Source: Candidatus Levyibacteriota bacterium
GTDB taxonomy: Bacteria > Patescibacteriota > Microgenomatia > Levybacterales > GWA1-39-11
DNA: 64,000 nt
NCBI GenBank assembly: GCA_036788695.1
Contig: DAIQMY010000002.1
Span: 2,394-66,393 of the forward strand
Reading direction: 5' to 3'
Part shown: positions 1 to 64,000 of the stretch, piece after piece
How positions within the stretch are numbered: position 1 is the first letter of the stretch
How the letters are laid out: every line of letters begins with the position of its first letter
Translations under genes and position numbers: made by a program
The notes under the pieces: model-generated
What the model was told of the DNA's origin: nothing
Database searches by the model: none
What the model saw: only the letters and a program-made list of their open reading frames with translations

Positions 1-363
1 ACCACATGGAGTTTTCTTTTCGACTCGTATGGGAGAAAAACCTATGGATACATGCCATTTTATTGGGGATATCCTCAGAATGGTCAGTTTGGTGAAAATG
101 TGGTCTACAGTAAAGACTTTAAGGGATCGCAGGGTCTGATATTTTTAATTCATGAACCAAGTGACGGAATTCCTGACTTTTATAAAAACGGTATTATAAA
201 GTTTGAAAACACCAGGTCTAAAGTTATTAAGACAAAAAAATTTGGTGAATTTAACGTAGAAAAGAGAGTTATCACAGCGGATAAGCCATTTCTAAAAGAG
301 GAAATAGATGAAAGTATTAAAAATAATGACTTACGGGATGTTAAATTAGAAGGATTAGAATAA
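1..363 (+). CDS. Hypothetical protein, 5'-truncated (C-terminal fragment; the frame is open back to the window start)
   Basis: ORF 52..363 has no in-frame stop upstream back to nt 1. It encodes a hydrophilic Lys/Glu-rich tail, and I recognise no motif. Confidence 0.35.
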   Translation, partial: TTWSFLFDSYGRKTYGYMPFYWGYPQNGQFGENVVYSKDFKGSQGLIFLIHEPSDGIPDFYKNGIIKFENTRSKVIKTKKFGEFNVEKRVITADKPFLKEEIDESIKNNDLRDVKLEGLE

Positions 364-424
364 AGCACAACTTAAATCAGAACTTTTTGCTGATGATAGA
401 TTACTCGAATCTTTATTTTCTTCC

Positions 425-433
425 TGATATAAT
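425..433 (+). promoter_or_regulatory. Extended -10 element TGaTATAAT placed 7 nt before the ATG at 440, which would give a leaderless or near-leaderless transcript
   Basis: TG at 425-426 and TATAAT at 428-433. No SD fits between the -10 and the start codon at 440. Confidence 0.35.
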
Positions 434-439
434 ATTTAT

Positions 440-1186
440 ATGAAGATATCTGTTGTGATTCCCTCATACAATGAGATGGCAAACCTTCAAAAAGGAACAC
501 TTGAGAAGGTAGAGCGGTATATGGAGAGACGTAAGTTTCACTATGAAGTATTGGTGGTGGATGATGGATCGACAGACGGAAGCTTAGAGTTTGTAAAGGA
601 ATTTACCAATGAAAATCGTCAATTCAAATTAATTGAAAATTCGCATACAGGAAAAGCAGGAGCAGTTACCGCAGGAATGTTGAGAGCATCAGGAGACTTG
701 ATACTTTTTACTGATATGGATCAGGCAACTCCTATAACAGAACTTGAAAAGCTTATCCCATTTACAGAAAAGGGGTATGATATAGTAATAGGTTCCAGAA
801 GCACAACCAGAAGAGGCGCTCCGTTTACAAGAAAAATAATGAGTCAGGGAATGATTACCTTGAGATCACTTTTAGTAGGATTACCACAAATCCATGATAC
901 TCAGTGTGGGTTTAAGCTTTTCAAAAAAAAGCCGAGCGATAAGGTTTTTGAAAAAATAAAGAAAATCCATAAAGGATTTAAGTCAATTCATGGCTCGTCA
1001 GTTACGGCAGGGTTTGATGTTGAATTGTTATATATTGCGGAAAAATTTGGCTATAAAATAAAAGAAGTGCCAGTAGACTGGTTATACGTTGAGACCAGGC
1101 GGGTAAACCCAATATTTGATTCCATAGATGGGCTTATGGATTTAATAAGAATTAGACAAAACATCTTCAAGCGTGTGTATGATTAA
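440..1186 (+). CDS. GT2 polyprenyl-phosphate sugar synthase, DPM1/GtrB/CsbB-like
   Basis: N-terminus 'ISVVIPSYNE...VLVVDDGSTDGS...LFTDMDQATP'. The Rossmann GT-A fold carries a DxD motif ('TDMD'). The 248-aa length fits a soluble DPM1-like synthase. Confidence 0.85.
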   Translation: MKISVVIPSYNEMANLQKGTLEKVERYMERRKFHYEVLVVDDGSTDGSLEFVKEFTNENRQFKLIENSHTGKAGAVTAGMLRASGDLILFTDMDQATPITELEKLIPFTEKGYDIVIGSRSTTRRGAPFTRKIMSQGMITLRSLLVGLPQIHDTQCGFKLFKKKPSDKVFEKIKKIHKGFKSIHGSSVTAGFDVELLYIAEKFGYKIKEVPVDWLYVETRRVNPIFDSIDGLMDLIRIRQNIFKRVYD

Positions 1187-2348
1187 AAAAATTACAATCT
1201 TTCTTTGGATTTTTGCATGTATTTCACTATTTCTTTACTCATTTGTGCAAGTTGATTTGGGTCTTACCTTAAATCGTGCATCATTTGTCCAAACAATTCA
1301 AAAGTCATTTCAATATATTGGGTATTTCAATAGGCCATTGTCTACGTATTTATTCACATCCGTAATAGTCTTTTTATGTGCGACTTATTGTTTTACTTTA
1401 TATGGAGTTTACAGAAAATGGCTATCCGGTAAAATAATTTGGACAATCGTGGTTTGTGCAAGCATCATACTTCTATTTTCCTATAATGCTTTTTCATATG
1501 ACTTATTCAACTATATATTTGACGCAAAAATAATAACTCAATATGGGCAAAGTCCATATGAGCATAAAGCACTTGATTATCCTTCTGATCCCATGCTTGG
1601 CTTCATGCATTGGACCCATAGAACTTATCCGTATGGTCCGTTATGGCTTGTATTCACGACACCTTTATCATTTTTGGGTGGTGGATATTTTTTGCCAACA
1701 TTTTATTTATTTAAACTCCTCATGGTTGGAGGATATCTTCTCTGTTCAGTCATGATTTATAAGATCGCAAATAAAACTAAATTAGTAAACCCCATTTTTG
1801 CGTTATCCTTTTTTGCCTTAAACCCATTTGTTATAGTTGAATCACTTGTTTCAGCTCACAATGATATTGTAATGATGGGACTTGTTATGGTGAGTACTTA
1901 CCTTTTAATAAGTAAACATGCGGTTAAAGGTTTTCTATTTTTTGTTCTTTCAGTTCTTGTTAAATTTGCGACAATTTTGCTTATACCGTTATTTTTATGG
2001 TACCCAATTTCAAAACAGAAAAACAAAGATTTTATTTTTTTCCTAGGCTCTGTTGCTCTTATGATGGTCGGAGTATATCTTGCATCATCCAGAACTACAT
2101 TTCAGCCGTGGTATTTTCTTCTTGTGCTTCCTTTTGCGTCAATCATATCAAATAGATATTTTGTTTTTATTCCTGTGGTAATCTTTTCATTTCTCATATT
2201 ATTTCAATACGTTCCGTATTTTTATACAGGGAATTATGATCCTCCAGTGCCGGTTATCATGAATCAAATGCTTGGGTGGAGTATAGGTTTATCTATTGGT
2301 GCAACTCTTATATTCCGATTTTTTAAGAAATTTAAAAAAGTAATATGA
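1179..2348 (+). CDS. Polytopic GT-C-fold glycosyltransferase, GT87/DUF2029-like (paralog of 45513..46616)
   Basis: About 10 predicted TM helices. An early loop 'YDLFNYIFDA' is a D-x-x-NY motif, and 'AHNDIVMMGLV' is shared with its paralog ('GHNDVVMMFFV'). The likely start is ATG 1179, because the ATGATTAA overlaps the upstream stop. The ORF track gives GTG 1173. Confidence 0.55.
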   Translation: MIKKITIFLWIFACISLFLYSFVQVDLGLTLNRASFVQTIQKSFQYIGYFNRPLSTYLFTSVIVFLCATYCFTLYGVYRKWLSGKIIWTIVVCASIILLFSYNAFSYDLFNYIFDAKIITQYGQSPYEHKALDYPSDPMLGFMHWTHRTYPYGPLWLVFTTPLSFLGGGYFLPTFYLFKLLMVGGYLLCSVMIYKIANKTKLVNPIFALSFFALNPFVIVESLVSAHNDIVMMGLVMVSTYLLISKHAVKGFLFFVLSVLVKFATILLIPLFLWYPISKQKNKDFIFFLGSVALMMVGVYLASSRTTFQPWYFLLVLPFASIISNRYFVFIPVVIFSFLILFQYVPYFYTGNYDPPVPVIMNQMLGWSIGLSIGATLIFRFFKKFKKVI

Positions 2349-3472
2349 GAAATTTAAGAAACTTTTTTTTTCTATTACTTGTAATTATTTTTTTTGGAAA
2401 TCTGTTTTTCCGGGTTTCTTCATATCAAAAAGAATACACAACTCACTTTAACGCTGAATACTGGAGGGATAGATATTATGCTTCCCAGTGGGTGGTATCA
2501 AATTCTAAAAATCCAATTGGAGATGATGGGCTCTATGCGTATGTGGGGTGGGAGTATATTCACGGTGCAAATCCAACATTACTAAATGCTGAAATACCGC
2601 CCTTGGGGAAGTATATTATAGGAGCAGGGGAAGTAGTATTTGGAAACCAAAATATTCTTATTTTGATAATTGGAGTTTTGTGTCTTCTCGTTTTTTATCT
2701 GGTTAATGTGCGTCTCTTTAAAGATAAGCTGATCGCCTTTATTCCTGTGGTAATTTTTTCTTTTGATCCGATTTTTTATACGCAATTAAGAGCACCATAC
2801 CTTGATACAATATATTTGCTTTTTTTACTTTTAACTATCCTTTTTACTTTACACAAAAAATATTTTTTTGCAGCTTTCTTTTTGGGATGCTTTGCTTCCG
2901 TAAAGTTTCCCGCAGCATCAATTTTTTTGGTGGCACCTATGATGTTATGGGTTGCTATTTGGGATAGAAAGAATATGAAGAGATTTCTTGCGAGCTTAAT
3001 TTTGTGGCCAACAACGTTTATTCTATTTTATTTTCAATTTTTCCTACTGGGCGGAACACCTTATGCATTCTTAGGCGTTCAGAAATGGATAATCTCTTTT
3101 TATAGCATGGGCGCAAAGGCATCATATGGAATTGTTTATCCCATGATTTTATTTAACTCATGGAGTACCTGGTTTTCAGGAGTACAAAAAGTTTCCGAGT
3201 GGACACTCATCTGGCCGGTCAGTTTTATAGGTTCAGTATTTTCTGCAATTCCATTGCTGCGGATCGTATATGCGCATGTTTTCTTACATAAGAAAAAAGA
3301 AGTAGTGCCAGAAGACTATACTATGACACTTATTTTGTTTTGGGTGTTGTCTTATATGGTATTCTTGACAGTAACTCCAGTTTTCCCGCGATATCTGTTG
3401 CTTTTGCTTCCATTTATGTATAATCTAACAGTATGGTTTTTGGTAAAATACGTCTTTCGACAATCCTCATAA
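2345..3472 (+). CDS. Short PMT/GT39-like membrane glycosyltransferase (about 375 aa) with an 'HPPLGKY' motif; paralog of 19790..20929
   Basis: 'NAEIPPLGKYIIGAG' resembles the HPPLGK loop of protein O-mannosyltransferases. The protein is polytopic and overlaps the upstream stop in ATGA fashion. Confidence 0.5.
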   Translation: MRNLRNFFFLLLVIIFFGNLFFRVSSYQKEYTTHFNAEYWRDRYYASQWVVSNSKNPIGDDGLYAYVGWEYIHGANPTLLNAEIPPLGKYIIGAGEVVFGNQNILILIIGVLCLLVFYLVNVRLFKDKLIAFIPVVIFSFDPIFYTQLRAPYLDTIYLLFLLLTILFTLHKKYFFAAFFLGCFASVKFPAASIFLVAPMMLWVAIWDRKNMKRFLASLILWPTTFILFYFQFFLLGGTPYAFLGVQKWIISFYSMGAKASYGIVYPMILFNSWSTWFSGVQKVSEWTLIWPVSFIGSVFSAIPLLRIVYAHVFLHKKKEVVPEDYTMTLILFWVLSYMVFLTVTPVFPRYLLLLLPFMYNLTVWFLVKYVFRQSS

Positions 3473-4980
3473 TAATTCTTGTTGTTTCCCTCTACTTTGC
3501 GACACGCTTAATAAATATAATGGGTCTTCCGCTCTTCACAGACGAAGCAATCTATGTTAGATGGTCGCAAATAGCTCATCAAGACGCAGCATGGAGATTT
3601 ATTTCCTTAACTGATGGAAAACAGCCATTGTTTATTTGGATTGCAATGAATATCATGCGCAGGGTTACAGATCCTCTACTTGCGGCGAGACTTGTTTCTG
3701 TTTTTGCAGGCTTTGCGACTCTTATTGGTATAACTCTTTTAACGCTTGAGATTTTTAAGAAGAAAAGGAATGGGGGAATAATAAATCAAATATTTGGTCA
3801 TTTGCTTGAGAATAAGCGTGTGGGACTTATTGTGGCTATACTCTATGTTCTGTATCCCTTTGCTCTTGTGTATGACCGGATGGCACTTTATGACTCATTG
3901 GTTGCGTGCGTAATGGTGTGGGCGTTATTTATTGAGGTGCTCCTTGTTAGATATGTACGGCTTGATTTGGCCCTGATATTGGGAGTAGTTATGGGGAGTG
4001 CAGTTTTGACAAAAACGTCAGGTTTCTTTTCTTTGTATCTTCTTCCTTTCTCGCTTCTCATTTTTGATTTTAAAAAAACAGGTTGGAGAAAAAAAATAGT
4101 AGAGTGGATGATTTATGCAATAATCGCAGGTGCAGTTGCGTACCTTATATATATGGTGCTTCGTCTTTCCCCCTTTTTCTATATAGTTGACGAAAAAAAT
4201 GCATTATTTGTATACCCCTTTAAGGAATGGATTAAACATCCTTTTACATATGCTCTTGGGAACTTTAAGGGGCTTACTGATTGGTTATTAGCATACATTT
4301 CACTTCCCATCTTATTTCTTTTTTTCTTGTCTTTCTTTTTGGGAAAGAAATACTTTATGGAAAAATTACTTCTGCTTGCATGGTTTGCAATTCCATTTAT
4401 AGCACTAGGTGTTTTTGGCAAGCTAGTTTATCCTAGATTTATTTTATTCATGACAATGCCAATACTTGTTTTGTCTGCATATTCTATAAATTTTTTGTTT
4501 GAAAAAATAAAAAATAAATTATTCTTTTTTGCATTTTTTACAGCAGTAGTATCATTTTTTGCTTACTCAGATTATTTTATTATTACTGACTTGTCCCGTG
4601 CACCTATTGCAAGTCCAGATCTTGGACAATATATTAATTCGTGGCCAGCCGGAGGAGGAGTTAAAGAGATGGTATCTTTTTTTGATCAAGAATCCAAGAA
4701 AGGGAAAATCTATGTTGCGACTCAGGGAACGTTTGGAAGTCTGCCAACCTACGCGCTTGAAATTTATCTGAATGAAAACAAAAATATTGAAAAGAGGGGA
4801 ATCTACCCGCTTCCCTCAGATTTACCAAGAGATCTGAAGGAGAAAGCATCAAAAATGAATGTATATTTTGTTTTTAATGATTCGGAAGATGCGCCGCCTT
4901 TGTGGCCGTTGACGCTTGTTGCAAAATATCAAAAAGGAATTGGTGATAGACACATGAGTATTTATAAAGTAAATCCGTGA
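3433..4980 (+). CDS. ArnT/GT83-like (PMT_2 superfamily) GT-C glycosyltransferase
   Basis: The loop 'LPLFTDEAIYVRWSQ' after TM1 is a DE-A-xY acid motif, as in ArnT/PMT. It is a 515-aa polytopic protein. Confidence 0.55.
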   Translation: MVFGKIRLSTILIIILVVSLYFATRLINIMGLPLFTDEAIYVRWSQIAHQDAAWRFISLTDGKQPLFIWIAMNIMRRVTDPLLAARLVSVFAGFATLIGITLLTLEIFKKKRNGGIINQIFGHLLENKRVGLIVAILYVLYPFALVYDRMALYDSLVACVMVWALFIEVLLVRYVRLDLALILGVVMGSAVLTKTSGFFSLYLLPFSLLIFDFKKTGWRKKIVEWMIYAIIAGAVAYLIYMVLRLSPFFYIVDEKNALFVYPFKEWIKHPFTYALGNFKGLTDWLLAYISLPILFLFFLSFFLGKKYFMEKLLLLAWFAIPFIALGVFGKLVYPRFILFMTMPILVLSAYSINFLFEKIKNKLFFFAFFTAVVSFFAYSDYFIITDLSRAPIASPDLGQYINSWPAGGGVKEMVSFFDQESKKGKIYVATQGTFGSLPTYALEIYLNENKNIEKRGIYPLPSDLPRDLKEKASKMNVYFVFNDSEDAPPLWPLTLVAKYQKGIGDRHMSIYKVNP

Positions 4981-7325
4981 GTAAGACTATTAAGAAATTA
5001 TTTATTCCGTGTATTTTGGTCATTATACCTCTGCTGTTTTTTTATAAAACAGTTGTATTTCAAAAAGTACCCTTTCCAGGAGATTTATTAGTTGGGAATT
5101 ATGAGCCCTATAAGTCAAACCCTAGTATAGGTGTAGCTCCGCATAAAGGACAAGGGGCAGATGTTGTGCGGGAACTCTATCCATGGAAGTTTTATACAAT
5201 TGATAGTTTAAAAAGTGGATTCTTTCCTCTCTGGAATCCTTATACTTTCTCAGGTAATCCTCACTTTGCCAATCTTCAATCAGGGGTATTATATCCGGTA
5301 AACATTCTATTTTTTATTCTTCCATATGTTCCTGCATGGACAATTTATATTATCCTACAGTTTGTGTTTCTAATGTTTTTCACATATTTATTTTTAAGAC
5401 AGATTAATCTATCAAAGGTAGCAAGTCTATTTGGATCAATTGCCTTTTCCTTTTCAGGGTTTATCACAGTTTGGGCCTGGTACGGAAATCTTGGTCATGC
5501 GTTGGCATTTCTTCCGCTCGTTTTTTATCTTATTGAAAAGATTTATAAACAACCCAAATGGTATTTATTCCCTTTTTTAATATGCGCATTAGTGTTTTCT
5601 ATCTTTGCAGGATACATACAGTATGTTATGTATATATATCTACTTTCATTTGCATATATATTTACACGATCCATTACGCAAAAGAAAAAAAGCTTAAAGC
5701 TTTTACTACTACTTATTTCCTGCTTTGTGATGGCAGGGCTACTTGGTGCAGTGCAACTTTTCCCGGTATTTGAGTTAGTAAATAACTCACTTCGCTCAAC
5801 ATATTCCTATCAGGTGTTACTTGAGAGGTTAATGCCTCCAGAGAGTATGATTACGTTGCTTGTACCTGATTTTTTTGGAAATCCCGCAACCATGAATTAT
5901 TTTCTTCGTGGTGGATCAAGTCTTGAGCGGGCAAGTTCTATTGGGGTTTGGCCACTTTTTTTTGTAGTGGTTGCGCTGTTTAGTAAAAAAACATTTTTTA
6001 GAAATTACTTTGCAATATCAGCACTGGTGATTTATATATCCGTTTTATCAATTCTTCCCATAGCATATTTTCACAGCATTGGGATCCCTTTTTTATCAAC
6101 AGGAATTCCAACACGGGCATTGTCTATTTTCTGTTTTTGTATGGCAGTTTTAAGTGCAATAGGTATGAATTCTTTTGTGAGGAATGAAGTGAGTAAAAAA
6201 ACGGTCGTTAAAATACTTATAGTTTTTATGAGTGTATTTGTTGGATTGTGGACTGTAACGTTTGTAAATCAGGACCCACATATGCTTATCTCAAGGAGAA
6301 ATTTAATTATTCCCACCCTCATTTTTACGATAGGAGCTTTCACACTCATGCTAAAGTTTAAAAAAAATAAACTTGCAGCATTCATTATCTTATTAACACT
6401 TGCAGAACTATTTTATTACTTTCAAAAATTTAATTCGTTTGTCCCCGTATCATATGTATATCCCTCATCGCAAATAACTGAAAAACTAAGATCTATACAA
6501 GGTATAGATAGGTTTTGGGGATATGGAAGTGCAAATATTGACTCAAATTTTCAATTGATTGAAAAAAACTATACAACTGCTGGGTATGATGCAATTTTTA
6601 GTAAAAGATATGGTGAATTTACCGCCGCCTCACATAACGGGAAAATCCCTCTGGAGGTACCGCGTTCTGTAGCAGATATTGTGGGAGGGTATGGGGTAAA
6701 TGACTTAAAGCAAAATCCTTATAGGCAGCGTGCACTAGATATAGCAGGGGTAAAATATGTCCTAAACAAAAAGGAAGATAAGGGGTTGGATAGCGCATTT
6801 GATACAAGAACGTATGATTTGATTTGGGAGGATGGCGGGTGGCAGATATACCTTAATAAAAACGTAGTGCCTAGGGTTATGCTAGTTGGTGACTATAAAA
6901 TAATAAAAAATAAAGAGGAGATAATAAAAAATCTGTATAATTTAAGGCTAAATCCTAGAGAGACTATTACCCTCGAAGAAAAATTACCGGGAAAAAGTAT
7001 AAAAACAGATGTAAGTGCAAAAGTTAGCGTAGAGAAATATAGTCCTAATAATATAATATTAAAAACCGAATCCAAAGAAGATCAAATAGTATATATTTCT
7101 GATAATTATTTTCCGGGTTGGCATGCAATTGTTGACGGAGTAGAGAAAAAGATATATCGGGCTAACTATACATTTAGAGCCATACCGGTTGAAGCAGGAA
7201 GGCATACAGTTTACTTATACTATTTCCCTGAATCATTAAAACTTGGTCTTATTGTAAGTATTTTTTCGTTTCTGTGTTTGATATTAATATGTCTCTTTGT
7301 TACGATAACTAAACAAAAACGGTAG
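4977..7325 (+). CDS. YfhO-family GT-C glycosyltransferase (paralog E1 of 3)
   Basis: N-terminus 'FPGDLLVGNYEPYKSN...WNPYTFSGNPHFANLQSGVLYP'. The 782 aa comprise a polytopic core, a C-terminal 'YFPGWHAIVDG...GRHTVYLYYFP' module and a final TM helix. The GTG start overlaps the upstream TGA as GTGA. Confidence 0.7.
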   Translation: MSKTIKKLFIPCILVIIPLLFFYKTVVFQKVPFPGDLLVGNYEPYKSNPSIGVAPHKGQGADVVRELYPWKFYTIDSLKSGFFPLWNPYTFSGNPHFANLQSGVLYPVNILFFILPYVPAWTIYIILQFVFLMFFTYLFLRQINLSKVASLFGSIAFSFSGFITVWAWYGNLGHALAFLPLVFYLIEKIYKQPKWYLFPFLICALVFSIFAGYIQYVMYIYLLSFAYIFTRSITQKKKSLKLLLLLISCFVMAGLLGAVQLFPVFELVNNSLRSTYSYQVLLERLMPPESMITLLVPDFFGNPATMNYFLRGGSSLERASSIGVWPLFFVVVALFSKKTFFRNYFAISALVIYISVLSILPIAYFHSIGIPFLSTGIPTRALSIFCFCMAVLSAIGMNSFVRNEVSKKTVVKILIVFMSVFVGLWTVTFVNQDPHMLISRRNLIIPTLIFTIGAFTLMLKFKKNKLAAFIILLTLAELFYYFQKFNSFVPVSYVYPSSQITEKLRSIQGIDRFWGYGSANIDSNFQLIEKNYTTAGYDAIFSKRYGEFTAASHNGKIPLEVPRSVADIVGGYGVNDLKQNPYRQRALDIAGVKYVLNKKEDKGLDSAFDTRTYDLIWEDGGWQIYLNKNVVPRVMLVGDYKIIKNKEEIIKNLYNLRLNPRETITLEEKLPGKSIKTDVSAKVSVEKYSPNNIILKTESKEDQIVYISDNYFPGWHAIVDGVEKKIYRANYTFRAIPVEAGRHTVYLYYFPESLKLGLIVSIFSFLCLILICLFVTITKQKR

Positions 7326-7335
7326 AAAAGAAAAA

Positions 7336-9012
7336 ATGAAAATATTAAAAAAGAATTGGATTACATTAACTATTCTTATAGGAATATTTCTATGTGCACT
7401 TTTAGTAAGGTTAATAAATCTTTCAGAATTTCCAGTTGGGTTCCAGATCGACGAAGCATCATTGGGATATAACTCATATTCTCTCTTTATGACGGGAAGA
7501 TCTGAAAGCGGAGATCTGCTACCGTTATATGTTAATACTTTTGGTGACTATAATCCTATTGGCTATGACTATCTTGCAATTCCCTCAATCGCAATTTTTG
7601 GTTTAACTGAATTTGCCACAAGGCTTCCAGCCGCAATTTTTGGTTCAATTTCTATTTTTTCAATGTATTATTTAGCGTACGTTTTATTTAAAAATAAAAA
7701 AATAAGTCTGTTATCTGCTTTTTTAATAGCATTGTCCCCATGGCATATTGGATTATCTAGGGGTAGCGCAGAGACATTGGTGGCGTTATTTTTTGTTATA
7801 ACTGGTTTTGCTTTTATTCTGTCTTTTTTTAATAGATATAAAAAAAGTAATTTGATAATAGGAGTATTTCTTTTAGTAATAAGTTTTCTTATATATCCAG
7901 CACCCAGAATTTTTGTTCCAGTACTGTTTGTTGCTGTAGCAGTTTACTACTTTAAGTCATGGTATCTGAAGAAAAAATATGTATTTACTTTAAGTCTAGG
8001 TTTTTTAATTCTAATTATTTCATTATCTTTCCTCATATTTACAATTCCCGGTGGAACCGCGCGCTTTAAACAAACAAGTATATTTAATTTCCCAGAGACA
8101 AGGTTACTTCTTGAAGAGCAAATTCGTGAGGATGGAGTGAATGGAACAAATAACCTGTTTACGAGAGCCTACCACAATAAAATTATTAATTTCTCACTTA
8201 CATTTGTCTCAAACTATATGGAATATTTTAATGGTTCATACCTCTTTATTAAGGGTGGTCAGCCTCTCCTATTTTCGATTCCAAGCGTAGGGCTTGTATA
8301 TCTTATAGAGCTGCCGTTTCTGATAATAGGTATCTATGTACTCATTAAATCAAAGGAGAAAAATAGTAAGATACCATTAATATGGTTGATTATTGCGCCA
8401 ATTGTTGCTGCCGCAACGGTAGACGACACCCCAAACATAAGAAGATCTTTGTTGATGGTTCCTGCAATAGAAATAATAGTATCAGTAGGGATAATATCTT
8501 TTTTTAATTATCTAAAGAATCATGGTCATACATTTAATGCAACAAAGATTAAATATATTATTACGTGTTTTTTAATAGTGTGTTTTATTGGGAATGTAAT
8601 GTATTTTTTCCATCAATATTTTATTCATGCTAAGCACCATAGAACGTGGTATAGAAATAATGGATTTTCTGAAATGATGGAAATAGTAAATGAGAAGTAT
8701 GAAGACTTTGATAAGATAGTTGCGACAAAGTCTGGTGGGGGCTATCCGCTATTCCTGTTTTTTAGTAAATACAATCCAAGAGTCTACCAAATGGAAGGTT
8801 CACCAAAGGATGTGGACTATAAGGGGTTTGGTAAATATATTTTTGTTCCTAGTGAATACCCATCAATTGACGCGAGTACAAATATGAAAACTGAAACAAG
8901 TACTTTATATATAGACCGGGGTACTTGTAGTCGGCCATCTTTAGAATCGGGAAGAAAATATAAAGAAATATATAGGGAGGATGGGTCACTAGGTTTTAGA
9001 GTTGTATATTGA
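7336..9012 (+). CDS. PMT_2/GT39-like phospholipid-carrier-dependent GT-C glycosyltransferase (paralog F1 of 6)
   Basis: 'FQIDEASLGYNSYSLFMTGRSESGDLLPLY' is the family motif D-E-A-x-x-G-Y-N-(A/S)-Y-S, shared by all six F paralogs. Confidence 0.7.
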   Translation: MKILKKNWITLTILIGIFLCALLVRLINLSEFPVGFQIDEASLGYNSYSLFMTGRSESGDLLPLYVNTFGDYNPIGYDYLAIPSIAIFGLTEFATRLPAAIFGSISIFSMYYLAYVLFKNKKISLLSAFLIALSPWHIGLSRGSAETLVALFFVITGFAFILSFFNRYKKSNLIIGVFLLVISFLIYPAPRIFVPVLFVAVAVYYFKSWYLKKKYVFTLSLGFLILIISLSFLIFTIPGGTARFKQTSIFNFPETRLLLEEQIREDGVNGTNNLFTRAYHNKIINFSLTFVSNYMEYFNGSYLFIKGGQPLLFSIPSVGLVYLIELPFLIIGIYVLIKSKEKNSKIPLIWLIIAPIVAAATVDDTPNIRRSLLMVPAIEIIVSVGIISFFNYLKNHGHTFNATKIKYIITCFLIVCFIGNVMYFFHQYFIHAKHHRTWYRNNGFSEMMEIVNEKYEDFDKIVATKSGGGYPLFLFFSKYNPRVYQMEGSPKDVDYKGFGKYIFVPSEYPSIDASTNMKTETSTLYIDRGTCSRPSLESGRKYKEIYREDGSLGFRVVY

Positions 9013-9023
9013 GGTATTTGCAT

Positions 9024-10718
9024 ATGCATACATTTATAGAAAAAAAAAGATATATTTTGCTTACTGTAATTTTTATTATTGGGCTATTTCTTCGTTTTTT
9101 TCTTCTTGGAACTAACCCTCCAAGTTTAAATTGGGATGAAGCATCAACGGGATACAACGCTTTTTCAATCTTAAAAACTGGAAAAGATGAATATGGAAAC
9201 TTTATGCCATTATCCATAAGGTCATTTGATGATTACAAGCCACCGCTTTATACGTATTTAGATGTGCCTTTTGTGGGGATATTTGGATTAACAGACTTTG
9301 CAGTAAGACTTCCCTCCGCGATACTAGGTACACTCACAATACTTGTGATTTATTTTCTTGTCCTGGAATTGTTTCCAAAGATACGAAAGACGCAGGAAGC
9401 GTTTTCTGAAAGTAATTTTCAGCAAGAAATAGCTCTTCTATCCGCATTCTTTTTTGCTGTTAGTCCATGGAGTTTGCAATTTTCTCGCTCCGCGTATGAA
9501 GGGAATATTGGATTATTTTTCTTACTCTCGGGTGTTTTATTTTTTCTTAAATCTGAAAAGAAACATATATATTTACTTTTTTCATCTATCTTATTTATTT
9601 GCGCCCTATATTCATATCATAGTTTTAGATTAGTAGTTCCATTATTAATTTTAGTAATGTCTACTCTTTTTTATCCTTATTTACTGAAAGCAAAAAAAAT
9701 GGCCATTGTCGCGTTTATGATTCTTGTATTATTTGCAATCCCTATTTATTCAAGCTTTGTAACAGCAGGAAGTGGAACTGGGAGCAGGCTCTCAATGGTT
9801 ACCATTTTTGGTGCATCTGAAAATTTAGACGCGTCAATTCGGGAGCTAGAGTATGACAGAAGTTACGGAGATTTTATTGGTGAGACATTTCACAATAGAC
9901 GCGTGGTACATTTTTTAGCTGCTGTAAAAGGGTACCTGGATCATTATAATCCTGATTTTTTATACCTGAATGGTGATGGGGGTAGGCAGCATCATGCGGT
10001 CAAATTCGGAATGATGTATCTTTTTGATTTGCCATTAATTATGGTGGGCGCAGTCATGCTTACTCGGAGAATTACACGACAGAAAATTTTATTTTTTACG
10101 ATCTTAGTGCTTGCTCCCTTGCCTTCTGCTATTACTACAGGAACTCCTCATCCGGTTCGTGCAATTGCAATGTTACCCGAACTATTAATACTTGCAAGTG
10201 TGGGAGCCGTATTTCTCATTTCGGAAATATCAAGAATAAAATACAGGGTATTAGGTCTAAAATTGAAATACGTGATATTCTCACTTCTGCTATTCGTATT
10301 TTCAGTTAATGGATTATATTATTTGCATCAATATTATATTCATACACCTATTGAGTATGGGGACTTCTGGCAATATGGATATAAAGAAGCGCTTGCAATT
10401 GCCGTAAAAAACGAAAAAAATTACGACAACATAGTATTTACCTATAAATACGATCAGCCATATATATATTATCTTTATTACAACAAAATAGACCCTAATT
10501 GGTACCATAGCAATTGGAATTTTACAAAAAATGGAGAAATGCCAAGGTTTGAGCGCAGAATAGGAAAATATATATTTAAAAATATTAATTTAGGTGAAGA
10601 AAGAAAAATAAAAAATTCGTTACTTTTTGGAACTCCAGATGAAATACCAGAAAATGAGTCATTCAAGGAAATTAAATTTCTAAATGGTGATACCGCATTC
10701 AGAATAACAAAAACATGA
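9024..10718 (+). CDS. PMT_2/GT39-like GT-C glycosyltransferase (F2)
   Basis: 'LNWDEASTGYNAFSILKTGKDEYGNFMPL'. ATG 9024 is preceded by GAGG at 9012-9015. The ORF track gives TTG 9009. Confidence 0.7.
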   Translation: MHTFIEKKRYILLTVIFIIGLFLRFFLLGTNPPSLNWDEASTGYNAFSILKTGKDEYGNFMPLSIRSFDDYKPPLYTYLDVPFVGIFGLTDFAVRLPSAILGTLTILVIYFLVLELFPKIRKTQEAFSESNFQQEIALLSAFFFAVSPWSLQFSRSAYEGNIGLFFLLSGVLFFLKSEKKHIYLLFSSILFICALYSYHSFRLVVPLLILVMSTLFYPYLLKAKKMAIVAFMILVLFAIPIYSSFVTAGSGTGSRLSMVTIFGASENLDASIRELEYDRSYGDFIGETFHNRRVVHFLAAVKGYLDHYNPDFLYLNGDGGRQHHAVKFGMMYLFDLPLIMVGAVMLTRRITRQKILFFTILVLAPLPSAITTGTPHPVRAIAMLPELLILASVGAVFLISEISRIKYRVLGLKLKYVIFSLLLFVFSVNGLYYLHQYYIHTPIEYGDFWQYGYKEALAIAVKNEKNYDNIVFTYKYDQPYIYYLYYNKIDPNWYHSNWNFTKNGEMPRFERRIGKYIFKNINLGEERKIKNSLLFGTPDEIPENESFKEIKFLNGDTAFRITKT

Positions 10719-12346
10719 AAAAATTTATTGCTCGGCACTCAACTCTTTTTTTTCTCATCGGAGGATTTTTTATTTGTCTCTCTATTACTCTCCCATATTT
10801 TCATAACGGATATTTCCCGACACATGACGGTGAGTGGGCGGTGGTACGAGCAAGCGAGATGTTCAGGGAGATACGAGACTATCAATTTCCTCCCAGATAT
10901 AGTGGTGTTTTGAATTCAGGTTATGGATATCCGCTTTTTAACTTTGCGTATCCATTCCCGTATTATATTACAACCATTATACACGCAGCTCATTTTGGAT
11001 TTGTAGATAGTGTAAAAATAATTTTTGTATCAAGCGTATTTATCTCTTTTATTGGAATGTTTTTTTTGTCTCGCGTATTTTGGAAAAGTTCACTAGCAGG
11101 CTTTTTAAGCGGAATTTTCTATATCCTGCTTCCTTATCATCTAGTTGACCTCTATGTGAGAGGCTCAATAGGTGAGTCAATTGCATTTGCTCTCTATCCC
11201 CTTATTTTACTCAGTTGTCTGGGGATTTTATATAAGAAATATATGAACGTGTCTTATTTTTCGCTCAGTATTTTGTCAGGAGCATTAATATTGAATCATA
11301 ATATTTCTGCGGTATATTTTGGATTAATATTCGCGTTTTACCTGATAGCACTTTTTTTGGCAAAGCGGTACAAAGAGGCAGTAACAACTTTTACTGGGTT
11401 TGCATGGGGTGTTCTTATATCAGCATTTTTCTTTGTTCCAGCACTATTAGAAAAGAAGTATATTAAGCTTTCAAAAATTCCAATTGCTGATAGAAATTTA
11501 TACTTTGTTACCTTGCAAAAGCTGTTAGTTCCAACATGGGGATACGGAGCCCCAATTGATGCAAACCCATTTACATACCAGATAGGTATCCCACAGCTTG
11601 TAGGTTTCTTTTCATCAATTTTTATCGTAAAAAAATTGAGAGCTGTTGAACAATTTATTATATATTCATTTATTTTTTTAACTGTTGTTCTTTCTTTCAT
11701 GATGTTTTCATTTACGTCCTTTATGTGGAGATTGCCTCTTCTTTCAGATATTAATTATCCTTGGACACTGCTTTTGCCGATAGGTTTTCTTGTATCTTTT
11801 TTATCGGGATCGCTTATTTATGTGAAATATAAAAAAATTATAGTTCCAACTTTACTATTGGCAGTAATATTTTTATATGGTTTTTACGCAAGACCTAGTG
11901 GATACATAAATAAAGGGGATTTGTATTACCTTACAAACCATGCAACAACAACCTCATCAAACGAGCTGATGCCATTATGGGTGAAAGATGAACCTGTGAA
12001 TATGTTTAAACAAAAAATTGAGGGGAAGGGTGAAGTTTCCTCATTAACATATAACTCCAAACGAATTGAATTTCTATTTACCTCAGACATATCGCAGAGA
12101 ATAGTTGTAAATCAGATTTATTATCCAGGATGGAGTGCAACAGTTAATGACCGTAGGGTAAAAATTTACTATAATAATAAAAACGGCTTAATCAATTTTG
12201 AAGTGCCTAAAGGTAAAAGCAAAGTCAGGCTGTCTTTTTCAGAAATACCCTTACGACGCGCCATGAATATTACATCTCTTGCGGCATTTGTTCTCTTATT
12301 TTTAGTATTTGCCATTGTAGAATTAAGGAAGCGCATTAAAAAATAA
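10715..12346 (+). CDS. GT-C-type membrane protein, PTPS-related (PF10131-like) family (paralog G1 of 4)
   Basis: 'FPTHDGEWAVVRASE...FPPRYSGVLNSGYGYPLFNF...DLYVRGSIGES'. The C-terminal module 'YYPGWSATVNDRRV' plus a final TM helix matches the YfhO paralogs. Confidence 0.55.
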   Translation: MKKFIARHSTLFFLIGGFFICLSITLPYFHNGYFPTHDGEWAVVRASEMFREIRDYQFPPRYSGVLNSGYGYPLFNFAYPFPYYITTIIHAAHFGFVDSVKIIFVSSVFISFIGMFFLSRVFWKSSLAGFLSGIFYILLPYHLVDLYVRGSIGESIAFALYPLILLSCLGILYKKYMNVSYFSLSILSGALILNHNISAVYFGLIFAFYLIALFLAKRYKEAVTTFTGFAWGVLISAFFFVPALLEKKYIKLSKIPIADRNLYFVTLQKLLVPTWGYGAPIDANPFTYQIGIPQLVGFFSSIFIVKKLRAVEQFIIYSFIFLTVVLSFMMFSFTSFMWRLPLLSDINYPWTLLLPIGFLVSFLSGSLIYVKYKKIIVPTLLLAVIFLYGFYARPSGYINKGDLYYLTNHATTTSSNELMPLWVKDEPVNMFKQKIEGKGEVSSLTYNSKRIEFLFTSDISQRIVVNQIYYPGWSATVNDRRVKIYYNNKNGLINFEVPKGKSKVRLSFSEIPLRRAMNITSLAAFVLLFLVFAIVELRKRIKK

Positions 12347-12354
12347 AAAACTAT

Positions 12355-14100
12355 ATGGGAAAATATAAAAAAGTATTCTTGAAGTTATTGCCATTTTTAC
12401 TCGTCACTGGGTTATGTATCTTTTCACTTTTTCCGCTCTTTCATCCTGGTTTTTTTACCATGCATGACGATGAGCAAATTGCAAGATTATATGATTTATC
12501 TCAGGCTCTTCATGGAGGAGAGTTTCCGCCTAGAATTTCGCCAAACTTAGGTTTTGGTTACGGATATCCATTTTTTAATTTTTACCCATCATTTGCATAT
12601 TATGTGGGTGAACTTTTTGTTCTTTTCGGATTTTCACTCATTACATCTACCAAGCTTATGATTGCTACATCCTTTGTTTTATCTGCAGTATTTATATACC
12701 TTTTCGTAAAGGAATTGTTTGGAAAAACTGCAGGTGTTGTGTCTGGCGTTTCCTATACCTATGCCTCATATCACGCAGTAGATGTATATGTTAGAGGTGC
12801 ATTTGCTGAGTCGTTTTCATTTGTATTTATTCCTCTCTTGTTTTACGCAAGTTATAGATTAGCTGTCACATTGAAATATAAATATATCCTCATAGGAGCA
12901 TTGGCAGTTGCGGGATTGGTACTAAGTCACAACTTAGTAGCATTCATGAGCTTTCCCTTTATTGCTATTTGGCTTTTGTATCTTTTGCTTATTTCCAGGC
13001 AAAAGAGGGATTTTGTGTTATTTTCAGCTCTGTTATTCTTACTAGGACTTGGACTGTCTTCATACTTTTGGTTGCCATCATATTTTGAGAGAAATAATAC
13101 GTTAGTAAATATACTCACTTCAGAGCTTGCAAACTATAATCTACACTTTGTTTGCACATATCAATTATGGGATTCTATGTGGGGGTACGGTGGTTCTATT
13201 CCTAGTTGTTTTGACGGTATTTCATTTGAGATTGGGAAGCTTGTTCTTATACTGTCAATTGCCTCAGCAGCACTTTCTATACTTGGAATATTTTTCGCAA
13301 GACGGAGGAAAAATGGAGACATGAGTCAAATGTTATATATTCTTATATTTTTCTTTATGCTGTGTCTTAGTATATTTCTCATGGTGAAGTTCTCACGCCC
13401 CATATGGGATTTAATAGTTCCCCTGTGGTATGTGCAATTTCCATGGCGCTTTTTATTGTTTGCATCATTCTTTACATCTGTTTTAGCTGGAAGCATAGTG
13501 TTCTTTATTAAGAATAAAAGAATACAGATAGGTGTTGCTGCGGGTATTATTATTTTGCTAATCGCGGTTAATTTCTCTAAATTTGCTCCTGAACGTTTTT
13601 TTAACGCTGATGACCGTGATTATACGAATTTTGAAAAGATAAGATGGGAAACTAGTAGTCTTGCATATGAATATGTACCAAAGGGAGTTAAAACAAAAAA
13701 ATCAGATATTGGCACAACGCTTGTTGATATTAATAAAAACGAAATTTCCACTCGTTCAGCAGAGATAAAAAGCGGTGAAATTTTGTTTAAAGAAATTGTG
13801 AACAAGACATATTATAAACAGTTTGATGTGAATGTGTTAACAAATGGTGTCTTGCAGATAAATACCTATTCTTTTCCGGGCTGGAAGGTATTTGTAAACG
13901 GAAAAGAAGTTGTATATCGTGATAATAACAAACTTAAGCTGATTCAAATAGATCTTTCAAAGGGTGAGTATAGAGTTGAAGCTCGGTTTGTGAATACGCC
14001 AATTAGAACTATTGGAAATTCTATATCGGGAATTAGTATAATAGTACTAATTGGCTGTGGGATATTCATCACTTACAGAAAAAGATATGGCAAAACTTAA
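12355..14100 (+). CDS. GT-C-type membrane protein, PTPS-related family (G2)
   Basis: 'FTMHDDEQIARL...FPPRISPNLGFGYGYPFFNFY...DVYVRGAFAES' and C-terminal 'FPGWKVFVNGKEV'. Confidence 0.55.
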   Translation: MGKYKKVFLKLLPFLLVTGLCIFSLFPLFHPGFFTMHDDEQIARLYDLSQALHGGEFPPRISPNLGFGYGYPFFNFYPSFAYYVGELFVLFGFSLITSTKLMIATSFVLSAVFIYLFVKELFGKTAGVVSGVSYTYASYHAVDVYVRGAFAESFSFVFIPLLFYASYRLAVTLKYKYILIGALAVAGLVLSHNLVAFMSFPFIAIWLLYLLLISRQKRDFVLFSALLFLLGLGLSSYFWLPSYFERNNTLVNILTSELANYNLHFVCTYQLWDSMWGYGGSIPSCFDGISFEIGKLVLILSIASAALSILGIFFARRRKNGDMSQMLYILIFFFMLCLSIFLMVKFSRPIWDLIVPLWYVQFPWRFLLFASFFTSVLAGSIVFFIKNKRIQIGVAAGIIILLIAVNFSKFAPERFFNADDRDYTNFEKIRWETSSLAYEYVPKGVKTKKSDIGTTLVDINKNEISTRSAEIKSGEILFKEIVNKTYYKQFDVNVLTNGVLQINTYSFPGWKVFVNGKEVVYRDNNKLKLIQIDLSKGEYRVEARFVNTPIRTIGNSISGISIIVLIGCGIFITYRKRYGKT

Positions 14101-14797
14101 AGAACTATCAATTTTCTTTCCATTTTGGAATGAAGAAAAAAATATTGAAAGGGTCGTAAAAAGCGCGATTCCTGTAGCTGAGAAGTATGCTCAAAAATGG
14201 GAGATCATTATGGTTGATGATGGATCTGGGGATCATACGCGTGATCTAGCTGAGAAATTAGCTAAGACTCATAAAAATTTACGGGTTGTGAGTCATACCC
14301 CAAACATTGGATATGGATCGGCTTTAAAAGAGGGATTTTTAAATGCAAAATATGGAGTTACGGTATTTACTGACGGGGATGCACAGTTTGATTTTTCTGA
14401 AATATATAAATTTATTGATTTGATTCAGGACGCAGACATTGTGATAGGTTATAGAAAAAAAAGAAGGGATAGTTATGGGCGGCACATATTAATGCATCTC
14501 TTAAAGATCTGGGATTACCTATTTTTTAGGTTCTATTACAGAGATATAGATTGTGGATTTAAGATGTTTAAGAAAGAGGCATTGGAGAAGATAATGCCAT
14601 TACGTTCTGATGGCGCAATGATAACTACTGAAATTTTAGCAAAGGCAAAGAAGAAAAAATTAATAATAAAAGAGGTTGAAGTGGAGCACTATCCAAGAAA
14701 ATACGGAACACAGACTGGTGCAAATGTAAGTGTTGTTGTGCGAGCCATACTTGAGAGTTTTATATTGTGGTGGGATATTAAAAATTCCAGATTTTAA
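14087..14797 (+). CDS. GT2 polyprenyl-phosphate sugar synthase, DPM1/GtrB-like (second of 4)
   Basis: 'EIIMVDDGSGDHT...VFTDGDAQFD...IVIGYRKKRRD'. The probable ATG start at 14087 overlaps the upstream gene by 14 nt. The ORF track gives TTG 14051. Confidence 0.8.
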   Translation: MAKLKELSIFFPFWNEEKNIERVVKSAIPVAEKYAQKWEIIMVDDGSGDHTRDLAEKLAKTHKNLRVVSHTPNIGYGSALKEGFLNAKYGVTVFTDGDAQFDFSEIYKFIDLIQDADIVIGYRKKRRDSYGRHILMHLLKIWDYLFFRFYYRDIDCGFKMFKKEALEKIMPLRSDGAMITTEILAKAKKKKLIIKEVEVEHYPRKYGTQTGANVSVVVRAILESFILWWDIKNSRF

Positions 14798-14829
14798 TAT
14801 TCAGTTTGCTAGTAAAGTTCTACCTTATC

Positions 14830-16311
14830 ATGCAAGAATCAGATGAATCAGGAGTTATACAATTTGAAATTATTGCGAAAAAATCTGTCAAAGGGATTTT
14901 TGCGTTAACCTCACGTACCTTTTTAATTCAAATTCTATCAATCGTCACAAGCATAATTCTTAGTATTTATTTATCTCCCGCGACTTTCGGGGTATTTTTT
15001 GTTGTTTCTGCCATAGTAGTATTTTTAAAGTATTTTCAAGACATAGGACTTGCCGCAAGTTTAATCCAGAAGAAGAAAGATCCGACAGTTATTGAACTAA
15101 GGTCTACATTTTTTATACAACAATTATTAGTCTTAGGAGTTACTATTCCGGCTATTATATTTGCAAAACAAATTGCACATTTTTATAAATTAGATTTTGA
15201 TGGGCTTATATTGCTTTATGCATTGCTTTTTTCCTTTATAGCGTCTTCTCTAAAAACAATTCCTACAATACTACTTGAAAGAAAGTTAGAATTTAATAAG
15301 CTAGTTCTCCCGGAAATAGTTGAGAATATTGCATACAACGTGTGCTTGATAGTTCTTGCAGTTTTAGGACTAGGCATTAAGAGTTTCACAGTTGCAGTAT
15401 TAGCAAGGAGCATATTGGGGTTAATTGTAATTTATTGGATACAGCCATGGCCGATAGGTATTGCCTTAAATAAAAAGTCTATAAAACAATTACTTACATT
15501 TGGAATACCATTTCAAGCTAATTCATTTCTTGCATTATTTAAAGATAATTTATTTGATTTATATTTGGCAAAAGTGCTTACCGCAACTCAACTAGGGTAT
15601 GTAGGTTTTTCTCAAAAATGGGCGTATATGCCTCTCAGACTATTTATGGACAATATAATAAAAGTTACCTTCCCATCTTTTAGCAGATTGCAGCATGATA
15701 AGCATGCGTTAGGAAGAGCAATTGAGAAGACGCTTTTTCTGACCTCTACAGTTATGATTCCTACAGTCGTAATAATTGTACTATTCTCTCCCTATTTAGT
15801 TGCTTTTTTCCCTGAATATAACAAGTGGGAGCCAGCAATTCTTTCTCTTACCTTTTTTTCTCTCAGTACGGTAATGTCATCCTTATCTACCCCGCTTACC
15901 AATATTTTAAACGCAATTGGAAAGGTGAAAATTACATTATATTTTATGATCTTTTGGACCATTTTAACCTGGGTAATAAGTCCTTTGTTCATAGTATTAT
16001 ATGGGTATAATGGGGTAGCCCTTGCATCATTTATTATTTCTTTGTCTTCAGTTCTTGTTTTCTTTATCGCCCGAAGCTTTGTATCTTTTAAAATCATAAA
16101 ACCCCTTTTCCCGTCATTTGCTGCAGGAATTGCAATGTTTGTGTTTACCCTGTTTACGCAGAATATCATATTAAATGTTCCCTTACTTATTTTAGGGGTA
16201 TTTCTCTCATCGCTCTTTTACGTTTCAGTGCTTTATCTTCTTGCTAAAAACGAAATACACAAGACAATAACTTTTGTTAGGGTGAGTGTAAAAAAGGAGG
16301 AACAGAAATGA
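14830..16311 (+). CDS. Wzx-type oligosaccharide/polysaccharide flippase (MOP/MATE-like superfamily)
   Basis: It has about 12-14 TM helices with the 'polysaccharide biosynthesis protein' topology and an N-terminal amphipathic region. The start is ambiguous, either 14806 or ATG 14830. Confidence 0.65.
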   Translation: MQESDESGVIQFEIIAKKSVKGIFALTSRTFLIQILSIVTSIILSIYLSPATFGVFFVVSAIVVFLKYFQDIGLAASLIQKKKDPTVIELRSTFFIQQLLVLGVTIPAIIFAKQIAHFYKLDFDGLILLYALLFSFIASSLKTIPTILLERKLEFNKLVLPEIVENIAYNVCLIVLAVLGLGIKSFTVAVLARSILGLIVIYWIQPWPIGIALNKKSIKQLLTFGIPFQANSFLALFKDNLFDLYLAKVLTATQLGYVGFSQKWAYMPLRLFMDNIIKVTFPSFSRLQHDKHALGRAIEKTLFLTSTVMIPTVVIIVLFSPYLVAFFPEYNKWEPAILSLTFFSLSTVMSSLSTPLTNILNAIGKVKITLYFMIFWTILTWVISPLFIVLYGYNGVALASFIISLSSVLVFFIARSFVSFKIIKPLFPSFAAGIAMFVFTLFTQNIILNVPLLILGVFLSSLFYVSVLYLLAKNEIHKTITFVRVSVKKEEQK

Positions 16312-17219
16312 TTAGTGTAGTAATTTCTGCCTATAACGAAGAGAAAAATATAGCAGCCTGCATAGAATCAGTTGAAAATTTAGCAGATGAAATAATTGTT
16401 GTAGATAACATGTCAACTGATGCAACAGCACTGATAGCTAAAAAAAGTGGAGCGAAGGTATACAGTCAAGAAAATAATCCTAAAAAAATTGATTTACAAA
16501 AAAATTACGGATTTGAGAAGGCGACTGAGGAGTGGATATTGTCACTTGACGCTGACGAACGTGTAACTCAGAAGCTTTCACAGGAAATAAAAAATGTACT
16601 TCAGCATGAGGATAATACAAATGCATATTTAATTCCCCGTAAGAATATTATTTTTGGTAAATGGATCAGAAATTCTATCTGGTGGCCGGATTATCAGTTG
16701 AGATTGTTTAAGAAGGGGAAAGGAAAATTTTTAAAAGCTTCTGTTCATAAGCAGCTTGAGGTTAAGGGTGAAACGAAATATATGAATGAACCCATAACTC
16801 ATTACAATTATGATAGCATATCCCAATATGTTTCCAGAATGAATAACATATACACTGAAATAGAGGCAGATACGTTTATGTCAGAGGGTAAAAAGTTGCA
16901 TTGGACAGAAGCAATAAGAATGCCCGCCTCAGATTTTATGAAGACATACTTTTTTCAAAAAGGATATAGAGATGGACTCCATGGACTCATTCTCTCAAGT
17001 CTCCAAGCATTTTATATGTTTCTTGTATTTGCAAAAATATGGGAGAGGCAAGGGTTTTATGAGAGAGATTCTAGGGATGTCTTAGAGGGTGTAGGACGGG
17101 AGCTGCATGTTTTGAGTAAGGACGCTACCTTTTGGATGCTAAAGGCAATGCAGGAAAATACGAGAAATCCATTTAAGAAAGCGATTTATATATGTGCAAG
17201 AAAATTGAATAAGATTTAA
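16308..17219 (+). CDS. Soluble GT2 glycosyltransferase (paralog I1 of 3; WaaE/KdtX-like LPS-core type)
   Basis: 'MISVVISAYNEEKNIAACIESVENLADEIIVVDNMSTDAT...LSLDADE' carries the DxD motif. There is an ATGA overlap. Confidence 0.8.
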   Translation: MISVVISAYNEEKNIAACIESVENLADEIIVVDNMSTDATALIAKKSGAKVYSQENNPKKIDLQKNYGFEKATEEWILSLDADERVTQKLSQEIKNVLQHEDNTNAYLIPRKNIIFGKWIRNSIWWPDYQLRLFKKGKGKFLKASVHKQLEVKGETKYMNEPITHYNYDSISQYVSRMNNIYTEIEADTFMSEGKKLHWTEAIRMPASDFMKTYFFQKGYRDGLHGLILSSLQAFYMFLVFAKIWERQGFYERDSRDVLEGVGRELHVLSKDATFWMLKAMQENTRNPFKKAIYICARKLNKI

Positions 17220-17220
17220 T

Positions 17221-18138
17221 ATGAAGAAAATATTTGTTATAGTGCTTAATTTTAACGGATGCAATAACACTATAGAATGCGTTAAAACATTACAGAATGT
17301 ACGATCTCCACAGGGATATGAGATTATCCCCTTGATTGTGGATAATGCGTCTGTTGACGCTTCAGTTGTGACATTTAAATCGCTGTTTAAAGATATCACT
17401 CTCATAGAGAATAAAAAGAACTTGGGTTACGCTGGTGGAAATAATACTGGTATAGAGTATGCACTTGCTCATGATGCATCGCATATTGTAGTTTTAAATA
17501 ATGATACGCTTCTTGTAAGATCCTCAATTTTTGAGCTGTTTAATTCGCTCAAAAAATACAATGCAGATGTGGCTTGCCCCAAAATATATTTTGAAAAAGG
17601 GTATGAGTATCACAAAGAGAGATACCAGAAGAGCGAGCTTGGAAAAGTCTTTTGGTTTGCTGGTGCGGAAATGGATTTTGCAAACATCATAGGTCATCAC
17701 AGGGGCGTTGATGAGGTTGACTCCGGGCAATATGACAAAATGACTGATATAGATTTCATAACTGGGGCATGCTTTATTGGCACAAGAGATGTTTTTAAAA
17801 AAGTTGGCATGTTTGATGAAAGGTATTTTTTATACTATGAAGATGCAGACTTGAGTATGCGAATCAGAAATGCAGGATTTAAAATTGTTTTTGCTTCAGA
17901 TTCAGTCGTATATCACAAAAATGCGGGATCCACGGGAGGTTCAGGCTCAAACTTACAAGACTATTATATCACGAGAAACAGATTGCTTTTTGGGATGTGC
18001 TATGCATCTTTGCGAACAAAGTTTGCATTAGCAAGAGAAAGTATAAGAATCTTAGTAAGCGGTAGAAAATGGCAGAAAAGGGGAGTAGTTGATTACTATG
18101 TACATAGACTTGGTCGTGGGACATATCCTCTTCCATAA
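17221..18138 (+). CDS. GT2 glycosyltransferase, WbbL/rhamnosyltransferase-like (J1)
   Basis: 'IFVIVLNFNGCNNTIECV...VDNASVDAS...LGYAGGNNTG...YEDADLSMR'. Confidence 0.8.
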   Translation: MKKIFVIVLNFNGCNNTIECVKTLQNVRSPQGYEIIPLIVDNASVDASVVTFKSLFKDITLIENKKNLGYAGGNNTGIEYALAHDASHIVVLNNDTLLVRSSIFELFNSLKKYNADVACPKIYFEKGYEYHKERYQKSELGKVFWFAGAEMDFANIIGHHRGVDEVDSGQYDKMTDIDFITGACFIGTRDVFKKVGMFDERYFLYYEDADLSMRIRNAGFKIVFASDSVVYHKNAGSTGGSGSNLQDYYITRNRLLFGMCYASLRTKFALARESIRILVSGRKWQKRGVVDYYVHRLGRGTYPLP

Positions 18139-18140
18139 GC

Positions 18141-19793
18141 ATGAATATTCTTTACAAATATATAGGACTTATAGTAGTTATTAGTATAGGGTTATTGCCA
18201 GTTTTACCATTATTTCACGAAGGGTTACCAATTACGCATGACGGTCAAGACCATGTTGCACGGATTGCAAATTTTTATTTGAGTCTATCCGAGGGAAACA
18301 TTATTCCTCGATGGGCAGCAAATCTCAATTGGGGGTATGGGCACCCTATATTAATGTTTTTATATCCCTTACCTTCATATTCAGCATCTTTTTTTCATTT
18401 TCTTGGTTTTTCATTCGTTGACTCAGTAAAGATAATTTTTGGGTTAAGCTACATACTTAGTGGAATTACGATGTATTTATTTGTGAGGAATGTGTTCTCT
18501 GAAAAGGCTGGAATTTTGTCTGCAGTGCTTTATATGTATGCTCCCTACAGGTTTGTTGATTTTTATGTTCGAGGAGCAATAGGTGAACATGTTGCATTTA
18601 TTTTTGCCCCACTCATTTTATATTGTGTTTATAAATTAGCAAAAACTAGTTCTCCTCTATTTTTATTACTCGGTGGACTATCAATAACAGGTTTACTTTT
18701 GTCCCATAATGCTCTGGCATTAATGTTTTTGCCAATAATTGTTTTTTACATGTTATTTCTTGTGGCAGTAAGCAAGCAGAGAGTTAGACTTTTTATTTTC
18801 TACTCACTTTCTCTTCTTATAGCTTTTGGTCTATCCTCATTCTTTTTAATCCCTGCTTTTTTTGAAGGCAAATACACATTAAGAGATATTGTGACAAGTA
18901 ACGGAGAGTATAAAACTGGATTTGTTAACTTTATTCAATTCGTAATTCCTTCATGGAGCTATGGGGGGAGTACGTTTTTATCCAAACAAATAGGGTTGGT
19001 TCAAATAAGCGCGATTGTGGTTGCGTCAGTGATTTTTTTTAAAGCACATAAAAAGAAAAATATTGCTTTATACATTCTTTTCTCAGTTTCTCTTTTGATA
19101 TCCCTTTTTCTCATGACTCCGTATGCAGATTTTCTTTGGGAGAGAATAACGATCCTTCAAAAATTTCAATTTCCTTGGAGGTTACTGTCTGTAGTAGTTC
19201 TTGCATCTGCCGTTCTTCCGGCTTTTGCATTTCCTTATAAGAAAAAAAGCACGAAAGCAATGTTTTATCTCATTCTGATGTGTACGTGCTCTATTATAGT
19301 ATATTACCCATACTATCAAGCTCGTGAGTACTTAATTAAGGATCAGAGATTTTATTCACAGATATATAAAAGTACGACAGATACTGGTGAGAGTAGCCCT
19401 ATATGGTCAGTACGGTTTATGGAAAAGGAAGCAAAAAAAAGCGCAGAGATTATTGAGGGTTCAGGGAACATAACTCAGGATAAATGGAAAACTACACAAC
19501 ATGAATATACTATTCTGTCTGAGACGAACAGTGTACGAATTAGAGAAAACACGTTGTATTTCCCGAATTGGGAAGTTTATGTAGATGGTAAAAAAACGAA
19601 CATAGAATTTCAAGATAGGCTAAACAGAGGACTTATTACCTATAGGGTGCCACAGGGCAAACACAAAATAAGTATTCAGTTTAATGATACGAAGCTAAGA
19701 ACTGTAGCAAACATTATGACCTTCTTAACAGTTGGAGTTATTCTTCTTGCAATAATTGTTTTCAGAATTTGGAGGCATATAAAGAGATCATGA
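18141..19793 (+). CDS. GT-C-type membrane protein, PTPS-related family (G3)
   Basis: 'LPITHDGQDHVARIANF...IPRWAANLNWGYGHPILMF...DFYVRGAIGEH' and C-terminal 'YFPNWEVYVDGKKT'. Confidence 0.55.
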   Translation: MNILYKYIGLIVVISIGLLPVLPLFHEGLPITHDGQDHVARIANFYLSLSEGNIIPRWAANLNWGYGHPILMFLYPLPSYSASFFHFLGFSFVDSVKIIFGLSYILSGITMYLFVRNVFSEKAGILSAVLYMYAPYRFVDFYVRGAIGEHVAFIFAPLILYCVYKLAKTSSPLFLLLGGLSITGLLLSHNALALMFLPIIVFYMLFLVAVSKQRVRLFIFYSLSLLIAFGLSSFFLIPAFFEGKYTLRDIVTSNGEYKTGFVNFIQFVIPSWSYGGSTFLSKQIGLVQISAIVVASVIFFKAHKKKNIALYILFSVSLLISLFLMTPYADFLWERITILQKFQFPWRLLSVVVLASAVLPAFAFPYKKKSTKAMFYLILMCTCSIIVYYPYYQAREYLIKDQRFYSQIYKSTTDTGESSPIWSVRFMEKEAKKSAEIIEGSGNITQDKWKTTQHEYTILSETNSVRIRENTLYFPNWEVYVDGKKTNIEFQDRLNRGLITYRVPQGKHKISIQFNDTKLRTVANIMTFLTVGVILLAIIVFRIWRHIKRS

Positions 19794-20929
19794 AGAGAAT
19801 TATTTTTTATGTAATTCTTTTGTTTCTAGTATTGTATAGACCAGTTTCTTATATTGCATCACACCAGGACTTATATTTCTCAAGAACTTACGATACAAGA
19901 TATGAATCACTGAAGAAATTGTATTATTCTTCGCAGTATGTGGTTCGGAAGAATCCTGTAATTATACCTGATGAAACTACGGAAGCATTTGCGGCTGGAG
20001 CTTTTCTTCGCGGAATGAATCCTATACATATCATTCATGATCATCCGCCTCTTGGAAAATATATACTTTCCGTATCCATTCTTTTATTTAATAACGAAAA
20101 CACAATAATAATTTTTTCCTTCACAGCTTCTCTTATTGGCATATATTTAATAATGAAGTCTATAACACGTAACAATCTGTATTCGCTTGTTCCGGTTGCA
20201 ATTTTCGTAAATGAACCATTAATGTTTACGAAGCTTGTGTACACCCCGATACCAGAAATTATTCAATTGCCTTTTATACTGTTTACGGTCTATTTTTTTC
20301 TGCAAATGATAAAAGATCGAAAGAGGGTGTACGTATGGGCAGCCTTGACATCTGTTTTCTTAGGATGTGTTATTAGTACCAGATTTTTTGCATTAGGGGC
20401 AGTTCTTCTTTTTTCACAAGTACTGTTTTTAGTTTATAAAAAAAATTACAGAACGCTTCTGAGTTACCTTTTTATGCTACCTCTTTCATGTGTTGTTTTA
20501 CTTGTTTCGTATTCCAAGACGATTGAAGAAAGTAGTTCTTTGGTAAAACCTTTTGCTGTTCAAAAATATATACTTTCCTATCATTCATCAAAGTTTATTA
20601 AAGCATTTACGGTATGGGATTTATTGTTCTTCAACAGATGGCACACGTGGTGGGGTGAGCAAAAAATTACGACAGATGTAAACTGGATTATTCTTTGGCC
20701 AATTTCATCAATACTATCCTTTTCAATTATTGTTTTATCAACTCTCAAAAAAATAAAAATTTTACCCCAGGAAGAGGTAATTCTTCTTTGGGTTTTTCTC
20801 TATCTTTGTATGTTATCAGTTGGATATACTTCAGTAAGATATTTTCTGCCGCTCATCCCATTTTTATATGTTCTTGCTTTGTCTTTATTATATAGGTTAC
20901 AAATAGTAAGGAGAATATTTTCTGTATGA
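19790..20929 (+). CDS. Short PMT/GT39-like membrane glycosyltransferase with 'HPPLGKY' (paralog C2)
   Basis: 'IIHDHPPLGKYILSVS'. The ATG at 19790 overlaps the upstream TGA as ATGA. The ORF track gives TTG 19769. Confidence 0.5.
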   Translation: MKRIIFYVILLFLVLYRPVSYIASHQDLYFSRTYDTRYESLKKLYYSSQYVVRKNPVIIPDETTEAFAAGAFLRGMNPIHIIHDHPPLGKYILSVSILLFNNENTIIIFSFTASLIGIYLIMKSITRNNLYSLVPVAIFVNEPLMFTKLVYTPIPEIIQLPFILFTVYFFLQMIKDRKRVYVWAALTSVFLGCVISTRFFALGAVLLFSQVLFLVYKKNYRTLLSYLFMLPLSCVVLLVSYSKTIEESSSLVKPFAVQKYILSYHSSKFIKAFTVWDLLFFNRWHTWWGEQKITTDVNWIILWPISSILSFSIIVLSTLKKIKILPQEEVILLWVFLYLCMLSVGYTSVRYFLPLIPFLYVLALSLLYRLQIVRRIFSV

Positions 20930-23241
20930 TAAAAAAAATCTTACCAATCGGTATAATTATTGCAGTGTGGGCTATATTCTCTATACCTTTCTTCATGTAT
21001 GGTAGGGTACCGTTTCCATCTGATTACCAGGTAGCTAATTTTTCGCCATGGAGCGCATATCCGGAGTTTTATGGACCAGTTAAAAATGAATCAATGCCTG
21101 ATGTTATTGGACAAATTTATCCTTGGAAGATGTTTACAATTGAAACAATTAAGACTGGCACTATTCCATTTTGGAATCCGTACAGTTTTTCCGGAACGCC
21201 TCATCTTGCAAATTATCAATCGGCGGTCTTATCACCATTTAATCTAGGATTTTTCCTGTTTCCTTTTGTTGATTGGTGGAGTTTTCTTATAATTCTTCAG
21301 CCCTTGTTAGCCGGAATCTTTACATACATGTTTTTAAGGTCTCTTAAGGTTGCATCTCCAGGCAGTTTAATTTCTTCACTTTCCTTTATGTTCTGTGGAT
21401 TTATTACATCATGGATGGCTTATGGAACATTAGGATACGCAATACTTTTTTTGCCACTGGCACTTTATGCAATAGAGAAGTATAAAGACACAAAAAGTTC
21501 TCGATATTTAGTTCTTTTATGTCTAACTATCCCACTATCATTTTTTAGCGGACATTTTCAAACAAGTATTTATTTTTTAATTTTTACTTTTGCATATATG
21601 GTTTTTATAACTTACTTGAAGAAAGATTTAAGACTTTTCTTGAACCTATCCTTGTCTCTATTTTTTGGTTTTTTATTAGTGCTTCCTCAACTACTTCCCT
21701 CTATGGAGCTTTACTCACAGACTATAAGGAGTACTATTAATCAAAAAACAGAAGCTATACCCTGGGGGTATTTACCTACTATTATCGCTCCAGATTATTT
21801 TGGGAATCCTGTGACGCGGAATGCATGGTTTGGACATTACGCAGAGTGGAATGGATATATTGGTTTAATACCAATATTCTTTGCTTTTTACGCATTTTCT
21901 TTATTCCGAAAGTCAACGGTTTTCTTTTTCATGGGTGCCTTGGGCATTGCATTTTTATTCGCTTATGACACGCCAGTGCTTGACGCGCTCGTTTTGCTAA
22001 AAGTTCCTGTCCTCTCAACGAGTGCTGCATCCCGAGTTATTGTTTTATTTTCGTTCTCTGCGTCTGTTCTTGCAGGGTTTGGATTAAATAGACTAATTGA
22101 TGATTTAGGAAAAAAACATGTAGGAAAATCAATTCTTTTTCTAGGAATTTTTGCGTTTCTATTTTTGATTCTATGGGTAATAGCCATACAAGGCATGTTT
22201 GCTCCAGACCAATTTAAGACGGTTGCTTTTTCAAATTTAAAATTTCCTAGCATTTTATTTTTAAGCTTTGTAGTGGGGCTACTTACTCTAATTTTTACAA
22301 GAAAAAAAAGAATAGTAACAGTAATTATATGCTTTTTTGTTTTTTTGGTAGCACTTGAGATGTTACGATTTACGACAAAATGGATGCCATTTTCCCAAAA
22401 AGATCGAGTCTATCCATCAGCGCCTGTTACAAAATTCTACCCAAAAATTGAAGGTTATAATCGGGTATTTGGAAATTTTGGGGCAGAGGGGTCATTGTAT
22501 TATCATCTTCCTACCATAGAGGGATACGACCCTGTGTATATAAGAAGGTATGGACAGTTGATTGGATCATTACAGGATGGGAAGCTTTCAGAATCGTATA
22601 GATCTGTTGTTGAAATGCCTCTTGCAGGAAAGTACACCCTGCTGGGAGCGAATCTGTTGGGAATAAAATATTTTATACATAAAATTTCTGATGGGCAGAA
22701 CGTATGGGAATTTCCGTTTTGGAAGTATAATACGCAATCAATTAAGCTTATATACAAAGATCCATATTACGAGGTGCTTGAGAATACAAATGCTTTCCCT
22801 CGTGTATTTTTTGTTGAAAATATTGTTGTGAAAAAGGACGCACAAGAACTTCTCTCAGAGATGTTTAAAAAAAACACCAATCTTAGAAAGACTGCGATAG
22901 TAGAGGATGAGTTGAAGGAAATTAAAGCAGGAGTAGCTGACCGTGCACAAATTCAAATGTACGCGCCCAACAAAGTAAAAATACGCACAGAAGGTAAGAA
23001 GACATCACTATTAGTGCTAACAGACCCCTATTATCCTGGGTGGGAGGCATTTATTGATGGACGGAAAACGAAAATATATAGAGTCGACTTTGCGCTTAGG
23101 GGTATAGTTGTTCCGTCAGGAGTACACCATGTCGAGTTTGTATATGTTCCTTACAGTTTCTGGGTAGGTGTATGTGGTGCGGGTTTAGGTATAATAGGTA
23201 TTCTGGGGTTAGTTATTTTGAATAATAAAAAAGAAAAATGA
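20926..23241 (+). CDS. YfhO-family GT-C glycosyltransferase (E2)
   Basis: 'WNPYSFSGTPHLANYQSAVLSP' and the C-terminal 'YYPGWEAFIDGRKT...GVHHVEFVYVP' module plus TM. An SD 'AAGGAG' sits 10 nt upstream, and there is an ATGA overlap. Confidence 0.7.
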   Translation: MIKKILPIGIIIAVWAIFSIPFFMYGRVPFPSDYQVANFSPWSAYPEFYGPVKNESMPDVIGQIYPWKMFTIETIKTGTIPFWNPYSFSGTPHLANYQSAVLSPFNLGFFLFPFVDWWSFLIILQPLLAGIFTYMFLRSLKVASPGSLISSLSFMFCGFITSWMAYGTLGYAILFLPLALYAIEKYKDTKSSRYLVLLCLTIPLSFFSGHFQTSIYFLIFTFAYMVFITYLKKDLRLFLNLSLSLFFGFLLVLPQLLPSMELYSQTIRSTINQKTEAIPWGYLPTIIAPDYFGNPVTRNAWFGHYAEWNGYIGLIPIFFAFYAFSLFRKSTVFFFMGALGIAFLFAYDTPVLDALVLLKVPVLSTSAASRVIVLFSFSASVLAGFGLNRLIDDLGKKHVGKSILFLGIFAFLFLILWVIAIQGMFAPDQFKTVAFSNLKFPSILFLSFVVGLLTLIFTRKKRIVTVIICFFVFLVALEMLRFTTKWMPFSQKDRVYPSAPVTKFYPKIEGYNRVFGNFGAEGSLYYHLPTIEGYDPVYIRRYGQLIGSLQDGKLSESYRSVVEMPLAGKYTLLGANLLGIKYFIHKISDGQNVWEFPFWKYNTQSIKLIYKDPYYEVLENTNAFPRVFFVENIVVKKDAQELLSEMFKKNTNLRKTAIVEDELKEIKAGVADRAQIQMYAPNKVKIRTEGKKTSLLVLTDPYYPGWEAFIDGRKTKIYRVDFALRGIVVPSGVHHVEFVYVPYSFWVGVCGAGLGIIGILGLVILNNKKEK

Positions 23242-23984
23242 TATCTGTAATTATTATCTCATACAATGAAGAAGATGTATTGGAAGAAGCGCTGAAGAGT
23301 ATTCATGGCTTTGCTGACGAGATTATCCTTGTAGATTCAGGTTCAAAAGACAAAACATTAGATATAGCAAAAAAGTATCAAGCACGTGTTGTTTCTCATA
23401 CTTTTAAAAACTTTTCAGACCAAAGAAATTTTGGTTTTGAGCATTCAAAGGGGAATTGGATATTTTACTTGGATTCTGATGAAAGAATTACTGACGCATT
23501 CAAAAACGAGGTTTTGCAGGTAATATCCTCATATAGTGAGTCACAGGATATAGCAGGGTATTATATTAAAAGAAAGACATTTTATTTTGGGAAGGACTGG
23601 GGATTAACAGATTCAGTTCAGCGTTTGTTTTATAGGAAAAAATTTATAAAATGGTTTGGCGATGTTCATGAAACACCAAGGGTAAAAGGAGATTTTGGGA
23701 TAATAAATACTCCCATAATCCACAAGACACACAGAAATCTATCTCAAATGGTTGAGAAAACAAATAAGTGGTCTGAGTATGAGGCACATCTTCGATTTAC
23801 TTCAAATCATCCCTATATTTCATGGTGGCGTTTCCCAAGGGTTATGATACCGGAATTCTTTAGGGCATATATAAGTAACAAGGGATATAAAAATGGAACA
23901 ATGGGGCTTATTGAGTCAATATATCAAGCGTTTTCCATATTTATAACATACGCTAAAGTATGGGAACAGCAGGTGAAGAAATGA
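23238..23984 (+). CDS. Soluble GT2 glycosyltransferase (I2)
   Basis: 'MISVIIISYNEEDVLEEALKSIHGFADEIILVDSGSKDKT...LDSDE'. Confidence 0.8.
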   Translation: MISVIIISYNEEDVLEEALKSIHGFADEIILVDSGSKDKTLDIAKKYQARVVSHTFKNFSDQRNFGFEHSKGNWIFYLDSDERITDAFKNEVLQVISSYSESQDIAGYYIKRKTFYFGKDWGLTDSVQRLFYRKKFIKWFGDVHETPRVKGDFGIINTPIIHKTHRNLSQMVEKTNKWSEYEAHLRFTSNHPYISWWRFPRVMIPEFFRAYISNKGYKNGTMGLIESIYQAFSIFITYAKVWEQQVKK

Positions 23985-23988
23985 GGTG

Positions 23989-24216
23989 TTATTTACCTAT
24001 CCAACTTTTCATTTCTTTTAAGGTTAACTTTTTTCTTGAAAAGAAAAAGAGATAAATGATTTCGAGTAGTCCAAACGTTGATACGACAAGCATTGCAATA
24101 AACCAGTTGCGTTGTTCTTGACGGGATGCTCGCCAGAGACCAAATCCTTTCCAGATTATAGACCAAATGAGAAGAATAAATACTAAAAATGGATTTTCAA
24201 ACGGGATCTGTGGCAT
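23989..24216 (-). CDS. Small two-TM membrane protein, hypothetical
   Basis: This 75-aa ORF is the only one in the lone 316-bp gap of the + strand array. It has two hydrophobic helices separated by 'WRASRQEQRNW'. I have no family assignment. Confidence 0.3.
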   Translation of the reverse strand: MPQIPFENPFLVFILLIWSIIWKGFGLWRASRQEQRNWFIAMLVVSTFGLLEIIYLFFFSRKKLTLKEMKSWIGK

Positions 24217-24264
24217 AGGTATATTGTAAATGTAGCACAGTTTATAAGAACTTTCAAGTTTATA

Positions 24265-24294
24265 TTGAAAGGGGAAAATTAAAAAAGGTAAAAT
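24265..24294 (+). promoter_or_regulatory. Sigma70-like promoter TTGAAA-18 nt-TAAAAT ending 6 nt before the ATG at 24301, which would place the TSS at or next to the start codon
   Basis: -35 TTGAAA at 24265-24270 and -10 TAAAAT at 24289-24294. There is no room for an SD. Confidence 0.35.
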
Positions 24295-24300
24295 GGATAT

Positions 24301-25374
24301 ATGAAAATAGGAATTTACGATCCTTATCTTGATGACATAGGGGGCGGCGAAAAATATATGCTTTCAATTGCAGAAGCCTTATCTATGGGAAATGATGTAA
24401 GTGTGTTTTGGAATAACAAGGAAGATTTTGAAAATGTTAAAAAAAGATTCTCTCTCAGGCTTTCAAATGTCAGGATAGAAAAAAACATTTTTGGGAAAAA
24501 CGTGTCTTTTTGGGAAAGGTATAAAATATCAAGGGAATATGATGTACTTATTGTTCTTTCAGACGGAAGTATTCCTCTGGTATCTTCTCGTCTACTTATT
24601 CATTTGCAAAGACCAGTTCCTCACATTAGACTATCGATACTTTCAAGAATTAAAAAAGCACGTGTTAAAACTTTTTTTTGCAACTCTTATTACACAAAAT
24701 CATTTATTGATAAATCATTTAAAATTAACTCCAAGGTGATCTATCCTCCAATTACAATATCAGCAAGAAAATTAAAAAAAGAAAATATTATCTTACACGT
24801 TGGAAGATTTCGTATTATGGACAAAGAGCATGAAGTAAGGGATTTTAAAAAGCAATATATGTTGCTTCAAGTATTTAAGCAGTTAGTGGATCAAGGTCTT
24901 ACTGGATGGACTCTTTATATGGTTGTTTCTGTGCGAAAAGAAGATCTTGATATATTTCATGAAATAGTACAAAACTACAAAAAATACCCAATTGAGTTTA
25001 AAATAAATAAGGGAAGCTACGATTTATGGAATTACTACTCACTGGCAAAAATATATTGGCACGCTTCAGGTTATGGGGAAGATTTAGTAAAAAATCCAGA
25101 GTATGCTGAACATTTTGGAATATCTACTGTGGAAGCTATGGGTGCAGGGGTAGTCCCTGTTGTAATTAGTGCTGGTGGACAAAAGGAGATAGTAGAGGAT
25201 GGCGTGAATGGTTTTACCTGGTCATCTGAAGAAGAATTTAAGGAGAAGACAATGAATCTTATTAAGTCAAAAAATTTACTCGATCAAATGTCTGCAAAGG
25301 CAATCATAAGATCTAAGGACTTCACATATGATTCCTTTGCAAAGAAAATCATAGAAATGGTTGGCAGAAAATGA
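24301..25374 (+). CDS. GT4 (GT-B fold) glycosyltransferase (K1)
   Basis: The C-terminal 'EHFGISTVEAMGAGVVPVV...EIVEDGVNGF' is the classic GT4 E-x7-E region. Confidence 0.8.
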   Translation: MKIGIYDPYLDDIGGGEKYMLSIAEALSMGNDVSVFWNNKEDFENVKKRFSLRLSNVRIEKNIFGKNVSFWERYKISREYDVLIVLSDGSIPLVSSRLLIHLQRPVPHIRLSILSRIKKARVKTFFCNSYYTKSFIDKSFKINSKVIYPPITISARKLKKENIILHVGRFRIMDKEHEVRDFKKQYMLLQVFKQLVDQGLTGWTLYMVVSVRKEDLDIFHEIVQNYKKYPIEFKINKGSYDLWNYYSLAKIYWHASGYGEDLVKNPEYAEHFGISTVEAMGAGVVPVVISAGGQKEIVEDGVNGFTWSSEEEFKEKTMNLIKSKNLLDQMSAKAIIRSKDFTYDSFAKKIIEMVGRK

Positions 25375-27599
25375 AGAAATATAAATTCCTTTTACCATTT
25401 TTATTTATTTTTTCTACTGTAATAATTTTCTTTTATCCACTCTTTGCATATGGAAAACTTCCCATACCTGCTGACACGATAGTAGGTTTATATTACCCAT
25501 TTCGGGATATTTACTCACAAACAAATCCGAATGGACTACCGTATAAAAACTTTTTAGTAACTGATCCGGTACGTCAGCAGTATCCATGGAAGAATTTATC
25601 TGTTTCACTTCAGAAGAAATTTCAACCTCCTTTATGGAATCCATACGAGATGGCGGGAACACCCTTGCTTGCAAACTTTCAGAGCAGTGTTTATTACCCA
25701 TTCAATTTTCTTTTGTATCTTTCTCCATTCTCAGTTTCATGGTCAATATTTATTTTAATTCAGCCTCTTTTAGCTGGAGTATTTCTCTATTTGTATTTAC
25801 GCAGCTTAAAACTTGATATGAGCGCGTCTCTACTTGGTGCACTAATTTTTGCATACAGTGGGTTTTGTATGGCGTGGCTTGAGTGGGGCGTTATAGTGCA
25901 TACTGCTTTGTGGTTACCTCTCATACTTTTGGCAATAGATAAGGGGTTTATAAAAAAGGATATGAGATGGAAGGCTGTCTTTATCCTTTCTTTGTGTGCC
26001 AGTTTTTTTGCCGGGCACCTGCAGACATTTTTTTATATTTTTCTGTTCACTGTATTTTATTTTATTGCAAGATTGTTTACGCAAAAAAGAAAAAAAATAA
26101 TTGTTTTTTCATTTCTATTTGATCTATTGGTTGTGGGCGTTATTACCTGTATTCAGTGGATGCCTACACTGCAGTTTATTCTTCTTTCAAACAGATCGCA
26201 TGACCAGTCATTCTTGCAGCCGGGATGGTTTATTCCCTACCAAAACTTAGTTCAATTTGTTGCGCCTGATTTTTTTGGAAACCCAGCAACATTAAATTAT
26301 TTTGGAGTTTGGAACTACGGTGAATTTGTGGGGTATATAGGAATCGCGTCATGCATCCTAGCCTTATACGCTCTATTCTATAGGCATGATAAGAAGACGT
26401 GGTTTTTTTTGTCAGGTATAATTATCTCATTCATTTTTGCACTTCCCAACTTTATTTCTCAGCTCCCTTTCTTTTTACATATACCCTTTCTCTCAACAGC
26501 TCAGCCTACAAGGCTACTATTTGTAATAGATCTATGTCTTTCTGTCCTTGCAGCTTTAGGCTTGGATTTGTTACTAAAAAAAAGAAAAAAGATATGGGTT
26601 CCCGTAATAGTAATAGGAATTGTTTTGGTTTTTCTTTGGGGGGTTACATTGCAAGGAAAGGAAATATATGCAAACGCAGAAGACATTTTAGTTTCAAAAA
26701 ATAATCTTAAATTGCCCACTCTCTTATTTTTTATATCAGCAGGCATACTTTTAGGTTACGAGTATATAAAAAATAAAAAGATTCGTACAGTACTAATTGT
26801 ATTTCTTTTTCTGATCGTAGTGTTTGACTTATTCAGGTTTGGGTGGAAATTTACACCTTTTACAGACAAAAAATACTTATACCCTGAAACAAGTGTAATC
26901 ACTTATCTTCAAAATCAAAAAGGAATTTTTAGGATTGCTGTAGCAGATAATAGAATTTTACCCCCAAATTTTTCAGTAGTCTACAAACTTTCCTCAATTG
27001 AAGGATATGATCCATTATATCTTTTAAATTACGCCACTTTTATTGCTTCAAACGAGAGAGAAGACCATACTATAACTCCTCCATTTGGTTTTAACCGAAT
27101 CATAACTCCAAGAAATCTTAATTCACAAGCAATAGATTTTTTAAACGTTAAATTCATTCTTTCATTAACTGAAAATAACGATCCTAAATTTAAAAAAGTA
27201 TATCAAAAAGGAGAAACAAGAATTTATGAGAATAGAAATGTAATGAGCCGCGCATTTTTTATAGAAGAACTGGTAACTCTTAGAACACAAGAAGAGATTG
27301 CTAAAAAAATACACCTAGTTGACTTAAGAAAAGTAGCAATTGCAAAGGCTACCGTAAGTTATACGCAGAAGTACAAGGCAGGCAAAGCACAAATTTTGTT
27401 TTATTCGCCAAACAAGGTAATAATAAAAACGAGTAATACGGAAAAAGGCTTTTTAGTTCTATCAGATGTTTACTATCCAAGTTTCCATGCTACAATTGAT
27501 TCGGTTGCGGTAGATATTAGAGAAGTAAATTTAGCATTTAGAGGGGTTGTTGTTCCCGCAGGAGAGCATATAGTAGAGTTTAATGCTCGCATGTTTTAA
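25371..27599 (+). CDS. YfhO-family GT-C glycosyltransferase (E3)
   Basis: 'WNPYEMAGTPLLANFQSSVYYP' and C-terminal 'YYPSFHATIDSVAV...GEHIVEF'. There is an ATGA overlap. Confidence 0.7.
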   Translation: MKKYKFLLPFLFIFSTVIIFFYPLFAYGKLPIPADTIVGLYYPFRDIYSQTNPNGLPYKNFLVTDPVRQQYPWKNLSVSLQKKFQPPLWNPYEMAGTPLLANFQSSVYYPFNFLLYLSPFSVSWSIFILIQPLLAGVFLYLYLRSLKLDMSASLLGALIFAYSGFCMAWLEWGVIVHTALWLPLILLAIDKGFIKKDMRWKAVFILSLCASFFAGHLQTFFYIFLFTVFYFIARLFTQKRKKIIVFSFLFDLLVVGVITCIQWMPTLQFILLSNRSHDQSFLQPGWFIPYQNLVQFVAPDFFGNPATLNYFGVWNYGEFVGYIGIASCILALYALFYRHDKKTWFFLSGIIISFIFALPNFISQLPFFLHIPFLSTAQPTRLLFVIDLCLSVLAALGLDLLLKKRKKIWVPVIVIGIVLVFLWGVTLQGKEIYANAEDILVSKNNLKLPTLLFFISAGILLGYEYIKNKKIRTVLIVFLFLIVVFDLFRFGWKFTPFTDKKYLYPETSVITYLQNQKGIFRIAVADNRILPPNFSVVYKLSSIEGYDPLYLLNYATFIASNEREDHTITPPFGFNRIITPRNLNSQAIDFLNVKFILSLTENNDPKFKKVYQKGETRIYENRNVMSRAFFIEELVTLRTQEEIAKKIHLVDLRKVAIAKATVSYTQKYKAGKAQILFYSPNKVIIKTSNTEKGFLVLSDVYYPSFHATIDSVAVDIREVNLAFRGVVVPAGEHIVEFNARMF

Positions 27600-27606
27600 A
27601 AAAAGT

Positions 27607-28551
27607 ATGAAGCAAAAAATTGAAGTAATCATTCCAAACTATAACGGTTTTGAATTAATAGAAAAAAATATTCCCAAAGTTCTTCATGTGTTAGCAGCGT
27701 ATCCTAATATAGAAGTTACAATTGTGGATGATGGATCAAGGATTGAAGAACAAGAATTATTATCTGAATATATTAAAAGCATTAATAAAAAAAACAAAAT
27801 ACAAGTAAAGCTTATGTTGTTCCAAAAAAATCTAGGCTTTTCATCAAATGTAAATAGGGCGGCGCTTGAATCTACCTCTGATATACTTGTTTTACTCAAT
27901 ACGGACGTGTATCCTCGTAAAGACTTTTTAGACGCTGTTCTGCCGCATTTTAAAGACGAATTACTATTTGGAGTAGGTTGTATGGACGAGAGTATAGAGG
28001 ATAAAACTATTTTGAGGGGAAGAGGGATTGGGGAATGGAAGAGCGGATTTATTCTTCATAGAAAAGGTGAGGTTGATAGGACTGATACGTTTTGGGTTTC
28101 TGGTGGAAGTAGCGCATTCCGAACTGATTTGTTTAAGTTGCTTGGTGGATTTGATCCGTTATACAACCCTTTTTACTGGGAAGACATAGATTTGTCTTAC
28201 AGAGCGCAGAAGGCAGGATATAAGATTCTTTTTGAGCCTAAGAGTGTAGTAGTGCATGTGCACAAAAAAGGGTCTATAAAAAAACATTATAAGGATGACA
28301 CAATAAGGTCCTATGCAATGAGGAATCAATTTACTATAGTTTGGAAGAATGTCACTGACAAAGATCTAATTTTTTCTCATCTGTTATTTTTACCGCTTCA
28401 TCTTGCTCGAGCAATACTAAAACGGGACAAGATTTTTCTGAAGGGATTTTTTCTTGCTATTCTGAGGCTTCCTGATATAATGAAGCATCGAAAAATTCAA
28501 AAAAAACAGTTTATCTTAAAAGATAAAGATATTTTGCATCTACAAATATGA
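27607..28551 (+). CDS. GT2 glycosyltransferase, WbbL-like (J2)
   Basis: 'IEVIIPNYNGFELIEKNIPKVL...TIVDDGSRIEE...YWEDIDLSYR'. The start is either 27583 or ATG 27607. Confidence 0.75.
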   Translation: MKQKIEVIIPNYNGFELIEKNIPKVLHVLAAYPNIEVTIVDDGSRIEEQELLSEYIKSINKKNKIQVKLMLFQKNLGFSSNVNRAALESTSDILVLLNTDVYPRKDFLDAVLPHFKDELLFGVGCMDESIEDKTILRGRGIGEWKSGFILHRKGEVDRTDTFWVSGGSSAFRTDLFKLLGGFDPLYNPFYWEDIDLSYRAQKAGYKILFEPKSVVVHVHKKGSIKKHYKDDTIRSYAMRNQFTIVWKNVTDKDLIFSHLLFLPLHLARAILKRDKIFLKGFFLAILRLPDIMKHRKIQKKQFILKDKDILHLQI

Positions 28552-29261
28552 AACTAACAGTTATTATTCCTGCATATAATGAAGAAAAAACTATTTCTGA
28601 AATACTTCGCCGAGTAGAAGAAGTATCATTGGGAGAGGTAGAAAAAGAAATAGTTGTAGTAGATGATGGTTCGCGTGATCAAACACCTGTCTTGGTTTCA
28701 GAATTTGTAAAAAAACACGCAAATGCGCGAATGATTGTGCACAAAAAAAATAGAGGAAAGGGTGCGGCTGTTATTAATGGAATAAGGAATGCGACAGGAG
28801 ATATTCTTATCATTCAAGATGCTGATTTGGAATACAATCCCCAGGATATTCCAAGGCTCATAAGTCCGATTGTAAAAAAGAAATTTAGGGTAGTTTATGG
28901 TACGAGGCTTAGAAATGCTCCTGTACTATTTGGTAAAAACAAAACACCGCTTATTGTTCATTATTTCGGAAATAAGATATTAAGCCTTATCACCTCACTT
29001 CTTTACGGGGCACGTATTTCTGATATGGAGACGTGCTATAAAGCATTTGACAAAAATGTACTGCAGGGAGTACGGCTAAGATCAAGGTCGTTTAATTTTG
29101 AGCCAGAGATAACAGCAAAAATTTTAAAAAAAAGAATTAAGATATATGAGATTGATATTAAAACAAAACCAAGAGGCTGGAATGAGGGTAAAAAGCTTCA
29201 TACAGTAAGAGATGGGAGTATTGCACTTTGGACACTTCTAAAATATAGGTTTGTTAACTAG
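28548..29261 (+). CDS. GT2 polyprenyl-phosphate sugar synthase, DPM1/GtrB-like (third of 4)
   Basis: 'LTVIIPAYNEEKTI...IVVVDDGSRDQT...IIQDADLEYNP...VYGTRL'. There is an ATGA overlap. Confidence 0.85.
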   Translation: MKLTVIIPAYNEEKTISEILRRVEEVSLGEVEKEIVVVDDGSRDQTPVLVSEFVKKHANARMIVHKKNRGKGAAVINGIRNATGDILIIQDADLEYNPQDIPRLISPIVKKKFRVVYGTRLRNAPVLFGKNKTPLIVHYFGNKILSLITSLLYGARISDMETCYKAFDKNVLQGVRLRSRSFNFEPEITAKILKKRIKIYEIDIKTKPRGWNEGKKLHTVRDGSIALWTLLKYRFVN

Positions 29262-29304
29262 TACGTTTTTTTTGGTACAATAATATAGGTAGTTATTTAT
29301 CAAT

Positions 29305-31314
29305 ATGTTTTTATCTCCTTTGGATTTTCCTTTTTGGTTGTATGCGTTTTACTTTATTATCGTTATTTTTGTTTCATTTTCAATTCCTGGGTTAGTTTTA
29401 CTTGGGAGATTAAAACTGGGGAAATTTCAAACATTTGTTTTGGGCACAATGCTAGGGCTAGCGCTATGGATTTGGCAAGGATTTATTTTTGGGTACTTAG
29501 GGCTACGTTTTATGACTTATGTATACATTTTTCTATTTGTACTGATTTGGATATACAGGATAACGAAGAAAAGGAAAATAAAGAATATTAATCTACGCGG
29601 GATAGTATTTGATAAATGGATCTTGGCGATTCTTCTATTGGGAATATGTGTTCAAGTTTCAGCAGTTTGGTTTACAGGAATTTTAATGTCAGGGAGTGCA
29701 TACTTCTGTTGTGGGAATATATCTGATAGTCTTTACCATATTGCTCTCACGAATGAAATTATAAAAACTATTCCTCCCTATGAACCAGGAATGAATGGAG
29801 TAGTTGTTCACAATTATCACTATCTTTCAAGCCTTGTAGTAGCAGAATTAGTAAGAGTCTACAAGCTTCCTCTTGTCGCAGCGGATTATCAGTTTATGAC
29901 TGTGTTCGTGTCTTTATTTTTGGGCTTGACCGCAATAGCTTTTAGTAAAAGTCTTAATTTATCAAGAAGTTTTCTTCTTTGGCTTTTATTTTTTCTATAT
30001 TTTGGTGGTGATTTTATATATCTTTTTTTGCTTATGTTAGGAAAGGGTTTGTCTTTTAGTATGGGTTCACTTGAGGATGGTTCAATTTTTCTTGTTAATC
30101 TGCCTCGCGCCTATGCAGTTACGGTATTATTCTCAATTCTTACCATGCTTGTTTTATGGATCAAAAAAAGAAGAATATTTGAAGGTATTTTGATTGGGCT
30201 TATGATAAGTGTACTTATTGGATTGAAAGTATATATAGGTTTATTCGCTCTTACAGGTATTGTTTTTTTGACAATTTATTATTTGTTAAGAAAGAAATGG
30301 GAGATTTTTCCTATCTTTATAGTGAGCGTATTCGGGTCACTTATGTTTTATTTCCCTGTCAATAGTGGAGCAGGCGGGATGTATTATACAGGTTTTTGGT
30401 TATTTGAAAATTTCATCTCGCAACCTCAATTTGGACTTATTAGAATGGAACTTGCGCGCACAGTATATCAACAACACAACAATGTTTTAAGATTAATTCA
30501 GTATGAAGGAATGTACATTCTTATTTATATTTTTTGTATTTTTGGAAGTAAAATTTTTGCATTTTTTCAAACAAAAAAATCATTATCACAAATTCCTTTG
30601 CCAATACATATATTTTTAATTTCAGGGCTTGTCGTCTCAGGCATATTAGGGTTTTTCTATCAACAAAATTCAGGAGGATCTAACTCATTCAATTTTATTG
30701 TAAACGTATTTATCATAAGTTCTATATATGCAGCACTTGCTGTTTCTTTTTGGCTCAGTAAGCTAACAAAACCAATAGTAATTGTATTTGCTATCGGTTT
30801 CATATTGATTATTATTCCAAGAGTGATAAATCAAGTTTATGCAAATATTATGTGGGTTAGAGCGCAGAAGGGGTTTTCTATTCCAGAGAGCCAGTTATAT
30901 CTTCTTTCCGTTCTTAACAAGATAAATAATAAAAATTCATTAGTTTTAGTACATTCTGATTTTTCAGAACAGGAACAAACAACTCCTTTGACAAGTTTTA
31001 TTTCGGATCGTCCTATGTATTTATCTGGTGAAGGAATATTGATCAGTCACAATATACCCATTGCGAGGCGTGCAAGTTTAAAAAATGCAATATTCAAGAG
31101 TGCTAACGACTTAAAAGTGGGAAAGATCATAAAGAATGAAAATATTAAATTTATTCTTTTGCCAGAAGATGCGGATTTTGTATCTACTGGAAGTGCAGAG
31201 TACTTGGAGGTTACAATAGAAAATGAATATGGTAGATTAGTTCAAGTTTCGGAGAGTAAATTAAATACATTTCTTGATAGAATGAGTAAGGAGAAGATAA
31301 ATGAAAAACTTTAA
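29305..31314 (+). CDS. Large polytopic membrane protein (669 aa) with a C-terminal soluble domain; unassigned, possibly a GT-C/polymerase/ligase-like enzyme
   Basis: About 14 hydrophobic segments followed by a roughly 150-aa hydrophilic C-terminus. No catalytic motif recognised. Confidence 0.45.
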   Translation: MFLSPLDFPFWLYAFYFIIVIFVSFSIPGLVLLGRLKLGKFQTFVLGTMLGLALWIWQGFIFGYLGLRFMTYVYIFLFVLIWIYRITKKRKIKNINLRGIVFDKWILAILLLGICVQVSAVWFTGILMSGSAYFCCGNISDSLYHIALTNEIIKTIPPYEPGMNGVVVHNYHYLSSLVVAELVRVYKLPLVAADYQFMTVFVSLFLGLTAIAFSKSLNLSRSFLLWLLFFLYFGGDFIYLFLLMLGKGLSFSMGSLEDGSIFLVNLPRAYAVTVLFSILTMLVLWIKKRRIFEGILIGLMISVLIGLKVYIGLFALTGIVFLTIYYLLRKKWEIFPIFIVSVFGSLMFYFPVNSGAGGMYYTGFWLFENFISQPQFGLIRMELARTVYQQHNNVLRLIQYEGMYILIYIFCIFGSKIFAFFQTKKSLSQIPLPIHIFLISGLVVSGILGFFYQQNSGGSNSFNFIVNVFIISSIYAALAVSFWLSKLTKPIVIVFAIGFILIIIPRVINQVYANIMWVRAQKGFSIPESQLYLLSVLNKINNKNSLVLVHSDFSEQEQTTPLTSFISDRPMYLSGEGILISHNIPIARRASLKNAIFKSANDLKVGKIIKNENIKFILLPEDADFVSTGSAEYLEVTIENEYGRLVQVSESKLNTFLDRMSKEKINEKL

Positions 31315-33016
31315 AAACATTTTTTTACTCGCTTTTATAGTGCTACTTGCGCTTTTTTTACGTATATATCTTCTAGGCATAGTCCCACCTGGGCTCACCA
31401 ATGATGAGGCTGATATCGGTTATGATGCATACGCTATTCTTATAACCGGGAGTGATCAGTGGGGGAATTTCCTCCCAACAACTTCCTTTATGGGGTTTGG
31501 AGACTACCGTTTACCACTATATACTTATTTGGTAGTTCCTTTTGTTAAAATATTTAACTTAAATTCTTTTTCTGTAAGATTTCCCTCTGCGCTTTTTGGT
31601 TGTGTTTCAGTTATTCTCATATATTTGTTAACTAAAAAGATTTTATTAAAATCACATATAAATAAAGAGGCATCCGGGCTTTTTGCCGCATTTTTATTTG
31701 CTGTCTCCCCTTGGTGCATTGGTTTATCTAGGATAGGTATAGAGTCGAATGTCGCTATTGCATTTATGCTCTTATCTTTACTTTTACTTTTCTACGGATT
31801 TTATAGGCAAAAATTACTTTACTTATCTGCAATATTTTTTGCGCTTACCATATATACATATACATCCTATTCTCTTTTTACCCCTATGGTTATCGTGGTA
31901 AGTGTTCTTTTCTTCAAAAAGGAATATATAAAAATAAAAAAAACTGCCATTTTATCTCTTCTATTGTTTGCAGTACTTGTGATGCCTTTGTTTATTTTTA
32001 AGTCTACAGCTGGGGTACGAGCCTCACAGATAAGTTTTATAAACAGCCAAGACAATATAGGACTACTTACTAATTTGAATGAAAGAAGAGGAAGCTGTGT
32101 AGAAAAATTTCCTCAGATTGTCTGCAAAGTAACGGAAAATAAACAGGCGCTCTTTATCAATACATTTGTCAGAAATTACCTAAATCATTTTTCAGCAAAT
32201 TTTCTATATATTAATGGGACAACAACCCAATACTCAATACTTCCTCAAAGAGGACTTTTCTATGTGATCGATCTGATATTTTTATTATGCGGGGTCATAT
32301 ATTTATTGAGATATAGAAACAAGAACGTTTTTTTTATTGCTATATTATTATTACTTTCACCTATTCCTGATGCGTTGACGGGAGATGGTCATTATTCAAG
32401 GGCATCTGAAATGATTCCCTTTCTCTTAATCTTAGAGGGAGTTGGCGTTGTTTATCTATGGGGTCTTTTGCGTTTTTCTCAAAGTACAGTTAGGTTTATT
32501 GCAAGGGCACTTATAATCTTACTTGTATTTTATTCATCAATATCATTCTTGGCTTCTTACTTTTCATATTTTCCCAAGCATTATTCTTTATATTCTCAAT
32601 TTGGGTATGAAGAATGGGCAAAAATAGTAAAACAGAAGGAAAGTCAGTACGACATAATATATCTCTCGAAGTACGGAAATGACACAAAACAGTATATATA
32701 TTATCTATTTTACACAAAATACCCACCTAGAAAGTTTCAGGAGAAAAAAGATATTGCATACTCGTTTGCAGATGGTGGCTGGATATCAATTGATAAAATG
32801 AATAACATTATTTTTGTTGACAGAATACCATCTGAGAAATCATTAACTGCTATTCAAGATAAGAAAGTGCTGTTAGTTACTCACCCTTCAGAGTTGCCCG
32901 CAGACTTTCAAATAAAAAATAGGCAGGTTGTAAGAGACAAAAAAGGAGACGAAGTATTTGTTTTTGTCGACATGAAATCTTTGCTTGAGTATTATAGTTC
33001 TCAAGCAAAACAATAA
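31301..33016 (+). CDS. PMT_2/GT39-like GT-C glycosyltransferase (F3)
   Basis: 'LTNDEADIGYDAYAILITGSDQWGNFLP'. Confidence 0.7.
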   Translation: MKNFKNIFLLAFIVLLALFLRIYLLGIVPPGLTNDEADIGYDAYAILITGSDQWGNFLPTTSFMGFGDYRLPLYTYLVVPFVKIFNLNSFSVRFPSALFGCVSVILIYLLTKKILLKSHINKEASGLFAAFLFAVSPWCIGLSRIGIESNVAIAFMLLSLLLLFYGFYRQKLLYLSAIFFALTIYTYTSYSLFTPMVIVVSVLFFKKEYIKIKKTAILSLLLFAVLVMPLFIFKSTAGVRASQISFINSQDNIGLLTNLNERRGSCVEKFPQIVCKVTENKQALFINTFVRNYLNHFSANFLYINGTTTQYSILPQRGLFYVIDLIFLLCGVIYLLRYRNKNVFFIAILLLLSPIPDALTGDGHYSRASEMIPFLLILEGVGVVYLWGLLRFSQSTVRFIARALIILLVFYSSISFLASYFSYFPKHYSLYSQFGYEEWAKIVKQKESQYDIIYLSKYGNDTKQYIYYLFYTKYPPRKFQEKKDIAYSFADGGWISIDKMNNIIFVDRIPSEKSLTAIQDKKVLLVTHPSELPADFQIKNRQVVRDKKGDEVFVFVDMKSLLEYYSSQAKQ

Positions 33017-33026
33017 AGCTTTTTGC

Positions 33027-34637
33027 ATGAAAAAATTACATACTAACTTTATTTTATTAGTTATTATTCTATTAGGTATTCTACTACGGGTTGTATTTTT
33101 ATCATCTTCCCCTCCCAGTCTTAATATAGATGAGGCAGCACTTGGATACAATGCATATTCATTACTTAAAACCGGCGCAGATGAGCATGGCAGATTTTTA
33201 CCTTTAGCCCTAGAGTCATTTGGTGATTGGAAACTTCCCATATACTCTTATGTTGCAGTTATTCCAATTGCTGTGCTTAGCCTTTCTGAATTTTCTGTGA
33301 GATTTCCAAGTATCATTTCAGGGATTGTAGGCATAGTACTGATTTATTTTCTTGCCCGTAGGTTTTTTAAGCAAAAGAGCATTGCGCTTTTTAGCGCATT
33401 CTTTTTGGCTGTCTCTCCTTGGAGCATCTACTTTTCAAGAGCTGCTTATGAGGTAAATCTTGCAACTACATTTTTTCTGGGTGGGTTATTACTCTTTTTA
33501 TATGCAATAGGCAGTAAAAGAAAGCGCTTTCTGCTCCCAATATCAGCTTTATTTTTTGGATTGACACTATTTACGTATCACGCATTCATTATTTTTACGC
33601 CACTGTTTTGTATATTCCTTGCACTCTATTACAGGAGAACGCTTTCTGGAAGATGGTATTTTGCAAGTATTACTCTGTTTGTTCTTTTTTGTCTTTTAGC
33701 AGCGTATGTAAACATTGCATCAAGCAGTAAAAAATTCACTACCACAACTGTTTTCACGAGTAAAAATGTGCTGCATGAAAGAGTGAATAATTTAAGGGGG
33801 GATGAGTCAGCTGAGCATCCATTTCTCAAAAAGCTTCACAATCGATATCTGGGAATTCCGTACCAAATTGGACAAAACTATTTACTTTCTTTTTCACCCT
33901 CATTTTTGTTTGATCGGGGTGGCGAGAAGTTGGTTCATAATCTCAACGGCTTTGGGAATCTGTACTTATTTGATGTATTACTGTTGGTGGTAGGGTTTAT
34001 AGGCATGTGTCATATGCGAGAACGTTCTGGGACATTTCTTTTTATATGGTTGATTCTTGCGCCCATTCCAAATGCTTTGACGCTAGATTCTCCGAACTCG
34101 ACAAGACTATTTATATTATTGCCTGTGCTCATTTTTTTGGAAGCGTATGGGGCTTATGTGATTTTGACGGCTTTTGGAAAGGGGATAAAGAGACTTATTT
34201 TGGTTTTATGTATTTTACTGTATATTCTTAATTTTATTTTTTTCCTAGATTCATATTTTGTGCATTTTGCGGTGCAACGTGCTAAGTTTTGGCACTATGG
34301 CTTTAAGGAGGTTGTCGAGATTTCAAATAAGCATCCTGACTCTAACATAATAATGCAGGGATTATACGACTTCCCTTACATATATATTCTCTTCTATAAT
34401 AAATATGACCCAAAACTTTTCAGGGAGGGCGTAGTTTACTATCCAACAAATAATGAAGGGTTTAAGTATGTTAAAAGTTTTGGAAGATATACGTTTGTTC
34501 ATGCGTTATCTGAAATAGAAGAACAAGATGGAGTTTTGTATTTTGACAATCAAAATTTCCATTATTTTGATAAAATTATAGAGCTTCCCAATGGTGACCC
34601 GATTTACAGATACTATTTTAAATATGATAAACATTAA
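33027..34637 (+). CDS. PMT_2/GT39-like GT-C glycosyltransferase (F4)
   Basis: 'LNIDEAALGYNAYSLLKTGADEHGRFLP'. The ATG at 33027 lies 10 nt after the upstream stop. The ORF track gives 32985. Confidence 0.7.
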   Translation: MKKLHTNFILLVIILLGILLRVVFLSSSPPSLNIDEAALGYNAYSLLKTGADEHGRFLPLALESFGDWKLPIYSYVAVIPIAVLSLSEFSVRFPSIISGIVGIVLIYFLARRFFKQKSIALFSAFFLAVSPWSIYFSRAAYEVNLATTFFLGGLLLFLYAIGSKRKRFLLPISALFFGLTLFTYHAFIIFTPLFCIFLALYYRRTLSGRWYFASITLFVLFCLLAAYVNIASSSKKFTTTTVFTSKNVLHERVNNLRGDESAEHPFLKKLHNRYLGIPYQIGQNYLLSFSPSFLFDRGGEKLVHNLNGFGNLYLFDVLLLVVGFIGMCHMRERSGTFLFIWLILAPIPNALTLDSPNSTRLFILLPVLIFLEAYGAYVILTAFGKGIKRLILVLCILLYILNFIFFLDSYFVHFAVQRAKFWHYGFKEVVEISNKHPDSNIIMQGLYDFPYIYILFYNKYDPKLFREGVVYYPTNNEGFKYVKSFGRYTFVHALSEIEEQDGVLYFDNQNFHYFDKIIELPNGDPIYRYYFKYDKH

Positions 34638-36264
34638 AAAAGAGATAATAATTTTATGTGTTATTTTTATCATTGCTCTTTTTGTAAGGTTCTATGATCT
34701 GGCAGGTAATCCGCCTTCCTTAACATGGGATGAGGTTTCTTGGGGGTACAATGCATACACGTTGGGTCAAGTTGGAAGAGATGAGTTTGGCGTTTTTCTT
34801 CCCGTTACATTTCTTGAATCTTTTGGTGATTTTAAACCGCCAGTATATGCGTATCTTTCTATATTGCCGATAAAAATTTTAGGTATAAATGAGTTTTCTA
34901 CGCGTTTTGTTTCAGCACTGTTTGGGTCAATATCAATATTAATAGTATATTTGTTGACGATACAAATATTCTACCAGTCAAAGAAAAAAAAATTATTGGG
35001 ACTTACTGCTGCTGCACTTTTGGCAATATCCCCATGGCATATACTTTTGTCGCGAGCAGCTTTTGAAGCAAATGTTGCGTCATTTTTTATAATGTTTGGG
35101 GTATTTTTATATCTATACTCCACAAGAAGTGGCATTAAATTCTGGTTTTTGCTTATCTCTTGTTTGTCATTTGTTACCGCACTCTATACATTTAATACTT
35201 CACGTGTATTCCTTCCTATTTTTGTACCTCTCTTATTTGCTTTCCGTTATAAAACACTACTTTCAAATTACAAGGCTGTCGTAGTAGCAGTTCTTCCGGC
35301 AATTTTATTGTGTATTCCGCTTTTTATGTTTCTTATAACCCCACAGGCTAAGTTGCGATATGAAGAGGTAAATATTTTTTCAGATATTAAAGTTATTGAA
35401 CGCACAAATCAGGAAATATTAAATGATAATAATTCTAGTTTTTCTAAAATAATCCATAATAGAAGGCTAGCGTATGGAGTAGAGTATGTTAAGCATTATT
35501 TAGATAATTTTGATCCTGGTTTCTTATTTATAACAGGGGATGGAAATCCAAAATTTTCCATACAAGACGTTGGACAATTATACATATGGGAATTGCCATT
35601 TTTAATTCTGGGAATAGGTATGCTTGTAAGAAAACGTGAGGGGTGTTGGTACATCTTGCCCTTATGGATTCTAATTGGGATTATCCCTGCCGCAACTGCG
35701 CGAGAGACACCACATGCATTGCGTATAGAAACAACCCTTCCCGCATTCCAAATTCTAACAGCTTATGGACTACTATTGTCTTATCGTTATATTTTTGAAC
35801 GTTTAAAAAACAAGAAGGTACTGTTTTTACTGCTAGGGGTCTTTGGCATTATTTGCATATCAGTATTTACATACTTTATGCATACATACTTTGTTCATTA
35901 CCCAAAAACATATGCTGGCGAATGGCAATATGGGTATAAGGAAGCTATTAATTTTTCTGAGTCACAAAAGAGTAAATATAAAAAAATATATATTACCGAA
36001 GATTTAGGAAGACCTTATATATATGTTTTGTTTTATGGTAAGTATGACCCAAATACTCTTAAATCAGCAGAAATAACTCGTGAAGCTCTTGGCTTTGTTC
36101 ATGTTAATAGATTCGGTAAGTATAATTTTGCAAAAGAACTGCCATACGGTGAAGACAAGGTATTGTATATTAGTTCACCGCACAAAGTTCCAAATGGAGC
36201 ACACAGACTTAAAAATTTTAAACTTCCTAATGGAGCAACGGTGTTGGTAGCTTATGAAAAATAA
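34624..36264 (+). CDS. PMT_2/GT39-like GT-C glycosyltransferase (F5)
   Basis: 'LTWDEVSWGYNAYTLGQVGRDEFGVFLP'. The probable start is ATG 34624. The ORF track gives 34591. Confidence 0.7.
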   Translation: MINIKKEIIILCVIFIIALFVRFYDLAGNPPSLTWDEVSWGYNAYTLGQVGRDEFGVFLPVTFLESFGDFKPPVYAYLSILPIKILGINEFSTRFVSALFGSISILIVYLLTIQIFYQSKKKKLLGLTAAALLAISPWHILLSRAAFEANVASFFIMFGVFLYLYSTRSGIKFWFLLISCLSFVTALYTFNTSRVFLPIFVPLLFAFRYKTLLSNYKAVVVAVLPAILLCIPLFMFLITPQAKLRYEEVNIFSDIKVIERTNQEILNDNNSSFSKIIHNRRLAYGVEYVKHYLDNFDPGFLFITGDGNPKFSIQDVGQLYIWELPFLILGIGMLVRKREGCWYILPLWILIGIIPAATARETPHALRIETTLPAFQILTAYGLLLSYRYIFERLKNKKVLFLLLGVFGIICISVFTYFMHTYFVHYPKTYAGEWQYGYKEAINFSESQKSKYKKIYITEDLGRPYIYVLFYGKYDPNTLKSAEITREALGFVHVNRFGKYNFAKELPYGEDKVLYISSPHKVPNGAHRLKNFKLPNGATVLVAYEK

Positions 36265-37945
36265 ATTTATACTATCAAAATTTTACGTTCGCATAATTCT
36301 TATCCTAATTATAGGAGTTGCAATTTTTCTAAGGGTTTATGCTCTCGGAAAGGTTCCGTCTTCTCCAGATTGGGACGAAGTAGCACTTGGATACAATGCC
36401 TACTCAATACTTGAAACTGGAAGAGACGAGTATGGTAAATTTATCCCTGTTGTTCTTCAATCATTTGATGACTACAAGCCAGCTCTGTATGCATACTTCA
36501 TAATCCCTTTTCTTAAAATATTCGGTCTGTCTATTGTTTCTGTTCGGCTACCTGCAATTATTTTTGGGGTGATAAGTATTATCACAATATTTTTTATTAT
36601 GAGGGAATTATTTAAGCAGTCTATAAGAATAGAAAAATTTACTATTCCACGTGATTATGTAGCGCTACTCACAACTCTTTTTGTTGCTTTCTCGCCATGG
36701 CATATTCAGTTTTCGCGCGTTGCATTTGAGGCAGGTGTAGGATTGTCTATAAATTTAATAGCAATACTATTTTTTCTTAAGGGTTTGAGGAATAAATATT
36801 TTTTTGCTCTTTCTTTTGTGGTTGGAGCAATAAGTATATACGTTTATCAAAGCGAAAAAGTATATGTACCATTATTGTTTATCGTACTTTTTATTGTGTT
36901 TTGGAAAAGTATTCAAAAAATTTCAAAAAAATGGATATGTCTGTCTTTTGCCTTGGCGTTACTTGTCGCAGCCCCAATGATATTTTATATACTGACAAAC
37001 CCTAACGCGCTATCGCGCGCAAAGGGTGTAAGTGTATTTACTGATACGACAAAGCTATTGGCTTCAAACACAGATAAAATGAAAAGAAACGTAGAGAATG
37101 GAGATATTTTAGGACAGATTATTGATAATAGACGAATTGACTATGTGAAGGCATTTGCATCAGGGTATCTTTCTCACTTTCAGCCAAATTGGCTTTTCTA
37201 TCAGGGTGATGTAGCAAGGCACCACGCTCCGTTCATGGGGAATTTATATCTGTTTACCCTGCCGTTTATCCTAATAGGAATATATGTGTTAATTTTTTCA
37301 GACACAGAGAGAAAAACAAAATATTTTATCATTCTGTATGGCATAATTGCTCCAATACCTGCCTCTATTACAATTGATGTTCCTCATGCAGTGAGGACAA
37401 TAAACTTTATTCCGGTATTTGATGTGTTTGCATCACTTGGAGTCTTATTTTTTGTATATTTCTGCATGAGCAAAAAAATATACATAAGACTTCCGTTAAT
37501 TGCTATATTTTTAGCAATTGTCTTTTTGAATGTGTCTTACTATTTAAATCAGTATTTTGTCCAACAAAATTTTTATAATTCTGAGTATTGGCAATATGGA
37601 TGGGAAGATGCGGTTTTATATACAAAGGATGAGGCTAAAAGCTTTGATCAGGTAGTAGTTACCAATGAATCGCCACTCGATCAATCCTATATGTTCTTTT
37701 TGTTTTATACAAAATACGACCCCCATAAGTACTTGAGTTCAGGCGGAACTAAAGGTGGAAGTTTTGACATGCAGCATACAGCTTTTGATAAATATACGTT
37801 TAGACCAATTAACTGGGATGAGGATAAGTTGCTAAAAAATACGCTATTTATTGGTCGACCGGAGGACTTACCCGTTAATTTTGCAAAAACTGTGTACTAT
37901 GAAAACGGAGAACCCGCTATAATAGTATCAAGAACACATGAATAA
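36254..37945 (+). CDS. PMT_2/GT39-like GT-C glycosyltransferase (F6)
   Basis: 'PDWDEVALGYNAYSILETGRDEYGKFIP'. It overlaps the upstream gene by 11 nt. Confidence 0.7.
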   Translation: MKNKFILSKFYVRIILILIIGVAIFLRVYALGKVPSSPDWDEVALGYNAYSILETGRDEYGKFIPVVLQSFDDYKPALYAYFIIPFLKIFGLSIVSVRLPAIIFGVISIITIFFIMRELFKQSIRIEKFTIPRDYVALLTTLFVAFSPWHIQFSRVAFEAGVGLSINLIAILFFLKGLRNKYFFALSFVVGAISIYVYQSEKVYVPLLFIVLFIVFWKSIQKISKKWICLSFALALLVAAPMIFYILTNPNALSRAKGVSVFTDTTKLLASNTDKMKRNVENGDILGQIIDNRRIDYVKAFASGYLSHFQPNWLFYQGDVARHHAPFMGNLYLFTLPFILIGIYVLIFSDTERKTKYFIILYGIIAPIPASITIDVPHAVRTINFIPVFDVFASLGVLFFVYFCMSKKIYIRLPLIAIFLAIVFLNVSYYLNQYFVQQNFYNSEYWQYGWEDAVLYTKDEAKSFDQVVVTNESPLDQSYMFFLFYTKYDPHKYLSSGGTKGGSFDMQHTAFDKYTFRPINWDEDKLLKNTLFIGRPEDLPVNFAKTVYYENGEPAIIVSRTHE

Positions 37946-39437
37946 TATAAAGAAATATATTAAAAAAAATAAACTACAGCTGGCGATTTTATGTGTAATT
38001 ATTATATGCGCTCTATACTTACGTATGGGTGGAGTGCTTACAAAATCTTTCGCTTATACATATGATGTTGGTCGCGATCTTATTCAGGTTCAAAAAATAG
38101 TAGGAGAGCACAAGATACCCCTTATAGGTCAAACCACTGGTTTAGGCGGATTATACTATGGACCCTGGTGGTACTATATTCTTACTCCTCCATTTGTAAT
38201 TTCTCAGGGTAACCCTCAAGGGATTGTGTTTTTCATGGTGCTAACTGGAATTGCGACTATTATTTGTGGATATATATATGGAAGAAAGGTTTCAGGTAAG
38301 TGGCTTGGAATAATAATAGCTGCAATCTTAGGTCTATCGAGTGCTATGGTTGGGCTATCAAGTCAGATATGGAATCCAAATATTGCACCCCTTGTATTGC
38401 TGATTCTTTTTCTTGTTCTTCCTCTCACAAGACAAGAAAAAAATAGTATTTTTAAAAAAATATGGATAGGTATATTATTGGGATTGTTGTTGGATGCTGA
38501 GATAGTATTTGGAGTTTTGATAATTGCGTCAGTTATCATATTTCTTTTATTAATAGAGAAAAAAAGATTTTTTACTTTTCCGTCAATGGGTCTTGTCATA
38601 GGCCTTTTTGTGATGGTATTGCCGCGTATTGTATTTGAGCTAAGACATGATTTTATTATGACAAAATCGCTTTTAATAAAACACAGTGGCGATCAGAGGA
38701 TATTTGAACCATTTCAATTCTTTGAGGTGGTACCTGATAGATATATTACTTTTTTAAATCAATTTTCTGACACATTTGGCGTGAATAACACTATGAGTGT
38801 TTTAATACTAATAGTTTGTTTTCTCACGTTGTTTTTACTCAGAAAAACTATCCAAAAAAAGGAAAAAGGAGTAATTGTATTGTGTGTGGTTACTATCACA
38901 ACATTTTTTCTTGGAAGTGCAGTTTTTGCACGAGCAGTCTGGGGACACTATTTGGTAGCGTTACCGGTAGTGTATATTATTTTTGTATCGCTCTCATTTT
39001 ACATACTTGCAAGAAAGCACATGATTATAGGTATTTGTATAATAATATTGCTTTGTCTTTCTTCAGTGAGGTTACCTGGAATAATTGACAGTATAAAAAA
39101 TCCGTATTGGGAAGGAAATGCAGCTGTTTATAGAAATCAAGAAGCTGTCATTGACTTTATATATAAAGATGCGAATAATAGACCATTTAATTATATTGCA
39201 TATACTCCAGTAGTACATGATTTTACCTATCAATATTTATTCTCATGGTATGGAATGAAAACCTATGGATATACTCCACGTCAAAAAAGAGCGGATCTAT
39301 TCTATGTTATTATTGAACCTGATTTTGGGAATGAATATCGGATTACTGATTGGCTTAAAATTCGAGAAAAAGATGGGAAAATTTTAGATGAAAAGGTTAT
39401 AAAGGGCGGAATTAAGGTGCAGATGCGAAATCACTAG
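37938..39437 (+). CDS. Polytopic membrane protein, unassigned GT-C-like family M (M1 of 3)
   Basis: 'YDVGRDLIQVQKIVGEHKIPLIGQTTGLGGLYYGPWWYY'. It shares D-x-G-(R/L)-(D/F)...G-P-x-WYY with 39434..41029 and 41757..43238. Confidence 0.45.
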   Translation: MNNIKKYIKKNKLQLAILCVIIICALYLRMGGVLTKSFAYTYDVGRDLIQVQKIVGEHKIPLIGQTTGLGGLYYGPWWYYILTPPFVISQGNPQGIVFFMVLTGIATIICGYIYGRKVSGKWLGIIIAAILGLSSAMVGLSSQIWNPNIAPLVLLILFLVLPLTRQEKNSIFKKIWIGILLGLLLDAEIVFGVLIIASVIIFLLLIEKKRFFTFPSMGLVIGLFVMVLPRIVFELRHDFIMTKSLLIKHSGDQRIFEPFQFFEVVPDRYITFLNQFSDTFGVNNTMSVLILIVCFLTLFLLRKTIQKKEKGVIVLCVVTITTFFLGSAVFARAVWGHYLVALPVVYIIFVSLSFYILARKHMIIGICIIILLCLSSVRLPGIIDSIKNPYWEGNAAVYRNQEAVIDFIYKDANNRPFNYIAYTPVVHDFTYQYLFSWYGMKTYGYTPRQKRADLFYVIIEPDFGNEYRITDWLKIREKDGKILDEKVIKGGIKVQMRNH

Positions 39438-41029
39438 AATATTTTCAGTCGTTCAAGTATAAAGGTATCCAGTGAGAATGATGACGTTAATTTTTGATTT
39501 TTTGTCCATCGCGTAATAAGATCATCATATACGTCCTGAGGATTCACTCTTGTCCAGTTATCTTTGTTTAGTTGTCCTCTATGTTTTCCAAGATCAACAA
39601 TAGTATGACCAAAAAAAGTTCCAACTACCACTTTTTTATCAATAGATGCAGATGTATTTCCGATTATACCAATTGGGTAACCCTCAGTCTTTGCTTTTCC
39701 AGAAGCATGTAAATAGAGTGATAGCGCATAGGTGTCCCCAGAGGTTTTCCACTTGTAGTCATAAAGCGCAAATTTTTTATTTGGGTATTTTTGCATCAGG
39801 AGTATGGATGCAGATTTGACCTCATCATTTAAAAGATTTGTTCCAAAGATAAATTGTCTGGCGTTTACAAGATCAAAAAAAAGTATAAATGAAAAGACTA
39901 CAAAAAAGAAAAATGTTGCAATATGCCTATGCTCACGGCTACGAAAAATTTTATTCGTTGTATATGAAATAAAGATAGATAGCTGTAAGAGTGTCCATCC
40001 AGTTATTAAGAAAATAAATGGTGCAGTGTATATAAGATACCCCTCAAACCGTTCTCCACGGTAGTATCGAATTATTATGAGAAAAATTCCCAAGATAATA
40101 CCTGTTAAAAATATTTCCAATGGAATTTTTTTTGTTATTGTCCTATATATAAATGTTATTCCTGAAAGCGCCATTAGAATAATCGCTATTGGCTTATTTC
40201 CTCCAACCACATTTGACCAGTAATCAGGAAGCGAATAATAGAGATAAATCTTCCAACTATTTGCAACATAGATTCTGTATTGACCAATAAGCATGTAATC
40301 TAATAGATTTCTTAGGTTTGCGAAATCCTGGTGTGAGTCCCAATAGAGAAGCGGTAGTGTGGGAATAATAAAACCCAGTACTCCGAAGCCGAAAGCAAGC
40401 AATTTATGATAGAGAGACGTTTTAGGAATTAGAAGAAGGGCTGCTAAAAATAAAAGGAGATTAAGTGCTTGATAATGCATTGAGATAGCAATCCCAACGC
40501 TTAAACCCATAAGAAAAGCGTACCTAATCCGCTTTTTTTGTATATAGAGGATAAAAAAGAGAAGAAGAAGGGTGCAGGATACTCCGACAAATCCGTGTTG
40601 ACTTAAGAAAGTTGATCGAGCAATAAATTGAGGGGAAAAAGCAACAAGGAAACCTAAAACAATTGACATTTTTTTTCCTCCTACCAAATATCCTATATAC
40701 GTCATTGCCATAACTACTAATATTCCAATCATGCATGTTATTATCCACGGTGCCTCGAAGGTGAAAGGAGCAAGGAGGTAAGTGCTCATGTTATACCAAT
40801 AAAAAAGTGGACCAAAGACAAAAGGTCCTGCAGATGAGAATGAAGCAAAAAGGGGAAGTTCACCACGATCCAATGCTACAAGTGCAATCATTGCGTCTCT
40901 TCCGCTATCACCGCCAGTTCCTATTCTTTCTTGAAAGTTATAGGTGCGGAAAATAATTGCGAATATAAGGATTATAAGAATTCCCAGGAAATATCCATGA
41001 GTTGATAGAAATTTTTTTACTCCTTCCAT
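39434..41029 (-). CDS. Polytopic membrane protein, family M paralog (M2), on the opposite strand
   Basis: 'GGDSGRDAMIALVALDRGELPLFASFSSAGPFVFGPLFYWY'. It is convergent with M1, and the two stop codons overlap in CTAG at 39434-39437. Confidence 0.45.
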   Translation of the reverse strand: MEGVKKFLSTHGYFLGILIILIFAIIFRTYNFQERIGTGGDSGRDAMIALVALDRGELPLFASFSSAGPFVFGPLFYWYNMSTYLLAPFTFEAPWIITCMIGILVVMAMTYIGYLVGGKKMSIVLGFLVAFSPQFIARSTFLSQHGFVGVSCTLLLLFFILYIQKKRIRYAFLMGLSVGIAISMHYQALNLLLFLAALLLIPKTSLYHKLLAFGFGVLGFIIPTLPLLYWDSHQDFANLRNLLDYMLIGQYRIYVANSWKIYLYYSLPDYWSNVVGGNKPIAIILMALSGITFIYRTITKKIPLEIFLTGIILGIFLIIIRYYRGERFEGYLIYTAPFIFLITGWTLLQLSIFISYTTNKIFRSREHRHIATFFFFVVFSFILFFDLVNARQFIFGTNLLNDEVKSASILLMQKYPNKKFALYDYKWKTSGDTYALSLYLHASGKAKTEGYPIGIIGNTSASIDKKVVVGTFFGHTIVDLGKHRGQLNKDNWTRVNPQDVYDDLITRWTKNQKLTSSFSLDTFILERLKIF

Positions 41030-41089
41030 GTCTTATTATTATCACAGGTATATGCAGTAGTAAACTATTACTTTTGTTTGTCTCAGTTT

Positions 41090-41098
41090 TGTTATAAT
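41090..41098 (+). promoter_or_regulatory. Extended -10 promoter TGtTATAAT in the 93-bp divergent intergenic region, with SD GAGGAG at 41111-41116 before the ATG at 41123
   Basis: A perfect TGnTATAAT consensus. The GAGGAG sits 6 nt upstream of the start codon. Confidence 0.45.
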
Positions 41099-41122
41099 GT
41101 TTGCAGTAGTTGAGGAGAATTT

Positions 41123-41764
41123 ATGACCCATAAAAAAAATCATTCACATATAATAGAACAAGTTCCGTTGGATTATTATCAAAAAGGAGTAAAAAATAAT
41201 GCGTTACAGCGAGCTTGGCATACAAGAAAACTCGATGTCGTTATTTCTTCGGTAAAAAAATACCCCAAAACAATTTTAGACGTTGGATGTGCTTCTGGAT
41301 GGTTTTTGTCTCGGGTTCATAAACAATTTCCAAAGGCAAAATGTGTAGGTGTGGATATATATAAGGATGCGGTTTTGTATGGTAAGAAAAAATACCCACG
41401 TATTACTTTTCGCGTATCAGACGCACATACGCTCCCATTCAAGGCAAATACATTTGATCTTATTATATGCACGGAAGTATTAGAGCATGTTGACGACCCA
41501 CAATTGGCACTAAAAGAGATAAGAAGAGTCCTCAAGACAGATGGTCAAGCCATTATTGAACTTGATTCTGGCAGCGTTCTGTTCTCAGTTGTTTGGTTTC
41601 TCTGGGGATTAAGTCAGGGTAGAGTGTGGAATCATTCACACGTACATTCGTTTAATGTTCAAAAGCTTGAACGAATGCTGAAAAAATGTGGGTTTACAAT
41701 TGAAAGTAAAAAGCGGTTTAATTTAGGTATGGCGATGGTTTTTTCTGCCAGGAAACATGATTAA
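41123..41764 (+). CDS. Class I SAM-dependent methyltransferase (Methyltransf_11-like)
   Basis: 'ILDVGCASGWF' is the glycine-rich SAM motif I, followed by 'FDLIICTEVLEHVDDP'. Confidence 0.8.
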   Translation: MTHKKNHSHIIEQVPLDYYQKGVKNNALQRAWHTRKLDVVISSVKKYPKTILDVGCASGWFLSRVHKQFPKAKCVGVDIYKDAVLYGKKKYPRITFRVSDAHTLPFKANTFDLIICTEVLEHVDDPQLALKEIRRVLKTDGQAIIELDSGSVLFSVVWFLWGLSQGRVWNHSHVHSFNVQKLERMLKKCGFTIESKKRFNLGMAMVFSARKHD

Positions 41765-43238
41765 GTTTGTAAAAACACATTCCTTTTTACTATCTCTCAC
41801 TTTGATAACTATTTTCGGTTCTTTACCTCGCATAATTGAACTTCTATCTGGTAATTACTTATTTGGATTTGATCAGGGTCTATTTTATGAAGCAGTGTAT
41901 AAAATTGTAGTATTACATCAGCCGACACTTATAGGAGCTGAGGTAGGTGGAATAGGTGGTTTTTTTCAAGGTCCAGGATGGTATTATCTTTTGTCTCTAG
42001 TATTCATAGCGTTTAACGGAGATCCATATGGTGCAATGGTTCTCATGTTTGCTTTAGGAGTTTTATCTATAGTTCTTGCGGGCATATTGTTCTATAAGCA
42101 AAATGGCACTTTTTTTGCCTTAATCTTCGCATTTTTAATTGCTGCTTCTCCAGGAATTGTTTCTCAGTCCCGGTTTTTTTGGCCACCATTCGTTATTACT
42201 CCACTTACCGTTTTGTTTTTATTTGCCATGCAAAAAACTTATTCACAAAAAAAATATTACTTGCCTCTAGCTTTTTTGCTCATAGGAGTTATGACGCATT
42301 TTGAGATAGCTACAGGAGGGTCATTATTGCTTGCAACAATTGCTACTTTATTTTTTATTCGGCCAAAAGACGTAATATCAGTTAAGATAATCGGAATATC
42401 TTTAGCTGCGTTTTTTATAACACAACTTCCAATCGTTTTGTTTGACTTGCGACATGAGTTTATCGGAGCAAAAGGATTATTGAAATTTCTAACCTCAGGT
42501 TCATCAACTCATGCTTCGTATTCTTTTTCAAATCATCTAGATATGTATAAGGATGTGTTATTAATTGTAACGGGTAATTGGCTGGTTGCGCTACTGTGTT
42601 TAGCTCTTATTATCTATAGCCTTATGAGGATTTTAAGAAAAAAAACACAGATCAAAAATAAAAAATTTATTCTGTTTTTGATAGTATGCCCAGCTGTTCT
42701 TTTTGTATTATTTTTGCCGTTAAAAGCGACACTTTGGTCATGGTGGTTTCTTGAACTACCCGTGTTTTTATGTTTTCTTCTAGCACGTTCATTTGTTTAT
42801 GCGTTTAAAATAAAAAAAGTAAAATTTTTTGCTTTTTTAGTTTTGTTGTTACTATGTTTTTCATCGTTATATCAAACATACTATTGGTATAAAAACGATC
42901 TTGCCGATTATGGCGGAACGGCAAAAATAAAAGGAAAGATAGACGCGATAGATTATATTTTCGCAGACGCTGATGGAAAAAAGTTTGGGCTATTGGTTTT
43001 TAGTCCTCCCGTGTATACATACCCATACGACTATCTTTTAAAATGGTATGCCGCAAAAAAATATAATTTTTCACCAAAACAAGAAATAACAGACGAATTT
43101 TATTTATTAATAGAGCCAGATCCGGCAAAGCCATGGTCGTATAGGGGATGGATTGAAACAGTTATTAAGAGGGGTAAGGCAGTTAAAACAATAACTCTTC
43201 CTAGTGGATTTATCATTCAAAAACGAATGCTAGAGTAG
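41757..43238 (+). CDS. Polytopic membrane protein, family M paralog (M3)
   Basis: 'GFDQGLFYEAVYKIV...GGIGGFFQGPGWYY'. It overlaps the methyltransferase by 8 nt. Confidence 0.45.
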   Translation: MIKFVKTHSFLLSLTLITIFGSLPRIIELLSGNYLFGFDQGLFYEAVYKIVVLHQPTLIGAEVGGIGGFFQGPGWYYLLSLVFIAFNGDPYGAMVLMFALGVLSIVLAGILFYKQNGTFFALIFAFLIAASPGIVSQSRFFWPPFVITPLTVLFLFAMQKTYSQKKYYLPLAFLLIGVMTHFEIATGGSLLLATIATLFFIRPKDVISVKIIGISLAAFFITQLPIVLFDLRHEFIGAKGLLKFLTSGSSTHASYSFSNHLDMYKDVLLIVTGNWLVALLCLALIIYSLMRILRKKTQIKNKKFILFLIVCPAVLFVLFLPLKATLWSWWFLELPVFLCFLLARSFVYAFKIKKVKFFAFLVLLLLCFSSLYQTYYWYKNDLADYGGTAKIKGKIDAIDYIFADADGKKFGLLVFSPPVYTYPYDYLLKWYAAKKYNFSPKQEITDEFYLLIEPDPAKPWSYRGWIETVIKRGKAVKTITLPSGFIIQKRMLE

Positions 43239-43254
43239 GGTATAATAGTTTTAT

Positions 43255-44028
43255 ATGAAAAAGATATCTATTGCGCTTGCTACATATAACGAGAAGGATA
43301 ATATTTCAAAATGTCTTAAGTCAGTTCAAGGTTGGGCAGATGAAATAATAGTAGTTGATGGTACATCAAGTGACGGAACTTCCGACATTGCAGAGTCATA
43401 TGGAGCAAAAGTAATTACAAAACCAAATAATAAAAATTTCCACATAAATAAGCAGATAGCAATAGATGAATGCAGCGCGCAATGGATATTGCAACTTGAT
43501 GCTGATGAGGTGGTAAGTGTGGGATTGAGGCGTGAAATTGATAGACTCGTAATATCTAATTCGGCGCTGAATGGCTATTGGATTCCTAGAAAAAACTGGT
43601 TTCTTGGAAGATTTTTGACGAAAGGTGGACAGTACCCCGACTATACGCTTCGTTTATATAGAAACGGCAAAGGAAAGTTGCCACAAAAGGATGTGCATGA
43701 GCAAGCGATTGTTGAGGGCGAGGTCGGATTCTTAAAAGAGGACCTACTCCACTATCCATACAAGGACTTTAAGGCATACATGAAAAAATGGCAACGGTAT
43801 AATATCTTTGCTGCAGACATTTTGAGAAAAGAACTAAAAAATAAATCTACTATTGAGCACATAAAGGTATTTTTTCTTGAACTCTTACTCAAGCCATTAT
43901 GGTGGTTTGTGTGGACGTACGGTAGGCATAAGGGGTTTGTTGATGGATGGCAAGGATTTATTTTTTCCCTCTTTTCTTCATTAAGATTTCCTGTATCATA
44001 TATAGAGTATTTACGTTTTAAGGTGTAG
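43255..44028 (+). CDS. Soluble GT2 glycosyltransferase (I3)
   Basis: 'ISIALATYNEKDNISKCLKSVQGWADEIIVVDGTSSDGT...LDADE'. Confidence 0.8.
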   Translation: MKKISIALATYNEKDNISKCLKSVQGWADEIIVVDGTSSDGTSDIAESYGAKVITKPNNKNFHINKQIAIDECSAQWILQLDADEVVSVGLRREIDRLVISNSALNGYWIPRKNWFLGRFLTKGGQYPDYTLRLYRNGKGKLPQKDVHEQAIVEGEVGFLKEDLLHYPYKDFKAYMKKWQRYNIFAADILRKELKNKSTIEHIKVFFLELLLKPLWWFVWTYGRHKGFVDGWQGFIFSLFSSLRFPVSYIEYLRFKV

Positions 44029-44035
44029 TAAATTT

Positions 44036-45010
44036 ATGAAAATAGTAGTAGCTGGAGGTGGAGGATACATTGGGAGCTTTATGGTAAAAGCTCTTTGTGA
44101 TCGTGGGGATTCAGTATTTGTGATCGATAATTTCTTGAAGGGGTATCCCGAGGCAGTTGACAAGCATGCGAAAATCATTGAGGGAAACTTAATGGATGAA
44201 GCATTTGTATCAGAGGCAATAAAAAGCATAGGAGAGATTGACGTTGTATTAAATTTCGCGGGCTTAATTGAAGTTGGGCAGTCAGTAAAAGAACCTGGTC
44301 TTTATTTCAATACAAATATTCAAATAGCATTGAATTTACTTGAGAGTATAAAAAATACAAAGACTAAATTTATATTTTCATCAACAGCTGCTGTATATGG
44401 TACTCCTGAAACTGTACCAATCCCTGAAAATCATACAAAAAACCCCACAAATCCATACGGTGAGAGTAAACTCATGATTGAAAAGATTTTATATTGGTAT
44501 AACAAGACATATGGACTATCCTTTACCGCATTACGATATTTTAACGCTTCAGGTGCAGCGCTAGATGGCAGTATGGGCGAGAGGCATAATCCGGAAACGC
44601 ATATTATTCCAGTAGCAATAAACGCGCTTTTAAAAAAAACTCCTTTTCATCTGTATGGTGAGGATTACAAAACAAAAGACGGAACCTGTTTACGAGACTA
44701 TATTCATGTTTTAGATTTAATTCAGGCTCATCTGCTTTCCATTGATACCATCAACGATACGTCTTCTCGGACATATAATGTCGGAGTCGGGAAGGGTTAT
44801 ACAAACCGTGAAATTATTAATACAATTGAGAAGATAAGTGGTGAAAAACTGGAAGTTATTGTCTCGGATCGCAGACCTGGAGACCCAGATGAATTAATAG
44901 CAGACCCGTCAAAAATAATGAGTGAATTGGGGTTTGAGCCAAAATATTCAGATTTAGAAACAATAATAAAATCTGCTTATGCCTGGCATGTTAATCTGCA
45001 GGGTAAATGA
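44036..45010 (+). CDS. galE: UDP-glucose 4-epimerase
   Basis: 'MKIVVAGGGGYIGSF', 'YGESKLMIE' (YxxxK) and 'DGTCLRDYIHVLDL' are all GalE hallmarks. Confidence 0.85.
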   Translation: MKIVVAGGGGYIGSFMVKALCDRGDSVFVIDNFLKGYPEAVDKHAKIIEGNLMDEAFVSEAIKSIGEIDVVLNFAGLIEVGQSVKEPGLYFNTNIQIALNLLESIKNTKTKFIFSSTAAVYGTPETVPIPENHTKNPTNPYGESKLMIEKILYWYNKTYGLSFTALRYFNASGAALDGSMGERHNPETHIIPVAINALLKKTPFHLYGEDYKTKDGTCLRDYIHVLDLIQAHLLSIDTINDTSSRTYNVGVGKGYTNREIINTIEKISGEKLEVIVSDRRPGDPDELIADPSKIMSELGFEPKYSDLETIIKSAYAWHVNLQGK

Positions 45011-45516
45011 AAATAAGGTTATTTCTCGTATTACTTTTTCTTATTCTGTCCCAAAAAAATTCCTTCGCAACCTCATCTTACGTACTTCCTTATCCCGGAC
45101 ATATGCCAGGAAATAAATTATATATCTTAGATCAGGCAGTTGATACAGTACAAAATCTTTTTTCGTTTGGAAATATATCGCAATTTAAATACAGGCTCTC
45201 ACTGTCAGATAGATATTTAGTTGAAGCAAAAACCCTTTTTGAGTATAAGCAGTATAAGTTAGCAATGAATGCGCTTTTAAAATCAGATGAAAATTTTGTG
45301 AAAGTATATCCTTTTTTGAAAAAAGCTCAAAAACAGGGTGTTAACATATCAGAGAAAGAGAAATTGTTTCAAGAGGCATCAGCTAAGCACAGAGAAACGT
45401 TACTTGAGCTTATCCCAAAAGTACCAAGCGAATTTTTTTGGGAAGATGAGAATTCAAAACCGTTAAAACTTAAGATACACAAAAAAATAAAAAACTCAAT
45501 AAAACTCCACTCATGA
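45007..45516 (+). CDS. Small secreted/anchored protein with a 'YVLPYPGHMPGNKLY' motif (DUF5667-like, CPR-typical)
   Basis: An N-terminal signal/anchor 'RLFLVLLFLILS' is followed by an 'LPYPG' motif and a Lys-rich helical tail. Confidence 0.35.
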   Translation: MKIRLFLVLLFLILSQKNSFATSSYVLPYPGHMPGNKLYILDQAVDTVQNLFSFGNISQFKYRLSLSDRYLVEAKTLFEYKQYKLAMNALLKSDENFVKVYPFLKKAQKQGVNISEKEKLFQEASAKHRETLLELIPKVPSEFFWEDENSKPLKLKIHKKIKNSIKLHS

Positions 45517-46616
45517 AATATATATATATCCTATATTCAATATGTATAATTTCTATAACACTTTTTAGCTATTTGTTTATTGATCCCAACTTATCTTATT
45601 TAGGAAACCTCTTTACAGGCTTTTCTTTTACAAATCGAGCAATTACGTCTGTAGTTTTTACCTTTTTTATAACGGTACTTTTTGTCTTTTACCTATTTTT
45701 TCAAAGAACGAAAAAGATTGACTTAAAATCTCTTAGAAATTTAGTTTTAATTTCAGCTGCATGTTTGATATTTTCATATCCAACAGTTACATCGTATGAC
45801 ATCTTCAACTATATGAGTACGGCTCGGGTTGCATATTTCTACCACGAGAATCCTTACATAGTTATGCCAAATGAATTTATAGGCGATGAGATGTTAACTT
45901 ACACAAGAGCAGCAAATAAAACTGCACTATACGGACCTGTATGGATAATGCTAACATCTGTTCCTTATACAATTGGGTTTTCAAACTTTTTAGCAACCCT
46001 TTTATTCTTTAAGCTTTTTGTTGGTGTTTTCTACCTAGGGTTAGTCTTTCTTATCTTTCATTTATCAAATAAGAGCATACAAAAGACATTATTTTTTGCG
46101 CTTAACCCTCTTGTACTACTAGAGACTTTTGTCGCGGGGCACAATGATGTTGTAATGATGTTTTTTGTACTTGCTTCCTTCTATTTTTTATCAAAAAAAA
46201 AGATGTCATTTTCTATTTTATTTCTTTTTCTCTCAATAAGTATTAAATTTGCAACTATATTCTTAATTCCTGTATATGTTCTGGCGATTCTGAAAATAGT
46301 CAAGAAAGAAAAGGTAGATTTTCAGAAATTATGGATTTATTCACTTTTATCAATGACTATAATATTCTTATTATCTCCTTTAAGAGAGGAATTATACCCA
46401 TGGTATGCAATATGGCTTATTCCCTTTGTGTCTCTTACGGAAGGTCACAAAATTTTAAAGAGGGTTGTAATTGCTGTCTGTTTCGGTTTACTCTTGTCTT
46501 ACGTTCCATATATGTATACGGGAGAATATTCATTTAGCACATATACCGTGAAGCATCTACTCATTGTTATGCCTGTTGCTGCAGTCTTATTATTTGGGTT
46601 AATTTTTAAGAAATGA
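45513..46616 (+). CDS. Polytopic GT-C glycosyltransferase, GT87/DUF2029-like (paralog B2)
   Basis: 'YDIFNYMSTA' and 'GHNDVVMMFF' are shared with 1179..2348. Confidence 0.55.
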   Translation: MKYIYILYSICIISITLFSYLFIDPNLSYLGNLFTGFSFTNRAITSVVFTFFITVLFVFYLFFQRTKKIDLKSLRNLVLISAACLIFSYPTVTSYDIFNYMSTARVAYFYHENPYIVMPNEFIGDEMLTYTRAANKTALYGPVWIMLTSVPYTIGFSNFLATLLFFKLFVGVFYLGLVFLIFHLSNKSIQKTLFFALNPLVLLETFVAGHNDVVMMFFVLASFYFLSKKKMSFSILFLFLSISIKFATIFLIPVYVLAILKIVKKEKVDFQKLWIYSLLSMTIIFLLSPLREELYPWYAIWLIPFVSLTEGHKILKRVVIAVCFGLLLSYVPYMYTGEYSFSTYTVKHLLIVMPVAAVLLFGLIFKK

Positions 46617-48250
46617 AAAAAATATATAAAGGTCTATTTCTTCAATCAGGTTTATTATTTTCTGTTCTGATTGGATTTTTTTCTATATTTTCATTATTTC
46701 AGGTTGGATTGCCGCCAACGCATGATGGTGAATACCATGTGATAAGATTTTACGAATTTGATAAAACCTTACGGGATGGGAATTGGTATCCAATGTGGGC
46801 AACAGATTTAAATTTTATGTATGGCTCCCCTCTGTTCAACTACGTGTATCCACTTCCCAATTATTTTGCTTCACTATTTCATTTTTTTGGATTAAGTTTT
46901 ATTGACTCTTTTAAAGGAAATTTAATTCTTGCGACAATCACAGGGTCGATATCATCCTTTTTATATATGAAAAAAAGGTATGGGGTATGGAGTGGTGTTA
47001 TGACTTCTGTTTTTTACACCTATGCACCATATCATTTTCTGGACATTTACGTAAGAGGTTCTGTGGGTGAAGTTTGGGCATTGGCGTTTTTCCCATTTGC
47101 ATTAATTGCGATAGACAGTATACAAAAAAAACCTACTTTAAAGCACATATTTTTGGGCGCAATAGCATACGCATGTATTATATTTTCGCATAATATACTG
47201 GCTGTGATGTTTACGTTTTTTGCATTTTTTTATTGCCTGCTCGCGCTCTATAACCAAAAAAATATACGACTTGTCGCTTTTTCATTCTTATGCTCATTTG
47301 TAATAGCACTCTTCATATCTTGCATTTTCATACTTCCTGCACTTTTTGAACAAAGGTATGTTGTGGGTTTACAGATTTTTCAGACAACAAAGAACTTTGC
47401 TGACCTCTATCAGTTATTGATTCCTTCATGGGGTTCGGGATTTTCAGGAGGAAGCATGTCTTCACAGATGTCTTTTCAAATAGGTGCTGCAAATATCCTA
47501 GTTTTTACAATTATTTTGTTCAGCTTTATATTTCGAAAAATAAGAAAGGCTAAATTATTTATTTTCTTTTTTATGATTTGGTTTCTTTTATCTTGTTTTT
47601 TAATTACTCCGTACTCGGCTTTTCTATGGGAAAACATTTCATTTATGGATAATTTTCAATTTCCTTGGCGCGTTCTCAGCATAGGTATATTATGTGGTGC
47701 TATTCTTGCGGGGTGTATCCCTCTTATATTCAGGCTAAAATTTTTATATATTGCACTTATTATAGTCTGTATTGGATTTTCGTATTCTTATGCTCGTCCA
47801 CCTTATTTTCTATTAAGAGCTGATCATGATCTTTATACTAAACCAAATTTTTTATATGGCACAAATAGTATAGGAAATTCATTTCAAACTAAATGGTTGC
47901 CTCAGCAAGAAAAAATATCTTTATCAAAGGCAAATGTACCAGTAATTATAGTTTTTGAAAACTCAACAAAAAGGAAGTACAAAGTAAATTTAAAAAAAGA
48001 ACGGGATATTGTATTTAATATTTCGTATTTTCCAGGTTGGTCTGCGCAGATTGATGGTAAAAATATATACACAAAACAGAGCAAGGGTAAAATTACAATT
48101 ACAGTACCAGAAGGAGAACATGAAATATATCTTGCTCTTTTGGATACAAATGTAAGAAGAGCAGCAAAATTGATAAGTATTGTTACTGTCTGCATGATAT
48201 TCATCTTTTTTATGTCTTCTGTGATACAATATTTACGTAAGAAAAAATGA
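46613..48250 (+). CDS. GT-C-type membrane protein, PTPS-related family (G4)
   Basis: 'LPPTHDGEYHVIRF...YPMWATDLNFMYGSPLFNY...DIYVRGSVGE' and C-terminal 'YFPGWSAQIDGKNI'. Confidence 0.55.
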   Translation: MKKIYKGLFLQSGLLFSVLIGFFSIFSLFQVGLPPTHDGEYHVIRFYEFDKTLRDGNWYPMWATDLNFMYGSPLFNYVYPLPNYFASLFHFFGLSFIDSFKGNLILATITGSISSFLYMKKRYGVWSGVMTSVFYTYAPYHFLDIYVRGSVGEVWALAFFPFALIAIDSIQKKPTLKHIFLGAIAYACIIFSHNILAVMFTFFAFFYCLLALYNQKNIRLVAFSFLCSFVIALFISCIFILPALFEQRYVVGLQIFQTTKNFADLYQLLIPSWGSGFSGGSMSSQMSFQIGAANILVFTIILFSFIFRKIRKAKLFIFFFMIWFLLSCFLITPYSAFLWENISFMDNFQFPWRVLSIGILCGAILAGCIPLIFRLKFLYIALIIVCIGFSYSYARPPYFLLRADHDLYTKPNFLYGTNSIGNSFQTKWLPQQEKISLSKANVPVIIVFENSTKRKYKVNLKKERDIVFNISYFPGWSAQIDGKNIYTKQSKGKITITVPEGEHEIYLALLDTNVRRAAKLISIVTVCMIFIFFMSSVIQYLRKKK

Positions 48251-48259
48251 TAAGAATTT

Positions 48260-49321
48260 ATGAGAATTGCTATTGATAATTCCCCGATAACATCCTCGCA
48301 TAAGCTTGCAGATAAGATCAGAGGAACAGGTTTTTATATAAAAAACCTAATTGATGCATTAGAAAAATATCATCCTGAGAACGAATACATTTTTTTTCAG
48401 CAAGGAGAGGTTCCACCTCATGCTGATATCTATCACTACCCATACTTTGAACCATTTTTTTTCTCACTTCCTTCAAGAAAATACGGCAAGTCGATTGTTA
48501 CAGTCCACGACGTTATCCCACTTGTTATGCCTAAATTATTCCCTGTCGGAGTACGAGGAAAGATAAAATTTCTTATTCAAAAGAGAAGACTTTTAAAAAT
48601 GGATGGTATTATTACTGATTCGCAAGCGTCAAAGAACGATATTATTAGGATATGCGGTATAAAAAGCGAAAAAATAACTAGTATTCCACTGGCCCAATCA
48701 GAAGTATACAAAAAAATAAAAATACATATCTCAGAAAGAAAAAAGATTTTAAATAAGTATCATATTCCCGATAATTTTGTATTATATGTTGGAGACGCGA
48801 CTCCCAATAAGAATTTAAAAAGACTTATTAACGCCGTTCTTAGTCTAAAAATTCCTTTGGTTATGGTGGGCGGTGCGCTTGTAAGAAGTAAAGTTGCGGC
48901 TCATCCTTGGAATAAAGATCTTTTATATGTTCAAAAAATGGCTGAAATGTATAATAATATTTACCTATTAGGCTATGTCTCAGATGCTGATTTGTCCCTT
49001 TTATATAATATGTGTAAAGTTTTTGCTTTCCCCTCATTATATGAAGGTTTTGGCTTGCCAGTATTGGAAGCTGCAAGCTCGGGTGCGCCAATTGTAACCT
49101 CTCACGAAGGAAGCCTGATTGAGGTTATTGGTGATAGCGCGAGAATCGTAGATCCGTATAGCGAAGAAAGTATTGCGGCGGCTTTAGGTGAAATATTTAA
49201 TAGTAAAACCCAACAAGTAAAATTTGGAAAAACTGCACATGAAAAATCTAAGAAATATGATTGGAAAAAAACGGCTGATGCCACAACTGAAGTATATGAA
49301 AAAATTTATACAAAGGAATAA
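48260..49321 (+). CDS. GT4 glycosyltransferase (K2)
   Basis: 'YEGFGLPVLEAASSGAPIVTSHEGSLIEV'. Confidence 0.8.
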   Translation: MRIAIDNSPITSSHKLADKIRGTGFYIKNLIDALEKYHPENEYIFFQQGEVPPHADIYHYPYFEPFFFSLPSRKYGKSIVTVHDVIPLVMPKLFPVGVRGKIKFLIQKRRLLKMDGIITDSQASKNDIIRICGIKSEKITSIPLAQSEVYKKIKIHISERKKILNKYHIPDNFVLYVGDATPNKNLKRLINAVLSLKIPLVMVGGALVRSKVAAHPWNKDLLYVQKMAEMYNNIYLLGYVSDADLSLLYNMCKVFAFPSLYEGFGLPVLEAASSGAPIVTSHEGSLIEVIGDSARIVDPYSEESIAAALGEIFNSKTQQVKFGKTAHEKSKKYDWKKTADATTEVYEKIYTKE

Positions 49322-50402
49322 AGATATTCTAACTGTACTTTTAATATTATTTTTTTGGAGAATATATTTTATTGTTACTCAATCAAATACGTATAGAATA
49401 GTGGAGCGTGAGGGTTATTTGGGTTTTCTTAAGATAGCAAATTTTGATGGTAAATTTTATTTAAATATTGCTCAGTATGGCTATCAGGGACTAGACCAAG
49501 CTTTTTTCCCCTTTTTCCCATTAGCAATACGGACTTTAATTTTTATAGGGCTTGAGCCAATAAGCGCTGCAATAATCATAGTTTCTTTATCACTATTTTT
49601 ACTTTTATATTTTCTAGCAAAACTTGTTCAGATTGATTATCCTGGTAGCACATACATTTGGGTCCTTTTGTTTTTTTTATCATTTCCAACATCATTTTTT
49701 TTAGGAAGTATTTATACGGAAAGTTTATTCCTATTTCTCACGATTTTATCCTTTTACTGTGTACGAAAGAAGCACATATTTCTAGGGGGGATAATCGGAG
49801 GATTTGCTGCAGGCACAAGAATAGTAGGAATATTTTTATTTCCTGCATTAGTATATGAGGTATATGAACAACAAAAAAAGCAAAAGAAAAAAAACATAAA
49901 AGCATATCTTCCGCTTCTGTTCATTCCTTTTGGTCTGTTTTCTTACATGGGCTACCTTTGGTATAAGTACTCAGACGCGTTGCTTTTTGTTCACCAACAG
50001 CCATTATTTGGAGCAGGAAGAAGTGGTGGGGAGATAATACTACTCCCACAGGTAATATATAGATACTTTAAAATATTTATTTCAGTTCCCTACCACGAAT
50101 TGCTCTTCACAATTTCTTTAATGGAATTTTTAACGCTTTTCATGGGAATGCTTATTTTATTTTTAGGGTATAAAAGTAATATACGAAAGAGCTACCTACT
50201 ATTTTCATTTTGCGTATTACTTTTTCCCACACTATCTGGTACTCTTTCTTCTTTGCCTCGTTATGTATTATGTGCTTTTGCTATTTTTATTTATTTAGGT
50301 TTGCTGAAAAATAAAATTATTAAAATAGTGCTTATAATTTCCGGGTTAATCATTGAAAGCATTTTTGCTATTTTGTTTTTCCAGGGTTATTTCATTGCGT
50401 AA
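49296..50402 (+). CDS. PIG-V/Gpi18-like (GT76, Mannosyl_trans2) polytopic mannosyltransferase homolog
   Basis: 'GFLKIANFDGKFYLNIAQYGYQG...AFFPFFPLAI' resembles the WD..HYL.IA..GY...AFFPL signature of GPI mannosyltransferase II. The probable ATG start at 49296 overlaps the upstream gene by 26 nt. The ORF track gives 49224. Confidence 0.5.
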   Translation: MKKFIQRNKDILTVLLILFFWRIYFIVTQSNTYRIVEREGYLGFLKIANFDGKFYLNIAQYGYQGLDQAFFPFFPLAIRTLIFIGLEPISAAIIIVSLSLFLLLYFLAKLVQIDYPGSTYIWVLLFFLSFPTSFFLGSIYTESLFLFLTILSFYCVRKKHIFLGGIIGGFAAGTRIVGIFLFPALVYEVYEQQKKQKKKNIKAYLPLLFIPFGLFSYMGYLWYKYSDALLFVHQQPLFGAGRSGGEIILLPQVIYRYFKIFISVPYHELLFTISLMEFLTLFMGMLILFLGYKSNIRKSYLLFSFCVLLFPTLSGTLSSLPRYVLCAFAIFIYLGLLKNKIIKIVLIISGLIIESIFAILFFQGYFIA

Positions 50403-50407
50403 TTATA

Positions 50408-51667
50408 ATGAGGAAACATATAAAAAAAGTAATATCGCACCCACTCATATCAGGGAGTACGATAATATTTATAGGTTCATTTGGTGGAAATATATTAAAT
50501 TATCTCTTTAATCTTTCCGCGGGTAGACTGCTATCCATAAACGATTATAGAATACTTATTTCTCTTACTGCTCTTATAACACTTCTAATGCTTTTTCAAT
50601 CTGCATGGACAAATGTATTCACGAAGTTAGCCGCAAAATATGCCCATCAGGGCATAAGCTCTCAAGGATATCTAATTCGTTCTGGGGTAAAGTTAACATT
50701 TAGTGTAGGTGCTGTATATTTGGCAGTATTAATCTTACTCATTCAGCCTATATCTTTATATTTGCACATAGATAATACGCTTGTGGTGTTGACCATGCTT
50801 TGCTCTGTATTTTTCGCAATCGCGGGATCATTACCTTCAGGAATATTGCAAGGAAACCTGAAATTTATATGGGCATCTCTGTCAAATATTGCAGGCGCTT
50901 TGGGAAAGTTAATTATAGGAGTTATTCTTATTATATTCGGATGGGGACTATTTGGTGCAGCCCTAGCAGTGTTGTTTGCATTTATTATTCCATATATTTT
51001 TTCAATGACTTATGTATTAAAAAAATATAATTTGGAAAATTCGAAAGATAAAACGCATGTTGATTTTTTTGCAGAATTTAAAAAAATTTCTGGGGCATTT
51101 TTTATCGCTTCAATAGCTATTACTGTTCTTCAGGGAACTGACGTAATTTTTGCAAGTCATTATCTGAGTGATATTGAGGCAGGTCAATATGCTGCACTAT
51201 CCCTTATGGGAAAAGCCATTTTTTATATCACCTCTCCGATATATTTTGTATTTTTCCCATTGATTGCTCACAAAAAAGAAAAAAATGAAAATACATCCGG
51301 AACTATTCTTTTAGCGTCGACTATCATCTTTCTGTGCTCTGGGTTTCTCACGTTCATATACTTTGCATTTCCCTCGCTTGTTTTAAAAATTTTTTTCCCG
51401 GACCCTGTATACCAACCATTAACTGCATATTTAGGATTTTATTCAATATACATCATGATATTTTCCTTTTGCTTTTTATTGTATAACTTCTTTTTATCTG
51501 CAGGAAAGATAGGGGTATATAAAATTAATTTGGCTATCGCTATTTTATATATTTTTTCCCTTTTTGTATATCACAGAACAATTTGGGATTTTATAATTGT
51601 ACTTACTTTTTCTTCATTTTTACTTTTGATATTACTTCTTGTATACTACAAGCATTATGAACATTAA
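50408..51667 (+). CDS. Wzx/MOP-family flippase-like polysaccharide biosynthesis membrane protein (second)
   Basis: A 419-aa protein with about 12 TM helices and the 'polysaccharide biosynthesis protein' topology. Confidence 0.55.
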   Translation: MRKHIKKVISHPLISGSTIIFIGSFGGNILNYLFNLSAGRLLSINDYRILISLTALITLLMLFQSAWTNVFTKLAAKYAHQGISSQGYLIRSGVKLTFSVGAVYLAVLILLIQPISLYLHIDNTLVVLTMLCSVFFAIAGSLPSGILQGNLKFIWASLSNIAGALGKLIIGVILIIFGWGLFGAALAVLFAFIIPYIFSMTYVLKKYNLENSKDKTHVDFFAEFKKISGAFFIASIAITVLQGTDVIFASHYLSDIEAGQYAALSLMGKAIFYITSPIYFVFFPLIAHKKEKNENTSGTILLASTIIFLCSGFLTFIYFAFPSLVLKIFFPDPVYQPLTAYLGFYSIYIMIFSFCFLLYNFFLSAGKIGVYKINLAIAILYIFSLFVYHRTIWDFIIVLTFSSFLLLILLLVYYKHYEH

Positions 51668-52403
51668 ATTCCTTTCTTTAGTCGTACCAACATATCACCA
51701 GGAGAAAAGTATTGTGAAAAATATTACTTCTCTTGAAAATTCACTACAAGCAACCGGGATACCGTATGAAATAGTAGTGGTTATAGATGGGATAGTGGAC
51801 AATACTCAAAAGAAGTTAAACAAGATAGAAAGTAAACATGTAAAAATTTTTTCATATCAGGAAAATCAGGGCAAAGGGTATGCGGTAAGGTATGGAATGC
51901 TGCAGGCAAAAGGGGATGTTATAGGATTTATTGATGGTGGATTTGACCTAGACCCAACGGGGATACTTATGTTGTTGAATCATATGGTTTGGTATAACGC
52001 TGACATTATTGTAGGGAGTAAACTGCATCCAGTCTCAAAAGTTAAATATCCTTTTTATAGAAAAGTACTTTCTTGGGGATATAGAACAATTACCCATATT
52101 CTTTTTGGCTTCAAAGTGAGGGATACACAGGTTGGACTTAAGCTATTTAAAAAAAGAGTAGTACAAGATGTTTTCCCTAGATTAGTTGTGAAGAAATTTG
52201 CATTTGATGTAGAGGTTTTAGCTGTATCATACAGAATGGGCTACAAAAGAATTTATGAGGCTCCGGTAAAACTTAATTTTAGAAATACAAGCACGATAAA
52301 AACGAGCACATTTTGGGGAATAATATCTCATATGCTTTGGGATACACTAGGCGTGTATTATAGGTTAAAGATATTACGATACTACGATAAGGTAAAACAA
52401 TAA
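51657..52403 (+). CDS. GT2 polyprenyl-phosphate sugar synthase, DPM1/GtrB-like (fourth)
   Basis: 'LSLVVPTYHQEKSI...EIVVVIDGIVDNT...IGFIDGGFDLDP...IIVGSKLH'. The ATG at 51657 overlaps the upstream gene by 11 nt. Confidence 0.7.
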   Translation: MNIKFLSLVVPTYHQEKSIVKNITSLENSLQATGIPYEIVVVIDGIVDNTQKKLNKIESKHVKIFSYQENQGKGYAVRYGMLQAKGDVIGFIDGGFDLDPTGILMLLNHMVWYNADIIVGSKLHPVSKVKYPFYRKVLSWGYRTITHILFGFKVRDTQVGLKLFKKRVVQDVFPRLVVKKFAFDVEVLAVSYRMGYKRIYEAPVKLNFRNTSTIKTSTFWGIISHMLWDTLGVYYRLKILRYYDKVKQ

Positions 52404-53524
52404 TGCACGTATTAATATTTAATTGGAGAGATATAAAAAATCCACAATCAGGTGGAGCTGAGATTTTAACCCATGAAATATCTAAATATCTTGTACGAAA
52501 AAATCATGAAGTAACAGTATTCACCTCTGAATTTCCAGGTAGCAAGAAGCAAGAAACAATAGATGGTGTAAAGATTGTAAGAGCAGGTCATCCTGATTTA
52601 AGACATGGGTTTTCATCCGTGCATTATAATGCTTATAAATATTATAAAAAAAAGAAATTTGGACATATAGATGTTGTGATAGATGAGGTTCATGGAGTTC
52701 CATTTTTTACACCACTATATATAAAAGAAAAAAAAGCAGCACTTATTTGTGAGTACGCAGGTGATCTTTGGAAATATGCAGTCCCCTTCCCATTTAGTAT
52801 TCTTGGTCAATTGTTTGAACATCTCTACCCATTTTTATATAAAAAAGACAAGATTATCACTATATCTAAATCTTCTAAGCACGAATTAGGAAAGTTATTT
52901 TCGGAAAAAATGATCAGCGTGGTATATCCTGGATGTTTATCACCTGTGATTAAAAACATACCTCAAAAATTATTCCCTTTAACGTTTGTATTTATTGCGC
53001 GGCTTGCGAAAACCAAAGGCATAGAGGATGCAATTGAAATGATGAGAATTTTAAGAAAGTCAGAAGGCAATGCTAAGTTATATGTTATAGGAAGAGGAGA
53101 TAAGGACTATGTAGACAAGCTAAAAAAAGATATTCAAAAAAAAGGGTTAGGTTCGGCAATTCACTTTTGTGGTTTTGTAAGTGATAAAGAAAAATATGAA
53201 ATAATAGATAAGTCTCATATATTAATTGCCCCATCCAGAAAAGAGGGGTGGGGTTTAACGGTACATGAGGTTGGAGCAAGAGGAGTTCCGACAGTAGGCT
53301 ACAATGTTCTAGGCTTAAATGAGGTTATAATAAAAAATGTAAATGGGGAGATCTGTCGTGTAAATACCCCTTACGAACTAGCTAAATTATCCCTATCTCT
53401 CTATAGGGATAAGTCACGATACAAAATGTTACAGAAGGGTGCGCTATCTGAACGAAAGAAGTTTACCTGGGAGAAGACAGGAGAAACATTTTTAAGACAA
53501 ATAAGCGAAAATGAAAAAGAATAA
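52403..53524 (+). CDS. GT4 glycosyltransferase (K3)
   Basis: 'KEGWGLTVHEVGARGVPTVGYNVLGLNEVI'. Confidence 0.8.
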   Translation: MHVLIFNWRDIKNPQSGGAEILTHEISKYLVRKNHEVTVFTSEFPGSKKQETIDGVKIVRAGHPDLRHGFSSVHYNAYKYYKKKKFGHIDVVIDEVHGVPFFTPLYIKEKKAALICEYAGDLWKYAVPFPFSILGQLFEHLYPFLYKKDKIITISKSSKHELGKLFSEKMISVVYPGCLSPVIKNIPQKLFPLTFVFIARLAKTKGIEDAIEMMRILRKSEGNAKLYVIGRGDKDYVDKLKKDIQKKGLGSAIHFCGFVSDKEKYEIIDKSHILIAPSRKEGWGLTVHEVGARGVPTVGYNVLGLNEVIIKNVNGEICRVNTPYELAKLSLSLYRDKSRYKMLQKGALSERKKFTWEKTGETFLRQISENEKE

Positions 53525-54836
53525 AAATAAACTATTTTTAATTTTGTGTGTAAGTATAATCATAGTAGGATTTTTGCTGAGGTTTCATAATTATAATGTA
53601 TGGCCAAGGTTAGGTGCTACTTTTGACGAGTATGCATGGACGTGGCAGGGAATGAATTTAATACAGCAAGGTGTTCCGATATCATGGTCTCCACATCCAC
53701 AGTACGCAAATTCACAATCAATAGTATATCAGCAAACTCATTTTCGAATTGTTAGGCCGTTTTTGGAGCACCCTCCTCTTTTTGGTATTGTTGCAGGGGG
53801 ATTTGCGATCTTAAACGGAGCAACGGATATGTATAGCCTTCACCTATCGCAAATTCGTCCCTTGGCGCTTATATTAGGAATGCTAAGTCTTGCGCTTATA
53901 ATTGCGTTAAGCACTGAATTATATGGCAAAAAAATAGGTATATTTGTGGGTATTTTATATGCAACAATACCTACAATTGTAATAGGATCAAGAATTGTAC
54001 AGAATGAAAATTTTTTTATCCCAGTATGGTTATTCGCATTGTTTTTGACTGCAAGGTACATACGTACTAAAAGGAAATGGCTTAGAAATTTAGTTATTTT
54101 ACTCTGTGCTTTATTAGTTTTAGCAAAGATTCCGTGGGTAGCCGCTGGATTGTCAATAATTGCGATCTTCTTGTATTACAAAAATTATAAAGATGCAGTC
54201 TTTGTACTAAGCGGGATACTTACTGCATTTATTTTTTTTGCTTTATATGGACTATTTTTTGACTGGAATTTATTTGTGAATCTTTGGAAGCTTCAAGCTG
54301 CGCGATATGACATAACATTTACCAGTATATATGCATTATTTCAAAAACCATTTCTTATAGACAGGTATTATACTGATGGTTGGATATATTTTGGATGGTT
54401 TGCTGCAATTCTTTTATTCTCAAAAGATGTAAAGAAGTATATTTTTGTAGTTGCTCCAATAGTGTCATATTTCCTGATTTTTTTAGCGGGCATACCTGAT
54501 GAGGCGGGACATGGGTGGTATAGGTATCCGTTTTATCCCTTCCTTATTATTTCAATTGCCTTATTTATAAAAGATTACTATGCAAAAAATTTCCTTTTAA
54601 CCTTTATTTTTTTGGTTTTAATCGGAACGAGTTTATTTGGAAATACGTGGGGGCAAGTATTTGGTTATTCAGTTATTGTTTTTAGAGTTATTATTGTCTC
54701 GTGGGCATTTGTTCTGATGTCATATCTTCCTCTATTTAAAAATACAGATAAATTTGGTAAAGTAGTCTCTTATTCATGGTTTTACATATTTATCTTAATG
54801 AATATATGGTCAGTTCTAATCTACAATGAGCAATAA
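53511..54836 (+). CDS. GT-C PMT/ArnT-like membrane glycosyltransferase (DE-motif type)
   Basis: 'WPRLGATFDEYAWTWQGMNLIQQGVPISWSPH' after TM1. It is a 441-aa polytopic protein. Confidence 0.5.
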   Translation: MKKNKNKLFLILCVSIIIVGFLLRFHNYNVWPRLGATFDEYAWTWQGMNLIQQGVPISWSPHPQYANSQSIVYQQTHFRIVRPFLEHPPLFGIVAGGFAILNGATDMYSLHLSQIRPLALILGMLSLALIIALSTELYGKKIGIFVGILYATIPTIVIGSRIVQNENFFIPVWLFALFLTARYIRTKRKWLRNLVILLCALLVLAKIPWVAAGLSIIAIFLYYKNYKDAVFVLSGILTAFIFFALYGLFFDWNLFVNLWKLQAARYDITFTSIYALFQKPFLIDRYYTDGWIYFGWFAAILLFSKDVKKYIFVVAPIVSYFLIFLAGIPDEAGHGWYRYPFYPFLIISIALFIKDYYAKNFLLTFIFLVLIGTSLFGNTWGQVFGYSVIVFRVIIVSWAFVLMSYLPLFKNTDKFGKVVSYSWFYIFILMNIWSVLIYNEQ

Positions 54837-55968
54837 ATTTCCGCGAAATCTATCAAAAAAGAGTAAAAGACTTATTCAAGACAACTATATATATTCTTCA
54901 GTATTGTTTTGTACAGCAGATCCAACAAAAGATGCTGGTGGAATAGCTAAATATTTTGTTGCTCGTTCAAAGATATGTATGACGTTTTACTTTCCTCTTG
55001 GTTACATGTCAAAGCCAACATATTTTAGAAAATATAAGATGGGAGTCCTAGAGTCTGAAAAAATATTCCATTCTTATACAGGGAGAAACACATTTATAAA
55101 AAATATTCAGAATTACTTATTTTTCATTTACTGTTTGTTATTTTTTGTTCCAAGAAAAACTTTTATACTTACGAATGCTCCTATATATTGTTTCGGGTAC
55201 TTCATTTTTGCATTCATAAAATTGCATAAATATATATTATGGCTAGGTGATTATTATCCTCAAAAAAGCATTTTTATTTATTTACACAACATCTTTATAG
55301 ATTATCTAAATAAAAATCTCCAATATGTTTTATACATAAGTCCACCGCTGAGTAGGCTTTACGAGTCTAAAAGAAGAAATAAAAAATATACAAAAGTTAT
55401 ACAACTCGGCATGGAGAATGAAAAAATTACGTATAAAAAAAATAAATCTAAAATAAAACTTGGATTTATCGGGATATTACGAAACCAACAAGGGATAGAA
55501 CTAGCATTTTCGTATTTAGCCTTACATAAAAATATTTCACTTGATATAGTTGGTGGTGGATATTGGCTAGCTTACTATAAGAAATTAGCGCGTAAATTGA
55601 ATATTAACAGTAGAGTTACTTTTTACGGAAGCGTTGATGATGTATCTACTATTTTTCAAAAATGGGATATTGGAATAGCATTATATGAGGATACCGTTGA
55701 TAACCTCTCAAGGTATTGTGAGCCGACAAAATTGAAAAAGTATCTGTCATATGGTCTTCCGGTCATAACTACACGTGCAACATATTTTAGTAGAGAGATA
55801 GAAGAAAGTGGTGTTGGAGTTGTAATAGATGAAAATACTTATTCACTAGGTGTCGCAATTAAAAATATTATTTTAAATTATGATACGTACCAACATAAAA
55901 TTGGTAAATTACTTAAGAAATATGAATATGTTTCATGGTATGACAAAAAATTTGCATTTATGAGATAA
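54826..55968 (+). CDS. GT4-like glycosyltransferase (K4)
   Basis: The C-terminal 'KLKKYLSYGLPVITTRATYFSREIEESGVGVVID' fits GT-B, but the N-terminal half is atypical. Confidence 0.55.
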   Translation: MSNKFPRNLSKKSKRLIQDNYIYSSVLFCTADPTKDAGGIAKYFVARSKICMTFYFPLGYMSKPTYFRKYKMGVLESEKIFHSYTGRNTFIKNIQNYLFFIYCLLFFVPRKTFILTNAPIYCFGYFIFAFIKLHKYILWLGDYYPQKSIFIYLHNIFIDYLNKNLQYVLYISPPLSRLYESKRRNKKYTKVIQLGMENEKITYKKNKSKIKLGFIGILRNQQGIELAFSYLALHKNISLDIVGGGYWLAYYKKLARKLNINSRVTFYGSVDDVSTIFQKWDIGIALYEDTVDNLSRYCEPTKLKKYLSYGLPVITTRATYFSREIEESGVGVVIDENTYSLGVAIKNIILNYDTYQHKIGKLLKKYEYVSWYDKKFAFMR

Positions 55969-56070
55969 CATTCTTCCACGTATTTGATACAATTGTGCTC
56001 GGGAGTGATCATTCTAGTTAAAACTCCTCTGCATTCTAGCTGTTAGTTTAGTATACTGCCCTTAAGAGGT

Positions 56071-57090
56071 ATGAAAAAAATAATTTATCCGTCAGTTTCT
56101 ATTGTAATCGCAACATTTAATTCTTCGAGAACACTTGAGCTATGTCTAAAGAAGGTGAATGAGCAAGATTACTCTAAGAAGGATATTGAAATAATTACGG
56201 CAGACGGCGGATCAACTGATAATACAAGATCTATAGCAAAGAAATTTGGTGCAAGAATAATTAAGGTTGACCCAAAAAAGCAAAATGCGGAATACAACAA
56301 AGCAATTGGGCTTGCGAATTCGCAAAATGACATAGTATTATTTCTAGATCACGATAATATCATCCCGCATCCGAACTGGCTTAAGAATCTTATTTTACCA
56401 CTAGTAATTGATCGAAAGCTTGTAGGTTCTGAGCCTGCACGATTTCATTATGATCCCTCAATGACAGTACTGGATCGTTATATAGCATTAATTGGCGGTT
56501 CTGATCCAGTTGTCTATTATTTAGGTAAAGATTCGCACTTAAGTTATGCCGCAAAAACATATAATTTATTAGGCAAGGCTAAAGATATGGGATCTTACTA
56601 TAAGGTTATATATTCAAAAAAAGGAATACCAGCATTGGGAGGAAATGGTGCCGCACTAGTTAGAAAAAAACTTTTAAAATATACAAAGTGTGATCCCGAA
56701 AATTTTACACATACAGATGTGGTGGCTGATTTGATCCGATCTGGTAATAATAATTATGCTATTGTTAAAGACACGATAATACATCTAACGAACGATAAGT
56801 TTTTCCACTTTCTTAAACGAAGAAAATATTTTATAGAAAAATATCAACCTGAGAATGAGTATAAAAGACGATATTATATTTATGATCCTCATTTTGACAA
56901 AAAAAAATTATTGTTATATATTCTATTTTCTCTAACATTCATTGTTCCAACATGGGATGCGTTGAAAGGTTTTTATAAGGTTCATGATTTTGCGTGGTTT
57001 TTACACCCTATCATGTGTTTTGTATTCTTAATGTTGTATGCCCCTCCAGCTTTTAAGGGTGGGGTGAGGCAGGTAATTTTTGGAAAATAA
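56071..57090 (+). CDS. GT2 glycosyltransferase
   Basis: 'VSIVIATFNSSRTLELCLKKV...IITADGGSTDNT...LFLDHDN'. It is preceded by a 102-bp intergenic region with a TATACT -10-like element and an AGAGG SD. Confidence 0.75.
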   Translation: MKKIIYPSVSIVIATFNSSRTLELCLKKVNEQDYSKKDIEIITADGGSTDNTRSIAKKFGARIIKVDPKKQNAEYNKAIGLANSQNDIVLFLDHDNIIPHPNWLKNLILPLVIDRKLVGSEPARFHYDPSMTVLDRYIALIGGSDPVVYYLGKDSHLSYAAKTYNLLGKAKDMGSYYKVIYSKKGIPALGGNGAALVRKKLLKYTKCDPENFTHTDVVADLIRSGNNNYAIVKDTIIHLTNDKFFHFLKRRKYFIEKYQPENEYKRRYYIYDPHFDKKKLLLYILFSLTFIVPTWDALKGFYKVHDFAWFLHPIMCFVFLMLYAPPAFKGGVRQVIFGK

Positions 57091-57092
57091 TC

Positions 57093-58037
57093 ATGAAAAA
57101 GCGCAATTTTTGGAATAAAAAAAAGGTTTTAATTACTGGTTCCGGAGGATTTGTAGGAACCCATTTAAAAGAAAAGTTGAGGAAGCTAGGAGCTGATGTA
57201 TATGGTGTATCAAGATCCTCTAGTGACAAGCATGATTACAAAGAGAATATTACTAATCTGTCTGCGGTTGAGGGAATCATCAAAAAGAATCGTATTCAAA
57301 TCTGCTATCATTTAGCAGCTGAGGCATTAGTAGAATCAGGTCAAAGTGATCCATATAACACTTTTAAAAATAATATTACTGGTGCGTTAAATGTTCTTGA
57401 ATGCTCAAGAAAATATAATCTTGAAAAAATTATAATCGCATCCACGTCACATGTATACGGAGATCATAAACCACCATATCTTGAAAGATTTTCTCCTAGG
57501 CCGTCAAGACCATACGAAACTTCAAAAACATGTATTGATTTAATTGCACAGAGCTATGCAAATACATTTTCTCTTCCTGTTATAATACCGCGTTTTGTAA
57601 ACACATATGGTCCTGGAGATACTAATTTTAATCGTCTTATACCTAAGACAATCAAAAGCATTTTAGAAAATAAACCCCCGCTTATGTGGGGTGGAAAAGC
57701 AAGACGAGACTATTTATATATTGATGATGTTATTTCAGCGTATACATTGTTGGGAGAGACAAAAATGGAAAAATTTGGGAAAAACAGAATATATAATTTT
57801 GGAAGTAATAATATATATTCTGTCCAAGAGATAATTGAAATTTTGATTAAGATGTCAGGAAAAGACTTGGAAATTGTGAGAAAAAAAGATGAAAGGGATT
57901 TTGAGATAAAAATTCAGTTCTCTTCTTTTAAAAAAGCAAATAGAATATTGGGTTGGAGTCCAAAATTTTCTATAGACCGGGGCCTATTGCTTACAATTCC
58001 ATGGTACAAGAAAAACCTTAATAAGATCATAAAATAA
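57093..58037 (+). CDS. NDP-hexose 4,6-dehydratase-like SDR, closest to the CDP-glucose 4,6-dehydratase (RfbG/DdhB) family
   Basis: The N-terminus 'RNFWNKKKVLITGSGGFVG' resembles DdhB 'NSFWQGKRVFVTGHTGFKG'. It also carries 'HLAAEALVESGQSDPYNTFKNNITGALNVLE' and the catalytic 'YETSK'. Confidence 0.55.
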   Translation: MKKRNFWNKKKVLITGSGGFVGTHLKEKLRKLGADVYGVSRSSSDKHDYKENITNLSAVEGIIKKNRIQICYHLAAEALVESGQSDPYNTFKNNITGALNVLECSRKYNLEKIIIASTSHVYGDHKPPYLERFSPRPSRPYETSKTCIDLIAQSYANTFSLPVIIPRFVNTYGPGDTNFNRLIPKTIKSILENKPPLMWGGKARRDYLYIDDVISAYTLLGETKMEKFGKNRIYNFGSNNIYSVQEIIEILIKMSGKDLEIVRKKDERDFEIKIQFSSFKKANRILGWSPKFSIDRGLLLTIPWYKKNLNKIIK

Positions 58038-58059
58038 ATTCTTTAAAGTATAATCAAAA

Positions 58060-58707
58060 ATGAATAATCAAAAAAAAATAGATAGAGGCATAGTTATTAT
58101 TGGAGGTTCTTCCGGTGCGTTGATAGCTGAAGAAATTTTTGAGAGTCAATACGAAAGAATCTTTTTTCTTGAAACGTACTCAAAATCAGTTGTGAAAAGT
58201 AGAATTATTGCAGATACGATTACGAAAGGATTAGACTATTTAAAGAAAAGAGATGTAGAGTATTTTATCGCGACGGGTGATAATAAAAAACGCCAAGAAA
58301 ATTTTCAATTAATTTACAAGCATATTAAGAAGTACCCGGTTAATTGTATTCATGAAAGTGCATATGTCTCAAAAAGCAGCAGTATAGGTTATGGCAATCT
58401 CATTTGTCCTAAAAGCGTAATTCATACAAACGCGTCGATTGGAAATAATACAATTATAAACACCGCTTCCGTTATTGAGCACGATGTTATTGTTTCTGAC
58501 TATGCTCAAATATCTCCAAATGCGACACTCGCAGGAAGGGTAGTTGTGGGAAGGGGTGCATTTCTAGGAGTTGGGAGTGTCGTTATCCCAGATATTAAGA
58601 TAGGAGAATGGGGAGTAATTGCTGCAGGAGCTGCAGTTATAAGCAGCACAAAGAGGAACGCATTATATGCAGGTGTTCCTGCGGTTTATAAAAAAGATTT
58701 AAAATGA
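58060..58707 (+). CDS. Sugar N-acetyltransferase, NeuD/PglD family (left-handed beta-helix)
   Basis: N-terminal Rossmann-like 'IVIIGGSSGALIAEEI' followed by hexapeptide repeats 'IGNNTIINTASVIEHDVIVSDYAQISPNATLAGRVVVGRGAFLGVGSVV'. Confidence 0.75.
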   Translation: MNNQKKIDRGIVIIGGSSGALIAEEIFESQYERIFFLETYSKSVVKSRIIADTITKGLDYLKKRDVEYFIATGDNKKRQENFQLIYKHIKKYPVNCIHESAYVSKSSSIGYGNLICPKSVIHTNASIGNNTIINTASVIEHDVIVSDYAQISPNATLAGRVVVGRGAFLGVGSVVIPDIKIGEWGVIAAGAAVISSTKRNALYAGVPAVYKKDLK

Positions 58708-59843
58708 AAATTCCAATATTTAAACTTGAGTTTGAAAAAGAATTTATTTCAAAATACCTGAGGGGATGTGAGGAGATTTTAACTTCAAACAGACCACTTG
58801 GTGAAGACAAGTATGTTTCTGAATTTGAGCAGAAATTTGCAAAGCTTGTAGGGGCTAAATATGCCTTGGCTACAACAAACGGGACAAGTGCCCTAGAGCT
58901 TGCCTTAAGATGCGTAGATGTAAAGGGCAAGACGGTAATTATTCCTACGAACACGTTTAGCGCTACATCTATCGCGGTATCAAATGCGGGCGGATCATTT
59001 TCTCTTCTTGATATTGAAGAAAATTATTTTTCTTTTTTGCCTGCAGTTTTAGAAAAAGAAATTCTTCGTTTAAAAAAGAAAAAAGAAAAAATTGGAGCAG
59101 TAATTGTTGTTCATATTGGTGGGATTATTACAACAAATATTGCAGGGATAGTATCTGTATGTAGAAAACACAAAGTCCCTCTTATTGAGGATGCGGCACA
59201 TGCACATCTATCACAATATAAAAATTTTAAAGCAGGAACAATAGGTGTTTTTGGCTGCTTTAGTTTTTTCCCAACAAAAGTTATGACAACGGGAGAAGGA
59301 GGAATGATTACGACTAATAGTAAAAAAATGTTTTCACATGCAAAGTCTCTTAAAAATTTTGGCAGAGACAGTAATAACATAGACCTCATAATAAATGAGA
59401 AAGGTGATAATTTTAAAATGAATGAGGTAACTGCACTTTTGGGTTCACTAGAGTGTGATAGGGTATTTAAAAGGGTAGAAAAAAGAAATATGTTAACGGA
59501 TATGTATGTAAACCTTTTGAGAGGATCTTCTTATATTCCTGTTTTGCAAGATGCTGGTCTTTCTTCACAATACAAAATGATACTAAAAACAAAAATAAAA
59601 CAAGAGAAGCTTAAGCCGTTTTGTAAAGCAAATGGAATTTCACTTACTGGTGAAGTTTATAAAATACCTATACATCAGCAGCCTATATACAAAAAATTAT
59701 TCAAACACCAAAAATTTCCAAATTCAGATAGAATTTCTCAGTATCACATATGTCCACCATTGTATCCTGAGCTTACTGTTGCAGAGGTAAAGTATATCTG
59801 CAAAACGTTAATACGTGCAGAAAAAGCGTTTTTAAAAAAATGA
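58704..59843 (+). CDS. DegT/DnrJ/EryC1/StrS-family PLP-dependent sugar aminotransferase
   Basis: 'ALATTNGTSALELAL' and 'FSFFPTKVMTTGEGGMITTN' with the PLP-binding Lys. There is an ATGA overlap. Confidence 0.85.
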   Translation: MKIPIFKLEFEKEFISKYLRGCEEILTSNRPLGEDKYVSEFEQKFAKLVGAKYALATTNGTSALELALRCVDVKGKTVIIPTNTFSATSIAVSNAGGSFSLLDIEENYFSFLPAVLEKEILRLKKKKEKIGAVIVVHIGGIITTNIAGIVSVCRKHKVPLIEDAAHAHLSQYKNFKAGTIGVFGCFSFFPTKVMTTGEGGMITTNSKKMFSHAKSLKNFGRDSNNIDLIINEKGDNFKMNEVTALLGSLECDRVFKRVEKRNMLTDMYVNLLRGSSYIPVLQDAGLSSQYKMILKTKIKQEKLKPFCKANGISLTGEVYKIPIHQQPIYKKLFKHQKFPNSDRISQYHICPPLYPELTVAEVKYICKTLIRAEKAFLKK

Positions 59844-60865
59844 AAAACAAAATAGTAAAATTAGAAAAAGTAGGTAAGATTAAAATCTATGAAGAAGATA
59901 TGCCTTCTCTTAAAGAAGGTGAGGTGTTGGTGGAGATTAAAGCCGTAGGAATTTGTGGTTCTGACATGCATTATTTTTTGCACGGTGGTTTAGGAAGCTT
60001 TAAGCAAAAAATGCCTATGGAAATGGGACATGAAGCAGCGGGAATAGTTATTGATTCATTTGATAAGAATATATTTAAGAAAGGAGATCGTGTTGCAATT
60101 GAACCAGGAAAACCATGTCTTGTCTGCGAATGGTGCTTAAAGGGGAAACACAATTTGTGCAAAAACGGAACATTCATGGGAGCAAATGCTAAAGGAGCAC
60201 TTGCGACATATGTGATTGTTCATCAAATTCAACTAGAAAAAATGCCTAAGAGTATGTCATTCGAAGTTGGTGCTCTTATGGAGCCGTTAGGAGTAGGTCT
60301 CCACGCAGTAAATTTGGTAAATCCTAAAAGTACAAAAAATGCAGCAATTATAGGTGCTGGTCCAATTGGTCTTTCAGTACTTTTTATCTTAAAGAAAATG
60401 GGATTTTCTCAGATATATATGGTAGATAAATTGCCATATCGTGTAAAATTTGCAAAGAAAATGGGAGCAACTAAAACGTTTCTTTTTAAAGAAGCTTTGC
60501 AAAAAATAAAAAATATAACAAATGGAGATGGAACAACATACGTATTTGATACAGGCGGAGCGCAAGATTCAGTAAATTTATGTGTTGACATAGTTAAAAC
60601 ATCAGGAACAATTGCACTTGTAGGCATTCCAGATGTTGATTTTATAAATTACAATCCACACAAGTTACGAACAAAGGAAGTAACTATCAAAAATATAAGA
60701 AGGTCAAATCAAACACTAGGGGACTGTGTAAAAATGTTCTCAAATGATAAAAACTTAGAAAAACTGATAACACATACGTTTAGATTTGAAAAAGCACAAA
60801 ACGCATTTAATTTAGTGAGCAAGTACAAGGGGAAAGTTATAAAATGTGTCGTTGTTAGAGGATAG
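59840..60865 (+). CDS. Zn-dependent medium-chain dehydrogenase (threonine/sorbitol dehydrogenase-like)
   Basis: 'AVGICGSDMHYF', 'GHEAAGIV' and the 'CLVCEWCLKGKHNLC' structural-Zn Cys cluster, plus the Rossmann 'IIGAGPIGL'. Confidence 0.8.
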   Translation: MKNKIVKLEKVGKIKIYEEDMPSLKEGEVLVEIKAVGICGSDMHYFLHGGLGSFKQKMPMEMGHEAAGIVIDSFDKNIFKKGDRVAIEPGKPCLVCEWCLKGKHNLCKNGTFMGANAKGALATYVIVHQIQLEKMPKSMSFEVGALMEPLGVGLHAVNLVNPKSTKNAAIIGAGPIGLSVLFILKKMGFSQIYMVDKLPYRVKFAKKMGATKTFLFKEALQKIKNITNGDGTTYVFDTGGAQDSVNLCVDIVKTSGTIALVGIPDVDFINYNPHKLRTKEVTIKNIRRSNQTLGDCVKMFSNDKNLEKLITHTFRFEKAQNAFNLVSKYKGKVIKCVVVRG

Positions 60866-60886
60866 TAGGGATACTAGATCTTTGTA

Positions 60887-61897
60887 TTGAAGAAATATCC
60901 TAATACTGCTAATATTACTTCTATGAAAAAGTCAGTTGCAAAAAAAGCATTAGTTCTTGGAGCGGGTGGATTTATTGGATCTCATTTGGTTCATTTATTA
61001 AAGAAGAAAGGATACTTTGTTCGAGGTGTTGATTTGAAGTACCCAGAGTTTAGCAAAACAGTTGCTGATGATTTTGTGGTAGGCGACTTGCGAGACATAA
61101 ACTTTATGAGGAAAGTATTTGGTAAGTTTGATGAGGTATATCAGTTGGCTGCAGATATGGGGGGTGCAGGATACATATTTACTGGAAAGAATGATGCTGC
61201 AATAATGCGTAATTCTGCACAGATAAATTTAAATGCCCTTGAGTTAATGGTTGAAACCAAAGCAAAAAAGATTTTCTATTCATCTTCTGCATGTATTTAT
61301 CCTGAATACAACCAAAAAAGCCCTATTGATCCAAAAACCTCTGAAGATTCAGCTTATCCCGCTGCCCCAGATAGTGAATACGGATGGGAGAAACTATTTA
61401 GTGAAAGGATGTTTCTTGCGTATCACAGAAATTATGGTATTAAAGTTAGAATTGCAAGATTCCACAATATATTTGGCCCTGAAGGGGTATGGAGAGGTGG
61501 TAAGGAAAAGTCCCCAGCTGCAATTTGCAGGAAAGTAGCAGAAACTCCAAATGGGGGTACGATCGAAATATGGGGAGACGGAAAACAAACGCGATCTTTT
61601 CTTTACATAGACGAGTGTTTAAAGGGGATTCGTCGGCTGATGGATAGTAATTTTGTAGGACCGGTAAATATAGGTTCTGAGGAGATGATTTCCATAAATG
61701 ATCTTGCTCTGATGGTTATGGGGATTGCAGGGAAGAAGTTGAAGATGAAACATATAAAAGGCCCCCTGGGCGTAAGAGGTCGAAAGTCAGACAATGAATT
61801 AATCCGCAAAAAGTTAAGATGGGAACCTTCTATGCCTCTAAAGGATGGGATAGTTAAAACATATGCATGGATTTCAACACAAGTAAATAAAAAATAG
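60887..61897 (+). CDS. gme: GDP-mannose 3,5-epimerase (GME) homolog
   Basis: Blocks match plant GME closely by eye: 'LAADMGGAGYI', 'SSSACIYPEY', 'SAYPAAPDSEYGWEKL', 'RIARFHNIFGPEGVWRGGKEKSPAAICRK', 'IWGDGKQTRSFLYIDEC', 'PVNIGSEEMISIN' and 'GVRGRKSDNELIRKKLRWEP'. The start may be ATG 60923. Confidence 0.85.
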   Translation: MKKYPNTANITSMKKSVAKKALVLGAGGFIGSHLVHLLKKKGYFVRGVDLKYPEFSKTVADDFVVGDLRDINFMRKVFGKFDEVYQLAADMGGAGYIFTGKNDAAIMRNSAQINLNALELMVETKAKKIFYSSSACIYPEYNQKSPIDPKTSEDSAYPAAPDSEYGWEKLFSERMFLAYHRNYGIKVRIARFHNIFGPEGVWRGGKEKSPAAICRKVAETPNGGTIEIWGDGKQTRSFLYIDECLKGIRRLMDSNFVGPVNIGSEEMISINDLALMVMGIAGKKLKMKHIKGPLGVRGRKSDNELIRKKLRWEPSMPLKDGIVKTYAWISTQVNKK

Positions 61898-62829
61898 TGA
61901 TTAAAGCAATTGTTACCACAACTATAAACCCTCCCAGTGAAGCTCTTAAACTTTTTTCCGAAAAAAAAGATTGGAGTTTAATTATCATAGGAGACAAAAT
62001 TACCCCACACAATCTTTTTAGGAATTTTGAAAAAAAATGCAAGAATGTGCGATATTTATCTCCTGAAGATCAAGATAAAAAATATCCAAAACTGAGTAAG
62101 GCAATTGGATGGAGGAAGATACAGAGAAGAAACATTGGGTATTTAGAGGCGTATGAGATGAAGGCAGATGTTATTGCGACAGTAGATGACGATAATATTC
62201 CTTTGTTGGATTGGGGTAAAAATCTTTTTTTAGATAAAGAAGTTTTAGTAAATTATTACAAGACACGTCTGAGTTCATTTGATCCGGTTGGAGTAACTAA
62301 TTATCCGAACCTATGGCATAGAGGCTACCCCCTCCAGTTAATAACAAAAAGGGACTATTCAAATAAAATAAAAAAACATATAAAAGCAGCTATTCAGGCA
62401 GATTTCTGGAATGGTGATCCAGATATTGATGCTGTTTGCAGGTTAACTTTTGCACCTGATTGTCTGTTTCAGAATAAATATTTCCCTATATCTTCCAACA
62501 AAATTTCACCCTTTAACTCTCAAAACACATTTCTCACTAGGGAGGTTTTAAAGCACTATTTTCTGTACCCAGATATTGGAAGAATGGATGATATTTGGGC
62601 ATCTTTTTATGTTCAGTCATTAGGTTTTAAAATAGTGTATGGTAAGCCAAGTGTTACGCAGTTAAGAAACATTCACGATCTTACAAAGGATATGAGAGCC
62701 GAGTATATTGGGTATGAAAAGAATCAAGAGCTGGTAGAAGCGTTATCAAAAAACCCTGATGCGATATATGACTATCTTCCAAAGAGTGCAATAAATGCGT
62801 TTAAAATCTATTTACGGTATTTTAAGTGA
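61897..62829 (+). CDS. Putative GT-A-like glycosyltransferase with a DDD motif (RGP/GT75- or DUF288-like); uncertain
   Basis: 'IVTTTINPPSE' and 'VIATVDDDNIPLLDW' resemble the 'IFTIDDDCFV' of reversibly glycosylated polypeptide / UDP-arabinopyranose mutase and DUF288 proteins. The GTG start overlaps the GME stop by 1 nt. Confidence 0.35.
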   Translation: MIKAIVTTTINPPSEALKLFSEKKDWSLIIIGDKITPHNLFRNFEKKCKNVRYLSPEDQDKKYPKLSKAIGWRKIQRRNIGYLEAYEMKADVIATVDDDNIPLLDWGKNLFLDKEVLVNYYKTRLSSFDPVGVTNYPNLWHRGYPLQLITKRDYSNKIKKHIKAAIQADFWNGDPDIDAVCRLTFAPDCLFQNKYFPISSNKISPFNSQNTFLTREVLKHYFLYPDIGRMDDIWASFYVQSLGFKIVYGKPSVTQLRNIHDLTKDMRAEYIGYEKNQELVEALSKNPDAIYDYLPKSAINAFKIYLRYFK

Positions 62830-62835
62830 AAACTC

Positions 62836-63546
62836 ATGAGGAAACAGAAAATTCTAGAAATAGGGTGTGGTCAGGGATTTAATACTTATATATTATCAAA
62901 AAATAAACTAAACACGGTGACTGGAATTGATTTGTCAACTGTGGATATTAAAATAGCAAGACAAAGATATCCGGGGATAGATTTTAAAAAGATGAATGCT
63001 GAAAGACTTGTATTTAAAAGAGATGCATTTGACGTTGTGATAGCGCTGCAAATTCTTGAGCATGTAGACAATTTAGATAAAGTCTTAGATGAAATTGTGC
63101 GTGTATTGAAATTTAAAGGTAGATTGGTGGCTAGTATTCCCTTTTATACATCAGAGAAGTGGCTTCTTCGCGTGAGGCCAACTTACTTTAAAGAAATTCA
63201 TCATGTCAGAATTTTTAAAAAAAATGAGCTAGAGAGAATTTGTCAATATAAAGGGTTAGCTCTAGTCAAAAAGAAAAGAGTAGGATTTTTACAGCACATA
63301 GAATTATACCTGTTGTTTAAGCGAAAAATTAACTCAAACAATCAGACAAGTATTGGAAGTTGGAGAGATACATTCTGGACTAAGACAGTTCACGCGATAA
63401 TGCTTTTTTTTGATCCTATTTGCTTGCAGACCCCACTGAAGTATTTTCCATTATGGATTATAGCAATTCCATTCGGGTTTATGATAAATTTTGCAGGCAA
63501 TATATTTTTTCCTAAGTCACTTGATTATGAATTCATTAAAAAATAA
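62836..63546 (+). CDS. Class I SAM-dependent methyltransferase
   Basis: 'ILEIGCGQGFNTYIL' (motif I) and 'FDVVIALQILEHVDN'. Confidence 0.7.
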   Translation: MRKQKILEIGCGQGFNTYILSKNKLNTVTGIDLSTVDIKIARQRYPGIDFKKMNAERLVFKRDAFDVVIALQILEHVDNLDKVLDEIVRVLKFKGRLVASIPFYTSEKWLLRVRPTYFKEIHHVRIFKKNELERICQYKGLALVKKKRVGFLQHIELYLLFKRKINSNNQTSIGSWRDTFWTKTVHAIMLFFDPICLQTPLKYFPLWIIAIPFGFMINFAGNIFFPKSLDYEFIKK

Positions 63547-64000
63547 GAACAGAGTATCCGTTGTGATTGTAAATTGGAATGGAAGGAAATGGCTTAAGAA
63601 ATGTCTTAGTTCGCTTTCAAATCAGTCATATAAAAATGTGGAGATTTTAATTGTTGATAACGCCTCTTCTGATGATTCTGTAGGCTATATGAGAAAGTAT
63701 TTTCCAGATGTAAAAATTATACAAAATAAAGCAAATCTGGGTTACCCAAAAGCAGTAAATATTGGGATAAGAAAAAGTAGCGGTGAGTATTTATTATTAA
63801 TTAATAACGATGCATGGGTAGATAAAAAATTTATTGAGAATTTATTTAATTTTTATAATAGCAATTCTTATTCAGTTATTTCTCCTATCTCAAGAAGATA
63901 TAACGGGAAAGCAGCAGGTAATATGTTACCAAGTATTGATCCCACAGGGACGCCTGCATATTTTTTCCCAATAACAAAAAGAAATAAATTATTTTTCTTA
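63527..64000 (+). CDS. GT2 glycosyltransferase, 3'-truncated at the window end
   Basis: It is not in the ORF track because it has no stop in the window. The ATG at 63527 reads 'MNSLKNKNRVSVVIVNWNGRKWLKKCLSSLSNQSYKNVEILIVDNASSDDS...LLLINNDAW'. It overlaps the upstream gene by 20 nt. Confidence 0.7.
   Translation, partial: MNSLKNKNRVSVVIVNWNGRKWLKKCLSSLSNQSYKNVEILIVDNASSDDSVGYMRKYFPDVKIIQNKANLGYPKAVNIGIRKSSGEYLLLINNDAWVDKKFIENLFNFYNSNSYSVISPISRRYNGKAAGNMLPSIDPTGTPAYFFPITKRNKLFFL

Follow-up and report, generated by a model that had tools for sequence, protein, structure and literature searches.

The sequence comparisons confirm that the open reading frame at 60887..61897 of the analysed DNA stretch (64,000 nucleotides, hereafter the window) encodes a genuine GDP-mannose 3,5-epimerase (GME, EC 5.1.3.18) of an uncultured Levybacteria (Patescibacteria/CPR) bacterium. 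As judged from the gene overlap, it is translationally coupled to a second gene (Table 1). By sequence and by structural model, the product of this second gene is a putative mutase and a distant homologue of MtdL, which acts as GDP-L-galactopyranose mutase (GT75) in the pathway to the antibiotic A201A. Since GME overlaps a gene resembling the sole known ring-contracting mutase for GDP-L-galactose, L-galactofuranose, a very rare sugar, may be part of the cell-surface glycan of these Levybacteria.

Table 1. Coordinates of GME and of the surrounding genes in the window
Feature	Coordinates	Strand	Basis or remark
4,6-dehydratase-like SDR	57093-58037		Directly before the acetyltransferase and aminotransferase genes (AcT-DegT)
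NeuD/PglD/VioB-family sugar N-acetyltransferase (AcT)	58060..58707	+	TIGR03570, 166.5 bits (cutoff 160.8)
DegT/PseC-type PLP sugar aminotransferase (DegT)	58704..59843	+	PF01041, 7e-80
Zn-dependent MDR dehydrogenase, 341 aa	59840..60865	+	ADH_N/ADH_zinc_N
GDP-mannose 3,5-epimerase (GME/GM35E) homologue	60887..61897	+	ORF, AtGME match, 8 conserved residues
Divergent GT75-type (MtdL-like) putative NDP-sugar pyranose/furanose mutase	61897..62829	+	310 aa, soluble
Class I SAM-dependent methyltransferase	62836..63546	+	Methyltransf_11, 5.6e-22
GT2 glycosyltransferase, 5' part	63527..64000	+	Translation MNSLKNKNRVSVVIVNWNG...DNASSDDS

The GME frame is uninterrupted and encodes 336 aa from a TTG start. 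The true start is probably ATG 60923 (Met13, leaving 324 aa) rather than TTG 60887, because an identical NCBI protein (P0001, 324 aa, from a Candidatus Levybacteria MAG) begins at this ATG and GME homologues of 320-330 aa begin at the equivalent position. When searched with phmmer against the PDB, the ORF matched the GME chains at E=4e-92 to 9e-90, with Arabidopsis thaliana GME (AtGME, 2c59) at 4e-92 over residues 20-335, against 2e-28 for the best non-GME class, UDP-glucuronate decarboxylase, and 4e-19 for GDP-fucose synthase. The match is well beyond chance, and the homology search called for by the initial annotation placed characterised GMEs at the top, well ahead of the other SDRs acting on NDP-sugars. 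Identity to AtGME was 48.7% across 312 columns, and the Pfam Epimerase family (PF01370) matched at 1.4e-43. NCBIfam holds no GME model, and its best match was Fcl, with 93 bits (cutoff 500).

All six motifs on which the initial annotation had based its GME assignment are present, i.e. LGAGGFIGSH, QLAADMGG, SSSACIYPE, RFHNIFGPEGVWRGGKEKSPAAICRK, WGDGKQTRSFLYIDEC and GVRGRKSDN. Like AtGME, the protein is an extended SDR with a Rossmann-type Gly motif (GAGGFIGSH) and the triad S134, Y165 and K169 (336-aa numbering; S143, Y174 and K178 in AtGME), together with the GME acid-base pair C136 (Cys145, the acid) and K208 (Lys217, the base), and with R299, R236 and N194, which align with Arg306, the diphosphate-binding Arg243 and the conserved Asn203; all eight GME-defining residues are thus kept. 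GME and GDP-fucose synthase (GMER) are told apart by the base, Lys217 versus His, and by the Cys-acidifying Arg306 versus Lys (PMC8787198). The counter-evidence anticipated for the GME assignment, i.e. an ordinary SDR as top hit and absence of the GME Cys and Lys, was not found: Cys, Lys and Arg are all in place in the alignment, and the assignment holds because the Lys base and the Arg separate the protein from GDP-fucose synthase. GMER or GalE identity was ruled out on the Lys in place of His, the presence of Arg306 and the 60-order gap in E-value. Unlike the plant GMEs, the ORF is shorter by about 50 residues at its termini, belongs to a CPR (Levyibacteriota) host and lies outside any ascorbate context; an ascorbate-type role finds no support in the window, where all neighbours are glycan-assembly genes.

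The initial annotation considered GME rare in bacteria, a view that is outdated, as the enzyme is not rare in environmental prokaryotes. The ORF has hundreds of relatives at 65-80% identity; more than 120 proteins were retrieved at 70-82% identity, many of which carry the JGI name GME, and at least 597 metagenome GME loci were confirmed. A bacterial GME, MfGM35E of Methylacidiphilum fumariolicum, was characterised in 2019; it is about 50% identical to AtGME, comparable to our ORF, which like MfGM35E is found beside glycosyltransferase and methyltransferase genes (PMC6678494).

The GTG start of the neighbouring gene shares one nucleotide with the GME stop codon (TAGTG). Its product had been described as a DDD-motif, GT-A-like protein; the DDD motif is there, whereas a generic GT-A glycosyltransferase gives way to a divergent MtdL relative (E=2.8e-19 with the single sequence and 6.7e-25 with the family profile), MtdL being its sole relative in the PDB. 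In the AF2 model (pLDDT 93.6), the GT-A Rossmann-like N-terminal region, the family-specific core and the C-terminal helical regions of the GT75 fold can be recognised, and Foldseek returned six MtdL entries at E of about 3e-22 and TM 0.82-0.84, while no ordinary GT-A enzyme exceeded 0.48. The protein thus shares its fold, and a sequence identity of about 31% (287 aligned columns), with MtdL/Hyg20 (7xpr, 7xps, 7xpt, 7xpu, 8hl8, 7yua), the GDP-L-galactopyranose/GDP-L-fucopyranose mutases of the A201A and hygromycin A pathways, and as in the A201A pathway its gene is paired with GME. Unlike MtdL (376 aa), it is about 65 residues shorter, falls into a separate, much larger uncharacterised clade and is encoded in a cell-surface glycan locus instead of an actinomycete antibiotic cluster. 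The pyranose-furanose interconversion by GT75 enzymes is cofactor-independent and metal-dependent (PMC9937993).

Sixteen of 20 functional residues of MtdL are kept. The nucleophile Arg159, the base Asp260 and Asp195 correspond to R142, D232 and D176, the DXD motif to D97-D98-D99, and Ser228, Gln229, Arg257, Arg289 and His292 to S208, Q209, R229, R257 and H260; all of these, together with the equivalent of Thr13, are invariant in 85 family members. The Thr at this last position is of the GDP type, unlike the Pro of the UDP-using plant enzymes, although the RGYP Arg motif, the DDD and an R-x-D-D motif can be matched by eye to the plant UDP-L-arabinopyranose mutases/RGPs. The four changes are H287 to Q255, D87 to I75, S86 to K74 and N42 to I35. 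His287, the second Mn2+ ligand, which is conserved in the active AtRGP1-3 and lost in the inactive AtRGP5, is Gln in 85 of 85 family members. Asp87, close to the sugar C4-OH in MtdL, is Ile or Val family-wide and Ser in plant GT75 enzymes, and the D87N and D87S mutants of MtdL are inactive (PMC9937993). The loss of these two residues, which are important in MtdL, speaks against the proposed pathway. At the position of S86, which bears on base selectivity, the residue co-varies with the type of partner gene among family members, which speaks for the coupling.

No Pfam family reached its threshold with the GT75-like protein. The RGP model (PF03214) gave nothing at E<=10, which likewise counts against the pathway; among 25 relatives it matched one, at E=0.0011, and none above threshold, and 11 of the 25 matched STELLO (PF03385) below threshold. 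The family is uncharacterised, spans many phyla and is at present labelled 'hypothetical protein'; it comprises 3,414 clusters of 50% identity at E<=1e-3 and at least 282 species, with 53-60% identity across Prochlorococcus, Acidobacteria and a DPANN archaeon. In its usual layout, a Dol-P-Man-synthase-like GT2 gene almost always precedes the GT75-like gene and a different SDR (pSDR) follows it; cultured organisms with a pSDR-partnered member include Occallatibacter savannae (L049) and Dethiosulfatarculus sandiegensis (L037). The pSDR was ruled out as a GME or Fcl, since it has Ala in place of C145, Ala or Thr in place of K217 and Ser in place of N203, and its best NCBIfam match, Fcl, scored 84 bits (cutoff 500). 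As most members pair with this SDR, which lacks the epimerisation residues, the usual substrate of the family would not be GDP-L-galactose, so that substrate tolerance has to be assumed in the pathway proposed here, another point against it. In one genome (L042), a true GME fills the SDR slot of the usual GT2-GT75like-SDR module, and in the clade of the window GT-C-like membrane proteins of about 700 aa are often encoded downstream of the GT75-like gene.

Seven contexts from this clade were examined, and in six of them GME was linked to the GT75-like gene, with other neighbours varying; the two genes are co-encoded in loci L161, L164, L168, L169, L170, L001, L029, L042 and L076. A true GME was present at only about 10 of 85 GT75-like loci, and the ORF differs from most GMEs in being directly coupled to a GT75-like gene: a general linkage was ruled out, as none of 80 metagenome GME loci had such a gene within 10 kb (in 47 loci each flank reached at least 1 kb), an observation that goes against the pathway as well.

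The window is part of a locus for glycan assembly that exceeds 64 kb. As the initial annotation had it, a SAM methyltransferase gene is the second downstream of GME; one C-terminal transmembrane helix (about residues 203-226) is predicted from hydropathy. A candidate sugar O-methyltransferase, it has a homologue only in the nearest relative, L161 (82%), so that its status as a fixed third gene of the module is not supported. The suggested O-methylation of the glycan is thus weakly supported, with other methyltransferases recurring close to the GME/GT75-like pair in relatives. The GT2 gene, a candidate transferase for the pathway product, overlaps the end of the methyltransferase gene and extends beyond the window; in the source contig the whole protein has 325 aa (L165, gene 12605-13582, PF00535). 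Upstream of GME, the MDR dehydrogenase is threonine/idonate dehydrogenase-like, with scores below the cutoffs, and the block AcT-DegT-MDR-GME-GT75like recurs in L168 and L170 (MDR 57-58%, DegT 61% and AcT 58-61% identity to the window). Genes for GDP-mannose supply (ManC/ManB) were not seen among the 50 ORFs scanned in the window, a further point against the pathway, and neither tRNA genes nor Rfam matches were found.

We consider it slightly more likely than not that GDP-mannose is converted by GME to GDP-L-galactose and by the GT75-like neighbour to GDP-L-galactofuranose, destined for a surface glycan. The analysis establishes the enzyme classes, from which we infer the furanose step, the methylation and the transfer. 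GME would oxidise C4 of GDP-D-mannose by means of the Ser/Tyr/Lys triad and bound NAD, and the Cys/Lys pair would then invert C5 and C3 before C4 is reduced again; the main product would be GDP-L-galactose and the by-product GDP-L-gulose. In MtdL, the pyranose ring of GDP-L-galactose or GDP-L-fucose is opened with the help of an Arg nucleophile and an Asp base and closes again as a furanose, and a similar reaction would turn GDP-L-galactopyranose into GDP-L-galactofuranose here. More speculatively, the methyltransferase and the GT2 encoded downstream might O-methylate the furanose, transfer it or do both, and a polyprenyl-phosphate carrier could pass it on to the GT-C-type membrane transferases, of which the locus encodes many. 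GME and the mutase MtdL together provide L-galactofuranose for A201A (PMC9937993; PMC6678494, where Zhu et al. PNAS 2017 is cited for it). The L-hexose foreseen by the initial annotation can be narrowed to L-galactofuranose because the neighbour of GME is a divergent MtdL relative.

The pathway could instead stop at the pyranose, with GME yielding GDP-L-galactose or GDP-L-gulose and the DDD protein acting as an ordinary inverting GT-A enzyme that transfers the L-hexose to the glycan. Such a role, which we regard as unlikely, would fit the GT-A Rossmann-like N-terminal half with its DDD motif, the missing His287 and Asp87 and the unreached Pfam RGP threshold, and GT75 proteins do have glycosyltransferase activity in the form of arginine self-glycosylation (PMC9937993). 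However, the TM of 0.83 to MtdL lies far above that of any true transferase, and family members do not vary in the Arg nucleophile, the Asp base or any of the residues that bind sugar and phosphate. The identity kept from Prochlorococcus to a DPANN archaeon is also typical of small-molecule nucleotide-sugar enzymes and not of acceptor-specific transferases, the protein is soluble, and the polyprenyl-phosphate GT2 usually found beside the family could perform the transfer itself.

Two other readings concern the sugar itself. A longer pathway, in which GME, the GT75-like protein, the MDR dehydrogenase, DegT and the NeuD-type acetyltransferase lead by WbpB/WbpE/WbpD-like oxidation, transamination and N-acetylation to an acetamido-deoxy L-hexose derivative instead of plain L-galactose or its furanose, is suggested by the occurrence of the five-gene block in three independent contexts (window/L161, L168 and L170) and by another relative in which genes for DegT and a GFO/IDH/MocA oxidoreductase immediately precede the pair. 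This is decidedly improbable, considering that the 4,6-dehydratase-like SDR with AcT-DegT already forms an amino-dideoxy-sugar cassette of the conventional kind, which is complete without GME, and that L164 and L169 have the GME and GT75-like genes without the AcT-DegT-MDR block. Least probable among the alternatives is that the GME-like enzyme chiefly yields the C5 epimer GDP-L-gulose, as proposed for BlmG of bleomycin, with L-gulose entering the glycan and the neighbour acting on L-gulose or on something else. Sequence does not separate L-galactose from L-gulose as the product used, and the change of Asp87 to Ile, where MtdL contacts the sugar C4-OH, would fit a sugar of another configuration; against this, the ORF has every catalytic residue for both epimerisations, and the only biochemical precedent for GME with a GT75 enzyme uses L-galactose (PMC9937993).

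Beyond the preferred route to GDP-L-galactofuranose, it is conceivable, if rather doubtful, that an undescribed GT75-fold clade with a remodelled metal site (Gln for His), found in Prochlorococcus, Acidobacteria, Verrucomicrobia, Planctomycetes, CPR bacteria and a DPANN archaeon, works with a Dol-P-Man-synthase-like GT2 and with an SDR that can be exchanged, and that the three produce furanose donors on polyprenyl phosphate for use by GT-C transferases. Mycobacterial decaprenyl-phospho-arabinose is an example of such a donor pathway, of which the clade would be a widespread functional analogue. By analogy, the GT2-GT75like-SDR module with GT-C proteins may resemble a lipid-linked donor factory for extracytoplasmic transferases, although homology to DprE1/DprE2 or UbiA-type enzymes is lacking. 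Since GME fills the SDR slot in Levybacteria, their envelope glycan would then contain L-galactofuranose.

To our knowledge, only GT75 mutases make NDP-furanoses without flavin, and we know of only two characterised bacterial members, both from antibiotic pathways; the literature reports of L-galactofuranose that we found concern the antibiotic A201A only. As small, soluble proteins, GME and its GT75-like neighbour can readily be assayed, which makes the hypothesis directly testable, and enzymes of this kind would be useful for making rare NDP-furanoses. If the pair makes GDP-L-galactofuranose, this sugar would move from a single natural product into the cell-envelope biology of a major uncultured lineage, and the finding would provide the first functional handle on a large family of 'hypothetical proteins', the conserved GT2-GT75like-SDR module of which is found in ecologically important bacteria.

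The open frame that begins with TTG 60887 on the plus strand and ends with the stop codon 61895-61897 (336 codons by ORF scan) contains all the motifs from which the initial annotation had recognised a GDP-mannose 3,5-epimerase (GME). Ordinary epimerases as top matches and a missing catalytic Cys/Lys pair had been named as the outcome speaking against this assignment; instead, a phmmer search of all PDB sequences ranked the four GME entries from Arabidopsis and one further GME on top (E=4e-92 to 9e-90, near full length), followed by UDP-glucuronate decarboxylase (2e-28) and GDP-fucose synthase (~4e-19) as the next enzyme classes. In the alignment with the Arabidopsis thaliana enzyme (AtGME; 48.7% identity, 312 columns), the epimerisation acid/base residues C145 and K217 are kept, as are the redox triad S143, Y174 and K178, and R306, R243 and N203 (AtGME numbering). 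While the Cys is common to GME and GDP-fucose synthase, the base is Lys in the former and His in the latter, and the Cys-acidifying residue is Arg versus Lys (PMC8787198); at both positions, the window protein has the residue typical of GME. Among bacterial GMEs, only that of Methylacidiphilum fumariolicum has been characterised; it shares 50.5% identity with AtGME (PMC6678494), so that the window protein is about as near to the plant enzyme as the proven bacterial one. Judged by its sequence, the ORF very probably encodes a GME.

A MAG labelled 'Candidatus Levybacteria bacterium', from a lineage placed in the Microgenomates group (Patescibacteria/CPR), encodes an identical protein of 324 aa on the 491-kb contig ENA ERZ794922 NODE_1; this protein starts at ATG 60923, i.e. 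Met13 of the 336-codon ORF. Since GME homologues are 320-330 aa long, this ATG is more likely the true start. GME had also been described as rare in bacteria, which is contradicted by its plentiful relatives in environmental prokaryotes: the best 120 matches in a large protein collection are 70-82% identical, many of them named GDP-D-mannose 3',5'-epimerase by JGI, and two GME-specific peptides, used as queries against metagenome contigs, gave at least 597 confirmed loci (597 of the 600 matches listed). Taken alone, the GME gene is thus an ordinary representative of a known family and was recognised correctly. Its generic public name, 'NAD-dependent epimerase/dehydratase', is explained by the lack of a GME model in NCBIfam, as seen in a profile scan.

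The adjoining gene (61897-62829) starts with a GTG that overlaps the GME stop codon TAG by one base. Previously called a DDD-motif GT-A-like gene, it does carry the DDD motif, but its 310-aa product, which matched no Pfam or NCBIfam family, is better named a divergent GT75-type mutase-like protein. The ORF matches one PDB set, deposited as 'Transglycosylse' (7xpr, 7xps, 7xpt, 7xpu, 8hl8 and 7yua), with E=2.8e-19 over residues 4-294 as a single sequence and 6.7e-25 as a family profile. These entries are MtdL, the GT75 GDP-L-galactopyranose mutase of the antibiotic A201A pathway; besides it, Hyg20 of the hygromycin A pathway is the only bacterial GT75 enzyme that has been characterised (PMC9937993). 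With an AlphaFold model (alignment of 25 homologues; pLDDT 93.6, pTM 0.92), Foldseek retrieved the six MtdL structures (E ~3e-22, TM 0.82-0.84), followed by the ordinary GT-A transferases AvpGT and TarP (E ~2e-7, TM <=0.48).

Sixteen of the 20 residues assigned a function in the structural paper on MtdL are identical, among them R159 (proposed nucleophile), D260 (general base), D195, R257, S228/Q229, the DDD motif, R289 and H292, as well as T13, a position occupied by Pro in the plant enzymes that use UDP-sugars. N42 and D87 are replaced by Ile, S86 by Lys and H287, the second Mn ligand, by Gln; at position 87, the MtdL variants D87N and D87S are inactive and the plant enzymes carry Ser. Since the core residues and the Gln at the H287 position are invariant across 85 family members, the GT75-like family is a distinct clade, not a decayed copy. 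The protein resembles MtdL in most testable respects, but two diagnostic residues differ and the Pfam RGP model does not recognise it, so that 'mutase-like' is preferred to the label of a proven GT75 mutase. The metagenome protein P0141 (510 aa), which matches the GT75-like ORF at 88% identity over 75% of its length, contains an additional Pfam PF18998 domain and may be a fusion or a mis-called gene.

Within the clade of the window protein (61-88% identity), a GME is linked in six of the seven contexts examined, including one putative case, and is missing only from L167; the overlapping junction is also present in L161, whose mutase-like protein is 88% identical. Because the remaining neighbours vary between contexts, GME and the mutase-like gene behave like one module. 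Such linkage is not the rule, however: a mutase-like gene was absent within 10 kb at all 80 metagenome loci that carry GME relatives of 65-74% identity, and the 85 mutase-like loci comprise 10 with a true GME, 46 with the usual partner SDR of the family (pSDR), four with other SDRs and 25 with none within 2 kb. In L042, the order GT2, mutase-like gene, GME means that GME fills the pSDR slot exactly. The equivalent of MtdL S86, a determinant of base selectivity, is Cys in all 46 pSDR-partnered proteins, versus Lys in five, Ser in three and Cys in two of the GME-partnered ones. In L170 (2924-3905), GME is called as two pieces of 243 aa and 85 aa next to an intact GT75-like gene, the split marking either a pseudogene or a frameshift introduced by faulty assembly.

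As the initial annotation had stated, GME lies inside a glycosyltransferase locus. The window is a single long glycan-assembly region, with almost all ORFs being glycan-assembly genes; of 50 ORFs with a length of 150 aa or more, 49 are on the plus strand (exception 39434-41029). It encodes around 12 GT2 enzymes (six short and Dol-P-sugar-synthase-like), four GT4 enzymes, a dozen or more GT-C-like membrane proteins (PMT_2, YfhO, PTPS_related), Wzx-type flippases, about 10 proteins of 370-670 aa without Pfam match and, besides the SAM methyltransferase correctly placed after the DDD-motif gene, a second methyltransferase. For a small CPR genome, the share taken up by these genes is unusually large. 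A four-gene amino-sugar cassette lies just upstream of GME, and the source contig continues beyond the window with a second GT2, an FdtA-type isomerase/acyltransferase, another DegT, a GT2, a C-methyltransferase and a 763-aa multi-TM protein. Since neither ManB nor ManC was seen in the window, GDP-mannose must come from elsewhere.

Coordinates of the features in the window and in related loci
Feature	Locus	Position	Remark
GalE, bona fide UDP-glucose 4-epimerase	window, mid-locus	44036-45010	TIGR01179, 364 bits vs cutoff 262
Dehydratase-like SDR	window, amino-sugar cassette	start 57093	
NeuD-type acetyltransferase	window, amino-sugar cassette	start 58060	
DegT	window, amino-sugar cassette	start 58704	
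MDR dehydrogenase	window, amino-sugar cassette	start 59840	
Class I SAM methyltransferase	window, after mutase-like gene	62836-63546	one C-terminal membrane helix
GT2	window, after methyltransferase	start 63527	runs off window
Five-gene block	window	58060-62829	
Five-gene block	L168	1201-5933	
Five-gene block	L170	60-4834	
Five-gene block	L161	4164-8933	
Linked GME	L161		81% identity
Linked GME	L164		76% identity
Linked GME	L168		70% identity
Linked GME	L170		69% identity
Linked GME	L169		72% identity; 2.6 kb upstream, same gene run
Putative GME	P0128 contig		323-aa SDR at same position
Three-gene module	L012	9160-9921 / 10001-10903	
Three-gene module	L043; L063, L066 (Prochlorococcus); L037 (Dethiosulfatarculus); L049 (Occallatibacter)		
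pSDR	L043	10912-11892	also ~40 other loci
pSDR	L063	10887-11900	
pSDR	L056	10914-11897	
~700-aa protein region	L168	6029-9179	
~700-aa protein region	L169	5945-9167	
~700-aa protein region	L170	5540-8667	
~700-aa protein region	L167	8532-10355	
~700-aa protein region	L165 (source contig)	18848-20975	

Based on these data, GME would act on GDP-D-mannose by oxidation at C4, Cys/Lys-mediated inversion at C5 and C3, and re-reduction, yielding GDP-L-galactose and, as a side product, GDP-L-gulose. The GT75-like enzyme would follow the mechanism proposed for MtdL, in which case Arg142 would act as the nucleophile and Asp232 as the base, and the pyranose ring would be opened and closed again to give GDP-L-galactofuranose. 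The fold, the core residues, the coupling of the two genes and the precedent of A201A point to this furanose step, which we regard as a serious possibility falling slightly short of an even chance, while the combined statement of a GME plus a furanose step is somewhat favoured. Alternatively, the mutase-like neighbour may be a plain L-hexosyl transferase, or L-gulose may be the sugar used. It is also possible that both genes belong to one longer pathway leading to an acetamido L-sugar, which is favoured by the recurrence of a five-gene block (NeuD-type acetyltransferase, DegT, MDR, GME and GT75-like gene) at 57-70% identity in otherwise different contexts; in a related contig, DegT and a GFO/IDH/MocA oxidoreductase stand in its place. 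For the L-galactofuranose route, it is tempting to speculate that the product is methylated by the membrane-anchored methyltransferase and transferred by the two downstream GT2 enzymes, possibly through a polyprenyl-phosphate intermediate that reaches the GT-C enzymes.

An exhaustive profile search gave 3,414 GT75-like clusters (50% identity) at E<=1e-3 and 627 at 1e-30, and a pattern-limited scan with one genome per species found the family in at least 282 species. Carriers include Alpha- and Gammaproteobacteria, Bacteroidia, Acidobacteria, Verrucomicrobia, Planctomycetes, Melainabacteria, Prochlorococcus, Actinomycetota and a DPANN archaeon, with Dethiosulfatarculus sandiegensis and Occallatibacter savannae as two cultured examples; no paper describing the clade was found in the literature searched. 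The gene of the archaeon, a Candidatus Iainarchaeum MAG (L015, 10001-10918), is 58% identical and sister to the CPR clade of the window in a neighbour-joining tree, which hints at transfer between ultra-small episymbiont lineages.

Neighbour clustering revealed a conserved module of GT2 (~253 aa), GT75-like gene (~305 aa) and pSDR (~327 aa) in at least 12 phyla, all unannotated or generically annotated. The GT2, directly upstream of the mutase-like gene in about 68 of 80 genome loci, has the Pyrococcus dolichol-phosphate-mannose synthase as its only PDB relative (7.6e-14), and AglJ and a dolichyl-phosphate hexose transferase as NCBIfam neighbours. The pSDR, directly downstream and 63-78% identical across phyla, keeps the S/Y/K redox triad, R243 and R306 of GME; a role as 3,5-epimerase is ruled out by Ala at C145, Ser at N203 and Ala or Thr at K217, and its nearest model, GDP-fucose synthase, scored 84 bits against a cutoff of 500. 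In L168, L169 and L170, the mutase-like gene is followed (in L167, 3 kb downstream) by a ~700-aa protein of GT-C-like layout, with ~10 TM segments in its N-terminal part, a C-terminal domain of large size and a TM anchor at the C-terminus. This protein has no Pfam match and no homologue in the window at E<=1e-5; a ~350-aa six-TM protein comes next in L168, L169 and L170. Taken together, the module suggests that the SDR makes the nucleotide sugar on which the GT75-like enzyme acts, and that the product is passed to a polyprenyl-phosphate carrier for extracytoplasmic transferases.

In the window, GME is thus coupled at the level of translation to a member of an unannotated GT75-like clade that is large, spans many phyla and has an altered metal site, and the pair is located inside a CPR surface-glycan locus. 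This arrangement would be a variant, new in this form, of the known GME-plus-mutase route to L-galactofuranose.
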